This document shows, piece after piece, positions 1 through 43,924 of a DNA stretch of 43,924 nucleotides (the first letter of the stretch is position 1; each line of letters opens with the position of its first letter). The position numbers and the translations under genes are program-made. The notes below the pieces were generated by a model. That model was not told where the DNA came from. It ran no database searches and saw only the letters and a list, made by a program, of their open reading frames with translations. Origin of the DNA: a virus (taxonomy: Duplodnaviria; Caudoviricetes); the IMG/VR virus record IMGVR_UViG_3300017769_000025, positions 1 through 43,924 of that record. The stretch is one strand, 5' to 3'.

Positions 1-120
1 CATGCCATTGAAAATAGATGCTGCTCTATCCATACCCTCACTGAAAGGGCCATATTGTCTTTCTTTTTCTTCGCTTCTGTGATTGATAATTTGATCTGCT
101 TCTTCTAGTATACTTTTCAT
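1..120 (-). CDS. Partial CDS (5' end only), DUF6378 / dNTP pyrophosphohydrolase-like phage protein
   Basis: Hand translation from ATG at 120: MKSILEEADQIINHRSEEKERQYGPFSEGMDRAASIFNGM, running off the window. The SILEEA...R...YG pattern resembles DUF6378-type phage proteins. A TGAAAC-N15-TATATAA element lies upstream. Confidence 0.6.
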   Translation of the reverse strand, partial: MKSILEEADQIINHRSEEKERQYGPFSEGMDRAASIFNGM

Positions 121-136
121 ATAATTATTTTAAAAC

Positions 137-164
137 TTATATACTAAAAAAGGAGATTGTTTCA
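137..164 (-). promoter_or_regulatory. Bipartite phage promoter TGAAAC-N15-TATATAA (middle-type, inferred)
   Basis: Plus strand ttatata 137-143 and gtttca 159-164 with a 15-nt spacer. The same architecture occurs at 16878-16905 and 17031-17058. Confidence 0.65.
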
Positions 165-177
165 TACAATCTCCTTT
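146..177 (-). terminator. Intrinsic terminator after the 153-aa gene
   Basis: Perfect 12-bp inverted repeat aaaggagattgt (149-160) / acaatctccttt (166-177) with a 5-nt loop and a U-run on the minus strand. Confidence 0.8.
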
Positions 178-217
178 AAATTACTAATTAGTTATTAACT
201 TTTTTACAATGTTAATT

Positions 218-679
218 TTACGATTTAAAGAATGGGTCTACTCCAAGTTCGAACTTTTTAATATCTTTAACGTTAATCATAATGGATAAATATGGGGGAT
301 TACTGTAACCATCATATTGGCCAATTGCCTTTGCGCCATTTATTGTTCCGCTAATATAATCAAATTCTGAGCCAGGTATTTCAAAATCTTTTTGGTTTTT
401 CATACTTTTGACAAGTTCATAATACCTATCAGTTAGTGCTTCTCCATCAGGATGATTTGCCCATGTGTCTCCTCCAATAAGTTCAACTATTTGGTCTGTT
501 CCTAAGTAGTCTGTTATATATTTCCAATCTGCATCAAGCTCTTCTGGTTCTGCATTACCTTCTTCTTTATTATACCAGTCTTGCTTAAATCTTTTAGCCA
601 TTTTTTTAAGTTCTGCTGGCGTTGTAGCCATCATATCATTTTCATTGATAAATTCTTCAAATAATTTAATATTTTTCAT
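218..679 (-). CDS. Putative internal head protein (capsid-targeting leader), function unknown
   Basis: N-terminus MKNIKLFEEFINE resembles the T4 IP capsid-targeting sequence MKTYQEFIAE ending in an I-x-E cleavage site. Confidence 0.6.
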   Translation of the reverse strand: MKNIKLFEEFINENDMMATTPAELKKMAKRFKQDWYNKEEGNAEPEELDADWKYITDYLGTDQIVELIGGDTWANHPDGEALTDRYYELVKSMKNQKDFEIPGSEFDYISGTINGAKAIGQYDGYSNPPYLSIMINVKDIKKFELGVDPFFKS

Positions 680-704
680 AATTTTAATTTAATATTTTAA
701 TTTT

Positions 705-1130
705 TTAAACTTCTGCAACTGTTAAGTCTCTATCGCCATAAGAAGCCATCATCCATTGCTTAGATCTTTCATCCCATAAATAAACATATTCTGCCCATCC
801 ATCATCTTCAGCATCTGCTAAATAATTTGCAATTTTAGTAATATTACCAGACATTGGTCCAGAATTTCTATCATCTTTATAAAAGTTTATATTTTTAGGA
901 TTTACTTCTAAACCTGAACCTGCGCCTTGTGAAATTACATAATCTACATTCTTTCCACCTTTATAACCTTTTCTTAAGATAGGTAATACATTTTCTGGAT
1001 AACCATCATAATGCATATAAACCGATGTGATGTTTCCTTTTTTATCAATTTTTCCAAATTGAGAACGTGTACCTTCGTTTATTTCTTGAGACTCATTAAT
1101 AAAGTCGTTAAAATTCTTAATGTTGTTCAT
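705..1130 (-). CDS. Putative internal head protein carrying a conserved phage HxDGYP-family domain
   Basis: Leader MNNIKNFNDFINESQEINE, then GTRSQFG...SVYMHYDGYPE...WAEYVYLWD, matching a widespread uncharacterised phage family (M[GS]TRSxIG...HxDGYP...EYxY). Confidence 0.65.
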   Translation of the reverse strand: MNNIKNFNDFINESQEINEGTRSQFGKIDKKGNITSVYMHYDGYPENVLPILRKGYKGGKNVDYVISQGAGSGLEVNPKNINFYKDDRNSGPMSGNITKIANYLADAEDDGWAEYVYLWDERSKQWMMASYGDRDLTVAEV

Positions 1131-1156
1131 AATATCTTTTTATTTTTAATATTATA

Positions 1157-1165
1157 TTATATATC
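1157..1165 (-). promoter_or_regulatory. Putative late promoter GATATATAA
   Basis: Exact 9-mer recurring upstream of several minus-strand virion genes, analogous to the T4 late TATAAATA box. Confidence 0.6.
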
Positions 1166-1168
1166 AAA

Positions 1169-1468
1169 TTAAAATATCTTTGTTTCTGACTTTGGGTACA
1201 TTGAACACATATGATAAATTCGAACTATTTTAGTAGCTAAATTGGTTGGACATTTTAGTGCATTTAATTGCAAAGAATCATATAAGTAGCCGTCAAATAA
1301 TCCATATAATGCGTTTTCAATAGATCTTGTTGTTTTAATATTTTCATGACTTTTATCTATATCTTGTAAATCATATCTATATAAACTAACTTCTTTAATT
1401 AAGTTCATAATTTCTTCTCTAGTTTCTGAATTCATTGATTCATGTCTGTTAAATCGTGTATAGCTCAT
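1169..1468 (-). CDS. Hypothetical protein, probably early-expressed
   Basis: 99-aa ORF with no capsid-targeting leader. It has a terminator and its own host-like promoter upstream. Confidence 0.7.
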   Translation of the reverse strand: MSYTRFNRHESMNSETREEIMNLIKEVSLYRYDLQDIDKSHENIKTTRSIENALYGLFDGYLYDSLQLNALKCPTNLATKIVRIYHMCSMYPKSETKIF

Positions 1469-1492
1469 CTTGTTTAAGTTTTAATTATAATA

Positions 1493-1524
1493 TAAATATA
1501 ACTATTTCCGGTGACCCGTGAAAA
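1493..1524 (-). promoter_or_regulatory. Putative host-RNAP (Bacteroidota sigmaA-like) early promoter
   Basis: Minus strand TTTT-N20-TATATTTA, versus the Bacteroidota consensus TTTG-N19-21-TAnnTTTG (one mismatch in each element). Confidence 0.45.
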
Positions 1525-1565
1525 TTTTTAGGCAACTTTTTTTCAATAGTTATTAACAATTTTGC

Positions 1566-1595
1566 AAAAAAAATCCAGGACTTGCCTGGATTTTT
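1566..1595 (-). terminator. Intrinsic terminator, possibly bidirectional
   Basis: Inverted repeat aaaaatccagg (1569-1579) / cctggattttt (1585-1595) with a 5-nt loop, ~20 nt after the stop at 1615. Confidence 0.85.
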
Positions 1596-1614
1596 AATAT
1601 TATAACTTTTTATT

Positions 1615-2499
1615 CTAACTTTGATCTTTAGCTATGTCATTAGCTTGAGCTCTAAACTGATCCATCATGTTTTTAGATTTCAATCCTAAATCATCTAATG
1701 CCTCTTTGCCAAACTTTTTTTCCAGCTCTTTATTACTGCTTTTTAGAACTTGCATAAATTTTTTATATTTAGCAGTTTTCTTTCTGTATTTTGCAAATGC
1801 ATTATCAACGTCATCTGGGTCAGCCTCGTCCATTGCTGCCATAACCTTATCAAGAGTATCTAAATTATCGATAGCTTTATCAAATAAACCCTGAACATCT
1901 GTTTTTTGAATTTGATCTATCATTTTATCGATTTCTTGTTCTTCTCTTGTTGTTTCTTTTCCATTTAATCTTGAAAAAAATCCTTCAGTTACTTTAGCCA
2001 AACCAACATAATCTTTAGCATATTGTTTCAACATTCTTTCGTTATAATATTCTTCTAATTTGTCTAAGAAAGCCTCGTGTGAATAATCCATTCCTGGAGT
2101 TACATATTCTCCCATATATTTTCCATGAGGAGAATTTAAAAAACCAAGTGCTTGTTTTTCTGACATGCCTTTATCTTGTAAAACTTCTATTGCAGCATCA
2201 TATGCTTTTTGAATGTCTCTGTTATTTAGATTTGACATTTCTTCAAGAAAAGCAACATAGCCTAAACTTTTTCTGGCGTTTTTTGCATTTGCTTCATTTA
2301 TAAATCCACTAAATGTAGTGTGTACCATTTCTTCTTTTCTATTTTTAAGATATTCTTCTCGTTCTTTCTTCTTTTTCTTTTGCTCTTTCTTAGCATCTCC
2401 TTTACCAGCAGGTATATCACCGCTTCCTACTTCTCCACCTTGTGGAAAGGCAGGATTTCCCATGCCTCCAATATTTGTTGGCGTAACGTTTTCGTTCAT
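1615..2499 (-). CDS. Putative multi-module internal head protein
   Basis: Likely start is ATG at 2499, overlapping the upstream stop (TAATG). Gly/Pro-rich then poly-Lys N-terminal part, an internal leader-like motif HTTFSGFINE, and a second site KVTE|GFFSRL. Confidence 0.6.
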   Translation of the reverse strand: MNENVTPTNIGGMGNPAFPQGGEVGSGDIPAGKGDAKKEQKKKKKEREEYLKNRKEEMVHTTFSGFINEANAKNARKSLGYVAFLEEMSNLNNRDIQKAYDAAIEVLQDKGMSEKQALGFLNSPHGKYMGEYVTPGMDYSHEAFLDKLEEYYNERMLKQYAKDYVGLAKVTEGFFSRLNGKETTREEQEIDKMIDQIQKTDVQGLFDKAIDNLDTLDKVMAAMDEADPDDVDNAFAKYRKKTAKYKKFMQVLKSSNKELEKKFGKEALDDLGLKSKNMMDQFRAQANDIAKDQS

Positions 2500-5400
2500 T
2501 ACCAAGCTAAGTTTCTTTTCTTAAGTTTAGCTAATTTATCTTTAATTCTCTTTGCATATTCCTCAGATTCTTTTTGAGAATATCTAGCTTCCCATTCAAA
2601 TTCTTTAGAATCTTTACCATATTTAGCTTCAGCCTCTTCAATTGTTGCCATATAACCTGACCATCTTTCATAGTCTGAAATTAAACCATTTATAAAGTTA
2701 CTAATGTCATTTAATTTATAAGCTCTACCGTCTGCTCCTACACCTGCAATAAGTTCTCCGTACTTATTTTTTTCTTGATTTTTTAAACCATCTTTCATAA
2801 CCTTAGTTGCATCATCAATTGCATCTTCTACTAATTTATCTATTGGTAATTCACTTGCTCTCTTTTGTAGAATTTCTCTATATCTTGCCATGTTTGCATC
2901 TTTAAATTCTTTATCAGATTTAAACGCTAATGCACCTTCTTTAGCTTTTACTCTATCTTCAATTTTTCCTTTAGCATTTGGAAGAGCGTTAGTATTAATT
3001 ACAAATGCAGCATCTGCAACATCAATTACTCTTTTTACATTATAAATACCGGATGCGTCCCAACCTCTATACTCTTTATTAATTCCAATATCAGAAGATG
3101 ATTTTCTAGGATCTAGAGTTAAAGACATTGTCATTTTTCTCTTAATATAATCTCTTTTAATATATGCGACGTCTTTTCCCATGCCTAATGCAAGTATTGT
3201 ATTTGCTGGAATTTTACCAGCAGAATTATATGCAGATTTTGAAGTATCAGCATAGGGGTTGTCTTTTTCTTGAGTTGTATAATAAACAACTAAGCCTTCT
3301 GCTTTTTTACCTAATTTAGGATCAATATCTATTATTTGATCATCTGTTATTTTGTCTAATTCTATTTTACTAAAGCCATAAATTGCTTTTAGAATTTGTT
3401 TACTACCTCTTTTCATAGTAAGAAGTCCTCTAAGTTTAGAACTCTTTAATGCTTCATTAAGTTCTAAAGATTCTTCTATTGAGCCAATAAATTCTTCAAC
3501 ATCATCATTATCAAGCATTGAGTATATGAATTCATCTCCGGCTTTATTAGAAACTCTTATCTCGTCTCCTTTAATTTCAGCTGAAACTCCTTTCATACCT
3601 TTGATTGCTTTTTTAATTTCTTTATATGGGTCTTTAACTTCATTAAGTTCTAAAGATTCATTAACGAATTGTTGGAAGTTTGTGTATATCATTGTTTCTT
3701 CTATTTTATTTGATTCATACTGTTGTACCATTGCATAATGATTCTTTATGAAATTAAGAAATTTTTCATATGAATCCTTTTGAGTTTTTGGAGTATCGAA
3801 TGCTTTAAACTTTTCATGTTTAAATACCTTTTTTATAAAGTCTTCTACATTTTTAGCTCCTCTTGCAATGCCTGTTAATTTTGAAGTAAAACTCTCGTCT
3901 AATTTGTAAGATTCTTCCTGCATGTGATCTCTATCTAATTCATAGTTAGATTTATAGGCGACAAACTCTCTTTTAGTTTTAGTATCTTTAAGCTTTACCT
4001 TGTGTCCTCCAACAAATTTAAGAATTTCATATTGGTAACCATTAACAGTATTACCAATAATATCTCCTACTTTAAAATCATATCTGTCTTTTCTTTTTTC
4101 AGTAATTGATTCGTTCATGAACTGACTAAATTCTGTGTATATTTTTGATTCTTTCATTGCCTTTGCTTTTGTTTTTAAGTCTTTCAATTCGCCTTTAAGC
4201 TCTCCTGATTTTGCGTATCTTTCAATACCCCAATTAAAGGCTGCTGTAAATAGCTTGTCAAATGGTAGTTTTGAGAATTTTCTACCATACGTTGAATTTT
4301 CTAACCAATCAGAAAATGCTTGAGCCATTCCTTTAGAAAGTTTAATACCTTCAACTGAATTAGTTTCTCCATTTACAACTGATTTTAATAATTTTTTTGC
4401 ATCTACTCTCGCTTCATTCACAGATTCTGTCATTACTGACGTTATATCTTTATAAGATATTTCATATTCGTCTCCGTCTTGATCGACTGCAAATACTGAA
4501 TTATCATGCCACATTGCAGCGTTGTCAGCATTGTTAGAATCAGGATTGTAGATGATGTATTCTTTTCCATCTCCGGTTTGAATCATTGCATCGTCTGCAT
4601 TACCTAGTTTTTTTAATAATTTTTTCTTGTCATATCTAGCTTCAGTAACTGTTGATTCTTCTAGTACATCTGCCTTTACGATTAAGTAATAAGGACCTCT
4701 ACTAGAACCTACTACTCTACCTTGATCGGAATCAATAACCGTTGACTTAGGTACAGATATAACATTTGATTTATTTTCATCAATCCATTTAGCTCTAGCA
4801 GTGGAGCTATTAAAAGATATTAATGGATTACCATCTACTGTTTTTTGTGTATTTACATATTTAGCTCTAGCTTCAGTAACTGCAGATTCTAAAATATCAA
4901 ATATGTGGAAACCTCCACCTGACATTGCGTCTGACCATTCAACGTGTTTAAGTTCTACTTCTGGATGAACTGCCTTAATAGAATCAATTACTTTTTGTGG
5001 GCTAATTTTATAACCATACTTAATTTGAATTCTCTTTTTGTTAAGCTTAGTAATTTTTGGCTTAGTTCTACCTGTATAATCTATTGCTAATTGATATGCA
5101 ACGTCTGACTTATTTAAACCTTCATCTATTGAAACTGATTCATTATACGGCATTAATAACTTAGTTATTTCTGCAACATGATGAGAATATGCATTTCTAG
5201 CAAAATCAGCATAACTATCATAAGCCATTCCTTCATCATTAAACCAATCATCTAATATTTCTTCGAATTTTTTTAAATCTAAACCTTTAAACATTTTAGG
5301 ATCAATCATATCGTACATGTCTTCATAATCACCTTGACCTGCTCTAATAGCTTGAGATATTTCTGCATACTCTTTAGTCTTTGATATTTTCTTAAGTTCA

Positions 5401-6011
5401 GCATTACTCATTTTTTCATTAACTTCATTAGATTCTTTAACTCCTATAAATTTAGCAAGTGCTGATTTAAGATCATCGTAAGTATATTTTCCTGAAAGAG
5501 CATCTGCTAATACAGTACCTTCTTTTTTACCTCCATTAACATATAAACTTTTGTGATCGAATCCTGGCCAATCACCTCCTCCAAATTCATTATCTGGATC
5601 TAGCCCTAAGTCTACGCCTAACGTAAATGATAAAGAATGTCTTCCATGGAATTGATCATTATATCCAAGTTTACCTTCTCTTTGATAACGACCTACGTTT
5701 ATTTTTTCATTAACTTCTGATTCTGTAACCAAACTATTTAATATTTTAGTTCCATATTTAGAAAGACTTACGCCATCTTCTTCTATTTTAAAAAATCTTT
5801 TATTACCTCTTGTCCATTTTGATGGAGCAGAAGAGTGTTGACTAACTATATTATTAAATTCTTCAACTGTGATTTTACCATCCTTTAATGCTTCGATAAT
5901 TGCATTTCTAACTCTAGCTGAATTGCCTACAGTTTTAGCAGGATGTGCTTCAGTATATCTTCTCTTAAGAGTTATATTTCTTTCGTTTAAAAATTCTTCA
6001 AATGTTGCCAT
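2499..6011 (-). CDS. 1170-aa putative capsid-packaged polyprotein with ~11 modules separated by prohead-protease-like sites
   Basis: Leader MATFEEFLNE. Recurrent linkers ESEVNE, ESNEVNE, ESVSIDE, ESAVTE, ESTVTE, ESVNE, ESITE, ESYKLDE and ESLELNE (twice) are spaced 62-105 aa apart. Late promoter motif upstream. Confidence 0.7.
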   Translation of the reverse strand: MATFEEFLNERNITLKRRYTEAHPAKTVGNSARVRNAIIEALKDGKITVEEFNNIVSQHSSAPSKWTRGNKRFFKIEEDGVSLSKYGTKILNSLVTESEVNEKINVGRYQREGKLGYNDQFHGRHSLSFTLGVDLGLDPDNEFGGGDWPGFDHKSLYVNGGKKEGTVLADALSGKYTYDDLKSALAKFIGVKESNEVNEKMSNAELKKISKTKEYAEISQAIRAGQGDYEDMYDMIDPKMFKGLDLKKFEEILDDWFNDEGMAYDSYADFARNAYSHHVAEITKLLMPYNESVSIDEGLNKSDVAYQLAIDYTGRTKPKITKLNKKRIQIKYGYKISPQKVIDSIKAVHPEVELKHVEWSDAMSGGGFHIFDILESAVTEARAKYVNTQKTVDGNPLISFNSSTARAKWIDENKSNVISVPKSTVIDSDQGRVVGSSRGPYYLIVKADVLEESTVTEARYDKKKLLKKLGNADDAMIQTGDGKEYIIYNPDSNNADNAAMWHDNSVFAVDQDGDEYEISYKDITSVMTESVNEARVDAKKLLKSVVNGETNSVEGIKLSKGMAQAFSDWLENSTYGRKFSKLPFDKLFTAAFNWGIERYAKSGELKGELKDLKTKAKAMKESKIYTEFSQFMNESITEKRKDRYDFKVGDIIGNTVNGYQYEILKFVGGHKVKLKDTKTKREFVAYKSNYELDRDHMQEESYKLDESFTSKLTGIARGAKNVEDFIKKVFKHEKFKAFDTPKTQKDSYEKFLNFIKNHYAMVQQYESNKIEETMIYTNFQQFVNESLELNEVKDPYKEIKKAIKGMKGVSAEIKGDEIRVSNKAGDEFIYSMLDNDDVEEFIGSIEESLELNEALKSSKLRGLLTMKRGSKQILKAIYGFSKIELDKITDDQIIDIDPKLGKKAEGLVVYYTTQEKDNPYADTSKSAYNSAGKIPANTILALGMGKDVAYIKRDYIKRKMTMSLTLDPRKSSSDIGINKEYRGWDASGIYNVKRVIDVADAAFVINTNALPNAKGKIEDRVKAKEGALAFKSDKEFKDANMARYREILQKRASELPIDKLVEDAIDDATKVMKDGLKNQEKNKYGELIAGVGADGRAYKLNDISNFINGLISDYERWSGYMATIEEAEAKYGKDSKEFEWEARYSQKESEEYAKRIKDKLAKLKKRNLAW
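3452..3659. repeat. 22-bp exact direct repeat flanking a 62-codon module
   Basis: cttcattaagttctaaagattc at 3452-3473 and 3638-3659 (encodes ESLELNE); offset 186 nt, in frame. Confidence 0.95.
4635..4882. repeat. 17-bp exact direct repeat flanking a 77-codon module
   Basis: tctagcttcagtaactg at 4635-4651 and 4866-4882 (encodes VTEAR), extending with 2 mismatches into gattct; offset 231 nt. Confidence 0.9.
5410..5717. repeat. 17-bp exact direct repeat flanking a 97-codon module
   Basis: attttttcattaacttc at 5410-5426 and 5701-5717 (encodes EVNEK); offset 291 nt. Confidence 0.9.
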
Positions 6012-6039
6012 TATTTTTCTTTATTTTTTGTCCTATCTA

Positions 6040-6048
6040 TTATATATC
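6040..6048 (-). promoter_or_regulatory. Putative late promoter GATATATAA
   Basis: Exact motif 28 nt upstream of the polyprotein start. Confidence 0.6.
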
Positions 6049-6052
6049 AATA

Positions 6053-7624
6053 TTATCTAGACTCAAGTCCTATGTTTTTATTAAATGGATTGTTTGCGCT
6101 TGCCCCAGCATAAAACTGAAACCTAGCTGCTGCAAAATCTTTAATTTTAAATTCTAAACCAGTTGACTTTCCACTAACTAATAAATATAATTGTTGAACC
6201 GTGCTAACTCTATTTATCATTGAAGATAAACCATTAACATATACTTTATTATCGTTTATTGTTCTTACCAGTTCTTTAGAAAGTGGATAAAACATGATAC
6301 CAAATCTATCTTTATCTTTTAGTCTTTTTTTATAGTATTGAATTGCTTTTAATTTATCGGTACATTCTCTTGGTCTAGACTTTGATTTATTCCAAAACAT
6401 ATCCATAATTTGCCACCATTCATTTTGATCCTTCTTATATAAATCATCTATCTTTTTCATTAAACCAACTCTAGAAATTTGAAGTGGCTTAATTCCTAAA
6501 GCATCTAAAATATACTTATATCCAGATGATTTATCTTTATATAAAATTTGATTTGCTAAAACAATATGAGTTAACCATACCTCAGATTGTCTACCTGTAT
6601 TTGGCTCTAAATAACCTGCATTTAATTTTGGGTTTGCAATTAGTTTAAGAATATTGTCGTATGTTATTTTTTCTTCTTTATTTAATTCCATTGCTGCCTC
6701 TTCACCTGGGTTAGAAACTCTTCCATCTATTATTCTTGCCATTGCTGCAATAGAAGGAGTTCCTCCTTTATTACCTGCCTTTGAAGATACTGACCAGCCA
6801 TCAAAATAAAAGTCGACTAATGCTGCATTTGCATCTGTTGGAAAGCTTAAACCTTTACCAGGATCTTTTACAACTGAAAATAAAAAAATACCTCCCAATA
6901 TTTCTCCAAAATCATTTGCTATTTTCTTAAGAGATCTTTCATCTATATTATAATCTTGTTGTAAATTTTTACCAAAATCTAAATTAAACTTTTTACCCGC
7001 TTTTTTCAGAAATTTACTTAAGTTATCGTACTTTGGAATTGAGGTCTGGTCTCTAGTATATTCTACTAATTTTATAAGATATTCTGTATAATTTTCTGGA
7101 AAAGTTTGTGCATATTTTCTTTTTAAATTTTGTATAGTTGTAGCACATATACTATCTATTGTTTCATATGTTCCTTCTTCTAATTCAAGCGCAACTGGTG
7201 TTAATTTTCCACCAGAAACTGGCGCCTTTTCACCTGACGCGGTTTTACCTATATTGCTAACAATACTATATTCTTCTCCTTTTAAAAACTCAGTTGTTCC
7301 TACGCTAATGTTTTTTAATATTGTAATAACTGCTGTTGCGAATTGACCTGATAGAGACTTTTCATCTCCTTTTTGATATATGTCTATTTTAAAAGAACTG
7401 TCAGGTAAACCTGCGTCCATCAGCATTTTTTGTAAATTATCTGTAGGGTCTACTCCTAAATCTGCTCTTAAAGATTCTCCAGTTTTAGCCTTTCCAACTG
7501 CTCCTTTATAAGAAGTAGATTGCATCCAACTATTATAAGCTGGCTCGAACCATTTTCTTTTATACTTATCTCTTGATTCGTATAACCTGTTTAGTTCTAT
7601 TTGAAAACTAGTTCTTATGCTCAT
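6053..7624 (-). CDS. Putative PD-(D/E)xK restriction-endonuclease-fold protein
   Basis: NDFGEILGG helix followed by FPTDANAALVDFYFDGWSVSSKAG (E...D...SxK arrangement). Possible L-Y-E cleavage site at residue 16. Confidence 0.45.
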   Translation of the reverse strand: MSIRTSFQIELNRLYESRDKYKRKWFEPAYNSWMQSTSYKGAVGKAKTGESLRADLGVDPTDNLQKMLMDAGLPDSSFKIDIYQKGDEKSLSGQFATAVITILKNISVGTTEFLKGEEYSIVSNIGKTASGEKAPVSGGKLTPVALELEEGTYETIDSICATTIQNLKRKYAQTFPENYTEYLIKLVEYTRDQTSIPKYDNLSKFLKKAGKKFNLDFGKNLQQDYNIDERSLKKIANDFGEILGGIFLFSVVKDPGKGLSFPTDANAALVDFYFDGWSVSSKAGNKGGTPSIAAMARIIDGRVSNPGEEAAMELNKEEKITYDNILKLIANPKLNAGYLEPNTGRQSEVWLTHIVLANQILYKDKSSGYKYILDALGIKPLQISRVGLMKKIDDLYKKDQNEWWQIMDMFWNKSKSRPRECTDKLKAIQYYKKRLKDKDRFGIMFYPLSKELVRTINDNKVYVNGLSSMINRVSTVQQLYLLVSGKSTGLEFKIKDFAAARFQFYAGASANNPFNKNIGLESR

Positions 7625-7625
7625 T

Positions 7626-9464
7626 TTATTTGCTTTTAAATTCTGAAAATGTTAAAACTTGTTCTTGCAATTCAACACTTTCTTCTATTGTTTGTTTTAA
7701 TAATTTATACATTTTATGCATAGATTTTGGAGTCATGGACTTATATGTCTTTTCGTCTCCATCTAATAAAGCGTTTCTCACCTTTGTTGCACTAATGTTA
7801 TCGTCTGTTCTTGGAATTTCTTCTAATCTGAAGCTATCTTCGACTCCTAATTCTCCTCTATATTTTGGGTTATTAACTTGATAGCCATAGGTTTTCATTC
7901 TATCACTACCTGTTCCCCATAATACAGGTTCATACTTAGGTCTCATGGCGTTAAACATTTTATCAATTGCTGCGGTATCTATAACATACACTGTCTCAAT
8001 AGGATATTCCTTCATCACTTGTTTTATCATATTAACCTGCATTGTTTCATCAAAGGGTCTCTTAAATTTATCTTCTGCCTTCTTTGTTTTAGCTTTAACT
8101 AAAAATATAACCGTTGGAAGTCCATTTTGTTTATGTAAATGCTCAACGACTTTAACATGTCCTAATGTAAATGGCTGAAACCTACCAACAAACATATTAA
8201 CTTCTTTAGCTCCTCTTTCAGGATGGTTTACTTTTAAACCTTCGTTAATTGGATTTGTTTGTCCTTTAAGTGTATCGTTAATTTTAAAAGTTTTAAAATC
8301 CATTACACCGTCTTCCTCTACTTTTTCGTAAATTCTTGCTTCAATCTTTTCTATAATACTATTTAGACTATTAAATGTATCTCCTGCTAAAACTCCATTT
8401 TCTTTCTGTCTTTTCTTTCTAAAAGTACCTAATGTAATTTTTAACAATTCTGCAACTTCTCTTGATTCATTAACAAGTCTAATAGTTTCTTGATTTGTTA
8501 TCATTTTTGGGTTTAAATCAAACTCTTCATTATTTGCAAATTCAGCGCTATCAAAATTCATACCAATAAAGCTTGCTCCATTGTCTTTTATAAATGAATT
8601 AAAACCTGCTGTCATTAATTCTAAATATCTCTCATCAACTTCTTTACTTTCAAGTTGTATTTCACTAAAATCAAATGCATTAAAATATTCAATAAGTTTT
8701 ACTACTGTAATTTGATATGCATCTGAACTCTTTCTTTCTTCTTGTTCTTTAATTTCTTTTAATGGACTCTGTAGTTTAAAGTTCTTTAATGATTTGCCTT
8801 CTACAAAACTTACAACTAAACCATCAATGTCTTTATGAATATCATTATTTAACATTGACTTATGTATAGACTCATTAAATGTTGTAAATGCTCTATAAGA
8901 AAAACCAAAGTCTTGTAGTTCTATCTTTGCCTGTTCTCCTTGTAAACTTAATATATTAACTAGTTTTTCTTTTTGATAGTCTGATAATGTGCCTTCAAAA
9001 ACAACTTCAGGAGATTGAACTTCTAAAAGGTTTGCCCATTTTTCTAAAATTCTAGGATCTCTAATTACTTTTTTAATCTGAGTTCTATCTTCATTTAACA
9101 CTTGAATATGTGTCAGTATAAGACTATTTTTTGGAAGTGTATCATATTCAATGTCTACTGTTTTTTCGCTAACCATATAATCAAATCCAAATTTCCAATC
9201 ACTTGGCATTTGTTGAATTGTCTCATCTAATAATGCGTTAAAGTGGCCTATACCTTTTTCATAGTAAGAAACTATTGTTCTATCTATTTTATTAAGTGGC
9301 TGCTTATTACCTGATTTATAAAACTGCAAGAGTCTGTCTTCTCTTCTCGCATGTAGGCTACTTGCTTGAATCTTTTCAGTAACTAAACATTTCTGTGCTA
9401 AAAGATTATTAAAATCCTCTTTTTCAACTGACTCATAATATGTTCTTAAATCTTGTAATGCCAT
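7626..9464 (-). CDS. Fusion of a degenerate RNA-ligase-fold domain and a HIGH-class nucleotidyltransferase (cytidylyltransferase/NMNAT-like)
   Basis: C-terminal domain has VGRFQPFTLGH, GSDR and ISATKVR. N-terminal domain has VTEKIQAS (motif I variant), PEVVFEG, IDGLVV (motif IV) and FKLQ (motif V). An INE|G site lies between the domains. Confidence 0.75.
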   Translation of the reverse strand: MALQDLRTYYESVEKEDFNNLLAQKCLVTEKIQASSLHARREDRLLQFYKSGNKQPLNKIDRTIVSYYEKGIGHFNALLDETIQQMPSDWKFGFDYMVSEKTVDIEYDTLPKNSLILTHIQVLNEDRTQIKKVIRDPRILEKWANLLEVQSPEVVFEGTLSDYQKEKLVNILSLQGEQAKIELQDFGFSYRAFTTFNESIHKSMLNNDIHKDIDGLVVSFVEGKSLKNFKLQSPLKEIKEQEERKSSDAYQITVVKLIEYFNAFDFSEIQLESKEVDERYLELMTAGFNSFIKDNGASFIGMNFDSAEFANNEEFDLNPKMITNQETIRLVNESREVAELLKITLGTFRKKRQKENGVLAGDTFNSLNSIIEKIEARIYEKVEEDGVMDFKTFKINDTLKGQTNPINEGLKVNHPERGAKEVNMFVGRFQPFTLGHVKVVEHLHKQNGLPTVIFLVKAKTKKAEDKFKRPFDETMQVNMIKQVMKEYPIETVYVIDTAAIDKMFNAMRPKYEPVLWGTGSDRMKTYGYQVNNPKYRGELGVEDSFRLEEIPRTDDNISATKVRNALLDGDEKTYKSMTPKSMHKMYKLLKQTIEESVELQEQVLTFSEFKSK

Positions 9465-9474
9465 ATCTTATTTT

Positions 9475-9894
9475 TTATAAATAGTTTTTCCAATTTTTTT
9501 CTGCTTCTAATGCTTCTAATTCAAAAGGGTGGTTTGAATATTCATAACCTGCATCATATAATTTTTTAAATTCTTTTTGATCTTGAATGGTGTGAGTATG
9601 TTCATGTAAAAGAGATCTGATTATTTGTTCAGGTGTATTTGTAACATCTGAATAGATATAAATTATATCTGCATCTGGATCATATTGTGCATTTGGATTT
9701 CCTTGCTCTTCAATTAAATCTTCAACTGCAACTGCTCCTATTCTATCCCATATATTTTCATACACTTCAACCTTTTTAGCTTTACCACCTAAATCTTTAA
9801 CTATTTGTGGATATACTTTTTTAATTATAGATTCTATCTTTCTATGAGATAGTCCTTCATTAATAAAATCTTCAAATAGTTTTATATTTTTCAC
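9475..9894 (-). CDS. Zincin-like metallopeptidase with capsid-targeting leader
   Basis: GTG start; leader MKNIKLFEDFINE; LLHEHTH (HExxH) and downstream HPFELEA supplying a third ligand. Confidence 0.75.
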   Translation of the reverse strand: MKNIKLFEDFINEGLSHRKIESIIKKVYPQIVKDLGGKAKKVEVYENIWDRIGAVAVEDLIEEQGNPNAQYDPDADIIYIYSDVTNTPEQIIRSLLHEHTHTIQDQKEFKKLYDAGYEYSNHPFELEALEAEKNWKNYL

Positions 9895-9896
9895 GT

Positions 9897-10349
9897 TTAT
9901 GATATTTTCTTTAACTCGTTAAATACTATATTGTGTTCTTGTAAATATGTATCTGTATTAACGTAAAGTTCACCTAGTGTTTTTTTATTATTAGGATCAG
10001 TTACATCGGTTATTGTTAATAAAGTAACATTTACTTTTTCACCTTCTCTACCTGCCCAACCTAGTTGAGTGTCATTTAACCAATATTGTGAATTATAGAA
10101 TTCATATGTTGGTAAATCTGGATTATTACCATTTGGCTGAACCGTAAACGCTTGATAATGTACAAACATTGTATTACCTTTCCACGTTTGAATTCTACGC
10201 TCAGCGTCTTTGGCTGTTTTAGCAGTTCTAGGCATTAAACTTTTAAAAAGCTTCATATCTACTTTATCTTTATTAGACAATACCTCAGGCCTAAAATTAT
10301 CCATAGTTGATTCATTTAAGAATTCCTCAAATAGTTTTATCTTTTTCAT
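9897..10349 (-). CDS. Putative internal head protein
   Basis: True start is probably the ATG at 10349 (MKKIKLFEEFLNE), immediately after the upstream stop; the longer ORF call overlaps the next gene. Confidence 0.65.
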   Translation of the reverse strand: MKKIKLFEEFLNESTMDNFRPEVLSNKDKVDMKLFKSLMPRTAKTAKDAERRIQTWKGNTMFVHYQAFTVQPNGNNPDLPTYEFYNSQYWLNDTQLGWAGREGEKVNVTLLTITDVTDPNNKKTLGELYVNTDTYLQEHNIVFNELKKIS

Positions 10350-10350
10350 T

Positions 10351-10563
10351 TTACATGTTATCATTAATAATTGACATTGCAGCTTCAATATCATCTAATG
10401 CTTGAAATACCATATCTTGTTCATCACCTGGCTCCATGTTTTCAGCTTCTTCACCTATAGTGTCAACAGAGGATTGTAAATATTTCATGCTTCTTTTTAC
10501 GTTAGAGTTTTCATTAACATTTTCTTCGTTAATAAAATCATTAAATTTTCTTACTCTTTTCAT
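10351..10563 (-). CDS. Small acidic putative internal head protein
   Basis: Start re-assigned to 10563 (MKRVRKFNDFINEENVNE), 3 nt after a GATAAATAT motif at 10567-10575. Confidence 0.6.
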   Translation of the reverse strand: MKRVRKFNDFINEENVNENSNVKRSMKYLQSSVDTIGEEAENMEPGDEQDMVFQALDDIEAAMSIINDNM

Positions 10564-10570
10564 AATATAT

Positions 10571-11836
10571 TTATCTTCCATATTTTATTATACCCATAAG
10601 CTGATTTATTGCAGCAAATGTGCCGGTAAGTTTCATAATCTTACCTTTATATTTAAAGACTATTCCCTCAGTTGGTACAATACCTTCAATACCTCCGATA
10701 CTTTCTAATCTTTCTAATTCTGCTTCGATCTTAGCAACCTGCTTTAAGTCACCGTTAAGTTTAACGTCGGCCGCTGCCTTTCTAATTTTAGCATGTAAGT
10801 TTTTCTTTTCTAAATCAGGATTTGCAGCAACAAAATTACTTGCATTTAATAATACATCTTTTCCTAACTCTAAAAATAAGTTTTCAAATGGTAAAATATT
10901 TTGCTTGTATTTTTTACCTTTTATCTTGTCAAACTCTTTGATTTTTTTCATTTGTTCAGGAGTAGCAATTTTTTTCATAGCAACCATATTCATAGTTTGC
11001 TTGTCATTGTATGCCCATCTTAAAAATAAACCTTCTTTTAAATCACTTGAAATATCTGCAAAATCTTTTTCAATTTCTCTTCTCCACCATGCCTCGTGAT
11101 ACATTTTAACCTCGTCACCGTCTGATAAATTAAATACATCTCTTAAATCATTTAATTTACTATGATAATAACTTTGTCTCTTTTCAAAATCTATGTTTTT
11201 CTGAAGTTTAAGTATCTGTGGAGGAATAATTGTAAATGTCTTTTGTACATCTGCCTCTATACCTTTAAGAAGTCTTGCAAGTTTTGCACCCGTTTGTTGT
11301 GACATATTAACTATATTACCTTTGCCATCTGTTTCTGCCATGCCGTGAAATTGAATAACATCCCTGTCATAGTTAATTACATTTGGATTCTTAGAATAAA
11401 TTAACTCCATATTAAGAAAGTTTTGTCCATTCTTAAATTCTTGGTGATCGCTTAAACTTAATAATGCTGCTTCTAAATCTGTTGCAGCATAGATAAAAGT
11501 ATCTTCAACTAACTTTGATGCATGGCCCGTAAACATTTTAATAACTCCATCTAAAGATACAGGTGCCTGTAGTTGTCCTTTATTTCTTGAGAAAAGAACT
11601 TGACCATCCTTTACTGTAACAAAGAAGTTTTGACCATCTGTTTTTTCGGTAGGTCCTTCTTCAAAATGTATTTCACCTTGTAGAGCATTTGTAACAATAG
11701 TTTTAAAATCTCTAAAGGTTAAATCATTATAATCGAAAGGGTGAGGCATGTGTCCTGCTGCACCTCCTTCAAGGATTAGACCACTCTCAGTGATCTGAGC
11801 CTTTTCGTTAAGAAACTGTTCGTAAGTTAGTAACAT
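10571..11836 (-). CDS. RNA-ligase-like covalent nucleotidyltransferase with capsid-targeting leader
   Basis: Leader MLLTYEQFLNE..ITE..ILE|GGAAGHMPHPFD. Motifs I (TEKTDGQN), III (NMELIY), IIIa (IQFHG), IV (TEGIVF) and V (MKLTG) are present. Confidence 0.65.
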   Translation of the reverse strand: MLLTYEQFLNEKAQITESGLILEGGAAGHMPHPFDYNDLTFRDFKTIVTNALQGEIHFEEGPTEKTDGQNFFVTVKDGQVLFSRNKGQLQAPVSLDGVIKMFTGHASKLVEDTFIYAATDLEAALLSLSDHQEFKNGQNFLNMELIYSKNPNVINYDRDVIQFHGMAETDGKGNIVNMSQQTGAKLARLLKGIEADVQKTFTIIPPQILKLQKNIDFEKRQSYYHSKLNDLRDVFNLSDGDEVKMYHEAWWRREIEKDFADISSDLKEGLFLRWAYNDKQTMNMVAMKKIATPEQMKKIKEFDKIKGKKYKQNILPFENLFLELGKDVLLNASNFVAANPDLEKKNLHAKIRKAAADVKLNGDLKQVAKIEAELERLESIGGIEGIVPTEGIVFKYKGKIMKLTGTFAAINQLMGIIKYGR

Positions 11837-11850
11837 ATTCAAAAACTATA

Positions 11851-12603
11851 TTAACTTAATGAAGATTGTAATGTACCTACGCATGCTCCGTAGTCATCTC
11901 CACATTTATCTAAAATACCGTCTACTACTTCTTGTGCTTTTGCTTCATCAAAATCATCACCATGTGCTTTCTTTAAAATAGCAAATGCATATTCTTTAAA
12001 ATCTTCAGCAGACTTAACATCAGCTTCTTCAACTTTAGCTTCTTCTATAACCACAGATTCGATTTTCAATTTATCAAGTGCAATATTCATCGCAGGTATT
12101 TCATATGGTTCTTGACCATTTTGATAGTCTACAAGAGCCATAGCTCCATCCATTGAAAATTTGATAATTTTAAATCTACCAGGGAACCTTATGTTTTCAC
12201 CATAAGCAACTTTTCCTTTTTCAACAGCCTTCATAGCTTTTTTAATTTTAGGATGAACTCCTTCGCTTAATTCTCCTTCTTCAACTGATTCTTTTACTTT
12301 GTAAGTTTCTCCACCTACTGTAAACTCATCTTCACCTTTTTCTTTAGCATCTTTAACAGCTGCTCCAAATGCATTACCTTCAGTTTCTACCTCGTCAGTT
12401 TCACCAACTAATTTAGCAAAAAATTCAGTTCTCTGTTCTTCAGCTATTTCAGCAACAGTAGATACTTCATACTCTGCTAATAAGTCAGCAAATCTTTGAG
12501 CTTCAGAAGTTCTCTTCGTAGTTGCTTCTTCTTTTAATTTAGTTTCCATTGCTGCTTTTCTAGTTTCAGAAAATGTAGCAAATGATTGAATTTTATTTTC
12601 CAT
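11851..12603 (-). CDS. Acidic prohead core / internal protein with multiple cleavage-like sites
   Basis: Leader KIQSFATFSE; Glu-rich; sites VETE|GNAFG, LSE|GVHP and VIEE/VEE|A. Late promoter motif upstream. Confidence 0.55.
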   Translation of the reverse strand: MENKIQSFATFSETRKAAMETKLKEEATTKRTSEAQRFADLLAEYEVSTVAEIAEEQRTEFFAKLVGETDEVETEGNAFGAAVKDAKEKGEDEFTVGGETYKVKESVEEGELSEGVHPKIKKAMKAVEKGKVAYGENIRFPGRFKIIKFSMDGAMALVDYQNGQEPYEIPAMNIALDKLKIESVVIEEAKVEEADVKSAEDFKEYAFAILKKAHGDDFDEAKAQEVVDGILDKCGDDYGACVGTLQSSLS

Positions 12604-12635
12604 AATTGTTATATTTTTTTATTACAATATTATAA

Positions 12636-12644
12636 TTATATATC
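12636..12644 (-). promoter_or_regulatory. Putative late promoter GATATATAA
   Basis: Exact motif in the gap between uvsW and the head-protein cluster. Confidence 0.6.
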
Positions 12645-12654
12645 AACTTAAATA

Positions 12655-14154
12655 TTACTCAAATTGAAATTTCTTTACACTGTACTCAAACTGCTGTTCT
12701 CGATATATTGACTGCCTTGCCTTGGAGTGTTTCATTAAATAATTACTCCATTCCTCAGTAGCCAAGTCGTCTACGAAGTCTATAATAAGAACGCTACTTT
12801 TAGAGTGATGTTGTCTTAATCCTCTACCAATTGACTGTCTAATTATAACCTCAGATTTAAAACTTTCTGTAAAGAAAATATTGTGAATTTTTTTAATTGA
12901 TATACCCGTAGAGAATGTACCATAACTTGCAACAATTGCAACCTCGTCTCCTGCTTCCATCTTTTTCTTATACTCTTCTCTAACATCTTTGTCTGTGCCG
13001 CCGTCTACATAATAGACTGCTTTATTACTTTCCTGTCTAAGTTTTTCATATAGCTTTTTACCATGTTCGATTCTATGAAAAAGTATTAGACTATTTCTTG
13101 GTATTTTACCTATAACCTTACATATAAAATTAAGACGCGGCTCTGAATTTATAATATAGTTTTGTTCTAATTGAAATAGGTCTTTATTTTCATATCTGTT
13201 TTGAGCCATTTCTGTAAAGGCATTCTTAGCACTTTCAGGCGCATAATCCATTTCAATTACTTTAACCTTACAATTTGCTATATACCCCTCTTGTTGTAAG
13301 AAACTAGCGCTCACCTCACTGATTAGTGGACCTGTATAAGCCATTAGTGTTAAGCGATCTAATGTACCGTCTTTAGGAATTGTACCTGAAAGACCATATC
13401 TATATTCTGCATTTACACATTTCTGTAAGATTGTTTTAATAGATTGGCTTTTCATTTTGTGACACTCATCAATTATAACAGCGTCGAACTGATCAAAATA
13501 TTCTTGCTTCTTTTTAACGAGAGATTGATATGTACCTATTACTACATTCCTACCATCTCTAATCTTTTTACCACTAAATATTTGTTGAATTTTTATGTTG
13601 ACTCTATTTGCATAATTATAGTCTGAAAAATCTTCAGTTGCTTGAACAACCAATGAAACATTAGGTACAATGAATAAAATCTTCTTTGCCTTTTCTTGTT
13701 CTAACAAATATGCAACTGTAAGAAAACTAATTAACGTCTTTCCTGCAGATGTAGCAAGTTCACTAAGACACTTTCTAAACTTAAGAATATTATACGCAGC
13801 TTCTATTTGATAGTCCCTAGGAGTTATCTCTGAACCCTCAAAGAAGGCCAAAGCCCATTTCTCAAAATATTCGGCAGTAACGTCTTTATCAAAAAGAGAT
13901 TTTACACCATTGATGTCTAGTTCAAACCTATATTCTTTACAAACATTATAAACATATCTCCATAAACCTGCCGGAATCCATTTATTATCTTTGAAATATG
14001 AAATGTAACCATCCCATATTCCCTTTTTAACTAGAGGGTTAAATCTCCAGCTATCGATTCTTTTAGTTAGTGATATGTTTAGTTGTTCAAGTTCAAGTTC
14101 AGATGCTTCATCAACTCTTAAATATTGTTTATTCTCTGTGAGAGTAAGCTCCAT
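12655..14154 (-). CDS. uvsW: UvsW-like SF2 DNA helicase
   Basis: PRDYQ Q-motif, LATSAGKT Walker A, IIDECH Walker B, GLSGT, FSTGISIKKIHN and QSIGRGLR; N-terminal WDGYI segment as in T4 UvsW. Confidence 0.93.
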   Translation of the reverse strand: MELTLTENKQYLRVDEASELELEQLNISLTKRIDSWRFNPLVKKGIWDGYISYFKDNKWIPAGLWRYVYNVCKEYRFELDINGVKSLFDKDVTAEYFEKWALAFFEGSEITPRDYQIEAAYNILKFRKCLSELATSAGKTLISFLTVAYLLEQEKAKKILFIVPNVSLVVQATEDFSDYNYANRVNIKIQQIFSGKKIRDGRNVVIGTYQSLVKKKQEYFDQFDAVIIDECHKMKSQSIKTILQKCVNAEYRYGLSGTIPKDGTLDRLTLMAYTGPLISEVSASFLQQEGYIANCKVKVIEMDYAPESAKNAFTEMAQNRYENKDLFQLEQNYIINSEPRLNFICKVIGKIPRNSLILFHRIEHGKKLYEKLRQESNKAVYYVDGGTDKDVREEYKKKMEAGDEVAIVASYGTFSTGISIKKIHNIFFTESFKSEVIIRQSIGRGLRQHHSKSSVLIIDFVDDLATEEWSNYLMKHSKARQSIYREQQFEYSVKKFQFE

Positions 14155-14170
14155 TCATTCAACATAATTT

Positions 14171-14614
14171 TTAAACGAGATCTTTAATTGCAAGTCTATT
14201 ACGTACTGCAAATCCCATATTATCGAGAGTCTTTATTGATTCTCTATAAAATTCAACTTGATTTTCTAATTGAGATAAAATCATTTTATCATCTGCTAAT
14301 TCAGCTTCTAGAAATTGTGCTTTTATTTTATCAGTTAATTTATAATCATAGTTGTAATATCTTATCCAGGCCTCTTTCCATTTAATGTCAACTTGTTTTT
14401 TCTGCTCTTTTGTTTTAAGCTGCACATACATTAACTGTTCTACCATTAATTGTCTTGTATGTAAAATATCACCAATAACAATTTCCATTCCACTTAAAGT
14501 TTTAATACCATGTGCAAGTGCAGTTATTTTTTTAGTCCATCTATCTCTTTGTACTCCGAGTTTTTCATCTAACTTTAATATCTTACTTGCCTTTGTGTCT
14601 TTTTGTTGTTCCAT
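14171..14614 (-). CDS. uvsY: UvsY-like recombination mediator
   Basis: 147-aa all-helical protein next to uvsW, with a YY..YDYKL segment and a C-terminal K.LDNMGF..RN.L pattern reminiscent of UvsY. Confidence 0.55.
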   Translation of the reverse strand: MEQQKDTKASKILKLDEKLGVQRDRWTKKITALAHGIKTLSGMEIVIGDILHTRQLMVEQLMYVQLKTKEQKKQVDIKWKEAWIRYYNYDYKLTDKIKAQFLEAELADDKMILSQLENQVEFYRESIKTLDNMGFAVRNRLAIKDLV

Positions 14615-14814
14615 TAAAATAGTCCTTTCTTATTACTTTTTATAAACGTCGATGTAGTCAATTTCTTTTTAAATTTAGGCTGACTCATCTTAATACCTTT
14701 ACCTTCAAAATCTTCTTCGTTAAATTTAAAATCTAACATTTTCTTTAAATTTTTAAACCTGTTTTTATCTCTATAAAACTTGTCTAATTCCTCATCCATA
14801 TCTATATCAAACAT
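14614..14814 (-). CDS. Hypothetical protein
   Basis: 66-aa ORF overlapping both neighbours, which suggests translational coupling. Confidence 0.6.
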   Translation of the reverse strand: MFDIDMDEELDKFYRDKNRFKNLKKMLDFKFNEEDFEGKGIKMSQPKFKKKLTTSTFIKSNKKGLF

Positions 14815-15889
14815 ATCTCATATCAAGTTTATCGTTAGTAAAATAATCTTCTAACTCGGAAAGAGATATTTTTATTTTTTCATTGTAACAAACCTTTACA
14901 AGGTCGTTTAAATCTTTTATACTATATTTATCTATTTTTTTATCCTTTAGATATTTAGTCCACATAAATACTTTCTTACCTGCTTTTAATTTTTCAATAG
15001 ATTTTTTAAGACCTGTTTCGTCGTTATCTAACATATATCTACTACTATCAATATAGTCTAATTTAGTAGTATCTCTACCAGCTGTACAAAGAGCAATTGA
15101 GTTTCTCATAAACATTGCGTCAAGTGGACCTTCAAATATTGTAACCGGGTTTTGAAAATTTACCCTTAGTGCACCAAATAAAGTTGATACATTATTAAAT
15201 TGCTGACGCGTTAGTTCGTCTAATTCAACTGGCTTATTTAAAATTGATTCATGTATTTTACTTAAATCATAAGTTAAATATCTTGAGCCTTTACCTTTCA
15301 TTCTTCTACACTGTGCACCTATGATTTTTCCATTAAGTGATTTATTTAAAATCCATAATCTTTGATCTTTTGGATTAAATAAAAAGTTGTTCAATTTTTT
15401 ATGCAGGAGTCTTTCTTTTAATTTAAACCATATCCAATCTCCTATTTGAATTGGCTTTGCTCCAGTTGCTTTTGAAAAATCTTCTACTTCAACTGAAAGC
15501 TCTAATATTTTTTCATACACAAAAGGTGTAAACTTCTCAGAAGTATCTACAGTATTTTTTCTGCTTTTAACATAGTCTATTAATGTTATAGCATCCATTT
15601 TATCTGGCAATTGTACGCCAAAATCTTTTAGAAAATAATAGATGTTGGTGTGATAATCACAGTTAAAACAATGATATTGTAGGGTGTCCCAAAAAAGATT
15701 ACCTCTCTTTGCGGAGTCATCTCTACTAGAATCGCCACAATAGGGACATGCCAGGTTTAATCTACCTGACATATCCTTAATCATTTGTTTGTTGTGACTT
15801 GAGTGAGATTTTACAACTACCTCTTTAAGAAGTACTTTAATCTTTTCCTTTAACTCGTGTGTTAATTCAATGTTAGAGCTCGAGATCAT
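14807..15889 (-). CDS. gp61: DNA primase (T4 gp61-like)
   Basis: Zn ribbon CPYCGDS...YHCFNC; TOPRIM motifs IFEGPLDAMF and LDNDETG; KDLND. Confidence 0.92.
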   Translation of the reverse strand: MISSSNIELTHELKEKIKVLLKEVVVKSHSSHNKQMIKDMSGRLNLACPYCGDSSRDDSAKRGNLFWDTLQYHCFNCDYHTNIYYFLKDFGVQLPDKMDAITLIDYVKSRKNTVDTSEKFTPFVYEKILELSVEVEDFSKATGAKPIQIGDWIWFKLKERLLHKKLNNFLFNPKDQRLWILNKSLNGKIIGAQCRRMKGKGSRYLTYDLSKIHESILNKPVELDELTRQQFNNVSTLFGALRVNFQNPVTIFEGPLDAMFMRNSIALCTAGRDTTKLDYIDSSRYMLDNDETGLKKSIEKLKAGKKVFMWTKYLKDKKIDKYSIKDLNDLVKVCYNEKIKISLSELEDYFTNDKLDMRYV

Positions 15890-16802
15890 TCAAAAAAGAT
15901 TCTAAGTCATCTCCGCCTGCTGGTGTAGCTTCCTTTTCAGCTTTAGGAGTTGAAGTAGGCTTTTCAGCTTTAGGAGTTGAAGTAGGCTTTTCAGCTTTAG
16001 GAGCTGGAGTACTACCTGCATCAAACTGATTTGTTAGAGCATCCATTGCATCACCAGGGTTTAAATACATTTTGATAACGCTGTTAACGAAGTTTCTAGT
16101 TTCTTCATCCCATGGTCTATATTCAAACTGTTTTAGAGATGGAGCACCTTCTAGTTCATTTTTAATAGTCTCCATATCTTCTTTAGTTCTTTCAGCTGTT
16201 TTTTCACCTAATGCAATTGCTGATTTTGAAGATGAAAATTTAGACTTATCATAATTATTATAGTCGTTTTGTCTTGTAATAACTAATTCAAAGTTTTTAC
16301 CTTCAAATAAATCAAACACTTGAGTTGGGTCGCCAAAAGTAGGCTTTAATTCAGCGTCAATTTTTTCTTTGATCTTATAACCGAATTTGAAAATTCTATA
16401 AGTACCTTCTAATTCAGGTTGTTGAGGGTCTTTAATAATTTTCACTAACGAAACATAAGACTCTCTTCTTTTTAATTTATCAGAAGCTTTTCTATCTACA
16501 GCGCTTTCTGATTTTCTTAATCTAAAAAATGCATCAGAAACTGGACAATGCTCACCAACAGTACTTGGAGAATCTACTAACTTAGACTCACCATTTGGTC
16601 CTGTTAGCCAGTTTACATATTTTTTGATTAATGAATTTCTTGGATTTTCGATATTAGGAACGAATCTTACTAATGCTGAATACGTTCCATCTTTGCCATC
16701 ATCGGCAGAAGGCTTATACATCATGTTACCATTTGCATTTACCTCTTGTTCATGTGTGTTGATGTCCTCGACACCAATACTAAAAATGTTAAAATCTTCC
16801 AT
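15873..16802 (-). CDS. gp32: Single-stranded DNA-binding protein (T4 gp32-like)
   Basis: ALVRFVP, CPV, IIKDPQQPELEG, FKFGYKIKEKI, FDLFEGKNF and NYDKSKF motifs; acidic C-terminal tail DDLESFLNDLEL. Confidence 0.92.
   Translation of the reverse strand: MEDFNIFSIGVEDINTHEQEVNANGNMMYKPSADDGKDGTYSALVRFVPNIENPRNSLIKKYVNWLTGPNGESKLVDSPSTVGEHCPVSDAFFRLRKSESAVDRKASDKLKRRESYVSLVKIIKDPQQPELEGTYRIFKFGYKIKEKIDAELKPTFGDPTQVFDLFEGKNFELVITRQNDYNNYDKSKFSSSKSAIALGEKTAERTKEDMETIKNELEGAPSLKQFEYRPWDEETRNFVNSVIKMYLNPGDAMDALTNQFDAGSTPAPKAEKPTSTPKAEKPTSTPKAEKEATPAGGDDLESFLNDLEL
15933..16003. repeat. 27-bp tandem repeat (~2.6 copies) in the SSB C-terminal linker
   Basis: Unit cttttcagctttaggagttgaagtagg, encoding PKAEKPTST. 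Confidence 0.9.
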
Positions 16803-16804
16803 AA

Positions 16805-16853
16805 CTTTAATTTACTTTTAATCTTTAATTTACTTTAATTTACTTTAATTTAC
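16805..16853 (-). promoter_or_regulatory. Repeat-rich unstructured SSB leader, candidate translational auto-repression operator
   Basis: mRNA GUAAAUUAAA x3, GAUUAAAA, GUAAAUUAAA directly before the AUG; parallels the UUAAA-rich T4 gene 32 operator. Confidence 0.65.
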
Positions 16854-16877
16854 CGTTTATACTTTAAACTTATAATA

Positions 16878-16905
16878 TTATATAGTCAACTTTAAAATAG
16901 TTTCA
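16878..16905 (-). promoter_or_regulatory. Bipartite promoter TGAAAC-N15-TATATAA for the ssb-primase-uvsY-uvsW operon
   Basis: Exact match to the motif also seen at 137-164 and 17031-17058. Confidence 0.7.
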
Positions 16906-16906
16906 T

Positions 16907-17025
16907 AATATGAACCTTGTTTGCGTGTCTAACCGACTTAGTTTGTGCTATTGCACCTCATTTGCTTCAGACAGGGTCCGATAATTAGTGTTCAAATATG
17001 AACTTAGTTTATCGTTTTCCATATA
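16907..17025 (-). ncRNA. Putative structured small RNA (alternatively a 24-aa sORF at 16948..17022)
   Basis: Has its own promoter (17031-17058) and is more GC-rich than its flanks. Nested stems: CGAUAA/UUAUCG enclosing GUUCA/UGAAC, and UGUCUGA/UUAGACA enclosing GUGC/GCAC. Confidence 0.4.
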
Positions 17026-17030
17026 CAATA

Positions 17031-17058
17031 TTATATATCTCTATTTGGAATAGTTTCA
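17031..17058 (-). promoter_or_regulatory. Composite promoter TGAAAC-N15-TATATAA that also contains GATATATAA
   Basis: Plus strand gtttca 17053-17058 and ttatatatc 17031-17039. Confidence 0.65.
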
Positions 17059-17102
17059 ACCATATAGGCTAAAAACTTTTTTTAATTTTTTTTTATATTT
17101 TC

Positions 17103-17131
17103 TGAAACAAAATAGCTAGCGGGCTATATAA
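17103..17131 (+). promoter_or_regulatory. Plus-strand promoter TGAAAC-N16-TATATAA, antisense to the resolvase gene
   Basis: tgaaac 17103-17108 and tatataa 17125-17131. Confidence 0.5.
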
Positions 17132-17147
17132 CTTAAGTATTTAAGCC

Positions 17148-17804
17148 TCAGGGAAGATTAGGTTCTAAGGTTCTCATTAAAGAGTTTAAGTAAAAAGCGT
17201 CGACTAAGTCATCAAAGGGCTTTGGGATAGACTTACCGAATTCAACAGTTTTAGCGAACTTCCAGAAATTTGTCTCCTCGAGAAATTTTTCACCTGTAGA
17301 ATTATTTATAAAAACTTCCCATAAAGCAAGCTTATTCATATTACCTTTACCCGCATGTTTTTTAATCGTTGAAGGAGCAATTGTTAAAATGTCTTCGGGC
17401 TTAAAGTATTTGAGAAGTTTAATTTTAAGAATAGATGCAGCTGCTGCCATATCAATAATATTATTAGTCCCAGCAGAACTACCATAAGATACCCCTTCAA
17501 ATGCTATTTTAAAAGAGTCTTCTTTATCTATATGTTTTGTAATTAATTCGATAATATCATTTGACATAATATCATATCGCTTAATTTTTGCGAGCTCAAC
17601 ACTAGAATAATCAACGTGAGTTTCCCAATCAGGTTGAAAAACAAGAGTAACACCTTCTATTAAGGCCAAGTCTTCTTGCATTTTAATAGCCTTCTTTGTG
17701 CCTGTCTTTTTTAAATAAGAAATAAAATGATATTGTTCTGTGTTACTATTAAAAACACAAATACCTGGAGAATTTAAAGAAAAATCAATTGTGATAAAAT
17801 TCAT
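17148..17804 (-). CDS. ruvC: RuvC-like Holliday junction resolvase
   Basis: Start re-assigned to ATG 17804 (MNFITIDFSLNSPG). Catalytic-type motifs IDFS, AFEG, PSTIKK..GKGN..K and DDLVDAF. Confidence 0.85.
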   Translation of the reverse strand: MNFITIDFSLNSPGICVFNSNTEQYHFISYLKKTGTKKAIKMQEDLALIEGVTLVFQPDWETHVDYSSVELAKIKRYDIMSNDIIELITKHIDKEDSFKIAFEGVSYGSSAGTNNIIDMAAAASILKIKLLKYFKPEDILTIAPSTIKKHAGKGNMNKLALWEVFINNSTGEKFLEETNFWKFAKTVEFGKSIPKPFDDLVDAFYLNSLMRTLEPNLP

Positions 17805-17805
17805 A

Positions 17806-18174
17806 TTAAAAACCTTTACCCATTGAAGCGCCGATTGCAGTTCCAACAAGTCTTGAAGTTAATAAATCATATAGAATACCCTTTTGAACACCTAATACCT
17901 TAGCTATCATTTTGCCCATAGACTTTCCTAAAGCAAAGCCTGTAAGACCTCCGATAATAGAACCAAATAAACCTTCATTTGTCATTTCGTTATTAAATCT
18001 ATTAATATCTAGATTTCCATCCTCATTTCTATATTCATTTAAAAAAGAATCTACTGCTTGATCTACTTTTTCTTCTAATTCAGGAGTCCATTCCTGTTGA
18101 AGACCTTCTGTTAAAAGTTCCATCTCCTTTTCAGTGACTCTGTTTTCTTCTAAATATTCTATAAATGTTTTCAT
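17806..18174 (-). CDS. Virion protein with capsid-targeting leader, acidic pro-region and a C-terminal glycine-zipper hydrophobic segment
   Basis: MKTFIEYLEE leader, then NE|GLFGSIIGGLTGFALGKSMG...VGTAIGASMG (GxxxG repeats). GATATATAA at 18178-18186. Confidence 0.65.
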   Translation of the reverse strand: MKTFIEYLEENRVTEKEMELLTEGLQQEWTPELEEKVDQAVDSFLNEYRNEDGNLDINRFNNEMTNEGLFGSIIGGLTGFALGKSMGKMIAKVLGVQKGILYDLLTSRLVGTAIGASMGKGF

Positions 18175-18188
18175 AAGTTATATATCTT

Positions 18189-18740
18189 TTAATCTACGTC
18201 AATTTTAATATGAAACTTGTTATAGTAGAAATTTAAGTCAAATGTATTAAATTCTGCAACATTTTCTGCCATATTTAAGTTTAACTCGCTTATTTGATTT
18301 AATATAGGCTTTTCAAAGGTAATATTAGCAAGTATTAAATCTTCAGCATCTAATATGCCTAATTTTAAATCATTAAGATGTTTTTGTTTAGTAGTAGGCG
18401 CATAATAATATAACAAAATATCTGTCATCATCCAGTAGTTAATATAACCATCCATTAATTGCATAGTTACAGTAAACTGTCTGGTAATTGTATTTTGAAT
18501 TGGCACCTTTCCTCTAAAATAACGAACAGTTCCATCGTTATCTGCTTGGCTTACTGGATCGAATGTAATTCCTGGTAAATTAATAGACTGAATTCCATAA
18601 TTAATAAAATCAATAGGGTCTTCGAATAAGTTACCTGGGATTTTATTCAAATAAGGCTTATACTTATCTACAATTTCCTGCGGTACAAATTTCCTAGGAA
18701 ACCTAAAATCAAATGAATTATTTCTACTATCTAAAATCAT
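18189..18740 (-). CDS. Tail tube-fold protein (gp3-like tail completion/terminator)
   Basis: IQSINLPGITF, FTVTMQLMDGYINYW and a terminal FDLNFYY strand resemble the T4 gp3/gp19 family. Confidence 0.55.
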   Translation of the reverse strand: MILDSRNNSFDFRFPRKFVPQEIVDKYKPYLNKIPGNLFEDPIDFINYGIQSINLPGITFDPVSQADNDGTVRYFRGKVPIQNTITRQFTVTMQLMDGYINYWMMTDILLYYYAPTTKQKHLNDLKLGILDAEDLILANITFEKPILNQISELNLNMAENVAEFNTFDLNFYYNKFHIKIDVD

Positions 18741-20728
18741 ATTGCTGAGTATTCACCTTTAAATACCATAGTTTCAGTGCTACCATTATCTATTGAAATA
18801 TAGTACTTTTTATTATTTAAACCTTGTAATTTAGTAGCATTAGCTTTATCTATTTTAAATAATACCTCGCCTTTAGATAAATCAACATCTTTAAAACTTG
18901 TAATATTGTTAAAGTAAATTCCATCAGCAAAATTAAGTCTAACATTTTTTAAGTTAGTAAATGAAACAGATTTTCTTTCTCCTCCGTCTATTTTTGAAAT
19001 ACTAAACTTAATATATGTGTCAAATGGAGATATTTCTAAACCATTATCATTGTTAATAGATGTAATTTGCCCATCGTCAATCGTTACATTACCAACATTT
19101 ACAACAACATTTAATCTTTCAACAAACGCAGGTGCATATTTTACCTGAGCTTTAGGTAAACTAGAATTAACCACCTGTGCAGCATTTCTCGTAGCTTGTA
19201 AATTTGGAAGAGTATTATAAACTCTAGTTAAATTAGCACTTGATGCTATATTTACTTTCATCATTCTCTTGCCATACTTAGGCGCGTTGTTACCAATTAA
19301 ACTTCCTCTTTTTACAATTTGAGTATTATCAGTTTGATTATAAATTCTCATTGTTACGTCAATCATAAAACTTGCAGCGTTATTTGCATTTTTTATAATA
19401 GGTCTAAATTGAATTGGCTCTTCAAAATCTTGTGTTTGTGTAATTGAAGTCGCATAAGTCTCTATAAAACTTGTACCTATTTGTTCATTTACTATAATAT
19501 CAAATATAACTGAAATATCATCAGAGCTTGTTGATATTCTATTAATAATATAAGCCTCAAAATCAGCAGCACTATTGTCTTTTTCACCATATATTTCAAA
19601 GTAGTCCCCATCAGTTGCCTCTTCTACAACAACTGTAAAATCTTGGAATTCATCTTCTTTAGCAACTATAAAATTAGTTTCTTCTCCTGTATAAATATAA
19701 TCAATACCAGCCGTATCTTCTATGTTGTCAATTAACTTTAAAGAAATATCATAATTTGAAGTAGCATCTAAATCACTAGCGCCGGCTCCATTGTCATAAA
19801 ATAAATCTTCAAAATCACTATATTGACTCTTTAATGTTGGTAATTTAATTTCTATAAAATTACTATATAAAGTTTCACTTAAAATAAAAGGTCTAGGATT
19901 TTTAATTTCAAAACTTGAAGTGTTTAAATAAACAGTTTGTGTTAAAAAGTTTTGAACTCCTGAAGTTCTATTAGTTTTTACTTCGAATAAAAAACCTTCA
20001 TAGCCTCTTGCTGCAAAACTAAAACCACTTCTTAAATGAAGTCTTACTTTATCATATTTAATAGTATTAACAACATTAGTCGCATTAGTTTGACTAGTTA
20101 ATAAATCTGCTGAATCAGAACCATTCCACTCAACGCTGTCTATAAATATGTCTGTGCTATCTAAAAGAGCGTATTTATTTTCATTAATTTTTACAGCATG
20201 GTATCTTTCAATACTGCCAGAACCTGTTACTATACTGTTTCCAGTTTCTTCATCGGGAGTAGCAAATAATGGATTTGCAACATTACCTACAGTTACTTTA
20301 CCACCTATATAATTAGTTAATTTATATTCGTAATTACCTGTATTTGCAGGAATATAAACAAATGTTGTTCCAACTAAACCTGCGCCATTGTTAGTGCCTG
20401 TAATTGAAAAATCAGCAGGAGTAGAAAGTGCGCTTAAATTAAATTTATAAGTTTTACCAGCTTCTAATAATAAAGTTCTTGCAGCAAATCCTTCAACTGC
20501 AACATATGCACCATCTTCGGTTACATCAAAATTTACTACTAAACTACCAAGCTCATGTATAAGATGTCTTGCTTGAGTTGAATCTCCTTGAACAGTGTCT
20601 AATATTTTTATCTCACTACCATTATCATCTACTTCTATTTCATAAGAAGAAGGATCAGATTGATCGTGATAGATAACCTCTAAGAGTATATCATCATCAA
20701 TTTTATAATATCTTGAACTTTCTGCCAT
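18737..20728 (-). CDS. Putative virion structural protein
   Basis: Beta-rich 663 aa in the structural block, with an inserted small beta-sandwich-like segment (LLLEAGKTYKFNLS...GGKVTV). GATAAATAA lies 3 nt before the ATG. Confidence 0.5.
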   Translation of the reverse strand: MAESSRYYKIDDDILLEVIYHDQSDPSSYEIEVDDNGSEIKILDTVQGDSTQARHLIHELGSLVVNFDVTEDGAYVAVEGFAARTLLLEAGKTYKFNLSALSTPADFSITGTNNGAGLVGTTFVYIPANTGNYEYKLTNYIGGKVTVGNVANPLFATPDEETGNSIVTGSGSIERYHAVKINENKYALLDSTDIFIDSVEWNGSDSADLLTSQTNATNVVNTIKYDKVRLHLRSGFSFAARGYEGFLFEVKTNRTSGVQNFLTQTVYLNTSSFEIKNPRPFILSETLYSNFIEIKLPTLKSQYSDFEDLFYDNGAGASDLDATSNYDISLKLIDNIEDTAGIDYIYTGEETNFIVAKEDEFQDFTVVVEEATDGDYFEIYGEKDNSAADFEAYIINRISTSSDDISVIFDIIVNEQIGTSFIETYATSITQTQDFEEPIQFRPIIKNANNAASFMIDVTMRIYNQTDNTQIVKRGSLIGNNAPKYGKRMMKVNIASSANLTRVYNTLPNLQATRNAAQVVNSSLPKAQVKYAPAFVERLNVVVNVGNVTIDDGQITSINNDNGLEISPFDTYIKFSISKIDGGERKSVSFTNLKNVRLNFADGIYFNNITSFKDVDLSKGEVLFKIDKANATKLQGLNNKKYYISIDNGSTETMVFKGEYSAI

Positions 20729-20731
20729 AAT

Positions 20732-21529
20732 TTATTTATCTCTTTTAAAATTAAACAATTTTGGTGTATATGTTAAAAACACTCCAACCTGTGGTCCATG
20801 ATATACTAAATTGCCAGTAGTAAATGTTACACCATAACCTAAACCTAAGCCTAATCTAACTCTACTTTTATTTTCTTCTTTTGCTTTATTTATCTCATCT
20901 TCAATGAGACTAATTCCTTCAATATTATTAAACGTTAATCCTGGATATTTTGTAGCAATACTAATTTTTTTAATGCCATCAATTTCCTCAACGCTTGAGT
21001 ATAGTTTAATTCCTTGTTCATAACTAAAACTATTTAGAGCACCTGTTAATTTATTATCTTTTTCAAATAAACTAATTTTACTATTCCACTTTCTCCAGTT
21101 ACCATCTCCATAATCAGTAGAATCATTAAAATATAAAACTGAATCGCTTTCAATAAATGCATAAACAGTATCAACTTCCTTAATGCTAATTTCAGCACTT
21201 AATAATTGATTTACTCTTTTAAGTTTTTTAATATCTCCCAACGCATCTTCATACTTTGTATATAAATCATTTGCTTCATTTTTTAATTCATTTGCTGTAA
21301 ATTCATATGCTGTAATTTCACTAACTAAAAAGTTATTTTTATTCTTATAATATTTAACACTATCTTGACTAGCAATAACATTTGCCTCAACTCTCTCTAC
21401 TTTTTTCTCTAAACCACCATTTATGGCTTTTATTTTAGCAGTTCTATTACATTGATGCATTAATAGAAGAATAAGAACTAAAATAACCGATATGAAATGA
21501 ATTGGTTTTATTTCTAAGCTTTTAAACAT
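20732..21529 (-). CDS. Spanin-like membrane-anchored protein
   Basis: N-terminal hydrophobic helix ending MHQC, coiled-coil segments, and a C-terminal amphipathic beta-hairpin RLGLGLGYGV...GPQVGVFLTY. Confidence 0.45.
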   Translation of the reverse strand: MFKSLEIKPIHFISVILVLILLLMHQCNRTAKIKAINGGLEKKVERVEANVIASQDSVKYYKNKNNFLVSEITAYEFTANELKNEANDLYTKYEDALGDIKKLKRVNQLLSAEISIKEVDTVYAFIESDSVLYFNDSTDYGDGNWRKWNSKISLFEKDNKLTGALNSFSYEQGIKLYSSVEEIDGIKKISIATKYPGLTFNNIEGISLIEDEINKAKEENKSRVRLGLGLGYGVTFTTGNLVYHGPQVGVFLTYTPKLFNFKRDK

Positions 21530-21559
21530 TTAATTTTTTTATTTTTAAAGTACTAGCCA

Positions 21560-23602
21560 TTACCCATCACTATCATCATCGTCTGATGAACTATCATCTG
21601 TAGGGTTGTTAATACTACCAGCATTTACAATTCTATTATATGAATCCCAGTCAGTTTGCATCGTAAAACTAAAATTAAATACAACTGGAATTCCTGTGCT
21701 CACCCATGCTGGAGCAAAACCTAATGTAAATATATCATTTTGTAAACCACCGGTACTACTAAAACCAGGGTTCATAGCATCATATACTATTGCTATTTCA
21801 TTTCTATTAGCAGGTATAATTCCTTTAAGACGTATAATGTCTCTAAATGCACTCAAACCAACGTCAGAAGAATTAAGGCCAGACTTTGGGTTTTGAAATG
21901 TATCTATATTAAAAGGCTGTCCACCATAAGATATAGTTTCAGTTCCATCACCTGTCCCAACCATTGCAGCATAACCTGATGAATTGCCTTCATACCCTCC
22001 TAGACTTATGTCGACAATACATGGTGAACCTGAATTATTTAAGTATGGGAACTTATTGCTGTTATTTAAGTCTATAACAATTGCCATTCTATTCTCATTA
22101 TCTGCACCATACCACCCTGCAGAACCTTGTGTACCACTTCCTTGACCAGAAACTCTCACGTGACCGTGTCCATGTATAATGTTTCCTATTTTAGTATAAC
22201 TAAAATGCCCCCAAGTACTGGAGCTATACTGAGTTTGTCCTTGAGCTACACCAAGCTCTAGAGTGGAAAGATAACTATCCCAATTGGTACCATCGTACCA
22301 TTCTTTTACGTTAGCAGTAGTTGAATCTAATTTTTTAATATGTCCTTCATCACTAGTCCATAGATTAACATCACCTGCTTCAAAATAGTCACTTAATGTT
22401 CTTTCATTTGAAGGTGTACCATTGTTTGGAGCTGGTAAAATAATATCTCCAGTTGGAGGATTTGAACCACTTCCTCCTGCTTTAAATTCAATACCATCTC
22501 CATGATCAGCCCCTGTAGTTCCAGCACCTGTCGTTCCATCATGATCGGTATTAAGCATATTAAATATAATACTTTGATAAGATGTATTTATTTGACTACT
22601 AGTAGCAAATTTAGAATTTCCTAGTACTTTTAAAGCATTTACACCATATCCAGAATTAACATTTAAAATATTTGCTTCACCTGACGATGATGCAGTTATT
22701 ACATTTTGACCAGTGGCCGTTATTTCATTTAAATCAGAAGTTAACTCATTTTTAACAACTGCTGTTAATGTAGTAGTATCAGAACTTAAATCAATTGTTC
22801 CACTTGCAGCCGTTATATCTATATCGCTAGCATTTGCTACTATATTACCCGATTCTAATTCTATATCAGAACATTCTAAATGTATAATATTATCTGAAAG
22901 AATATTTATGTCAAAAGTATCACCGCTTAAATTACCAATTGTAATGTTTCCTTGAGATGTGTTTTCAATAATTATATTACTTTGAGCTGATAGCTTAATT
23001 ACTTTAGAAGCTAATTCAATATCGTTAGGAATACTAATTGTAAAATCAGTTTGTTCTCCAAATACAGCAGATGCTCCACTAATTGTGAACTCAGTACCTG
23101 TCCCAACCTCATAGGCTGTAGACATTTTAAATTCTCTAGGATCTCCAGTTTCATTATTAGTAAAAGATAGTTGAGAAGTAACATCATTATTAGTATTAGT
23201 AGGAAGTTCAATTGTTAATAATGAAGTAGGCGCAGTAGGCGCAGTATCAATGGCAATACTAGTATCTTGCCCTATTATTACTCTAGTTCTAAAATCACTA
23301 TTGCCTCCTCCTTCAAGGTTGTAAGGTCTTAATATTGTAAAGTCATTACTACCACTTGTTAAATCATCCCTATCCCATAAATCCGCACTAGTTCCTTGTT
23401 CACCTTTGCTTCCTTCATCACCTTTGTTTCCTATTTCTCCTTTTTGACCTTTCGTGCCTGTATTGCCTGTTATCCCAGGATCTCCTTTAACCCCAGCAGG
23501 TCCACCTCCATTTGCAAGAAGCTGATCAAAGTTATAATTTATCTTATCAACTCTAATATTATCGGCATCTGCGTTAAATAATTCTTTTATATTAATTGCC
23601 AT
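21560..23602 (-). CDS. Tail fibre-like protein with collagen repeat
   Basis: DKINYNFDQL anchor helix, about a dozen Gly-X-Y triplets (GPAGVKGDPG...), beta-helix-like repeats, and a C-terminal YTKIGNIIHGHG receptor-binding-type domain. Confidence 0.7.
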   Translation of the reverse strand: MAINIKELFNADADNIRVDKINYNFDQLLANGGGPAGVKGDPGITGNTGTKGQKGEIGNKGDEGSKGEQGTSADLWDRDDLTSGSNDFTILRPYNLEGGGNSDFRTRVIIGQDTSIAIDTAPTAPTSLLTIELPTNTNNDVTSQLSFTNNETGDPREFKMSTAYEVGTGTEFTISGASAVFGEQTDFTISIPNDIELASKVIKLSAQSNIIIENTSQGNITIGNLSGDTFDINILSDNIIHLECSDIELESGNIVANASDIDITAASGTIDLSSDTTTLTAVVKNELTSDLNEITATGQNVITASSSGEANILNVNSGYGVNALKVLGNSKFATSSQINTSYQSIIFNMLNTDHDGTTGAGTTGADHGDGIEFKAGGSGSNPPTGDIILPAPNNGTPSNERTLSDYFEAGDVNLWTSDEGHIKKLDSTTANVKEWYDGTNWDSYLSTLELGVAQGQTQYSSSTWGHFSYTKIGNIIHGHGHVRVSGQGSGTQGSAGWYGADNENRMAIVIDLNNSNKFPYLNNSGSPCIVDISLGGYEGNSSGYAAMVGTGDGTETISYGGQPFNIDTFQNPKSGLNSSDVGLSAFRDIIRLKGIIPANRNEIAIVYDAMNPGFSSTGGLQNDIFTLGFAPAWVSTGIPVVFNFSFTMQTDWDSYNRIVNAGSINNPTDDSSSDDDDSDG

Positions 23603-23604
23603 TT

Positions 23605-26600
23605 TTATGCTTTTATTTTTACTAAAGGTCTGATCTCATAAGAGAAACCTAATCTTTTATTATATATTAGTCTAAAATTAAGAGGATCTTTAGGGTCTAG
23701 TTTAAAAGAATAATTATTATTAATTTCATAATTCCCAGCACCAATTGTTGATAGACTATCAGCAGCTTCTATGTTTGTTGTAATTTCTTTAGACTCTAAA
23801 ACATATAAATCTATTGAAGCAATAGAATATAAATTTAATATATTTTCAGAAATATATCCTTCAATATCATCGTCTAGTGAGTCTATTCTTCCAAAGCTAT
23901 CTTCTACATTAACATATCTTTTTATAACATTTCTAATTCCTTTATTATCTAAAAATCTAATCAACGATTTACTTAAATAAAAATCAGCTATAATTTCATT
24001 TTCAGTTTCTATAAAATTTATTTCATGTTTTGAAACGCCAGAAGATTTAATATCATTTAGTTGCTCTATGTTTTTAAATTTTCTAGAAGTAAAATCAAAA
24101 AGACTATAAGAATTTTCAGTTTTAATTACACTAGAAGCAATGTAACTTTTTTCTTCTATTATATTTTTAGTACCCGGTAGATTATTAACTTTACCACCAT
24201 CTAAACTTCTAACATAATAACTATTTTCCCACCTAGACTTAAATACATTTTTATCTTTTTTATCTATGGCTATTTCATTTATTAATTGATACTTAGGCAA
24301 TAAATCATCAGCTTCTGAAAGTTTAATTACACCTTCTGTATCTATTTCATTTACCTTATGAAAAAAGTGATTTTTAATAGTGCCCCAATTAACATCGTGG
24401 TTTTTATCCTTTATCTCTCCAACGTTGAATAAAACCCCACAGTTGTTTAATTTCTTATATAAAGCGATTGTTAAATTATTTAGATTAACGTCTGTAATAT
24501 CATAGTTGTAAACTTTATTATCATAAAACTCAGTAGTCCAATTTGTATTTATTTTATGCATTGAAAATGGTTCACTAAATGTAACAATTGGCCTCATATC
24601 AACTGAATAATTTCCATTTTGTCTTACTAAAAACGCATAATAATCTGGTCTATTTTCTATATTATAACCTATAACTTGATTAGATAATTTAAAAGATTTA
24701 GGTTTATTAGTATCTACTTCTGCATAAAGATTAGATGTCTTTATTATTTCAATACCATCGTCTATAGATAAAGAGAATCTATTTAAAGTTTCAGAGCCTT
24801 CTTCATCGACACTAATATATTCTACCTTATTTGTATTGTTAAATAAATTAGCAACATTTCCCGCAGATAATAATTCTAAAATAGCCTTATGTGCAAATAC
24901 TCCACCAGATGAATATTCATACATCGCGGCTTTATAATCGTTTTCTGAGTAATATTGAGAAGGTTGAACCACTGAAGGATTGCCTATTCTTAAACCACCT
25001 TTTACTTTTAATTCATTATCACTCACAACATCAATTACTGTTAAAGAATATGTTAAACCTCCTATTGTTATAAACAAATCATTATATGTTCCAGTAATAG
25101 GATCTTTTAATATTTGTGTAGTAAAATTAGGCTGTGAACCATCTAGTGCAGTTATGCCACTTACAGTAGTTGTAGCAGGAGTTAAATTAATAGAACTTAG
25201 ATCTAATGCTCCTGAAATAAGACTATTTGCAAAAGCACCATTGTCTATTTTATGGTCTAATTCATATAATAATTTTCTATTTAAGAATTTATAATTTGTA
25301 TCACTTAATGAAAGATCTAACACTAAAGTAATTGTTTTAAATTTTAAATTTTCAATAACCTTTACGTCTAAAGAATTTGGAGAATTTTCATCAAATGTAG
25401 TAATTAAACAAGCTGAAAATTTATACCCATTAAATTCAGAGTTTTTTATAAACTCTTTAGTTAATTCTTGGCTTAATTCTTTTCTAATTTTAGGAGTAAA
25501 TTTTAAACCTTTAAATATAGTTGAAGCAAACCCTTGTTGACTTCCTCCATCAATTATTGAATATTTTTTAGAAACACTGCTTTTATTAAAAGTAGAATTA
25601 AGTTTAATATCAAAACGACCATTACTTAAAAAATAAGAACTAAAATAGTCAAAACTAACAGATTTTAAATCATTTATATTTATACTTACATCATTTGCTA
25701 AATTAATATAACTAAATAGATCATTATTATTTTTAACGTCTACATATGAAGGTAGTTTATCAATATAAAACCACTCATGTGTCATTTTATTAACATCTCT
25801 GCCTTCAACTTCTAAATTAGGAGAGAAGTTAGATTCCCCAAACGCTTCATTTACGTTTAAATAATATGGATTTTCTCTAACATTTTTAGAATCTTTTAAA
25901 CACCATTTATTTATAGTAGGTATAATTCTAGAAATAGTTGAAAATTCAGTAGTATAGTTTTCTTTTAGTCTATCATACTCGCTATATATTTTTTCTAAAG
26001 TAGATTCTTCTGTTTTTTCATCATTTAATAAAGGCACTAATCCTGAAAAATATTCTAGACTGCCTTTATTTAAAGCTTCTAAATCACTATATGCAGCCGG
26101 AGTATTTGAAGAGTTTGGATATGTAAAATCGTCTTCTAATTCAAGTTCTTTTAAATTAGAATTAGAAGTATCATAAAAATCAAAATTAAAATCATAAATG
26201 TCGTATGCACTAAACATGCCCCATTCTAGTTTAAAATCTCTATAAACGTTTGAAATTCCACCAATTGCTTTATTTTTATTTTCTAATATTAATAAACTAA
26301 ACTCAGAATCAATAGTTCTAGAGTCTTCAACAATATCTATTATTTTATTAAAGGAATTATCTTTATCTATTAAACATTCACCTATGTTTATTTGACTAAC
26401 ATCGTCTTTTTTAACATAAATAGATTCGTTTAAATTACTTCCTCCTTTTAAAAGGTACGCAGATTGAGATAATAAATGTGTATTGGAAATGTTTAAAGAA
26501 TTAGTAACATCTTCTCCTTTTTCTATTTCTAAAAATTGAGTATTTCCTGTTTTAAACAAGAAAGCTGCTAATTTTCTATTGTAACCTTTTATTGGAGACT

Positions 26601-28335
26601 TTATATAAATAATATTTTCTTTTAAAATAGTTTCAAATCTAGTTTGAGATTCTATCATATTAGAAATTGAATTTGCCACGTTATTTAAACTTCCACCTCC
26701 TGAAAAGTTATTATTAGAAAATTTACCTTTATTAACTAAATTATCACAAACAAAAGTGTTTTCAACAATTTTCATTGGAGTATATGCTCTTTCAACTTTT
26801 AAAATAGTAAAACCGGGAACATTTATTGGAATAAAATCATGATCCTCCTCGAAATAATATTCGTTTTCTTTAGCACTTATTTGATATTTACCACCTACAA
26901 ATTCTAAGGTAGGTGTATATTTACTAAAATTCCAATTAGCTATAACACTTTCTAATGTATCTTTTTCTGTTATTCCAGCAGTTGCAATTAACTGAGATCC
27001 AGTAGTAACATCCTCAATTATAACATTATTAGTATTAACATTTGTTACAACAGAAATTACAAATTTTTGTCTTTTTAGAGAATGTAGTCCAAACTCATCT
27101 CCATCTATAGGATTATCAATTACTTTTATTTTTAAAAAATCTGAAACGGCCTCTTTATTTTGAGTTAATTCAACAGATCTTTCTGTTTTTTTAATTCCTG
27201 TAAATAAATTATAGTCTTGACCGTTTGTATCTATTTTTAATTCTAAATTTGAATAATCCCAAGTTGCTCCATTTTTTACATTGTGATAATTTGAAAAACT
27301 TTTTACCCAGCCTAACATAGGGATTCTGTTATATAAATCAGAGCTTGGAATAGAATAAAAATCAGCACTTCCATTTAAGTCTAGGTTATGTGATATATTT
27401 GAAAATTTAACTAAATCTTGATTAATGCTTTCTACGGAACCTTCTCCTATTTTATGTTCATCTACATAAATTCCAAAATATCTATTTATAGAAAACTCTG
27501 CACTTTCTTCATCATCGAATAAAAATTCTAAATTAATTAAATTAGCACATACTAAAGAATTTCTGTAAAACCCGTCTGTTATAAATTGATTATATTCAAT
27601 TAAGGGTTTATCTACGTCGATTGTATCTTTATATTGAAATTCTCCTTTATTAACGAAACCACCTTTAATTAAGTCAATTCCATTATAAGAAGTTTTTTCG
27701 TCTTTATTAAAAGAAACAGTAATTGGAGATTTAGGAAAGTTATCATCATTGACATAGTTTCTTAAATATTTTCCAATTTTACTATTTTCTGAAAGGTCTA
27801 TTGTTTTTATTAAAGTAGCCTTAGAAAGCATTTCATTAATTCTACTTAAATTATTATAATTGTCAAACTCAGCTGAGTTAACAGGATCTTCTACTTTATA
27901 AATAATAAATTTAGAAGGAATATTTTTATCTAACCAAATTGGAGCAAACATTCTATAACTATAATCGTATAGTTTAGAGTAGTTTAATGAGGTACCATAG
28001 GAATAGGATTCCTCATATTGTTTATCATAGCTATCAAGTATTGAAAAATCAGAATAGTCTCTTTTAGTTTTAAATGCTAAATCTAGTGGAGTAGAATTTA
28101 ATCTCCAAAATTTAGCAAGATCATAGGCATATGATCCACTATCTTTAATTAAATATTTTTTATAATTTGAATTAGCTAAAATACTTGAGGCGTTAATGCT
28201 TTCAAGATACATCTCCTCGTCACTAACTATTAATTTAACATTAGTTGAAAGAGAGGGATTAGTCCTAAGAATAGGCCTTGACACATGATCTATTTTGCCA
28301 TTATTCTCGATATCTGTTCTAATACTTCTAGCCAT
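23605..28335 (-). CDS. Large putative virion structural protein
   Basis: 1576-aa ORF in the structural block with a late promoter motif at 28372-28380; no catalytic motifs recognised. Confidence 0.5.
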   Translation of the reverse strand: MARSIRTDIENNGKIDHVSRPILRTNPSLSTNVKLIVSDEEMYLESINASSILANSNYKKYLIKDSGSYAYDLAKFWRLNSTPLDLAFKTKRDYSDFSILDSYDKQYEESYSYGTSLNYSKLYDYSYRMFAPIWLDKNIPSKFIIYKVEDPVNSAEFDNYNNLSRINEMLSKATLIKTIDLSENSKIGKYLRNYVNDDNFPKSPITVSFNKDEKTSYNGIDLIKGGFVNKGEFQYKDTIDVDKPLIEYNQFITDGFYRNSLVCANLINLEFLFDDEESAEFSINRYFGIYVDEHKIGEGSVESINQDLVKFSNISHNLDLNGSADFYSIPSSDLYNRIPMLGWVKSFSNYHNVKNGATWDYSNLELKIDTNGQDYNLFTGIKKTERSVELTQNKEAVSDFLKIKVIDNPIDGDEFGLHSLKRQKFVISVVTNVNTNNVIIEDVTTGSQLIATAGITEKDTLESVIANWNFSKYTPTLEFVGGKYQISAKENEYYFEEDHDFIPINVPGFTILKVERAYTPMKIVENTFVCDNLVNKGKFSNNNFSGGGSLNNVANSISNMIESQTRFETILKENIIYIKSPIKGYNRKLAAFLFKTGNTQFLEIEKGEDVTNSLNISNTHLLSQSAYLLKGGSNLNESIYVKKDDVSQINIGECLIDKDNSFNKIIDIVEDSRTIDSEFSLLILENKNKAIGGISNVYRDFKLEWGMFSAYDIYDFNFDFYDTSNSNLKELELEDDFTYPNSSNTPAAYSDLEALNKGSLEYFSGLVPLLNDEKTEESTLEKIYSEYDRLKENYTTEFSTISRIIPTINKWCLKDSKNVRENPYYLNVNEAFGESNFSPNLEVEGRDVNKMTHEWFYIDKLPSYVDVKNNNDLFSYINLANDVSININDLKSVSFDYFSSYFLSNGRFDIKLNSTFNKSSVSKKYSIIDGGSQQGFASTIFKGLKFTPKIRKELSQELTKEFIKNSEFNGYKFSACLITTFDENSPNSLDVKVIENLKFKTITLVLDLSLSDTNYKFLNRKLLYELDHKIDNGAFANSLISGALDLSSINLTPATTTVSGITALDGSQPNFTTQILKDPITGTYNDLFITIGGLTYSLTVIDVVSDNELKVKGGLRIGNPSVVQPSQYYSENDYKAAMYEYSSGGVFAHKAILELLSAGNVANLFNNTNKVEYISVDEEGSETLNRFSLSIDDGIEIIKTSNLYAEVDTNKPKSFKLSNQVIGYNIENRPDYYAFLVRQNGNYSVDMRPIVTFSEPFSMHKINTNWTTEFYDNKVYNYDITDVNLNNLTIALYKKLNNCGVLFNVGEIKDKNHDVNWGTIKNHFFHKVNEIDTEGVIKLSEADDLLPKYQLINEIAIDKKDKNVFKSRWENSYYVRSLDGGKVNNLPGTKNIIEEKSYIASSVIKTENSYSLFDFTSRKFKNIEQLNDIKSSGVSKHEINFIETENEIIADFYLSKSLIRFLDNKGIRNVIKRYVNVEDSFGRIDSLDDDIEGYISENILNLYSIASIDLYVLESKEITTNIEAADSLSTIGAGNYEINNNYSFKLDPKDPLNFRLIYNKRLGFSYEIRPLVKIKA

Positions 28336-28371
28336 TAATCTATTTATTTTTAAGCATATAATTTCTTAAAA

Positions 28372-28380
28372 TTATATATC
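28372..28380 (-). promoter_or_regulatory. Putative late promoter GATATATAA
   Basis: Exact motif in the intergenic gap. Confidence 0.6.
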
Positions 28381-28396
28381 ACCTTTAATACATGGA

Positions 28397-31300
28397 CTAT
28401 GGTATAGGCTTTTGAAGTCTAACTGTTTTAGTATTGTTTAAGTTAAATCCTCTAGGTTTGTATTTTGCAAATACTTCTAAATCAAATGAAAATTGATTAT
28501 CAAAAGAATCGAATAAATCGATACCTATTTTTTTAGAATAAGTTAAGTTTGCTATTTTAGTAGTATTCATTCCACCTAATCTACCATCTGATGTATCAAC
28601 ACCTGGAGTTGTAACTCCAAAATAGTCAGTCATTCTGTATTGGAATACAACATCTATCGCTATGCTAGGTGCTTTACTACTTGTAGAATTTACTTGCTTA
28701 CTATCTAATTTACCAATAGTTCTTTTACCAAATTTGTTATCTCCATCAACTGATAAATTTCCAATTCTTGTAGGAGATAAAAACAGGTATGAACCACATG
28801 ATTTACCACCTAATAAAAATTGGTCATTGTCTTCAAAGGACATTTTTACCGTTCTACCAAAATCTGTACCTTTTCTATATGGAGTCTGTAATTGAAAATA
28901 TGGATTTCCATCTGATCTTAGTGTCGCAAACTTGGCCATTGATGTATAATTAGGTACCCAAGTAGGGCTTGTAGGATCATTTGAATTAAATCCAGCTGCA
29001 ATATTAGGGTGATCTACGTGAACATATATGTTTTCATCATAGTCTGCAGAAGTTATCCAAGCAGGAGTTGATGGAGTTGTACCATCTACTCTAGTATTAG
29101 AAAGATTAGTATCTAATACAATTGCTTTAGGATCTCCATTTGTTTCATGCTCACCTGCCCATATAAAATCAGTAGTTAAAGAACCTGCAGTTCCTGTAGC
29201 GGTTTGTCCATAATATTCAAACGCTCTAGTTTCTTCAGTTTGAGAATCTGCCTTACTTCTATCTCCAGTTAAAAGATCAAGAGGAGAAGTTGAATACATC
29301 GCTTTTTCACCAGCAACATCCATAAATCTACTATAAATAAATTGACCTTTTTGTTGAGCCGATTGAAAAGGAGCATCGTCGTTATGATATTCTGCTAATT
29401 CATCGCTCGAAATGTTTTGATATTGTATTGGAACTAAATCATATTTACCTTCAACTGTATAATAAGTATCGTTTTGAATTCTATCAGTTAATACAATAGG
29501 TGGTATTGAACCGGTAATTGGATCTGGAGTATAATCATGAGTTCCCATTTCAAAATCTGCCTCTGTTGTTCCTTGAGCAGATGAATGATGTACAGGCTCA
29601 TCTCTTTTACCTATCATTCTTGCGATTAATTCAAGATCAGTTGCTTTACTATTTTCTAATAATAGTTTAAATGTCTTAGTTACAATATGCCCTTTCTTAA
29701 TATTTAGATCGGCAACCTCATTTACATAATAACCAGCAAATAACCTTGTAGTTGCATTTGCATCTATTGCAGTAGTATTTCCTTCTTCATCTACAATAGT
29801 TACTTTTAATTCTCCTTCTGCATTTTCTAATTGTTCTCTAAGGCTATCTATTTCTCTTTGTAAATCTATTAATTTGTCAAAAAGACTAATAGGAGTTTGT
29901 TCAGAAGATAAAAACCCTGATGCAATTGAAGTTGCACCATGTGTAAAATATTTTTCATTAGCTGTAAAACTATCAGCAATATGATTATAAACTCCTTTAG
30001 AATCTAATTCCTCAACAAGTTTTACATAAGTAGTTTCTTTGCTATTTTCATCTACAAGATTAATAATGTCAGTAGTATCTAATAAGCCTTCTGGGAATTG
30101 AACTAAAATAGTTTCACTCCAATCAGAAGTTATAGGATTTGAAGGATAGCCTGCTTCAGAAACCGCTTTCATTCTAATTTCAACATTTTCACCAAGGTTA
30201 ATAGGTAAATCTAATTGATTGAAATTTACTTCTTGGCCATCTTCAACACTTTCAGTTATCCAAATATATTTACCAGTAATTACATCTCTTTGTCTCTTTC
30301 TAGTTGGAGTTTCATATTGATTCCAGTTTGAAAAACTTGCAGTAGTAGTTTTATTATCTTGTGTAAAAGGTATTTGTTCAATATTACTTGTTTTGCCACT
30401 TGCAGAAACATATCTATATTGAATTTTAAATTTTACAATTTCTTGAGGAAGTGTATCTGCGTTTGTCTTAGCTTCAGGTATTTTCCAAAAACCTCTAACT
30501 CTAAATTTAGGCTTAATGTCTTTTACATTTTGATCTGTGCTAATACTTTGAATTTGATTTACAACAGAAGAATATAATTGTGCTTCTCCACTTCTTTTTT
30601 CAATAAGCGTATTTAAGTTATTTTTGTCTTTACTTTTTTCAATTTCAGACTTATATTTCTTAGTTGCTATCTCACCTCTCTTACTTACAATAGTGTCATC
30701 TAATTTCTTAATACTTTCACTAATTGTAATTTTATCATTGTTTAATTTCTTTATGCTATCAAATGCATCGTTCTCCGTTAAGTGAGTATTAATTTGTACT
30801 ACTTGGAAATTAGTAGCATCTAATAATACTGGGTCTGGAGTAATACCAACAGTTGCTGGCGGAATAAAATCTTCTTTTAATGATTTAATAAATTGACCAA
30901 AATCAGCAACACTATCTCTATAAAATGCAGACAATGTTTGAGTCCCTCCTGTTTGACTTTCAATTGTTAAATCATTTGAGTAAAAACCTACACCAGGTGA
31001 CCAGTTTTCTGCAATAATTTTAGAATCAGGGTCAATTGATTTAAAGAACACTACTTGTCTTTCATCGAATCCAAGGTTAATGCTTAATGCAACTGTATTT
31101 TCTAATGCCTTATAAATTCTTAATTGATCAGCTCCTATTTTAATACTATCAAAACCTTCAGTTAACCTTAATTCAACTTGACCAGTTCCACTGTATACAT
31201 TTTGAACTCTATACCTCGTGTTATTGTTTCCACTGTTTACTAATAACTCATCTCCGATTGAAATAAACTCCGTGTCTTTTAATGCTTTTTCTCCATCAGT

Positions 31301-32059
31301 ATACGTTAATTTATTTAAAGTATATAATTTTACTGATCTAATCACTGGCTCTCCATCAACTATAAATTCTCTTTCAGCATCTTCAACTGCTAATACATCA
31401 AAACCTCCATAAAATTGTGTTGATTTAAATGGCAAGTCTCTAACCTGCTCATCAATTGTTGCATTTGCTCCACTGCTTACTAAACCATCAACAAGTGTTT
31501 GATAATCTATTTCATCCACATTTCTGTAGTTGTCATCAAAATAGGCAGCAGCAAACTCATCATTTGCTTGGAAAATATATCTTTTTACTAAAACTCTTTC
31601 AGTGTCAGCTGCAATTTGTCCACTAACATCAAATTTAACAGTTAATAATGGGTTTAAATAATCTTCAAAAAAGTCATTATCAGTAGTTTCAAATTCTGTA
31701 GGAAGAGCAATTGAAGTTAAATCATTTGCTGGAGTTTTAAGTTTTCTTGAAATAATTTTTTTAAAACTACCATCTGGCATTTGAACAGTTGCATCTGCAG
31801 TTCCGACACCGCTTAGTGCTTTAATATTATTTTCTAATCTTTTTATTTCTCTATCAATAAAACCAAATGATGGTATTTGATAAGTTTTAATTGTAGTAAC
31901 ACCGTCGTCATCTGGTGTACCAAAAAGGTCTACTGAAACTGTAATTGAATCCTTTTCACTAGTAATTGCCTCATTAATACGTTCAAAAGTTTCTAACGCA
32001 TTGGCATTCATCTGTGTGAATTGCTTAATTATTCCAGAAAATGAGTTTTGTGTGTCCAT
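28397..32059 (-). CDS. Large putative virion/baseplate protein
   Basis: 1220 aa with coiled-coil segments and an FN3-like segment (VEIRMKAVSEAGYP...SDWS). Confidence 0.5.
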   Translation of the reverse strand: MDTQNSFSGIIKQFTQMNANALETFERINEAITSEKDSITVSVDLFGTPDDDGVTTIKTYQIPSFGFIDREIKRLENNIKALSGVGTADATVQMPDGSFKKIISRKLKTPANDLTSIALPTEFETTDNDFFEDYLNPLLTVKFDVSGQIAADTERVLVKRYIFQANDEFAAAYFDDNYRNVDEIDYQTLVDGLVSSGANATIDEQVRDLPFKSTQFYGGFDVLAVEDAEREFIVDGEPVIRSVKLYTLNKLTYTDGEKALKDTEFISIGDELLVNSGNNNTRYRVQNVYSGTGQVELRLTEGFDSIKIGADQLRIYKALENTVALSINLGFDERQVVFFKSIDPDSKIIAENWSPGVGFYSNDLTIESQTGGTQTLSAFYRDSVADFGQFIKSLKEDFIPPATVGITPDPVLLDATNFQVVQINTHLTENDAFDSIKKLNNDKITISESIKKLDDTIVSKRGEIATKKYKSEIEKSKDKNNLNTLIEKRSGEAQLYSSVVNQIQSISTDQNVKDIKPKFRVRGFWKIPEAKTNADTLPQEIVKFKIQYRYVSASGKTSNIEQIPFTQDNKTTTASFSNWNQYETPTRKRQRDVITGKYIWITESVEDGQEVNFNQLDLPINLGENVEIRMKAVSEAGYPSNPITSDWSETILVQFPEGLLDTTDIINLVDENSKETTYVKLVEELDSKGVYNHIADSFTANEKYFTHGATSIASGFLSSEQTPISLFDKLIDLQREIDSLREQLENAEGELKVTIVDEEGNTTAIDANATTRLFAGYYVNEVADLNIKKGHIVTKTFKLLLENSKATDLELIARMIGKRDEPVHHSSAQGTTEADFEMGTHDYTPDPITGSIPPIVLTDRIQNDTYYTVEGKYDLVPIQYQNISSDELAEYHNDDAPFQSAQQKGQFIYSRFMDVAGEKAMYSTSPLDLLTGDRSKADSQTEETRAFEYYGQTATGTAGSLTTDFIWAGEHETNGDPKAIVLDTNLSNTRVDGTTPSTPAWITSADYDENIYVHVDHPNIAAGFNSNDPTSPTWVPNYTSMAKFATLRSDGNPYFQLQTPYRKGTDFGRTVKMSFEDNDQFLLGGKSCGSYLFLSPTRIGNLSVDGDNKFGKRTIGKLDSKQVNSTSSKAPSIAIDVVFQYRMTDYFGVTTPGVDTSDGRLGGMNTTKIANLTYSKKIGIDLFDSFDNQFSFDLEVFAKYKPRGFNLNNTKTVRLQKPIP

Positions 32060-32062
32060 TTA

Positions 32063-34009
32063 TTATCTTATAACGTCTATTTCAAATTCATACGTTGCCG
32101 CATTTGTACAAACTATTTCAAAGTATGGGTTGCTTCCAACCTCTGCGCTTGAAACGCTTCCAACAAGTGTATTAAAACTATCGGAATAGTTTGTGTAAAC
32201 ATTGATGTTGTTGCTATTTAAGTCTAATGCTTCAAAAACAACCTTATAGCTTTGACCATCTTGCCATTTTATAAGTTTATCATCTATGTATATATTAATA
32301 TTATTATCAGCCGCCTGAGTAGTGGTTTTACCCGCAAGTCTCAGTTGGTTAGAAAATTCTTTAAGTCTTGTCCAAATACCAAAACCAGTTGCATTACCTG
32401 GATCATATTGATTTGAACTTGTAATTTCATTAGAAACCGTTAACGTGCTTTCATTCCAAGAGAATGGCTTTCCAAACACGTAGGCTTTTAAATCATTTTT
32501 AATTTTAATTTTGTTAGGAACTGTTTTATCAACTATAATACCAGGTCCATTAAAAAGAACATCAACATTATATTGCACTTCTGACGGAATAGTACCATCT
32601 ATAAGTTGATTAATTCTTTGATTTGCATTTGTGATTAATTGTAAAAGACTATCGCTATCTGCTAAATTAACAGACGTGTTTTGAAATTCTGTTTCTAGTT
32701 GAGTTATTCTACTAAGTAATTCAGTACTTGAATCCATTGACATTACTAAGTTTTCTAATTCGTCAACTCTATTTTTAATTCTACTGTATCTTGCATTTGC
32801 ATCTGATAATAATTTACCAGCATTCTCTAAGGCGCTCGTCGTATCCATGAATAAATCCATAGAAAATGTAGTAAAATCATTGATATTTACTTCAACACCA
32901 ACATTGTCGAGAGATGAATTAAATTTAATATTTAATTTAAGGCCAAACGCATTTCCATTTAAGCCAGTAATTTCATTTGGCTTATATTTAATAAGTTCAG
33001 GAATATAAGAACTATTTGCTGCACCAGGATTATCTTGTGGATTATCTAATATTAATACACCATATAGATTAGTTTCTCTATTTGCCGGAACAGATTCACT
33101 ATATAAATCATAATAAACAAGAATTGCATTAAATCTAAAGTCTCCTCCTTGTTTAGAAAAATCTTGTAAAGTGTTTATGTCTGAATTTGAAGCAATGCCA
33201 TGATAGTCTGCAGCTGTCCAATCAATTCCAAAATTAGGAGTTGAATTTACATCAATATTATAATAAGGAATTAAGTTTTGTGGATCAGAAGTATCTACAG
33301 CATCGACTAAGGTTTCTAAATCCATATTGACATCCGGATGTGTCTGTCCATTTCTACCGTTAACTATTGCCTCAGGATAAATCTTGTTAGCCGTGGTGTT
33401 ATATGTTTTAGAATTAAATAAAACAGTTGGGGTAAACCCAATGGATGACGGTACGTTAATGTATACTTCATGATAGGCGTTGCCTTTATATTGAATATCG
33501 TTACCAACGTCAATACTTCCTAAGTATTTAACTACTCTATCATAGTCTGTACCAGTGCCTGTTGCGTTTAATTCTTCAGTAGTTAAACCTGTTAGAGTTG
33601 CTTCAGTTGAATCGGCGGTTTTAAATCTGATTGCACCCATTTTATGTAACCACTTAAAGAATATTTGCTCAGCATCTGAACCATATAACGCACTATCAAA
33701 GTCGTCATCTTGTAAAATAAGCTCTTCTAAGTTAAGAGCATAGTTTTGAAAAGTAATTGCAAAATCATGTCCAGCGTTTCCAACTGGAGAGTAGGCTACA
33801 TTACTATAGTCTAACATCTGATCAAAGTCTACAGTATTTTTACCATTAACAGGCTCTTCAAAATTAGGAATATCTAATAGAGCATATTTACTAAATTCAA
33901 ATTTAATATCTGGATTTTGGAACGCTCTAGTCAAATCTCTAGTACCACTCGCAAAAGCGTACATTGTTCCTCCCTGTATCTGTGGTGTTCTAACCAGTGG
34001 TGTAGCCAT
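32063..34009 (-). CDS. Putative baseplate/tail structural protein
   Basis: 648 aa downstream of the wedge genes; beta-rich N-terminal domain plus a coiled coil. Confidence 0.5.
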   Translation of the reverse strand: MATPLVRTPQIQGGTMYAFASGTRDLTRAFQNPDIKFEFSKYALLDIPNFEEPVNGKNTVDFDQMLDYSNVAYSPVGNAGHDFAITFQNYALNLEELILQDDDFDSALYGSDAEQIFFKWLHKMGAIRFKTADSTEATLTGLTTEELNATGTGTDYDRVVKYLGSIDVGNDIQYKGNAYHEVYINVPSSIGFTPTVLFNSKTYNTTANKIYPEAIVNGRNGQTHPDVNMDLETLVDAVDTSDPQNLIPYYNIDVNSTPNFGIDWTAADYHGIASNSDINTLQDFSKQGGDFRFNAILVYYDLYSESVPANRETNLYGVLILDNPQDNPGAANSSYIPELIKYKPNEITGLNGNAFGLKLNIKFNSSLDNVGVEVNINDFTTFSMDLFMDTTSALENAGKLLSDANARYSRIKNRVDELENLVMSMDSSTELLSRITQLETEFQNTSVNLADSDSLLQLITNANQRINQLIDGTIPSEVQYNVDVLFNGPGIIVDKTVPNKIKIKNDLKAYVFGKPFSWNESTLTVSNEITSSNQYDPGNATGFGIWTRLKEFSNQLRLAGKTTTQAADNNINIYIDDKLIKWQDGQSYKVVFEALDLNSNNINVYTNYSDSFNTLVGSVSSAEVGSNPYFEIVCTNAATYEFEIDVIR

Positions 34010-34026
34010 TTATAATAAGTTTATTT

Positions 34027-34566
34027 TTAAGCAACAGTTGCACCGTTTGCACTAATTACATACCATACGCTATTAAAAGTTCTTAATGTAAGTGTTTCAT
34101 TTGCAGCACTAAATGTTGCCGTTGTTCCTCCTCCAAAAGTACCAGTAACGCTTCCGCTTGCTGTTGCAATTAATGTTATTTCATAACCATCAGTTGCAGT
34201 AGTTCCTAAATTAATTCCAGAAGTAGGATCAATAAAGTAAGCCGAATGTGCAAAAGACGTAATGTCTGATGTTAAAGGAGCAGCAGCTGTACCATTTACA
34301 CCGCTCTTAATTATCGCAGCGCCAAAACTAGCATTCGCGAGAATTGTTGTTGCAACACCAATAGTTGCAGAAGTAGCATTAATTGCTGTTCCGCCATCTA
34401 CTGAAAGTTGACTTGTTGATACTGTAACTCCTGAAAGAGTTGCAGCAGTTGGATCCAAATACCCCTTTAAACTTGTTATTTCATCTTCTATTGTTGTGAA
34501 ATTATCATTAAGAGTAATTCTTGATGAAGAAAGAGAATCTGTTCCTAAAATTTCTGTAACCGCCAT
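34027..34566 (-). CDS. Small fibre-like structural protein
   Basis: DSLSSSRITLNDNF anchor motif (similar to the fibre N-terminus); Thr/Ala/Gly-rich beta repeats. Confidence 0.55.
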   Translation of the reverse strand: MAVTEILGTDSLSSSRITLNDNFTTIEDEITSLKGYLDPTAATLSGVTVSTSQLSVDGGTAINATSATIGVATTILANASFGAAIIKSGVNGTAAAPLTSDITSFAHSAYFIDPTSGINLGTTATDGYEITLIATASGSVTGTFGGGTTATFSAANETLTLRTFNSVWYVISANGATVA

Positions 34567-34579
34567 AGTTTTATTTTTT

Positions 34580-37327
34580 TTATTTTACAATTATCATATT
34601 TCTTTCGACAATATTAGTATTGCCATTAGTATCTTCAACCTCAGCTGAAATTCTGTAAGAACCTGCTTCCTTAAAGACATATGTCAACCACATATTATCA
34701 TAATATATATCACGTTCTATTTGACTACTATCTTTATATATCTTCCAAACCGGGTTTTTAATACCCGCCATTTGTGATTTATCTAAAGCAAACGTAACAT
34801 GTGTTGATCTTTCTATTTCCGCGCTACCGTTAATTATCCTAACAGTATCAAACGTAGGATTGTAGCTTACATAATGTACTTCTCCTAAAACATTTCCATT
34901 TGAAAGCTGAACTGTTTCAAAATCATATGTCCTAGAATAACCTTTTCCTACACATATTATAAATAGGAATATATCACTATTACCGTCATTGTTAGTGTCT
35001 TCGAACACTGGATTGTAGTTAAATTTACTAACAATTGGATTAATAGAAGAATTTAGTTCATCTGCAATTGCTTGCCAACCCGCAATATCATTGTTACTAG
35101 TTGGAGTAGCAGAGGATATAATTTGTGTTCCCGTTTCTATTAAATTTGTACTTGGATTTAAATGAGTTAAAGTTAAAACACTACCTTGTTGAATGTTGTC
35201 TATTTTAAAACTAGAAGTTAAATCCATTCCAATTCTAGTGGCATTCCACCAATTATGTTTACCATCTATCCATCTTATGTTTTCCATCTCATCCCAGCCA
35301 TAAGGACCTGTAGTTTCTAAATAACCAGTAGGATTAGATAAATCTGTGTCAATATATCTTCTCACCGTACTAAATATTTTACCTTGACCCTCATCATTAA
35401 TATAGTTAGCCCTATCCATTGTAAGGTATAGAGACTGAAAACTATCTTCTACTTTTTGTAAATTTTCTGAAGGAATGTCCCAGTATCCACCTGTTTTATT
35501 CCATGGCGTTTTCCAATCTTTCCAAGTATTATCTTCTTTCCATTGATAAATTCCATAAATTTCAAGTGGTTTTACTTTAACGTTAAATAAGTTAGACTCT
35601 TTTCTAAAACTCATAAAACCTTGTAAATCATACAGCCTAAGCTCAACATTGTAGTCTCCTTCGTGTGGAACAATCATAGGAAACCTTAAGAAACCTGGAT
35701 GAAAAGTTCCATCAGCCTCATAATAACCAATACTACCTCTAAAATTTTGTGAATATCCTTTAGGTCCAGTAACTACCCATTCTAATTCATAAACATGTTG
35801 CTTCCACCAATTATTCCATGTAATTGTAGGGTCAATTGCATCTAACCAAGTAAAATTAGCAAATTCCCATTCATGTGGAAGTGATGTACACTCTAAAACA
35901 ACAGGGGCTCCAACCGGAATAGAATGTTCCCCAGGAGTATCATTATTAAAAGTTTCCTTTTTATTTATATAGTAGTTATTGTAAAATGTTTCAAAATCTA
36001 ATAATAACGTTTCATAATCAGTTTCGTTTAAGCTACTAAACCCATCTAATTGAATAGGTTTAAAATCAACATTATTTATTAATACACCGCTGTTTGATAC
36101 TAAGGCGTAGTCTTCAATATAAAGTTGTTTGTTTTCAGGATATACTCTAAATTCAACATCTTTACCCTCATTAAAGGAAGCGATAGGTTGTTGATTATTC
36201 CAAACATTCAAATTCTTTTGATCAAAATAAGTACCCTCTCCTGTAATATCTATAATTTTAGCCTGTAATGGAAGATAATCTCTTTGAAGTTTATTTTTAA
36301 GACCATATAATTTAATTAAAATTTCTTCAGGCGTAAAGTCAAATACTTCATCAACATTAGGAATATCCCAATAATCAAATGTACCGTTAGGTTCGTTTAA
36401 TTTATAGACTAAAGAAAAACGACTTGTTTTTTTCATCGTTGTAGAAGGCAAATTAAATTGCTTTCTTTTCTTATAACTAAAGCCTGCATTTTTATCTGGA
36501 ACTGAAACTGCTTTTAGTTTTCCAAAGCTATCGCTGTCTTGATTTATATTTAGCCAATATTCTTTAAGTGTAATATTATTATAGCCGAAAAAGTCAATTG
36601 CATTTAAGACAGCTTTATAAGTTCCAATAAATGGTTTAATATTATGTAATTCTAAAAGTAGCTCTTTTCTTTTTTGATTCATGAGCATCCAATCGATTCC
36701 CATTTCATTAATATCATGCTCTTTAAAAATTATAAAATCACCATCATCAAGAGTAGCACCTAAATTTTGCAGCAGGTCTCTCATTCTTTCATCTTCACCT
36801 ACAGTCTCTCCATAAATTATTATTTCAGCAACTATATGACCATCGCTATCATCTGTAATTATTAAAGTTCTTTCATGTCTTTTTTCAGCCTTAGATGAAA
36901 GAGCAATATTTGCTTGAATTGCATTGTTTGTAAAATCATTTACTGTTTTTAAACCAGCAACGACTGAAACAACGTCTGTGTGATCTAAGACTTGAATATT
37001 TAAACCATCTAAATTTTGTACTTTTACAACGTTATCTTCTAATTGTGTGCCATAAATAAAAATATCTTCACTTGCATATCTGTCGGCTTTCCAACTAAAT
37101 TTAAAATTACTACCATTGCTGTCTGCAGAAACAGGTCTACCATATACAACATAACCTGTAGGATCTACAAGCTCTTCTAATATAAATAAGTTAAAAGTCT
37201 CATATAAGCCTACTGATACTTCAGGTAAATATACAACACCACTCCATCTTTCATTAGTAGTATCATAGTCGAGATTTAATTCATTCTCAACTCCATTAAA
37301 AAACCTTAAATATGAGTATTTTGACAT
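34580..37327 (-). CDS. Baseplate wedge protein (gp7/P2 gpI-like core) with Ig/PKD-like domains
   Basis: KPFIGTYKAVLNAIDFFGY resembles the wedge-core KGT motif; C-terminal YVFKEAGSYRISAEVEDTNG is PKD-like; follows gp6. Confidence 0.55.
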   Translation of the reverse strand: MSKYSYLRFFNGVENELNLDYDTTNERWSGVVYLPEVSVGLYETFNLFILEELVDPTGYVVYGRPVSADSNGSNFKFSWKADRYASEDIFIYGTQLEDNVVKVQNLDGLNIQVLDHTDVVSVVAGLKTVNDFTNNAIQANIALSSKAEKRHERTLIITDDSDGHIVAEIIIYGETVGEDERMRDLLQNLGATLDDGDFIIFKEHDINEMGIDWMLMNQKRKELLLELHNIKPFIGTYKAVLNAIDFFGYNNITLKEYWLNINQDSDSFGKLKAVSVPDKNAGFSYKKRKQFNLPSTTMKKTSRFSLVYKLNEPNGTFDYWDIPNVDEVFDFTPEEILIKLYGLKNKLQRDYLPLQAKIIDITGEGTYFDQKNLNVWNNQQPIASFNEGKDVEFRVYPENKQLYIEDYALVSNSGVLINNVDFKPIQLDGFSSLNETDYETLLLDFETFYNNYYINKKETFNNDTPGEHSIPVGAPVVLECTSLPHEWEFANFTWLDAIDPTITWNNWWKQHVYELEWVVTGPKGYSQNFRGSIGYYEADGTFHPGFLRFPMIVPHEGDYNVELRLYDLQGFMSFRKESNLFNVKVKPLEIYGIYQWKEDNTWKDWKTPWNKTGGYWDIPSENLQKVEDSFQSLYLTMDRANYINDEGQGKIFSTVRRYIDTDLSNPTGYLETTGPYGWDEMENIRWIDGKHNWWNATRIGMDLTSSFKIDNIQQGSVLTLTHLNPSTNLIETGTQIISSATPTSNNDIAGWQAIADELNSSINPIVSKFNYNPVFEDTNNDGNSDIFLFIICVGKGYSRTYDFETVQLSNGNVLGEVHYVSYNPTFDTVRIINGSAEIERSTHVTFALDKSQMAGIKNPVWKIYKDSSQIERDIYYDNMWLTYVFKEAGSYRISAEVEDTNGNTNIVERNMIIVK

Positions 37328-37596
37328 TATCTTATGTTTTTATCATCTTTGTTTGTTGTGTAATTTTTCCAGTTTTTCATTACACGAATTTGCTTAATTG
37401 TATTGTAAAAATAGTCTGTACAAAATTGCACAAAATCTAACATTGTTTGATTTCTAACAATGTGTCCAGAAACTCTATTTGTTATTAAATCATTTTTATA
37501 ATTATAACCTAAATGTTTTTTATTATCCTTTGCAGTTTTTCTAACATCGTAGATTTTTACTCTCTTATATCTATATAAATCGTCGTACAATCCCAT
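37327..37596 (-). CDS. Hypothetical protein, likely baseplate-associated
   Basis: 89-aa ORF coupled by TAATG overlaps on both sides. Confidence 0.65.
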   Translation of the reverse strand: MGLYDDLYRYKRVKIYDVRKTAKDNKKHLGYNYKNDLITNRVSGHIVRNQTMLDFVQFCTDYFYNTIKQIRVMKNWKNYTTNKDDKNIR

Positions 37597-39449
37597 TATC
37601 TTGCTCTTCTATTTCCTGCCTGAACTCTACTATAAATCGTTCTTGGCACTGGAGGGTTATCAAAGTAAACTGATAATGAAGCCATTTCTCCAATTGCTGG
37701 CTCATCCTTTACTAGTTCTCCATCTCTATCTTCCCATCCGCCTCTAAATACCGCTACTTCTTGTTTATCTAAAATAATATCCCCATATTTATCAAGTCCT
37801 ATTTTATTATACCAATCTTTTATAGCCTGCTCGCCAGTCACTGGTACTAATAATTCAGGATTATCCAATATTACTTTCTTAGTTTCTTCAGTTCTCTTAA
37901 AAAATACAAGTCTTTTTTGATCTCCATCTGCTCCTTCTAATTCTGGAGTTGATGGTGTTACAGTAACTTGATTATAAGTATAATATCCATCTTTTCTTGC
38001 TTGCTCTTCAATACTTGACACAAATTGTACATTTACTGCATCTACGCCTTCAATACCTTCTATAATTGCAATAATATCACTCTTAGGTAATTTGTCTCTA
38101 CGTACAATTTTTATTAAATATTTTGAAATAGCCGCTCTAATGTCATTAAAAATATCTTGTTGCTTAAAGCCTTCAAACCATCTAACAGAAACGTCCATTC
38201 TATATTTAACAGCTTCTGGCTCTACAAAGATTGCTTCACTTGTAACCATTTGCTGACCACTATCTTCAATTACACCAAGCATTCTATCAGTCTCATCTTT
38301 TCCAAAGAAAAACTCACTTTCATCAACTGAAAAATAGTCAGTTCCACTTAATAATCTTTTCTCTAAATTTGGAATTGCAAAAATATAAATTACATTATCA
38401 TCGTCTAAATACCCATCGCTTGTAGTATTGTATGCATCTAAATAACTAAATTGTGCATATCTACTTAAAAAATATTCATAGGCGTCTGGGTTTGCAAGTA
38501 CAAAACTTTTACTTGCTAATGGTGCCATTAACTTTGTAAATTCAGGCGTTTCAGGATTTGCACCCATAAACGGAGCTGTAGAAGTTTCAGTCTCTAATAA
38601 TTCATTTAAATCATGGGTATCTCCTGTTGAGTCTTTACCTTCACCGATCCATTTAAATGTTAAGTCTCCGGCTTGATTTAAGTTACCTTCTGCACCGTCA
38701 CATTTGATATATTCAACCTCAATTGCAGCACCATTTGCTGGTACAATTCCAAAATTACCGGTTCCAAAATAAATGTCTAAACCACCACTAATTCCAGTCT
38801 TTACTAAATAGCCTTTATCACTTGCTAACATTTCATACAATGAATTAAACTTAGTCCATTGTTCACCATTGACGCTAACCTTTACTAAATTATGATCTGT
38901 AGTACCCTTTGTTTGTATATTAAAACTTTGCATACTTTCCCCATTACTTGTAAGGCTTTGCAATTCAAGAGTTCCTTGTATAATATTTGCTCTAACCCAA
39001 TCATTACTGCTTTTTGGTAATAAAAACTCATCTTTATCAGTTCTTAAAAAATAAGTTAAACCATTATTGTCATACGTTATTTCTGTATTCGGATCAATAA
39101 TTAAATTACCACCTGCAACATCGTCACCTGCACCTGGCTTCCATCTAAAACGGATTTCACCAGTTGCTGCAAAGCCTCTAGTTGCATCATGTCCAGCAAG
39201 TCTTGCAAGTCCATGAATTGATTCAGGCTGTTGAGCTGTATAAATATTCTGTTCAACAGTAGAGTCCTCTATATAGAACAAGAGCATCTCATTCATTTCG
39301 GCCATTACCTCAAGGATTTGAGAAAATGGACTTGCCGTTGTAAAATAATTTCCGGCTTTCTTATAAACTCTACTTAAATAAGACCTTGTGTCAGATACAA
39401 TGTCTCCCGCAGTAGCTCTAGCCTTATCTAAAAATTTAAAATCTGCCAT
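37596..39449 (-). CDS. gp6: Baseplate wedge subunit (T4 gp6 / baseplate J-like)
   Basis: TAQQPESIHGLARLAGH, IYFGTGNFGIVP, VEYIKCDGAEGN, GANPET and IEGIEGV motifs; directly after gp25. Confidence 0.85.
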   Translation of the reverse strand: MADFKFLDKARATAGDIVSDTRSYLSRVYKKAGNYFTTASPFSQILEVMAEMNEMLLFYIEDSTVEQNIYTAQQPESIHGLARLAGHDATRGFAATGEIRFRWKPGAGDDVAGGNLIIDPNTEITYDNNGLTYFLRTDKDEFLLPKSSNDWVRANIIQGTLELQSLTSNGESMQSFNIQTKGTTDHNLVKVSVNGEQWTKFNSLYEMLASDKGYLVKTGISGGLDIYFGTGNFGIVPANGAAIEVEYIKCDGAEGNLNQAGDLTFKWIGEGKDSTGDTHDLNELLETETSTAPFMGANPETPEFTKLMAPLASKSFVLANPDAYEYFLSRYAQFSYLDAYNTTSDGYLDDDNVIYIFAIPNLEKRLLSGTDYFSVDESEFFFGKDETDRMLGVIEDSGQQMVTSEAIFVEPEAVKYRMDVSVRWFEGFKQQDIFNDIRAAISKYLIKIVRRDKLPKSDIIAIIEGIEGVDAVNVQFVSSIEEQARKDGYYTYNQVTVTPSTPELEGADGDQKRLVFFKRTEETKKVILDNPELLVPVTGEQAIKDWYNKIGLDKYGDIILDKQEVAVFRGGWEDRDGELVKDEPAIGEMASLSVYFDNPPVPRTIYSRVQAGNRRAR

Positions 39450-39460
39450 TCTTTAATCTT

Positions 39461-39817
39461 TTAATTTACATAAACACCAACTAAATATTTAGTGTCTACT
39501 TCTATGTTTATTTGAGCAATATCTCTAACTTCTCCTCTTGTAAATTCAACATCGACTTTAGTGCCATATTTATTCGCAAGTGGACAATATATTTCTATTT
39601 GATCTTCTATTGCTTTTTTAACTTCAAATTCATTAAAATTAAAACTGTATATCATTTTTTCAAGGTCTGCTCCAAATTCACTCTGTCCTAAAACATCTCC
39701 TTTATTTGTAAAAAGAAGAGTTTCAATTTGAATTAAAAGTTGACTTAATTCATTTTCAACATCAACCCCTGTTTCATCAAAGTTTGGATCACCTATTGTT
39801 TTTATATACAGTTCCAT
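39461..39817 (-). CDS. gp25: Baseplate wedge / sheath initiator (gp25-like)
   Basis: IETLLFTNKGDVLGQSEFGADL is the typical gp25 motif; 118 aa. Confidence 0.85.
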   Translation of the reverse strand: MELYIKTIGDPNFDETGVDVENELSQLLIQIETLLFTNKGDVLGQSEFGADLEKMIYSFNFNEFEVKKAIEDQIEIYCPLANKYGTKVDVEFTRGEVRDIAQINIEVDTKYLVGVYVN

Positions 39818-39836
39818 TAATTATTTATCTGTTTTT

Positions 39837-40682
39837 TTATGAGTGCATCATCCAATCTACACCTTCATCTCCTTTAATCTCTTCAAGTACTCTGTCCATT
39901 TCCTCATCTCCCATAGATTTAATACCATCATAGTCAATCTCTACACCACCTGGTAAAGAAAATTTAAAGACTCCTAATTTAGCACCAACTGCTTGTTTTA
40001 CTTTGGCTGAAACATATCTAAAAAATATTTCATCATTATATAGTGCACAGTTCTCAATACTTTCATAACACTCAATAATTACATCACCCTTTGGTGTATC
40101 TCCCATAAATTTAAGCTGACCTGTTAATTGTGAGTAACTAAAACTTAAAGGATTCTCTAGGATTTGGCGAGCCATGTCAAAATAACTTTGATTAATTACA
40201 TAATATTGAAGTTCTTCTGCAGATTCAGCAGCTCCTGTTCCTGCAAATGAATTGCTAAAAAACATTTTTTCAATATTAAAATCTGCACCACTACTAAATC
40301 TTAAATCTAAACCACTACCACCTGTGTTCCAGCCAGATGCAAGATCATATACTCCATATATTGAAAATACTTCGCCAGCACCGGACGTTGCATTTTCTTT
40401 AGGAAAGTTTAAAGTTCTAGTTGTCTTAAAACTTTGGCTACTAAATACACTGTTTGGAACATGGAAATAGTTTTCCCTAAGACTATATTCGTAATTTTTT
40501 CTAAACCATTTAACGGCTCTTTTTATAATGTTTATTATTTCAGCTTGTGGCAAATTAAGAGGTATCATACATGCACCTGTTATTTCTGAACCAATTTCAT
40601 TTAAGAATTCAGTTAAACAATCAGTACCATAATCTCTACCTTGACTTAAATCTACATTATCGCCGCTTCTAATATCACTCAT
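39837..40682 (-). CDS. gp13: Neck (head completion) protein, gp13-like
   Basis: C-terminal RYVSAKVKQAVGAKLGVFKFSLPGGVEIDYDGI..G.EE matches the gp13 motif. Confidence 0.8.
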   Translation of the reverse strand: MSDIRSGDNVDLSQGRDYGTDCLTEFLNEIGSEITGACMIPLNLPQAEIINIIKRAVKWFRKNYEYSLRENYFHVPNSVFSSQSFKTTRTLNFPKENATSGAGEVFSIYGVYDLASGWNTGGSGLDLRFSSGADFNIEKMFFSNSFAGTGAAESAEELQYYVINQSYFDMARQILENPLSFSYSQLTGQLKFMGDTPKGDVIIECYESIENCALYNDEIFFRYVSAKVKQAVGAKLGVFKFSLPGGVEIDYDGIKSMGDEEMDRVLEEIKGDEGVDWMMHS

Positions 40683-40684
40683 TT

Positions 40685-41998
40685 TTAATTAATTTTTTTA
40701 CTTGTTATTATTTCAGTATTATCAAATTCAGCCTCCTTACTTATTTGACCATGTCTAAATATTCCACCAATCATTTTACCTTTAAATACAGAATCCCACT
40801 GAAACACATAACTATTTTTAACTTCACATGTTTGATTAACATAGCATGATTCTATTTTACTACCTTCAACTGACGTTCCTTGATATAAATTACATCTTAA
40901 TAAAGTAGCGCTGTTAATTTGACTTCTAAAAAGGTCACAAAAACTTAATGAACCTGCAATTTCGCAGTCTATAAAATCATAATTGCTTAATTCAAAACAA
41001 TATGGTAATTTACCATCCCTTACTTGCACTCTACTAATATCACTATCATAATTAATGTCTCCTTTTTCTAATCCTCCATGACTAATTAATTGCACAACCT
41101 CCATTAATATTTTTGGCCAATACATATCAATTATTTTTTCATCTTCTTTTAAATCAACATATAAATTAATTTCAGGATAATAAACCTTTAACTTTTTCCA
41201 ATCTTTTAATATTTCAGTAAACTTATGGTTCCTATTAAGAATTTTTTTAAGTTCTATATAGTTTAAATCAGTATATTTAGTTTGATTAGCAATTGACCAA
41301 AGTTGTAATAAGAAACGATCTAGTAAATATAATATATTAGTAGTTTTCTTTTCATAGTCTTTACCACCAATATATCTAAACTCTAAATAACCTTGTTTTA
41401 ATTTTTCAAAGTTAACTCCATAATATTTTTCTTTAGGAAAATGAAAAACGTGGCCATTAATATTTTGACCATCATAATAATTATAATCAATTTTAGGCAT
41501 TATCCATTTTACAGACTTTGCATATACACTATTTTCTCTATTTGGAAATAGTTTATAAACCTCAGTTTCATTAAAACCTAAAACAAATTTAAGAGAATCC
41601 ATTTTAGAAATTAAATTAGGTTTACCGGTTTTTTTAGAATTAAAGCTTAAGTTTAAGTGAATTGAACATTTGTCAGTAGTGTAACCGTTTTCTTGAATCC
41701 AAGCCAATACTTTTAGTATAGTATTTCTTGCAATATTGTATGGAATAGGAGCAGTAATAAGCTCTATAAGCCCTTTACCTCCACTCATATCTGGTTCTAA
41801 TTTATATTCATCTTTAGTCGGTACAAAGTCACTATGTGCTTTACCCTCTAATCTGATTTTTTTACTTAATAAAGTAGAAATTTCACTTCTAACATCTTCA
41901 AGCTCTTTGTCAGAATAAAACTCAAATTCTATTCCGACAAGAGAGTCTTGTAAAATGTTTTCTTTACTTTTATGTTTTGTAATTTGATACGTTAGCAT
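40685..41998 (-). CDS. Putative amidoligase (COOH-NH2 ligase, glutamine synthetase fold) with C-terminal beta-solenoid repeats
   Basis: VGIEFEF, EPDMSG, IELIT, SIHLNLS, KYYGVNF and LEFRYIGG motifs. Confidence 0.8.
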   Translation of the reverse strand: MLTYQITKHKSKENILQDSLVGIEFEFYSDKELEDVRSEISTLLSKKIRLEGKAHSDFVPTKDEYKLEPDMSGGKGLIELITAPIPYNIARNTILKVLAWIQENGYTTDKCSIHLNLSFNSKKTGKPNLISKMDSLKFVLGFNETEVYKLFPNRENSVYAKSVKWIMPKIDYNYYDGQNINGHVFHFPKEKYYGVNFEKLKQGYLEFRYIGGKDYEKKTTNILYLLDRFLLQLWSIANQTKYTDLNYIELKKILNRNHKFTEILKDWKKLKVYYPEINLYVDLKEDEKIIDMYWPKILMEVVQLISHGGLEKGDINYDSDISRVQVRDGKLPYCFELSNYDFIDCEIAGSLSFCDLFRSQINSATLLRCNLYQGTSVEGSKIESCYVNQTCEVKNSYVFQWDSVFKGKMIGGIFRHGQISKEAEFDNTEIITSKKIN

Positions 41999-42020
41999 GC
42001 AATATTAAATAATTATTTAT

Positions 42021-42029
42021 TTATATATC
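42021..42029 (-). promoter_or_regulatory. Putative late promoter GATATATAA
   Basis: Exact motif upstream of the amidoligase gene. Confidence 0.6.
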
Positions 42030-42049
42030 ACATTTATTTATTACCTAAC

Positions 42050-43249
42050 TTATTCCTTAGGTAACTTTAAGAATATTTTCTTAGTATCTTCTTCAATTTT
42101 CGTAATTAATACCTTAATACTTTGTTTAGGCTTATATTCTTTTATTTTATCTTCACCTATTTCACTAACATGTAATAGTCCTACAACTCCAGCTTCTAAT
42201 TCAACAAATAACCCATAATCTTTACATGTTTTTATAGTAGCATCAACTTCAGAAGGTACTTTATATTTTTTATTAATTTCTAACCATGGATTCATTTCCA
42301 CATCATCTCTTTGAGTTAATGTAATTTTAGAGTTTGAAATAATATCTTTAACCTTAAATTTAATTTCTTCTCCAGGCTGAATTTCTCTTTTCTTATGTCT
42401 AACTAAAGCGTCACCGTTTAAATCATTAACATGAATCATACCAGTTAAACATCGTGAGAATTCACAGAAAACTCCATATTTTGCAGAGCCAGTAACAGTT
42501 CCAGTTATTTCTTCCATTAAATTTTCTTTAAGGTTTTCAATAGCATCTGGAATTAATGTTTTAAGATAGGCTCTATGAGAAACAACCATTGTTCTTCTTT
42601 CTTTAGAAAAACTAACAGGTACAACATATATTTCTTCACCAACTACACTTTCAAAATCATGAAGCTTATTAATACCTGCTAAGCTACCTGGCATAAAACA
42701 GTCAATGCCATTAACACTAATCATATAACCAGCATCTTCTAACATTCTTTTAACCTTTCCTACCCAAGCAGTACTTTGATCTTCGATAGCTTCTAACATT
42801 TCTTGGAAAGTAGCTCTTTTAGTTCCTTCACTAACACTACCCATTATTGGCTTTTTATCATCATTTAACGGAGAAGTAATTATTACACTTACCTCTTCTC
42901 CAGGTTGAATGTTTTTAAATTCACCTTCTTCTTTAGCAAGATTTACATAAACTAATTGTCTATAGCCAATATCTACACTCGCCGTTTCTTCAGTAATTGC
43001 AAACACTTTACCTTTGTATGCAGATCCATATTTAATATGAGTAATAATGTCATTTTCTTCAATATGACCTACCATTCTATTATACATATCTTGAGCATAT
43101 GGCTCTCTACTATATACTTTGTGTTTATCGTTTACTACTTTTATGTGTGGGTTTGGGGTTCTTAAAACTTTTGGACACGTTGACTCATATCCATCCCAAT
43201 CGAAATTGCCGTCTTTGTCAAACCATTCGGCATTTTGTTTTTCTATCAT
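42050..43249 (-). CDS. rpsA: Ribosomal protein bS1-like protein (four S1 domains)
   Basis: S1 repeats: VDIGY; GIDCFMPGS...VVSHRAYL; YGVFCEF..LTGMIHVNDL; YGLFVELEAGVVGLLHVSEI...KKIFL. Confidence 0.85.
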   Translation of the reverse strand: MIEKQNAEWFDKDGNFDWDGYESTCPKVLRTPNPHIKVVNDKHKVYSREPYAQDMYNRMVGHIEENDIITHIKYGSAYKGKVFAITEETASVDIGYRQLVYVNLAKEEGEFKNIQPGEEVSVIITSPLNDDKKPIMGSVSEGTKRATFQEMLEAIEDQSTAWVGKVKRMLEDAGYMISVNGIDCFMPGSLAGINKLHDFESVVGEEIYVVPVSFSKERRTMVVSHRAYLKTLIPDAIENLKENLMEEITGTVTGSAKYGVFCEFSRCLTGMIHVNDLNGDALVRHKKREIQPGEEIKFKVKDIISNSKITLTQRDDVEMNPWLEINKKYKVPSEVDATIKTCKDYGLFVELEAGVVGLLHVSEIGEDKIKEYKPKQSIKVLITKIEEDTKKIFLKLPKE

Positions 43250-43280
43250 TTTATTTTTTTTAAAGGTTAAAACTTATGAA

Positions 43281-43289
43281 TTATATATC
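43281..43289 (-). promoter_or_regulatory. Putative late promoter GATATATAA
   Basis: Exact motif upstream of the S1 gene. Confidence 0.6.
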
Positions 43290-43296
43290 TATTAAA

Positions 43297-43818
43297 TTAT
43301 TCTATCTTGACCGCACTTGGTTGAATATCAGTACCTGATTTATATGCAGCAGCCACATATGTTATAGTGGTTCCAGCTACTACCTGATCTAATGTTGCTC
43401 CAGGATGTACTGTTATTGTAATATCGGCTTTTTTAATCTGTTCATTAATTTCATGGGCTAAATCTGCAACAACATCTTTTTCTAACCAGTCTATTATATT
43501 TTTAGAAATTTCTGCTGACATTTGTCTTGAGAACTCTCTCCACATTTCTTTTTTAACCTTATTCATATCTTCCCCAGGCGCAGGTCTATTTGCAAGTACA
43601 TAATCATCTACACTTTTTAATGCACTGTATATACCTCCCATTGGAGTTATTAATTGATCAGCCTCATATTCTACTTTAGTATCAGTTGGTGAAAACTCAT
43701 CTCTTCTAATGTTTAATGGATTTCCTCCTTCTAATCTTTTTCTAAGCAGTCCTCTTTTTATAATACTTCCGAATACTGTTTTTAATTTATTTTCTAATAC
43801 GTCGTCTTCTAATGCCAT
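43297..43818 (-). CDS. Hypothetical protein, probably spike-associated
   Basis: 173-aa ORF starting 1 nt after the spike gene stop. Confidence 0.6.
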   Translation of the reverse strand: MALEDDVLENKLKTVFGSIIKRGLLRKRLEGGNPLNIRRDEFSPTDTKVEYEADQLITPMGGIYSALKSVDDYVLANRPAPGEDMNKVKKEMWREFSRQMSAEISKNIIDWLEKDVVADLAHEINEQIKKADITITVHPGATLDQVVAGTTITYVAAAYKSGTDIQPSAVKIE

Positions 43819-43819
43819 T

Positions 43820-43924
43820 TTATTCTGTTTTACTAATTTTACTTAATTCTGTTCCTGATAGAGGTACAGTTGGTGGTGTTGTAGGAAGTCCTAGATTTCC
43901 AAGGTGTGTATGTGTATTAAATAA
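43820..43924 (-). CDS. Partial CDS (3' end): baseplate central spike (gp5/gpV-like) apex
   Basis: Hand translation LFNTHTHLGNLGLPTTPPTVPLSGTELSKLVKTE*; HxH metal-binding apex motif as in P2 gpV-type spikes. Confidence 0.7.
   Translation of the reverse strand, partial: LFNTHTHLGNLGLPTTPPTVPLSGTELSKISKTE

Follow-up and report, generated by a model that had tools for sequence, protein, structure and literature searches.

Modular shuffling at in-frame linkers of a multi-module gene in an uncultured marine T4-like phage

The sequence analyzed, here called the window, is a 43,924-nt stretch from an uncultured marine T4-like phage (IMGVR_UViG_3300017769_000025) in which one long ORF of the minus strand encodes eleven small, mutually unrelated modules separated by linkers of a common type (Table 1). 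The motif GATATATAA lies upstream of this ORF; on the coding strand GATATATA occurs in 10 copies, 8 of them intergenic, and is also found upstream of the protease gene and a head-cluster gene of a related record (G004). The GATATATAA motif is likely to serve as the late promoter of the clade.

Table 1. Position of the modular ORF, its modules and repeats, and other relevant genes in the window
Feature	Position	Strand	Basis or comment
Modular ORF, 1170 aa, M0 to M10	2499-6011	minus	ten E-S-x(0-4)-[ILV]-[NTD]-E linkers, Glu at residues 102, 199, 297, 380, 457, 533, 638, 706, 791 and 853
Leader, 10 residues, ends LNE, capsid-targeting-sequence-like	5982-6011	minus	sequence
M0, fixed first module, 102 aa with leader and linker	5706-6011	minus	homologue comparison
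M1, mobile, 97 aa, 291 nt	5415-5705	minus	missing or relocated in orthologues
M2, variable, 98 aa	5121-5414	minus	in 8/29 close alleles
M3, nearly constant yet movable, 83 aa	4872-5120	minus	in 28/29 close alleles
M4, mobile unit of 231 nt, a circular permutation of its copy in another gene	4641-4871	minus	L001, L145 comparison
M5, widespread, 76 aa, predicted SH3/Sm-like barrel	4413-4640	minus	pLDDT 86, best Z 5.9
M6, 105 aa, leader-like segment at end	4098-4412	minus	in 28/29 close alleles
M7, variable, 68 aa	3894-4097	minus	in 3/29 close alleles (automatic parse)
M8, 85 aa, leader-like segment at end	3639-3893	minus	sequence and alleles
M9, mobile, 62 aa, 186 nt	3453-3638	minus	in 6/29 close alleles
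M10, fixed last domain, 317 aa	2499-3452	minus	stand-alone short-leader gene in distant relatives
17-bp repeat before M1	5701-5717	minus	partner 5410-5426
17-bp repeat after M1	5410-5426	minus	offset 291 to 5701-5717
17-bp repeat before M4	4866-4882	minus	partner 4635-4651
17-bp repeat after M4	4635-4651	minus	offset 231 to 4866-4882
Second M4 crossover window, 10 bp of trailing linker equal to flanking repeat in other gene	4654-4663	minus	L001, L145, L181
22-bp repeat before M9	3638-3659	minus	partner 3452-3473
22-bp repeat after M9, native linker before M10	3452-3473	minus	offset 186 to 3638-3659
Promoter-like motif GATATATAA upstream of modular ORF	6040-6048	minus	motif recurrence in window
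Second recipient gene, without M4 in window	11851-12603	minus	M4 present in L001, L145 orthologues
Third recipient gene, without M1 in window	705-1130	minus	M1 behind its leader in L075, L151
UvsW-like helicase	12655-14154	minus	PHROG and Pfam matches; possible role in shuffling
gp32-like gene	15873-16802	minus	PHROG and Pfam matches; possible role in shuffling
RuvC-like gene	17148-17849	minus	PHROG and Pfam matches; possible role in shuffling

Pfam searches with the full chain and the 11 modules gave no family above its cut-off, and searches of PHROGs, PDB sequences and the ESM Atlas placed neither the chain nor the modules nor M10 in a usable family. No sequence match to the T4 internal proteins (IPs) was found, the best PHROG annotated as internal head protein having E = 0.2, and no relative of the modular ORF was found in annotated phage genomes. 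The full-length model consisted of separate domains and low-confidence linkers (pTM 0.28), and Foldseek with this model, in which M1, M2, M4 and M7 were poorly modelled, returned no PDB match at E ≤ 0.001 and, from BFVD, a single long match that carried no meaning. M5 recurs in several families of long ORFs that are unrelated to one another; 28 sequences of it share 31 invariant positions, and its fold is predicted with pLDDT 86. The predicted model resembled SH3/Sm/Hfq barrels, a common fold, only at Z ≤ 5.9. M10 has 141 relatives at E ≤ 0.001.

The first-pass annotation had described three pairs of exact repeats, each enclosing one module. All three pairs (22 bp for M9, 17 bp for M4 and for M1) proved to be exact and to lie in linkers, with offsets that are multiples of 3. 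The whole window contains six exact direct repeats of at least 17 bp, the other three lying in low-complexity tandem tracts. Codon bias alone, which had been named as a possible cause, was rejected: with the protein fixed, three repeats of at least 17 bp arose in 1 of 2000 codon shuffles, and a 22-bp repeat in 42 of 2000. An assembly chimera was also rejected, since the same junctions are bridged by contigs from other runs (record positions 4233-5666 in run X3; 4627-5063 and 3292-4183 in run X7).

Adjacent linkers had been said to match each other and to differ from the rest. This holds in the window, where all three long repeat pairs are adjacent (permutation p = 0.011) and the remaining 42 of the 45 linker pairs have at most 10 bp in common, but not across the 10 alleles with DNA, where the shared length has a median of 6 bp for both adjacent and non-adjacent linkers (p = 0.54), and at least 14 bp are shared by 5/46 adjacent versus 4/120 non-adjacent pairs (Fisher p = 0.07). 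The long repeats bracket only three of the nine inner modules (adjacent-pair runs of 17, 5, 5, 17, 6, 5, 3, 7 and 22 bp), and in allele L065, which is nearly identical, the M1 repeat shrinks to 11 bp. Junction repeats across the modular gene family measure 2-22 bp, with a median of 6 bp over 23 events, so long exact repeats are not required and are marks of recent or lucky events.

Alignment of orthologues agreed with the expectation of fixed first and last modules and a variable interior with breakpoints in linker DNA. The 29 close alleles showed 27 arrangements of about 24 module families, with 21 module pairs found in both orders, counts that are approximate because the module parse overlooked some linkers and made three 6-residue artefacts. 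M0 was N-terminal in 58 of the 83 homologues that also end in M10. On the other hand, M3 lies before M6 in 21 close alleles and after it in 7, M9 is elsewhere in the chain in P0011 and P0019, M7-less alleles are present in runs X1 and X8, and tandem M3-M3 and M5-M5-like copies occur in P0014 and P0010. Inner modules are 80-100% identical from context to context. A search of viral contigs for further M9 contexts gave two weak matches.

All 23 filled/empty events in the modular gene family break at a linker or a leader-like segment, 22 of them flagged by a motif rule and one read by eye. Overall 59 indel events were compared, of which 15 in collagen-like or low-complexity genes were excluded; pairwise events are not independent, and the in-frame status of all 59, forced by comparing open frames only, was not counted as evidence. 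Of the exact deletions that had been predicted, the 231-nt skip was found in run X12, with 17 letters compatible with both sides, and the 186-nt skip in run X8, so that runs X8, X10, X12 and X16 yielded two of the three and runs X1, X3, X4 and X7 none. The exact 291-nt absence was not found in DNA: proteins shorter by 97 aa were found, and the best DNA probe match to an empty site had 13 mismatches in 47. The earlier proposal that modules are gained and lost by recombination at linker DNA is borne out by the 23 breakpoints, and modules also change genes.

Movement between genes was clearest for M4, which among the 29 close alleles is present in the modular ORF of the window only. Orthologues of the second recipient gene contain M4 in L001 and L145 and are empty in L181. 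M4 matches the L001 copy at 227/231 positions after a 12-nt rotation and the L145 copy at 226/231, and its two crossover windows, of 17 and 10 bp, do not overlap and lie 2 nt apart. A second permuted module of 210 nt matched at 201 positions after an 11-nt rotation. The M4 17-mer belongs to the donor unit and already occurs as a single copy in the unfilled target, so it is crossover homology and not a duplicated target. The circular permutation points to a mini-circle or tandem-dimer intermediate, and a donor with the 29-nt repeat on both sides, or a tandem dimer, would explain it as well as a circle. Circular junctions had been predicted; no free circle or go-back joint was found in 8 runs, searched as contigs that could scarcely show a 231-nt circle with 29-nt junction homology.

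Integrons, with attI and attC sites and the integrase IntI, hold an ordered array of exchangeable cassettes, and the modular ORF is like them in this and perhaps also in movement via circles. The outcome fits the earlier description of the array as integron-like, but the parts do not: the attC core GTTRRRY is absent at 10/10 linkers, the 22 weak inverted pairs detected include no hairpin recurring at linkers, M4 has two crossover windows in place of one fixed crossover base, no integrase was found and the cassettes are not separate genes. Tyrosine recombinases (PF00589) were found in none of 5 related records nor in the phage's own record, all incomplete, and serine resolvases in none of the same 5 partial records. 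The statement that no dedicated recombinase is visible therefore stands for these records, which in the related set are 16-59% complete, so that such an enzyme may escape view. All 5 related records carry a RecA-family (UvsX-like) gene, and UvsX-like, UvsW and gp32 genes occur in the lineage.

The first-pass annotation had also read the repeats as target-site duplications. As a general rule this fails, given the three of nine inner modules with long repeats, the 6-bp median of the junctions and the M4 17-mer that pre-exists; transposon-type duplications have a fixed length, unlike these junctions. M9 alone looks like a case of a duplicated target linker: it is flanked on both sides by the target's native 22-bp linker, which occurs once in the M9-less alleles L151 and L162 and is not M9's flank in P0011 and P0019. 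Together with the GAATC found in many short junctions, this is what would favor a dedicated site-specific recombinase or transposase that inserts cassettes and duplicates its target. We consider such an enzyme very improbable in view of the varying repeat lengths, the two M4 windows, the 17-mer shared by donor and target, the linkers devoid of attC core and recurring hairpin, and the failure to find a tyrosine or serine recombinase in the partial records searched. A possible, if somewhat doubtful, alternative is that co-infecting linear genomes shuffle modules solely by unequal crossing-over and gene conversion, through tandem duplication, loss and two-crossover capture, and that no circle takes part. 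The tandem copies in P0014 and P0010 would be its products, the duplicated linker of M9 could come simply from a pair of crossovers that involve two copies of the recipient and homologies of 5-7 bp, the contigs showed no circle, and T4 likewise amplifies segments, its tandem amplifications, like its deletions, arising at microhomologies of 6-10 bp (PMC9391042). The M4 transfer speaks against it: for the exact unit to move over about 7 kb and end up with a rotated junction, a linker-flanked donor or a dimer is needed, whereas a circle achieves it in one step; mini-circles are moreover documented for the PeSL repeats of T4-like phages (PMC4122927).

The linkers also resemble protease sites. The [ILV]xE motif is present at 10/10 linkers, and of 12 linker-type motifs in 32 minus-strand ORFs of the window 10 are in the modular gene. 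Of 166 parsed module ends, 164 had V, I or L at P3, a figure to which the parsing rule itself contributed in part, and the usual residues at P1' were A, G, S or K. Sites of the strict form [ILV][NTD]E occur in linkers only, so cutting would leave the modules intact; of the loose form [ILV]xE, 10 were counted inside modules, and M0 accounts for 4 of these if that of the leader is included. Leaders like that of the modular ORF are present on several neighboring genes and recur on many genes of the clade, and stand-alone M10 homologues have leaders of 13-37 aa that end in [ILV]xE in 19/19 short homologues among those listed, exactly at the position where the last linker ends. A gp21-type protease (PF03420, Peptidase_S77) and a gp23 capsid protein (PF07068) were found in 7 of 8 related records searched (G002-G008, not G001), neither being in the 44-kb window itself. 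In G004, whose orthologue of the modular ORF has M0 and M10 96-97% identical to those of the window, the capsid protein has INE followed by A at residues 7 and 26 and the protease VNE followed by S at 172. The T4 protein Alt is cut at ITE and LTE, sites similar to the [ILV]xE of the linkers (PMC5694885). The module linker thus likely doubles as a head-protease cut site, and the motifs suggest that modules would be released by this protease.

Two other readings of the chain were weighed against this one. That it stays unprocessed, as a single polyvalent protein in which the acidic linkers act as flexible hinges and [ILV]xE is left over from fused leaders, seems quite unlikely to us: whole leader-like segments do end M6 and M8, so former genes did fuse, and the model with its separate domains and low-confidence linkers would suit hinges, but the P3 and P1' preferences, the same motif ending the leaders of stand-alone homologues and sitting at propeptide positions of capsid protein and protease, and the expectation that a gp21-type protease would cut such sites all argue for cleavage. 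The linkers could instead be cut while the modules serve as core or scaffold filler or neutralise DNA, have little function directed at the host and turn over almost neutrally. T4 gp21 breaks core proteins into fragments, a 30-residue segment is common to the second recipient gene and a protease-scaffold protein of G002 (20/30 identical), no enzyme or anti-defense family was found among the modules, and the module pI ranges from 4.4 to 9.4. We regard filler as unlikely nevertheless, considering the conservation of inner modules across contexts, the invariant positions and confident predicted fold of M5, and the strict sites placed so that modules would outlast cutting.

The explanation we favor, and hold to be probable, is a chain of modules shuffled by crossover in linker DNA through general recombination with a mini-circle or tandem-copy intermediate, the linker being a predicted cleavage site of the head-maturation protease and the modules being released in the capsid; the exact repeats would then be scars left by recent crossovers, with no dedicated integrase acting on them. 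M0 and M10 are constant, whereas module content and order change at the linkers; the moving unit is one module plus one linker, with a crossover place in the linker that varies, so that the unit appears circularly permuted. UvsX/UvsW/gp32-type machinery would recombine linker homologies of about 6-22 bp, and circles of module plus linker would be excised, or tandem copies made, and re-inserted at any similar linker; frame and cut sites would be kept, since the encoded peptide and its phase are identical in both linker partners. The N-terminal leader would target the chain to the prohead core, where a gp21-type protease would cut after [ILV]xE. In the weakest step, freed proteins of 6-11 kDa may accompany the DNA into the host and counter host defenses, as suggested by analogy with T4 internal proteins, since no module has a known family. 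More tentatively, and perhaps somewhat short of an even chance, the whole could be an integrase-free intragenic cassette system in which mini-circles of 200-300 nt re-enter any similar linker of any leader-bearing gene, each insertion being in frame, capsid-targeted, released and injected, with a combinatorial anti-defense payload drawn from a shared marine pool.

If so, a lytic phage would diversify its injected proteins without promoters, start codons or integrase, and any domain of 60-130 residues would become plug-and-play because protease site and recombination joint are one. Through the modular gene, the virus particle would be loaded with mini-proteins whose set can change. Such arrays would provide already delimited candidates for new anti-defense proteins that are injected; this gene by itself contributes about 24 families, all of them absent from Pfam and PHROGs. 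Since M4 is permuted, the DNA intermediate can be tested for directly.

For T4-like phages, Arbiol reportedly described a modular shuffling mediated by PeSLs in 2010. In these phages the short PeSL repeats are exchange points for unrelated cassettes, with mini-circle excision and integration (Comeau 2014, PMC4122927), and the likeness to the modular ORF lies in cassette exchange at short repeats. PeSLs, however, are intergenic elements, an early promoter plus a stem-loop terminator, that move whole genes, whereas the repeats described here are coding, in frame and 6-22 bp long, and move domains within and between ORFs. Polyvalent proteins of phages and conjugative elements (Iyer 2017, PMC5512222) are likewise long, with many domains of variable make-up, and are believed to be packaged and injected. 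Self-processing metallopeptidase domains are described for them. In the modular ORF, no conflict domain such as MPTase, ART or LPD was recognised: Pfam gave no family above its cut-off for the whole protein or the 11 modules, and the model, in which several modules were poorly resolved, gave no clear fold match. The word "linker" is absent from Iyer 2017, and no description of such in-frame shuffled cassette arrays was found in the literature.

The internal proteins of T4 (IPI, IPII, IPIII and Alt) have an N-terminal targeting leader of about 10 residues that ends in Glu, to which the leader of the modular ORF may correspond, and T4 and the present lineage both combine a gp21-family protease and gp23 with small, highly variable cargo. 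In T4 each IP has its own gene and leader, whereas here as many as a dozen modules follow a single leader in the same frame, and recombination takes place at the predicted cut site. The G004 capsid protein is at best 50% identical to that of an uncultured 462-kb phage and 36-38% identical to those of Lak phages.

The window is a portion of a large T4-like phage genome, and its minus strand encodes a UvsW-like helicase, a primase, gp32, a RuvC-like resolvase, and baseplate wedge and neck proteins, as judged by Pfam/PHROG matches. The same search with the 1170-aa ORF 2499-6011(-) returned no family. Ten linkers of the form E-S-x(0-4)-[ILV]-[NTD]-E set the borders of its eleven modules (M0 to M10), and a leader (a short, capsid-targeting-like segment) of the same [ILV]xE-ending kind is found at its N-terminus. 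Leader-bearing window ORFs (2135 aa in total) contained 11 copies of the strict linker motif, 10 of these in ORF 2499-6011(-); the remaining window ORFs (11791 aa) contained one.

Modules of the polyprotein and other features of the window
Feature	Position	Strand	Remark
M0, first module of ORF 2499-6011		-	102 aa
Inner modules (n=9)		-	62-105 aa each
M10, last module		-	317 aa
Leader-bearing cluster	218-12603, 17806-18174	-	likely further capsid-targeted proteins
Gene with similar leader	218-679	-	
Gene with similar leader	705-1130	-	
Gene with similar leader	9475-9894	-	weak zincin-like match
Gene with similar leader	9897-10349	-	
Gene with similar leader	10571-11836	-	
Gene with similar leader	11851-12603	-	residues 76-105: 30-residue segment recurs inside protease-scaffold protein of phage record G002 (20/30 identical)
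Gene with similar leader	17806-18174	-	
612-aa protein	7626-9464	-	C-terminal cytidylyltransferase-like domain; linker-like INE/G just ahead of it
27-nt tandem repeat	15933-16003		44-bp exact overlap; C-terminal tail of gp32-like gene
10-nt tandem repeat	16804-16853		upstream of gp32-like gene
Ribosomal protein S1-like gene	42050-43249	-	phage-encoded; Pfam S1, E = 3.7e-24; GATATATA motif upstream
Intergenic GATATATA	1165, 6048, 12644, 17039, 18186, 28380, 42029, 43289	-	

Comparison of allele sequences showed that the 11-module ORF behaves as a shufflable in-frame cassette array. The homologues (n=83, 643-2048 aa) started with M0 and ended with M10 in 58 cases. The 28 homologues with M0 at at least 75% identity gave, together with the window, 29 close alleles, which an automatic and approximate parse resolved into 27 arrangements of about 24 module families, with 21 module pairs found in both orders. 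M3 and M6 were near-constant among these alleles, yet their order was exchanged, and protein P0014 carried a tandem double M3. All 23 pairwise DNA events in this gene family, in which one allele has a module and the other does not, broke at a linker or leader-like segment. The first-pass annotation had anticipated this pattern of fixed ends, variable inner modules and breakpoints at linkers. It had also predicted precise deletions, which were seen for 231 nt (run X12) and 186 nt (run X8), whereas a search for an exact 291-nt skip gave no DNA instance; proteins P0004 and P0006 were exactly 97 aa shorter at the M1 place. In more distant relatives (L009-L025, L083-L087) M0 is the final module of an array located upstream and M10 runs into a distinct leader-bearing gene, indicating that the fixed ends themselves have been rearranged.

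The three exact repeats described earlier around M1, M4 and M9 were recovered at their positions, and three repeats of at least 17 bp arose in 1 of 2000 shuffles of synonymous codons with the protein fixed. Long repeats bracketed these modules only; the remaining adjacent linker pairs had 3-7 bp in common, and over ten alleles adjacent linkers were no more alike than non-adjacent ones, contrary to the original proposal. Junction repeats in the 23 events measured 2-22 bp (median 6), reaching at least 14 bp in 5.

Modules were also found in other genes. M4 occupied the polyprotein gene in the window's allele only; in loci L001 and L145 it was an insert of exactly 231 nt within the orthologue of gene 11851-12603, and the same site lacked M4 in phage record G006 (L181). 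The L001 insert equalled the window's unit after a 12-nt rotation (227/231 identical), the linker DNA behind M4 in the window standing ahead of it in L001. The flanking repeat was 17 bp in the window versus another, non-overlapping 10 bp in L001, and L069 matched the predicted empty site of the window's M4 at 44/47 positions. The 17-mer was therefore homology already present in donor and target, and crossing over is not tied to one position; target-site duplication as a rule, which had been proposed, was unsupported. Unlike those of M4, the flanks of M9 are a duplicated target: both equal the native linker ahead of M10, which is single in L151 and L162. Runs X8, X10 and X12 contained M4 with a flank of the other gene, as loose ends, and X12 also had an M4-less polyprotein allele. 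A second rotated module of 210 nt, absent from the window, matched at 201/210 after an 11-nt rotation. M1 was found behind the leader of the 705-1130 orthologue in L075 and L151, and M5 in several unrelated long ORF families. Such families in L027-L063 and L088-L138 (about 740-1340 aa, with M5) had indels the size of a module at junctions that end in Glu, the linkers there being worded differently.

A circle of module plus linker would generate a rotated unit on re-entry, and the same product would come from a tandem dimer or from a donor in which the linker stands on both sides. Circles were sought in run contigs, which could hardly show one, and none was seen. The duplicated target of M9 could reflect two short-homology crossovers or a circle re-entering its site of origin. 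Integron chemistry was unsupported as the rule for the integron-like route suggested at first. Linkers had no attC core or hairpin, and neither a tyrosine nor a serine recombinase was found in the related records searched, all incomplete; the array failed such integron tests as were run. A RecA-family gene was present in 5/5 related records, T4 undergoes duplications and deletions at 6-10-bp microhomologies (PMC9391042), and in T4-like phages PeSL repeats mobilise genes through mini-circles (PMC4122927). Taken with the lack of attC matches at the linkers and of recombinase matches in those incomplete records, these data make general recombination at linker microhomology the best inferred reading for the shuffling. 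On the DNA side the polyprotein works like PeSL shuffling, yet is not a member of that system.

Relatives encode Gp23 and Peptidase_S77. The polyprotein orthologue of phage G004 is 96-97% identical over M0 and over M10; in this phage INE/A stands at residues 7 and 26 of the capsid protein, and VNE/S at residue 172 of the protease. In T4, gp21 cleaves short leaders off IPI-III and Alt (PMC9958956), and the sites it cleaves in Alt are ITE and LTE (PMC5694885). Among 141 M10 relatives, 19 short ones picked by hand all had a leader of 13-37 aa ending in [ILV]xE at the end point of the last linker. Cutting at the linkers and packaging of the chain are predicted from these motifs. Two loci of relatives, L209:1423-3321 and L141:1429-3342, have a gp21-type protease and a scaffold-like acidic region fused in one 630-690-aa frame. 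The GATATATA motif was common to the upstream regions of the polyprotein ORF, both recipient genes (11851-12603 and 705-1130) and the G004 protease gene, and ATATATA occurred 14 times on the minus strand versus 1 on the plus strand; the motif is a candidate late promoter of the clade.

The full-length structure model had separate domains without fixed packing (pTM 0.28), and M5 was modelled as an SH3/Sm-like barrel. T4 internal proteins are diverse, injected and counter-defensive (PMC3012670, PMC9391042), and by analogy only the modules may act likewise; the polyprotein works like them on the protein side, yet is not a member. No description of phage cassette polyproteins jointed at protease sites was found in the literature covered, most subscription papers lying outside its scope, and passages of the polyvalent-protein paper PMC5512222 and of PMC7824862 described none.
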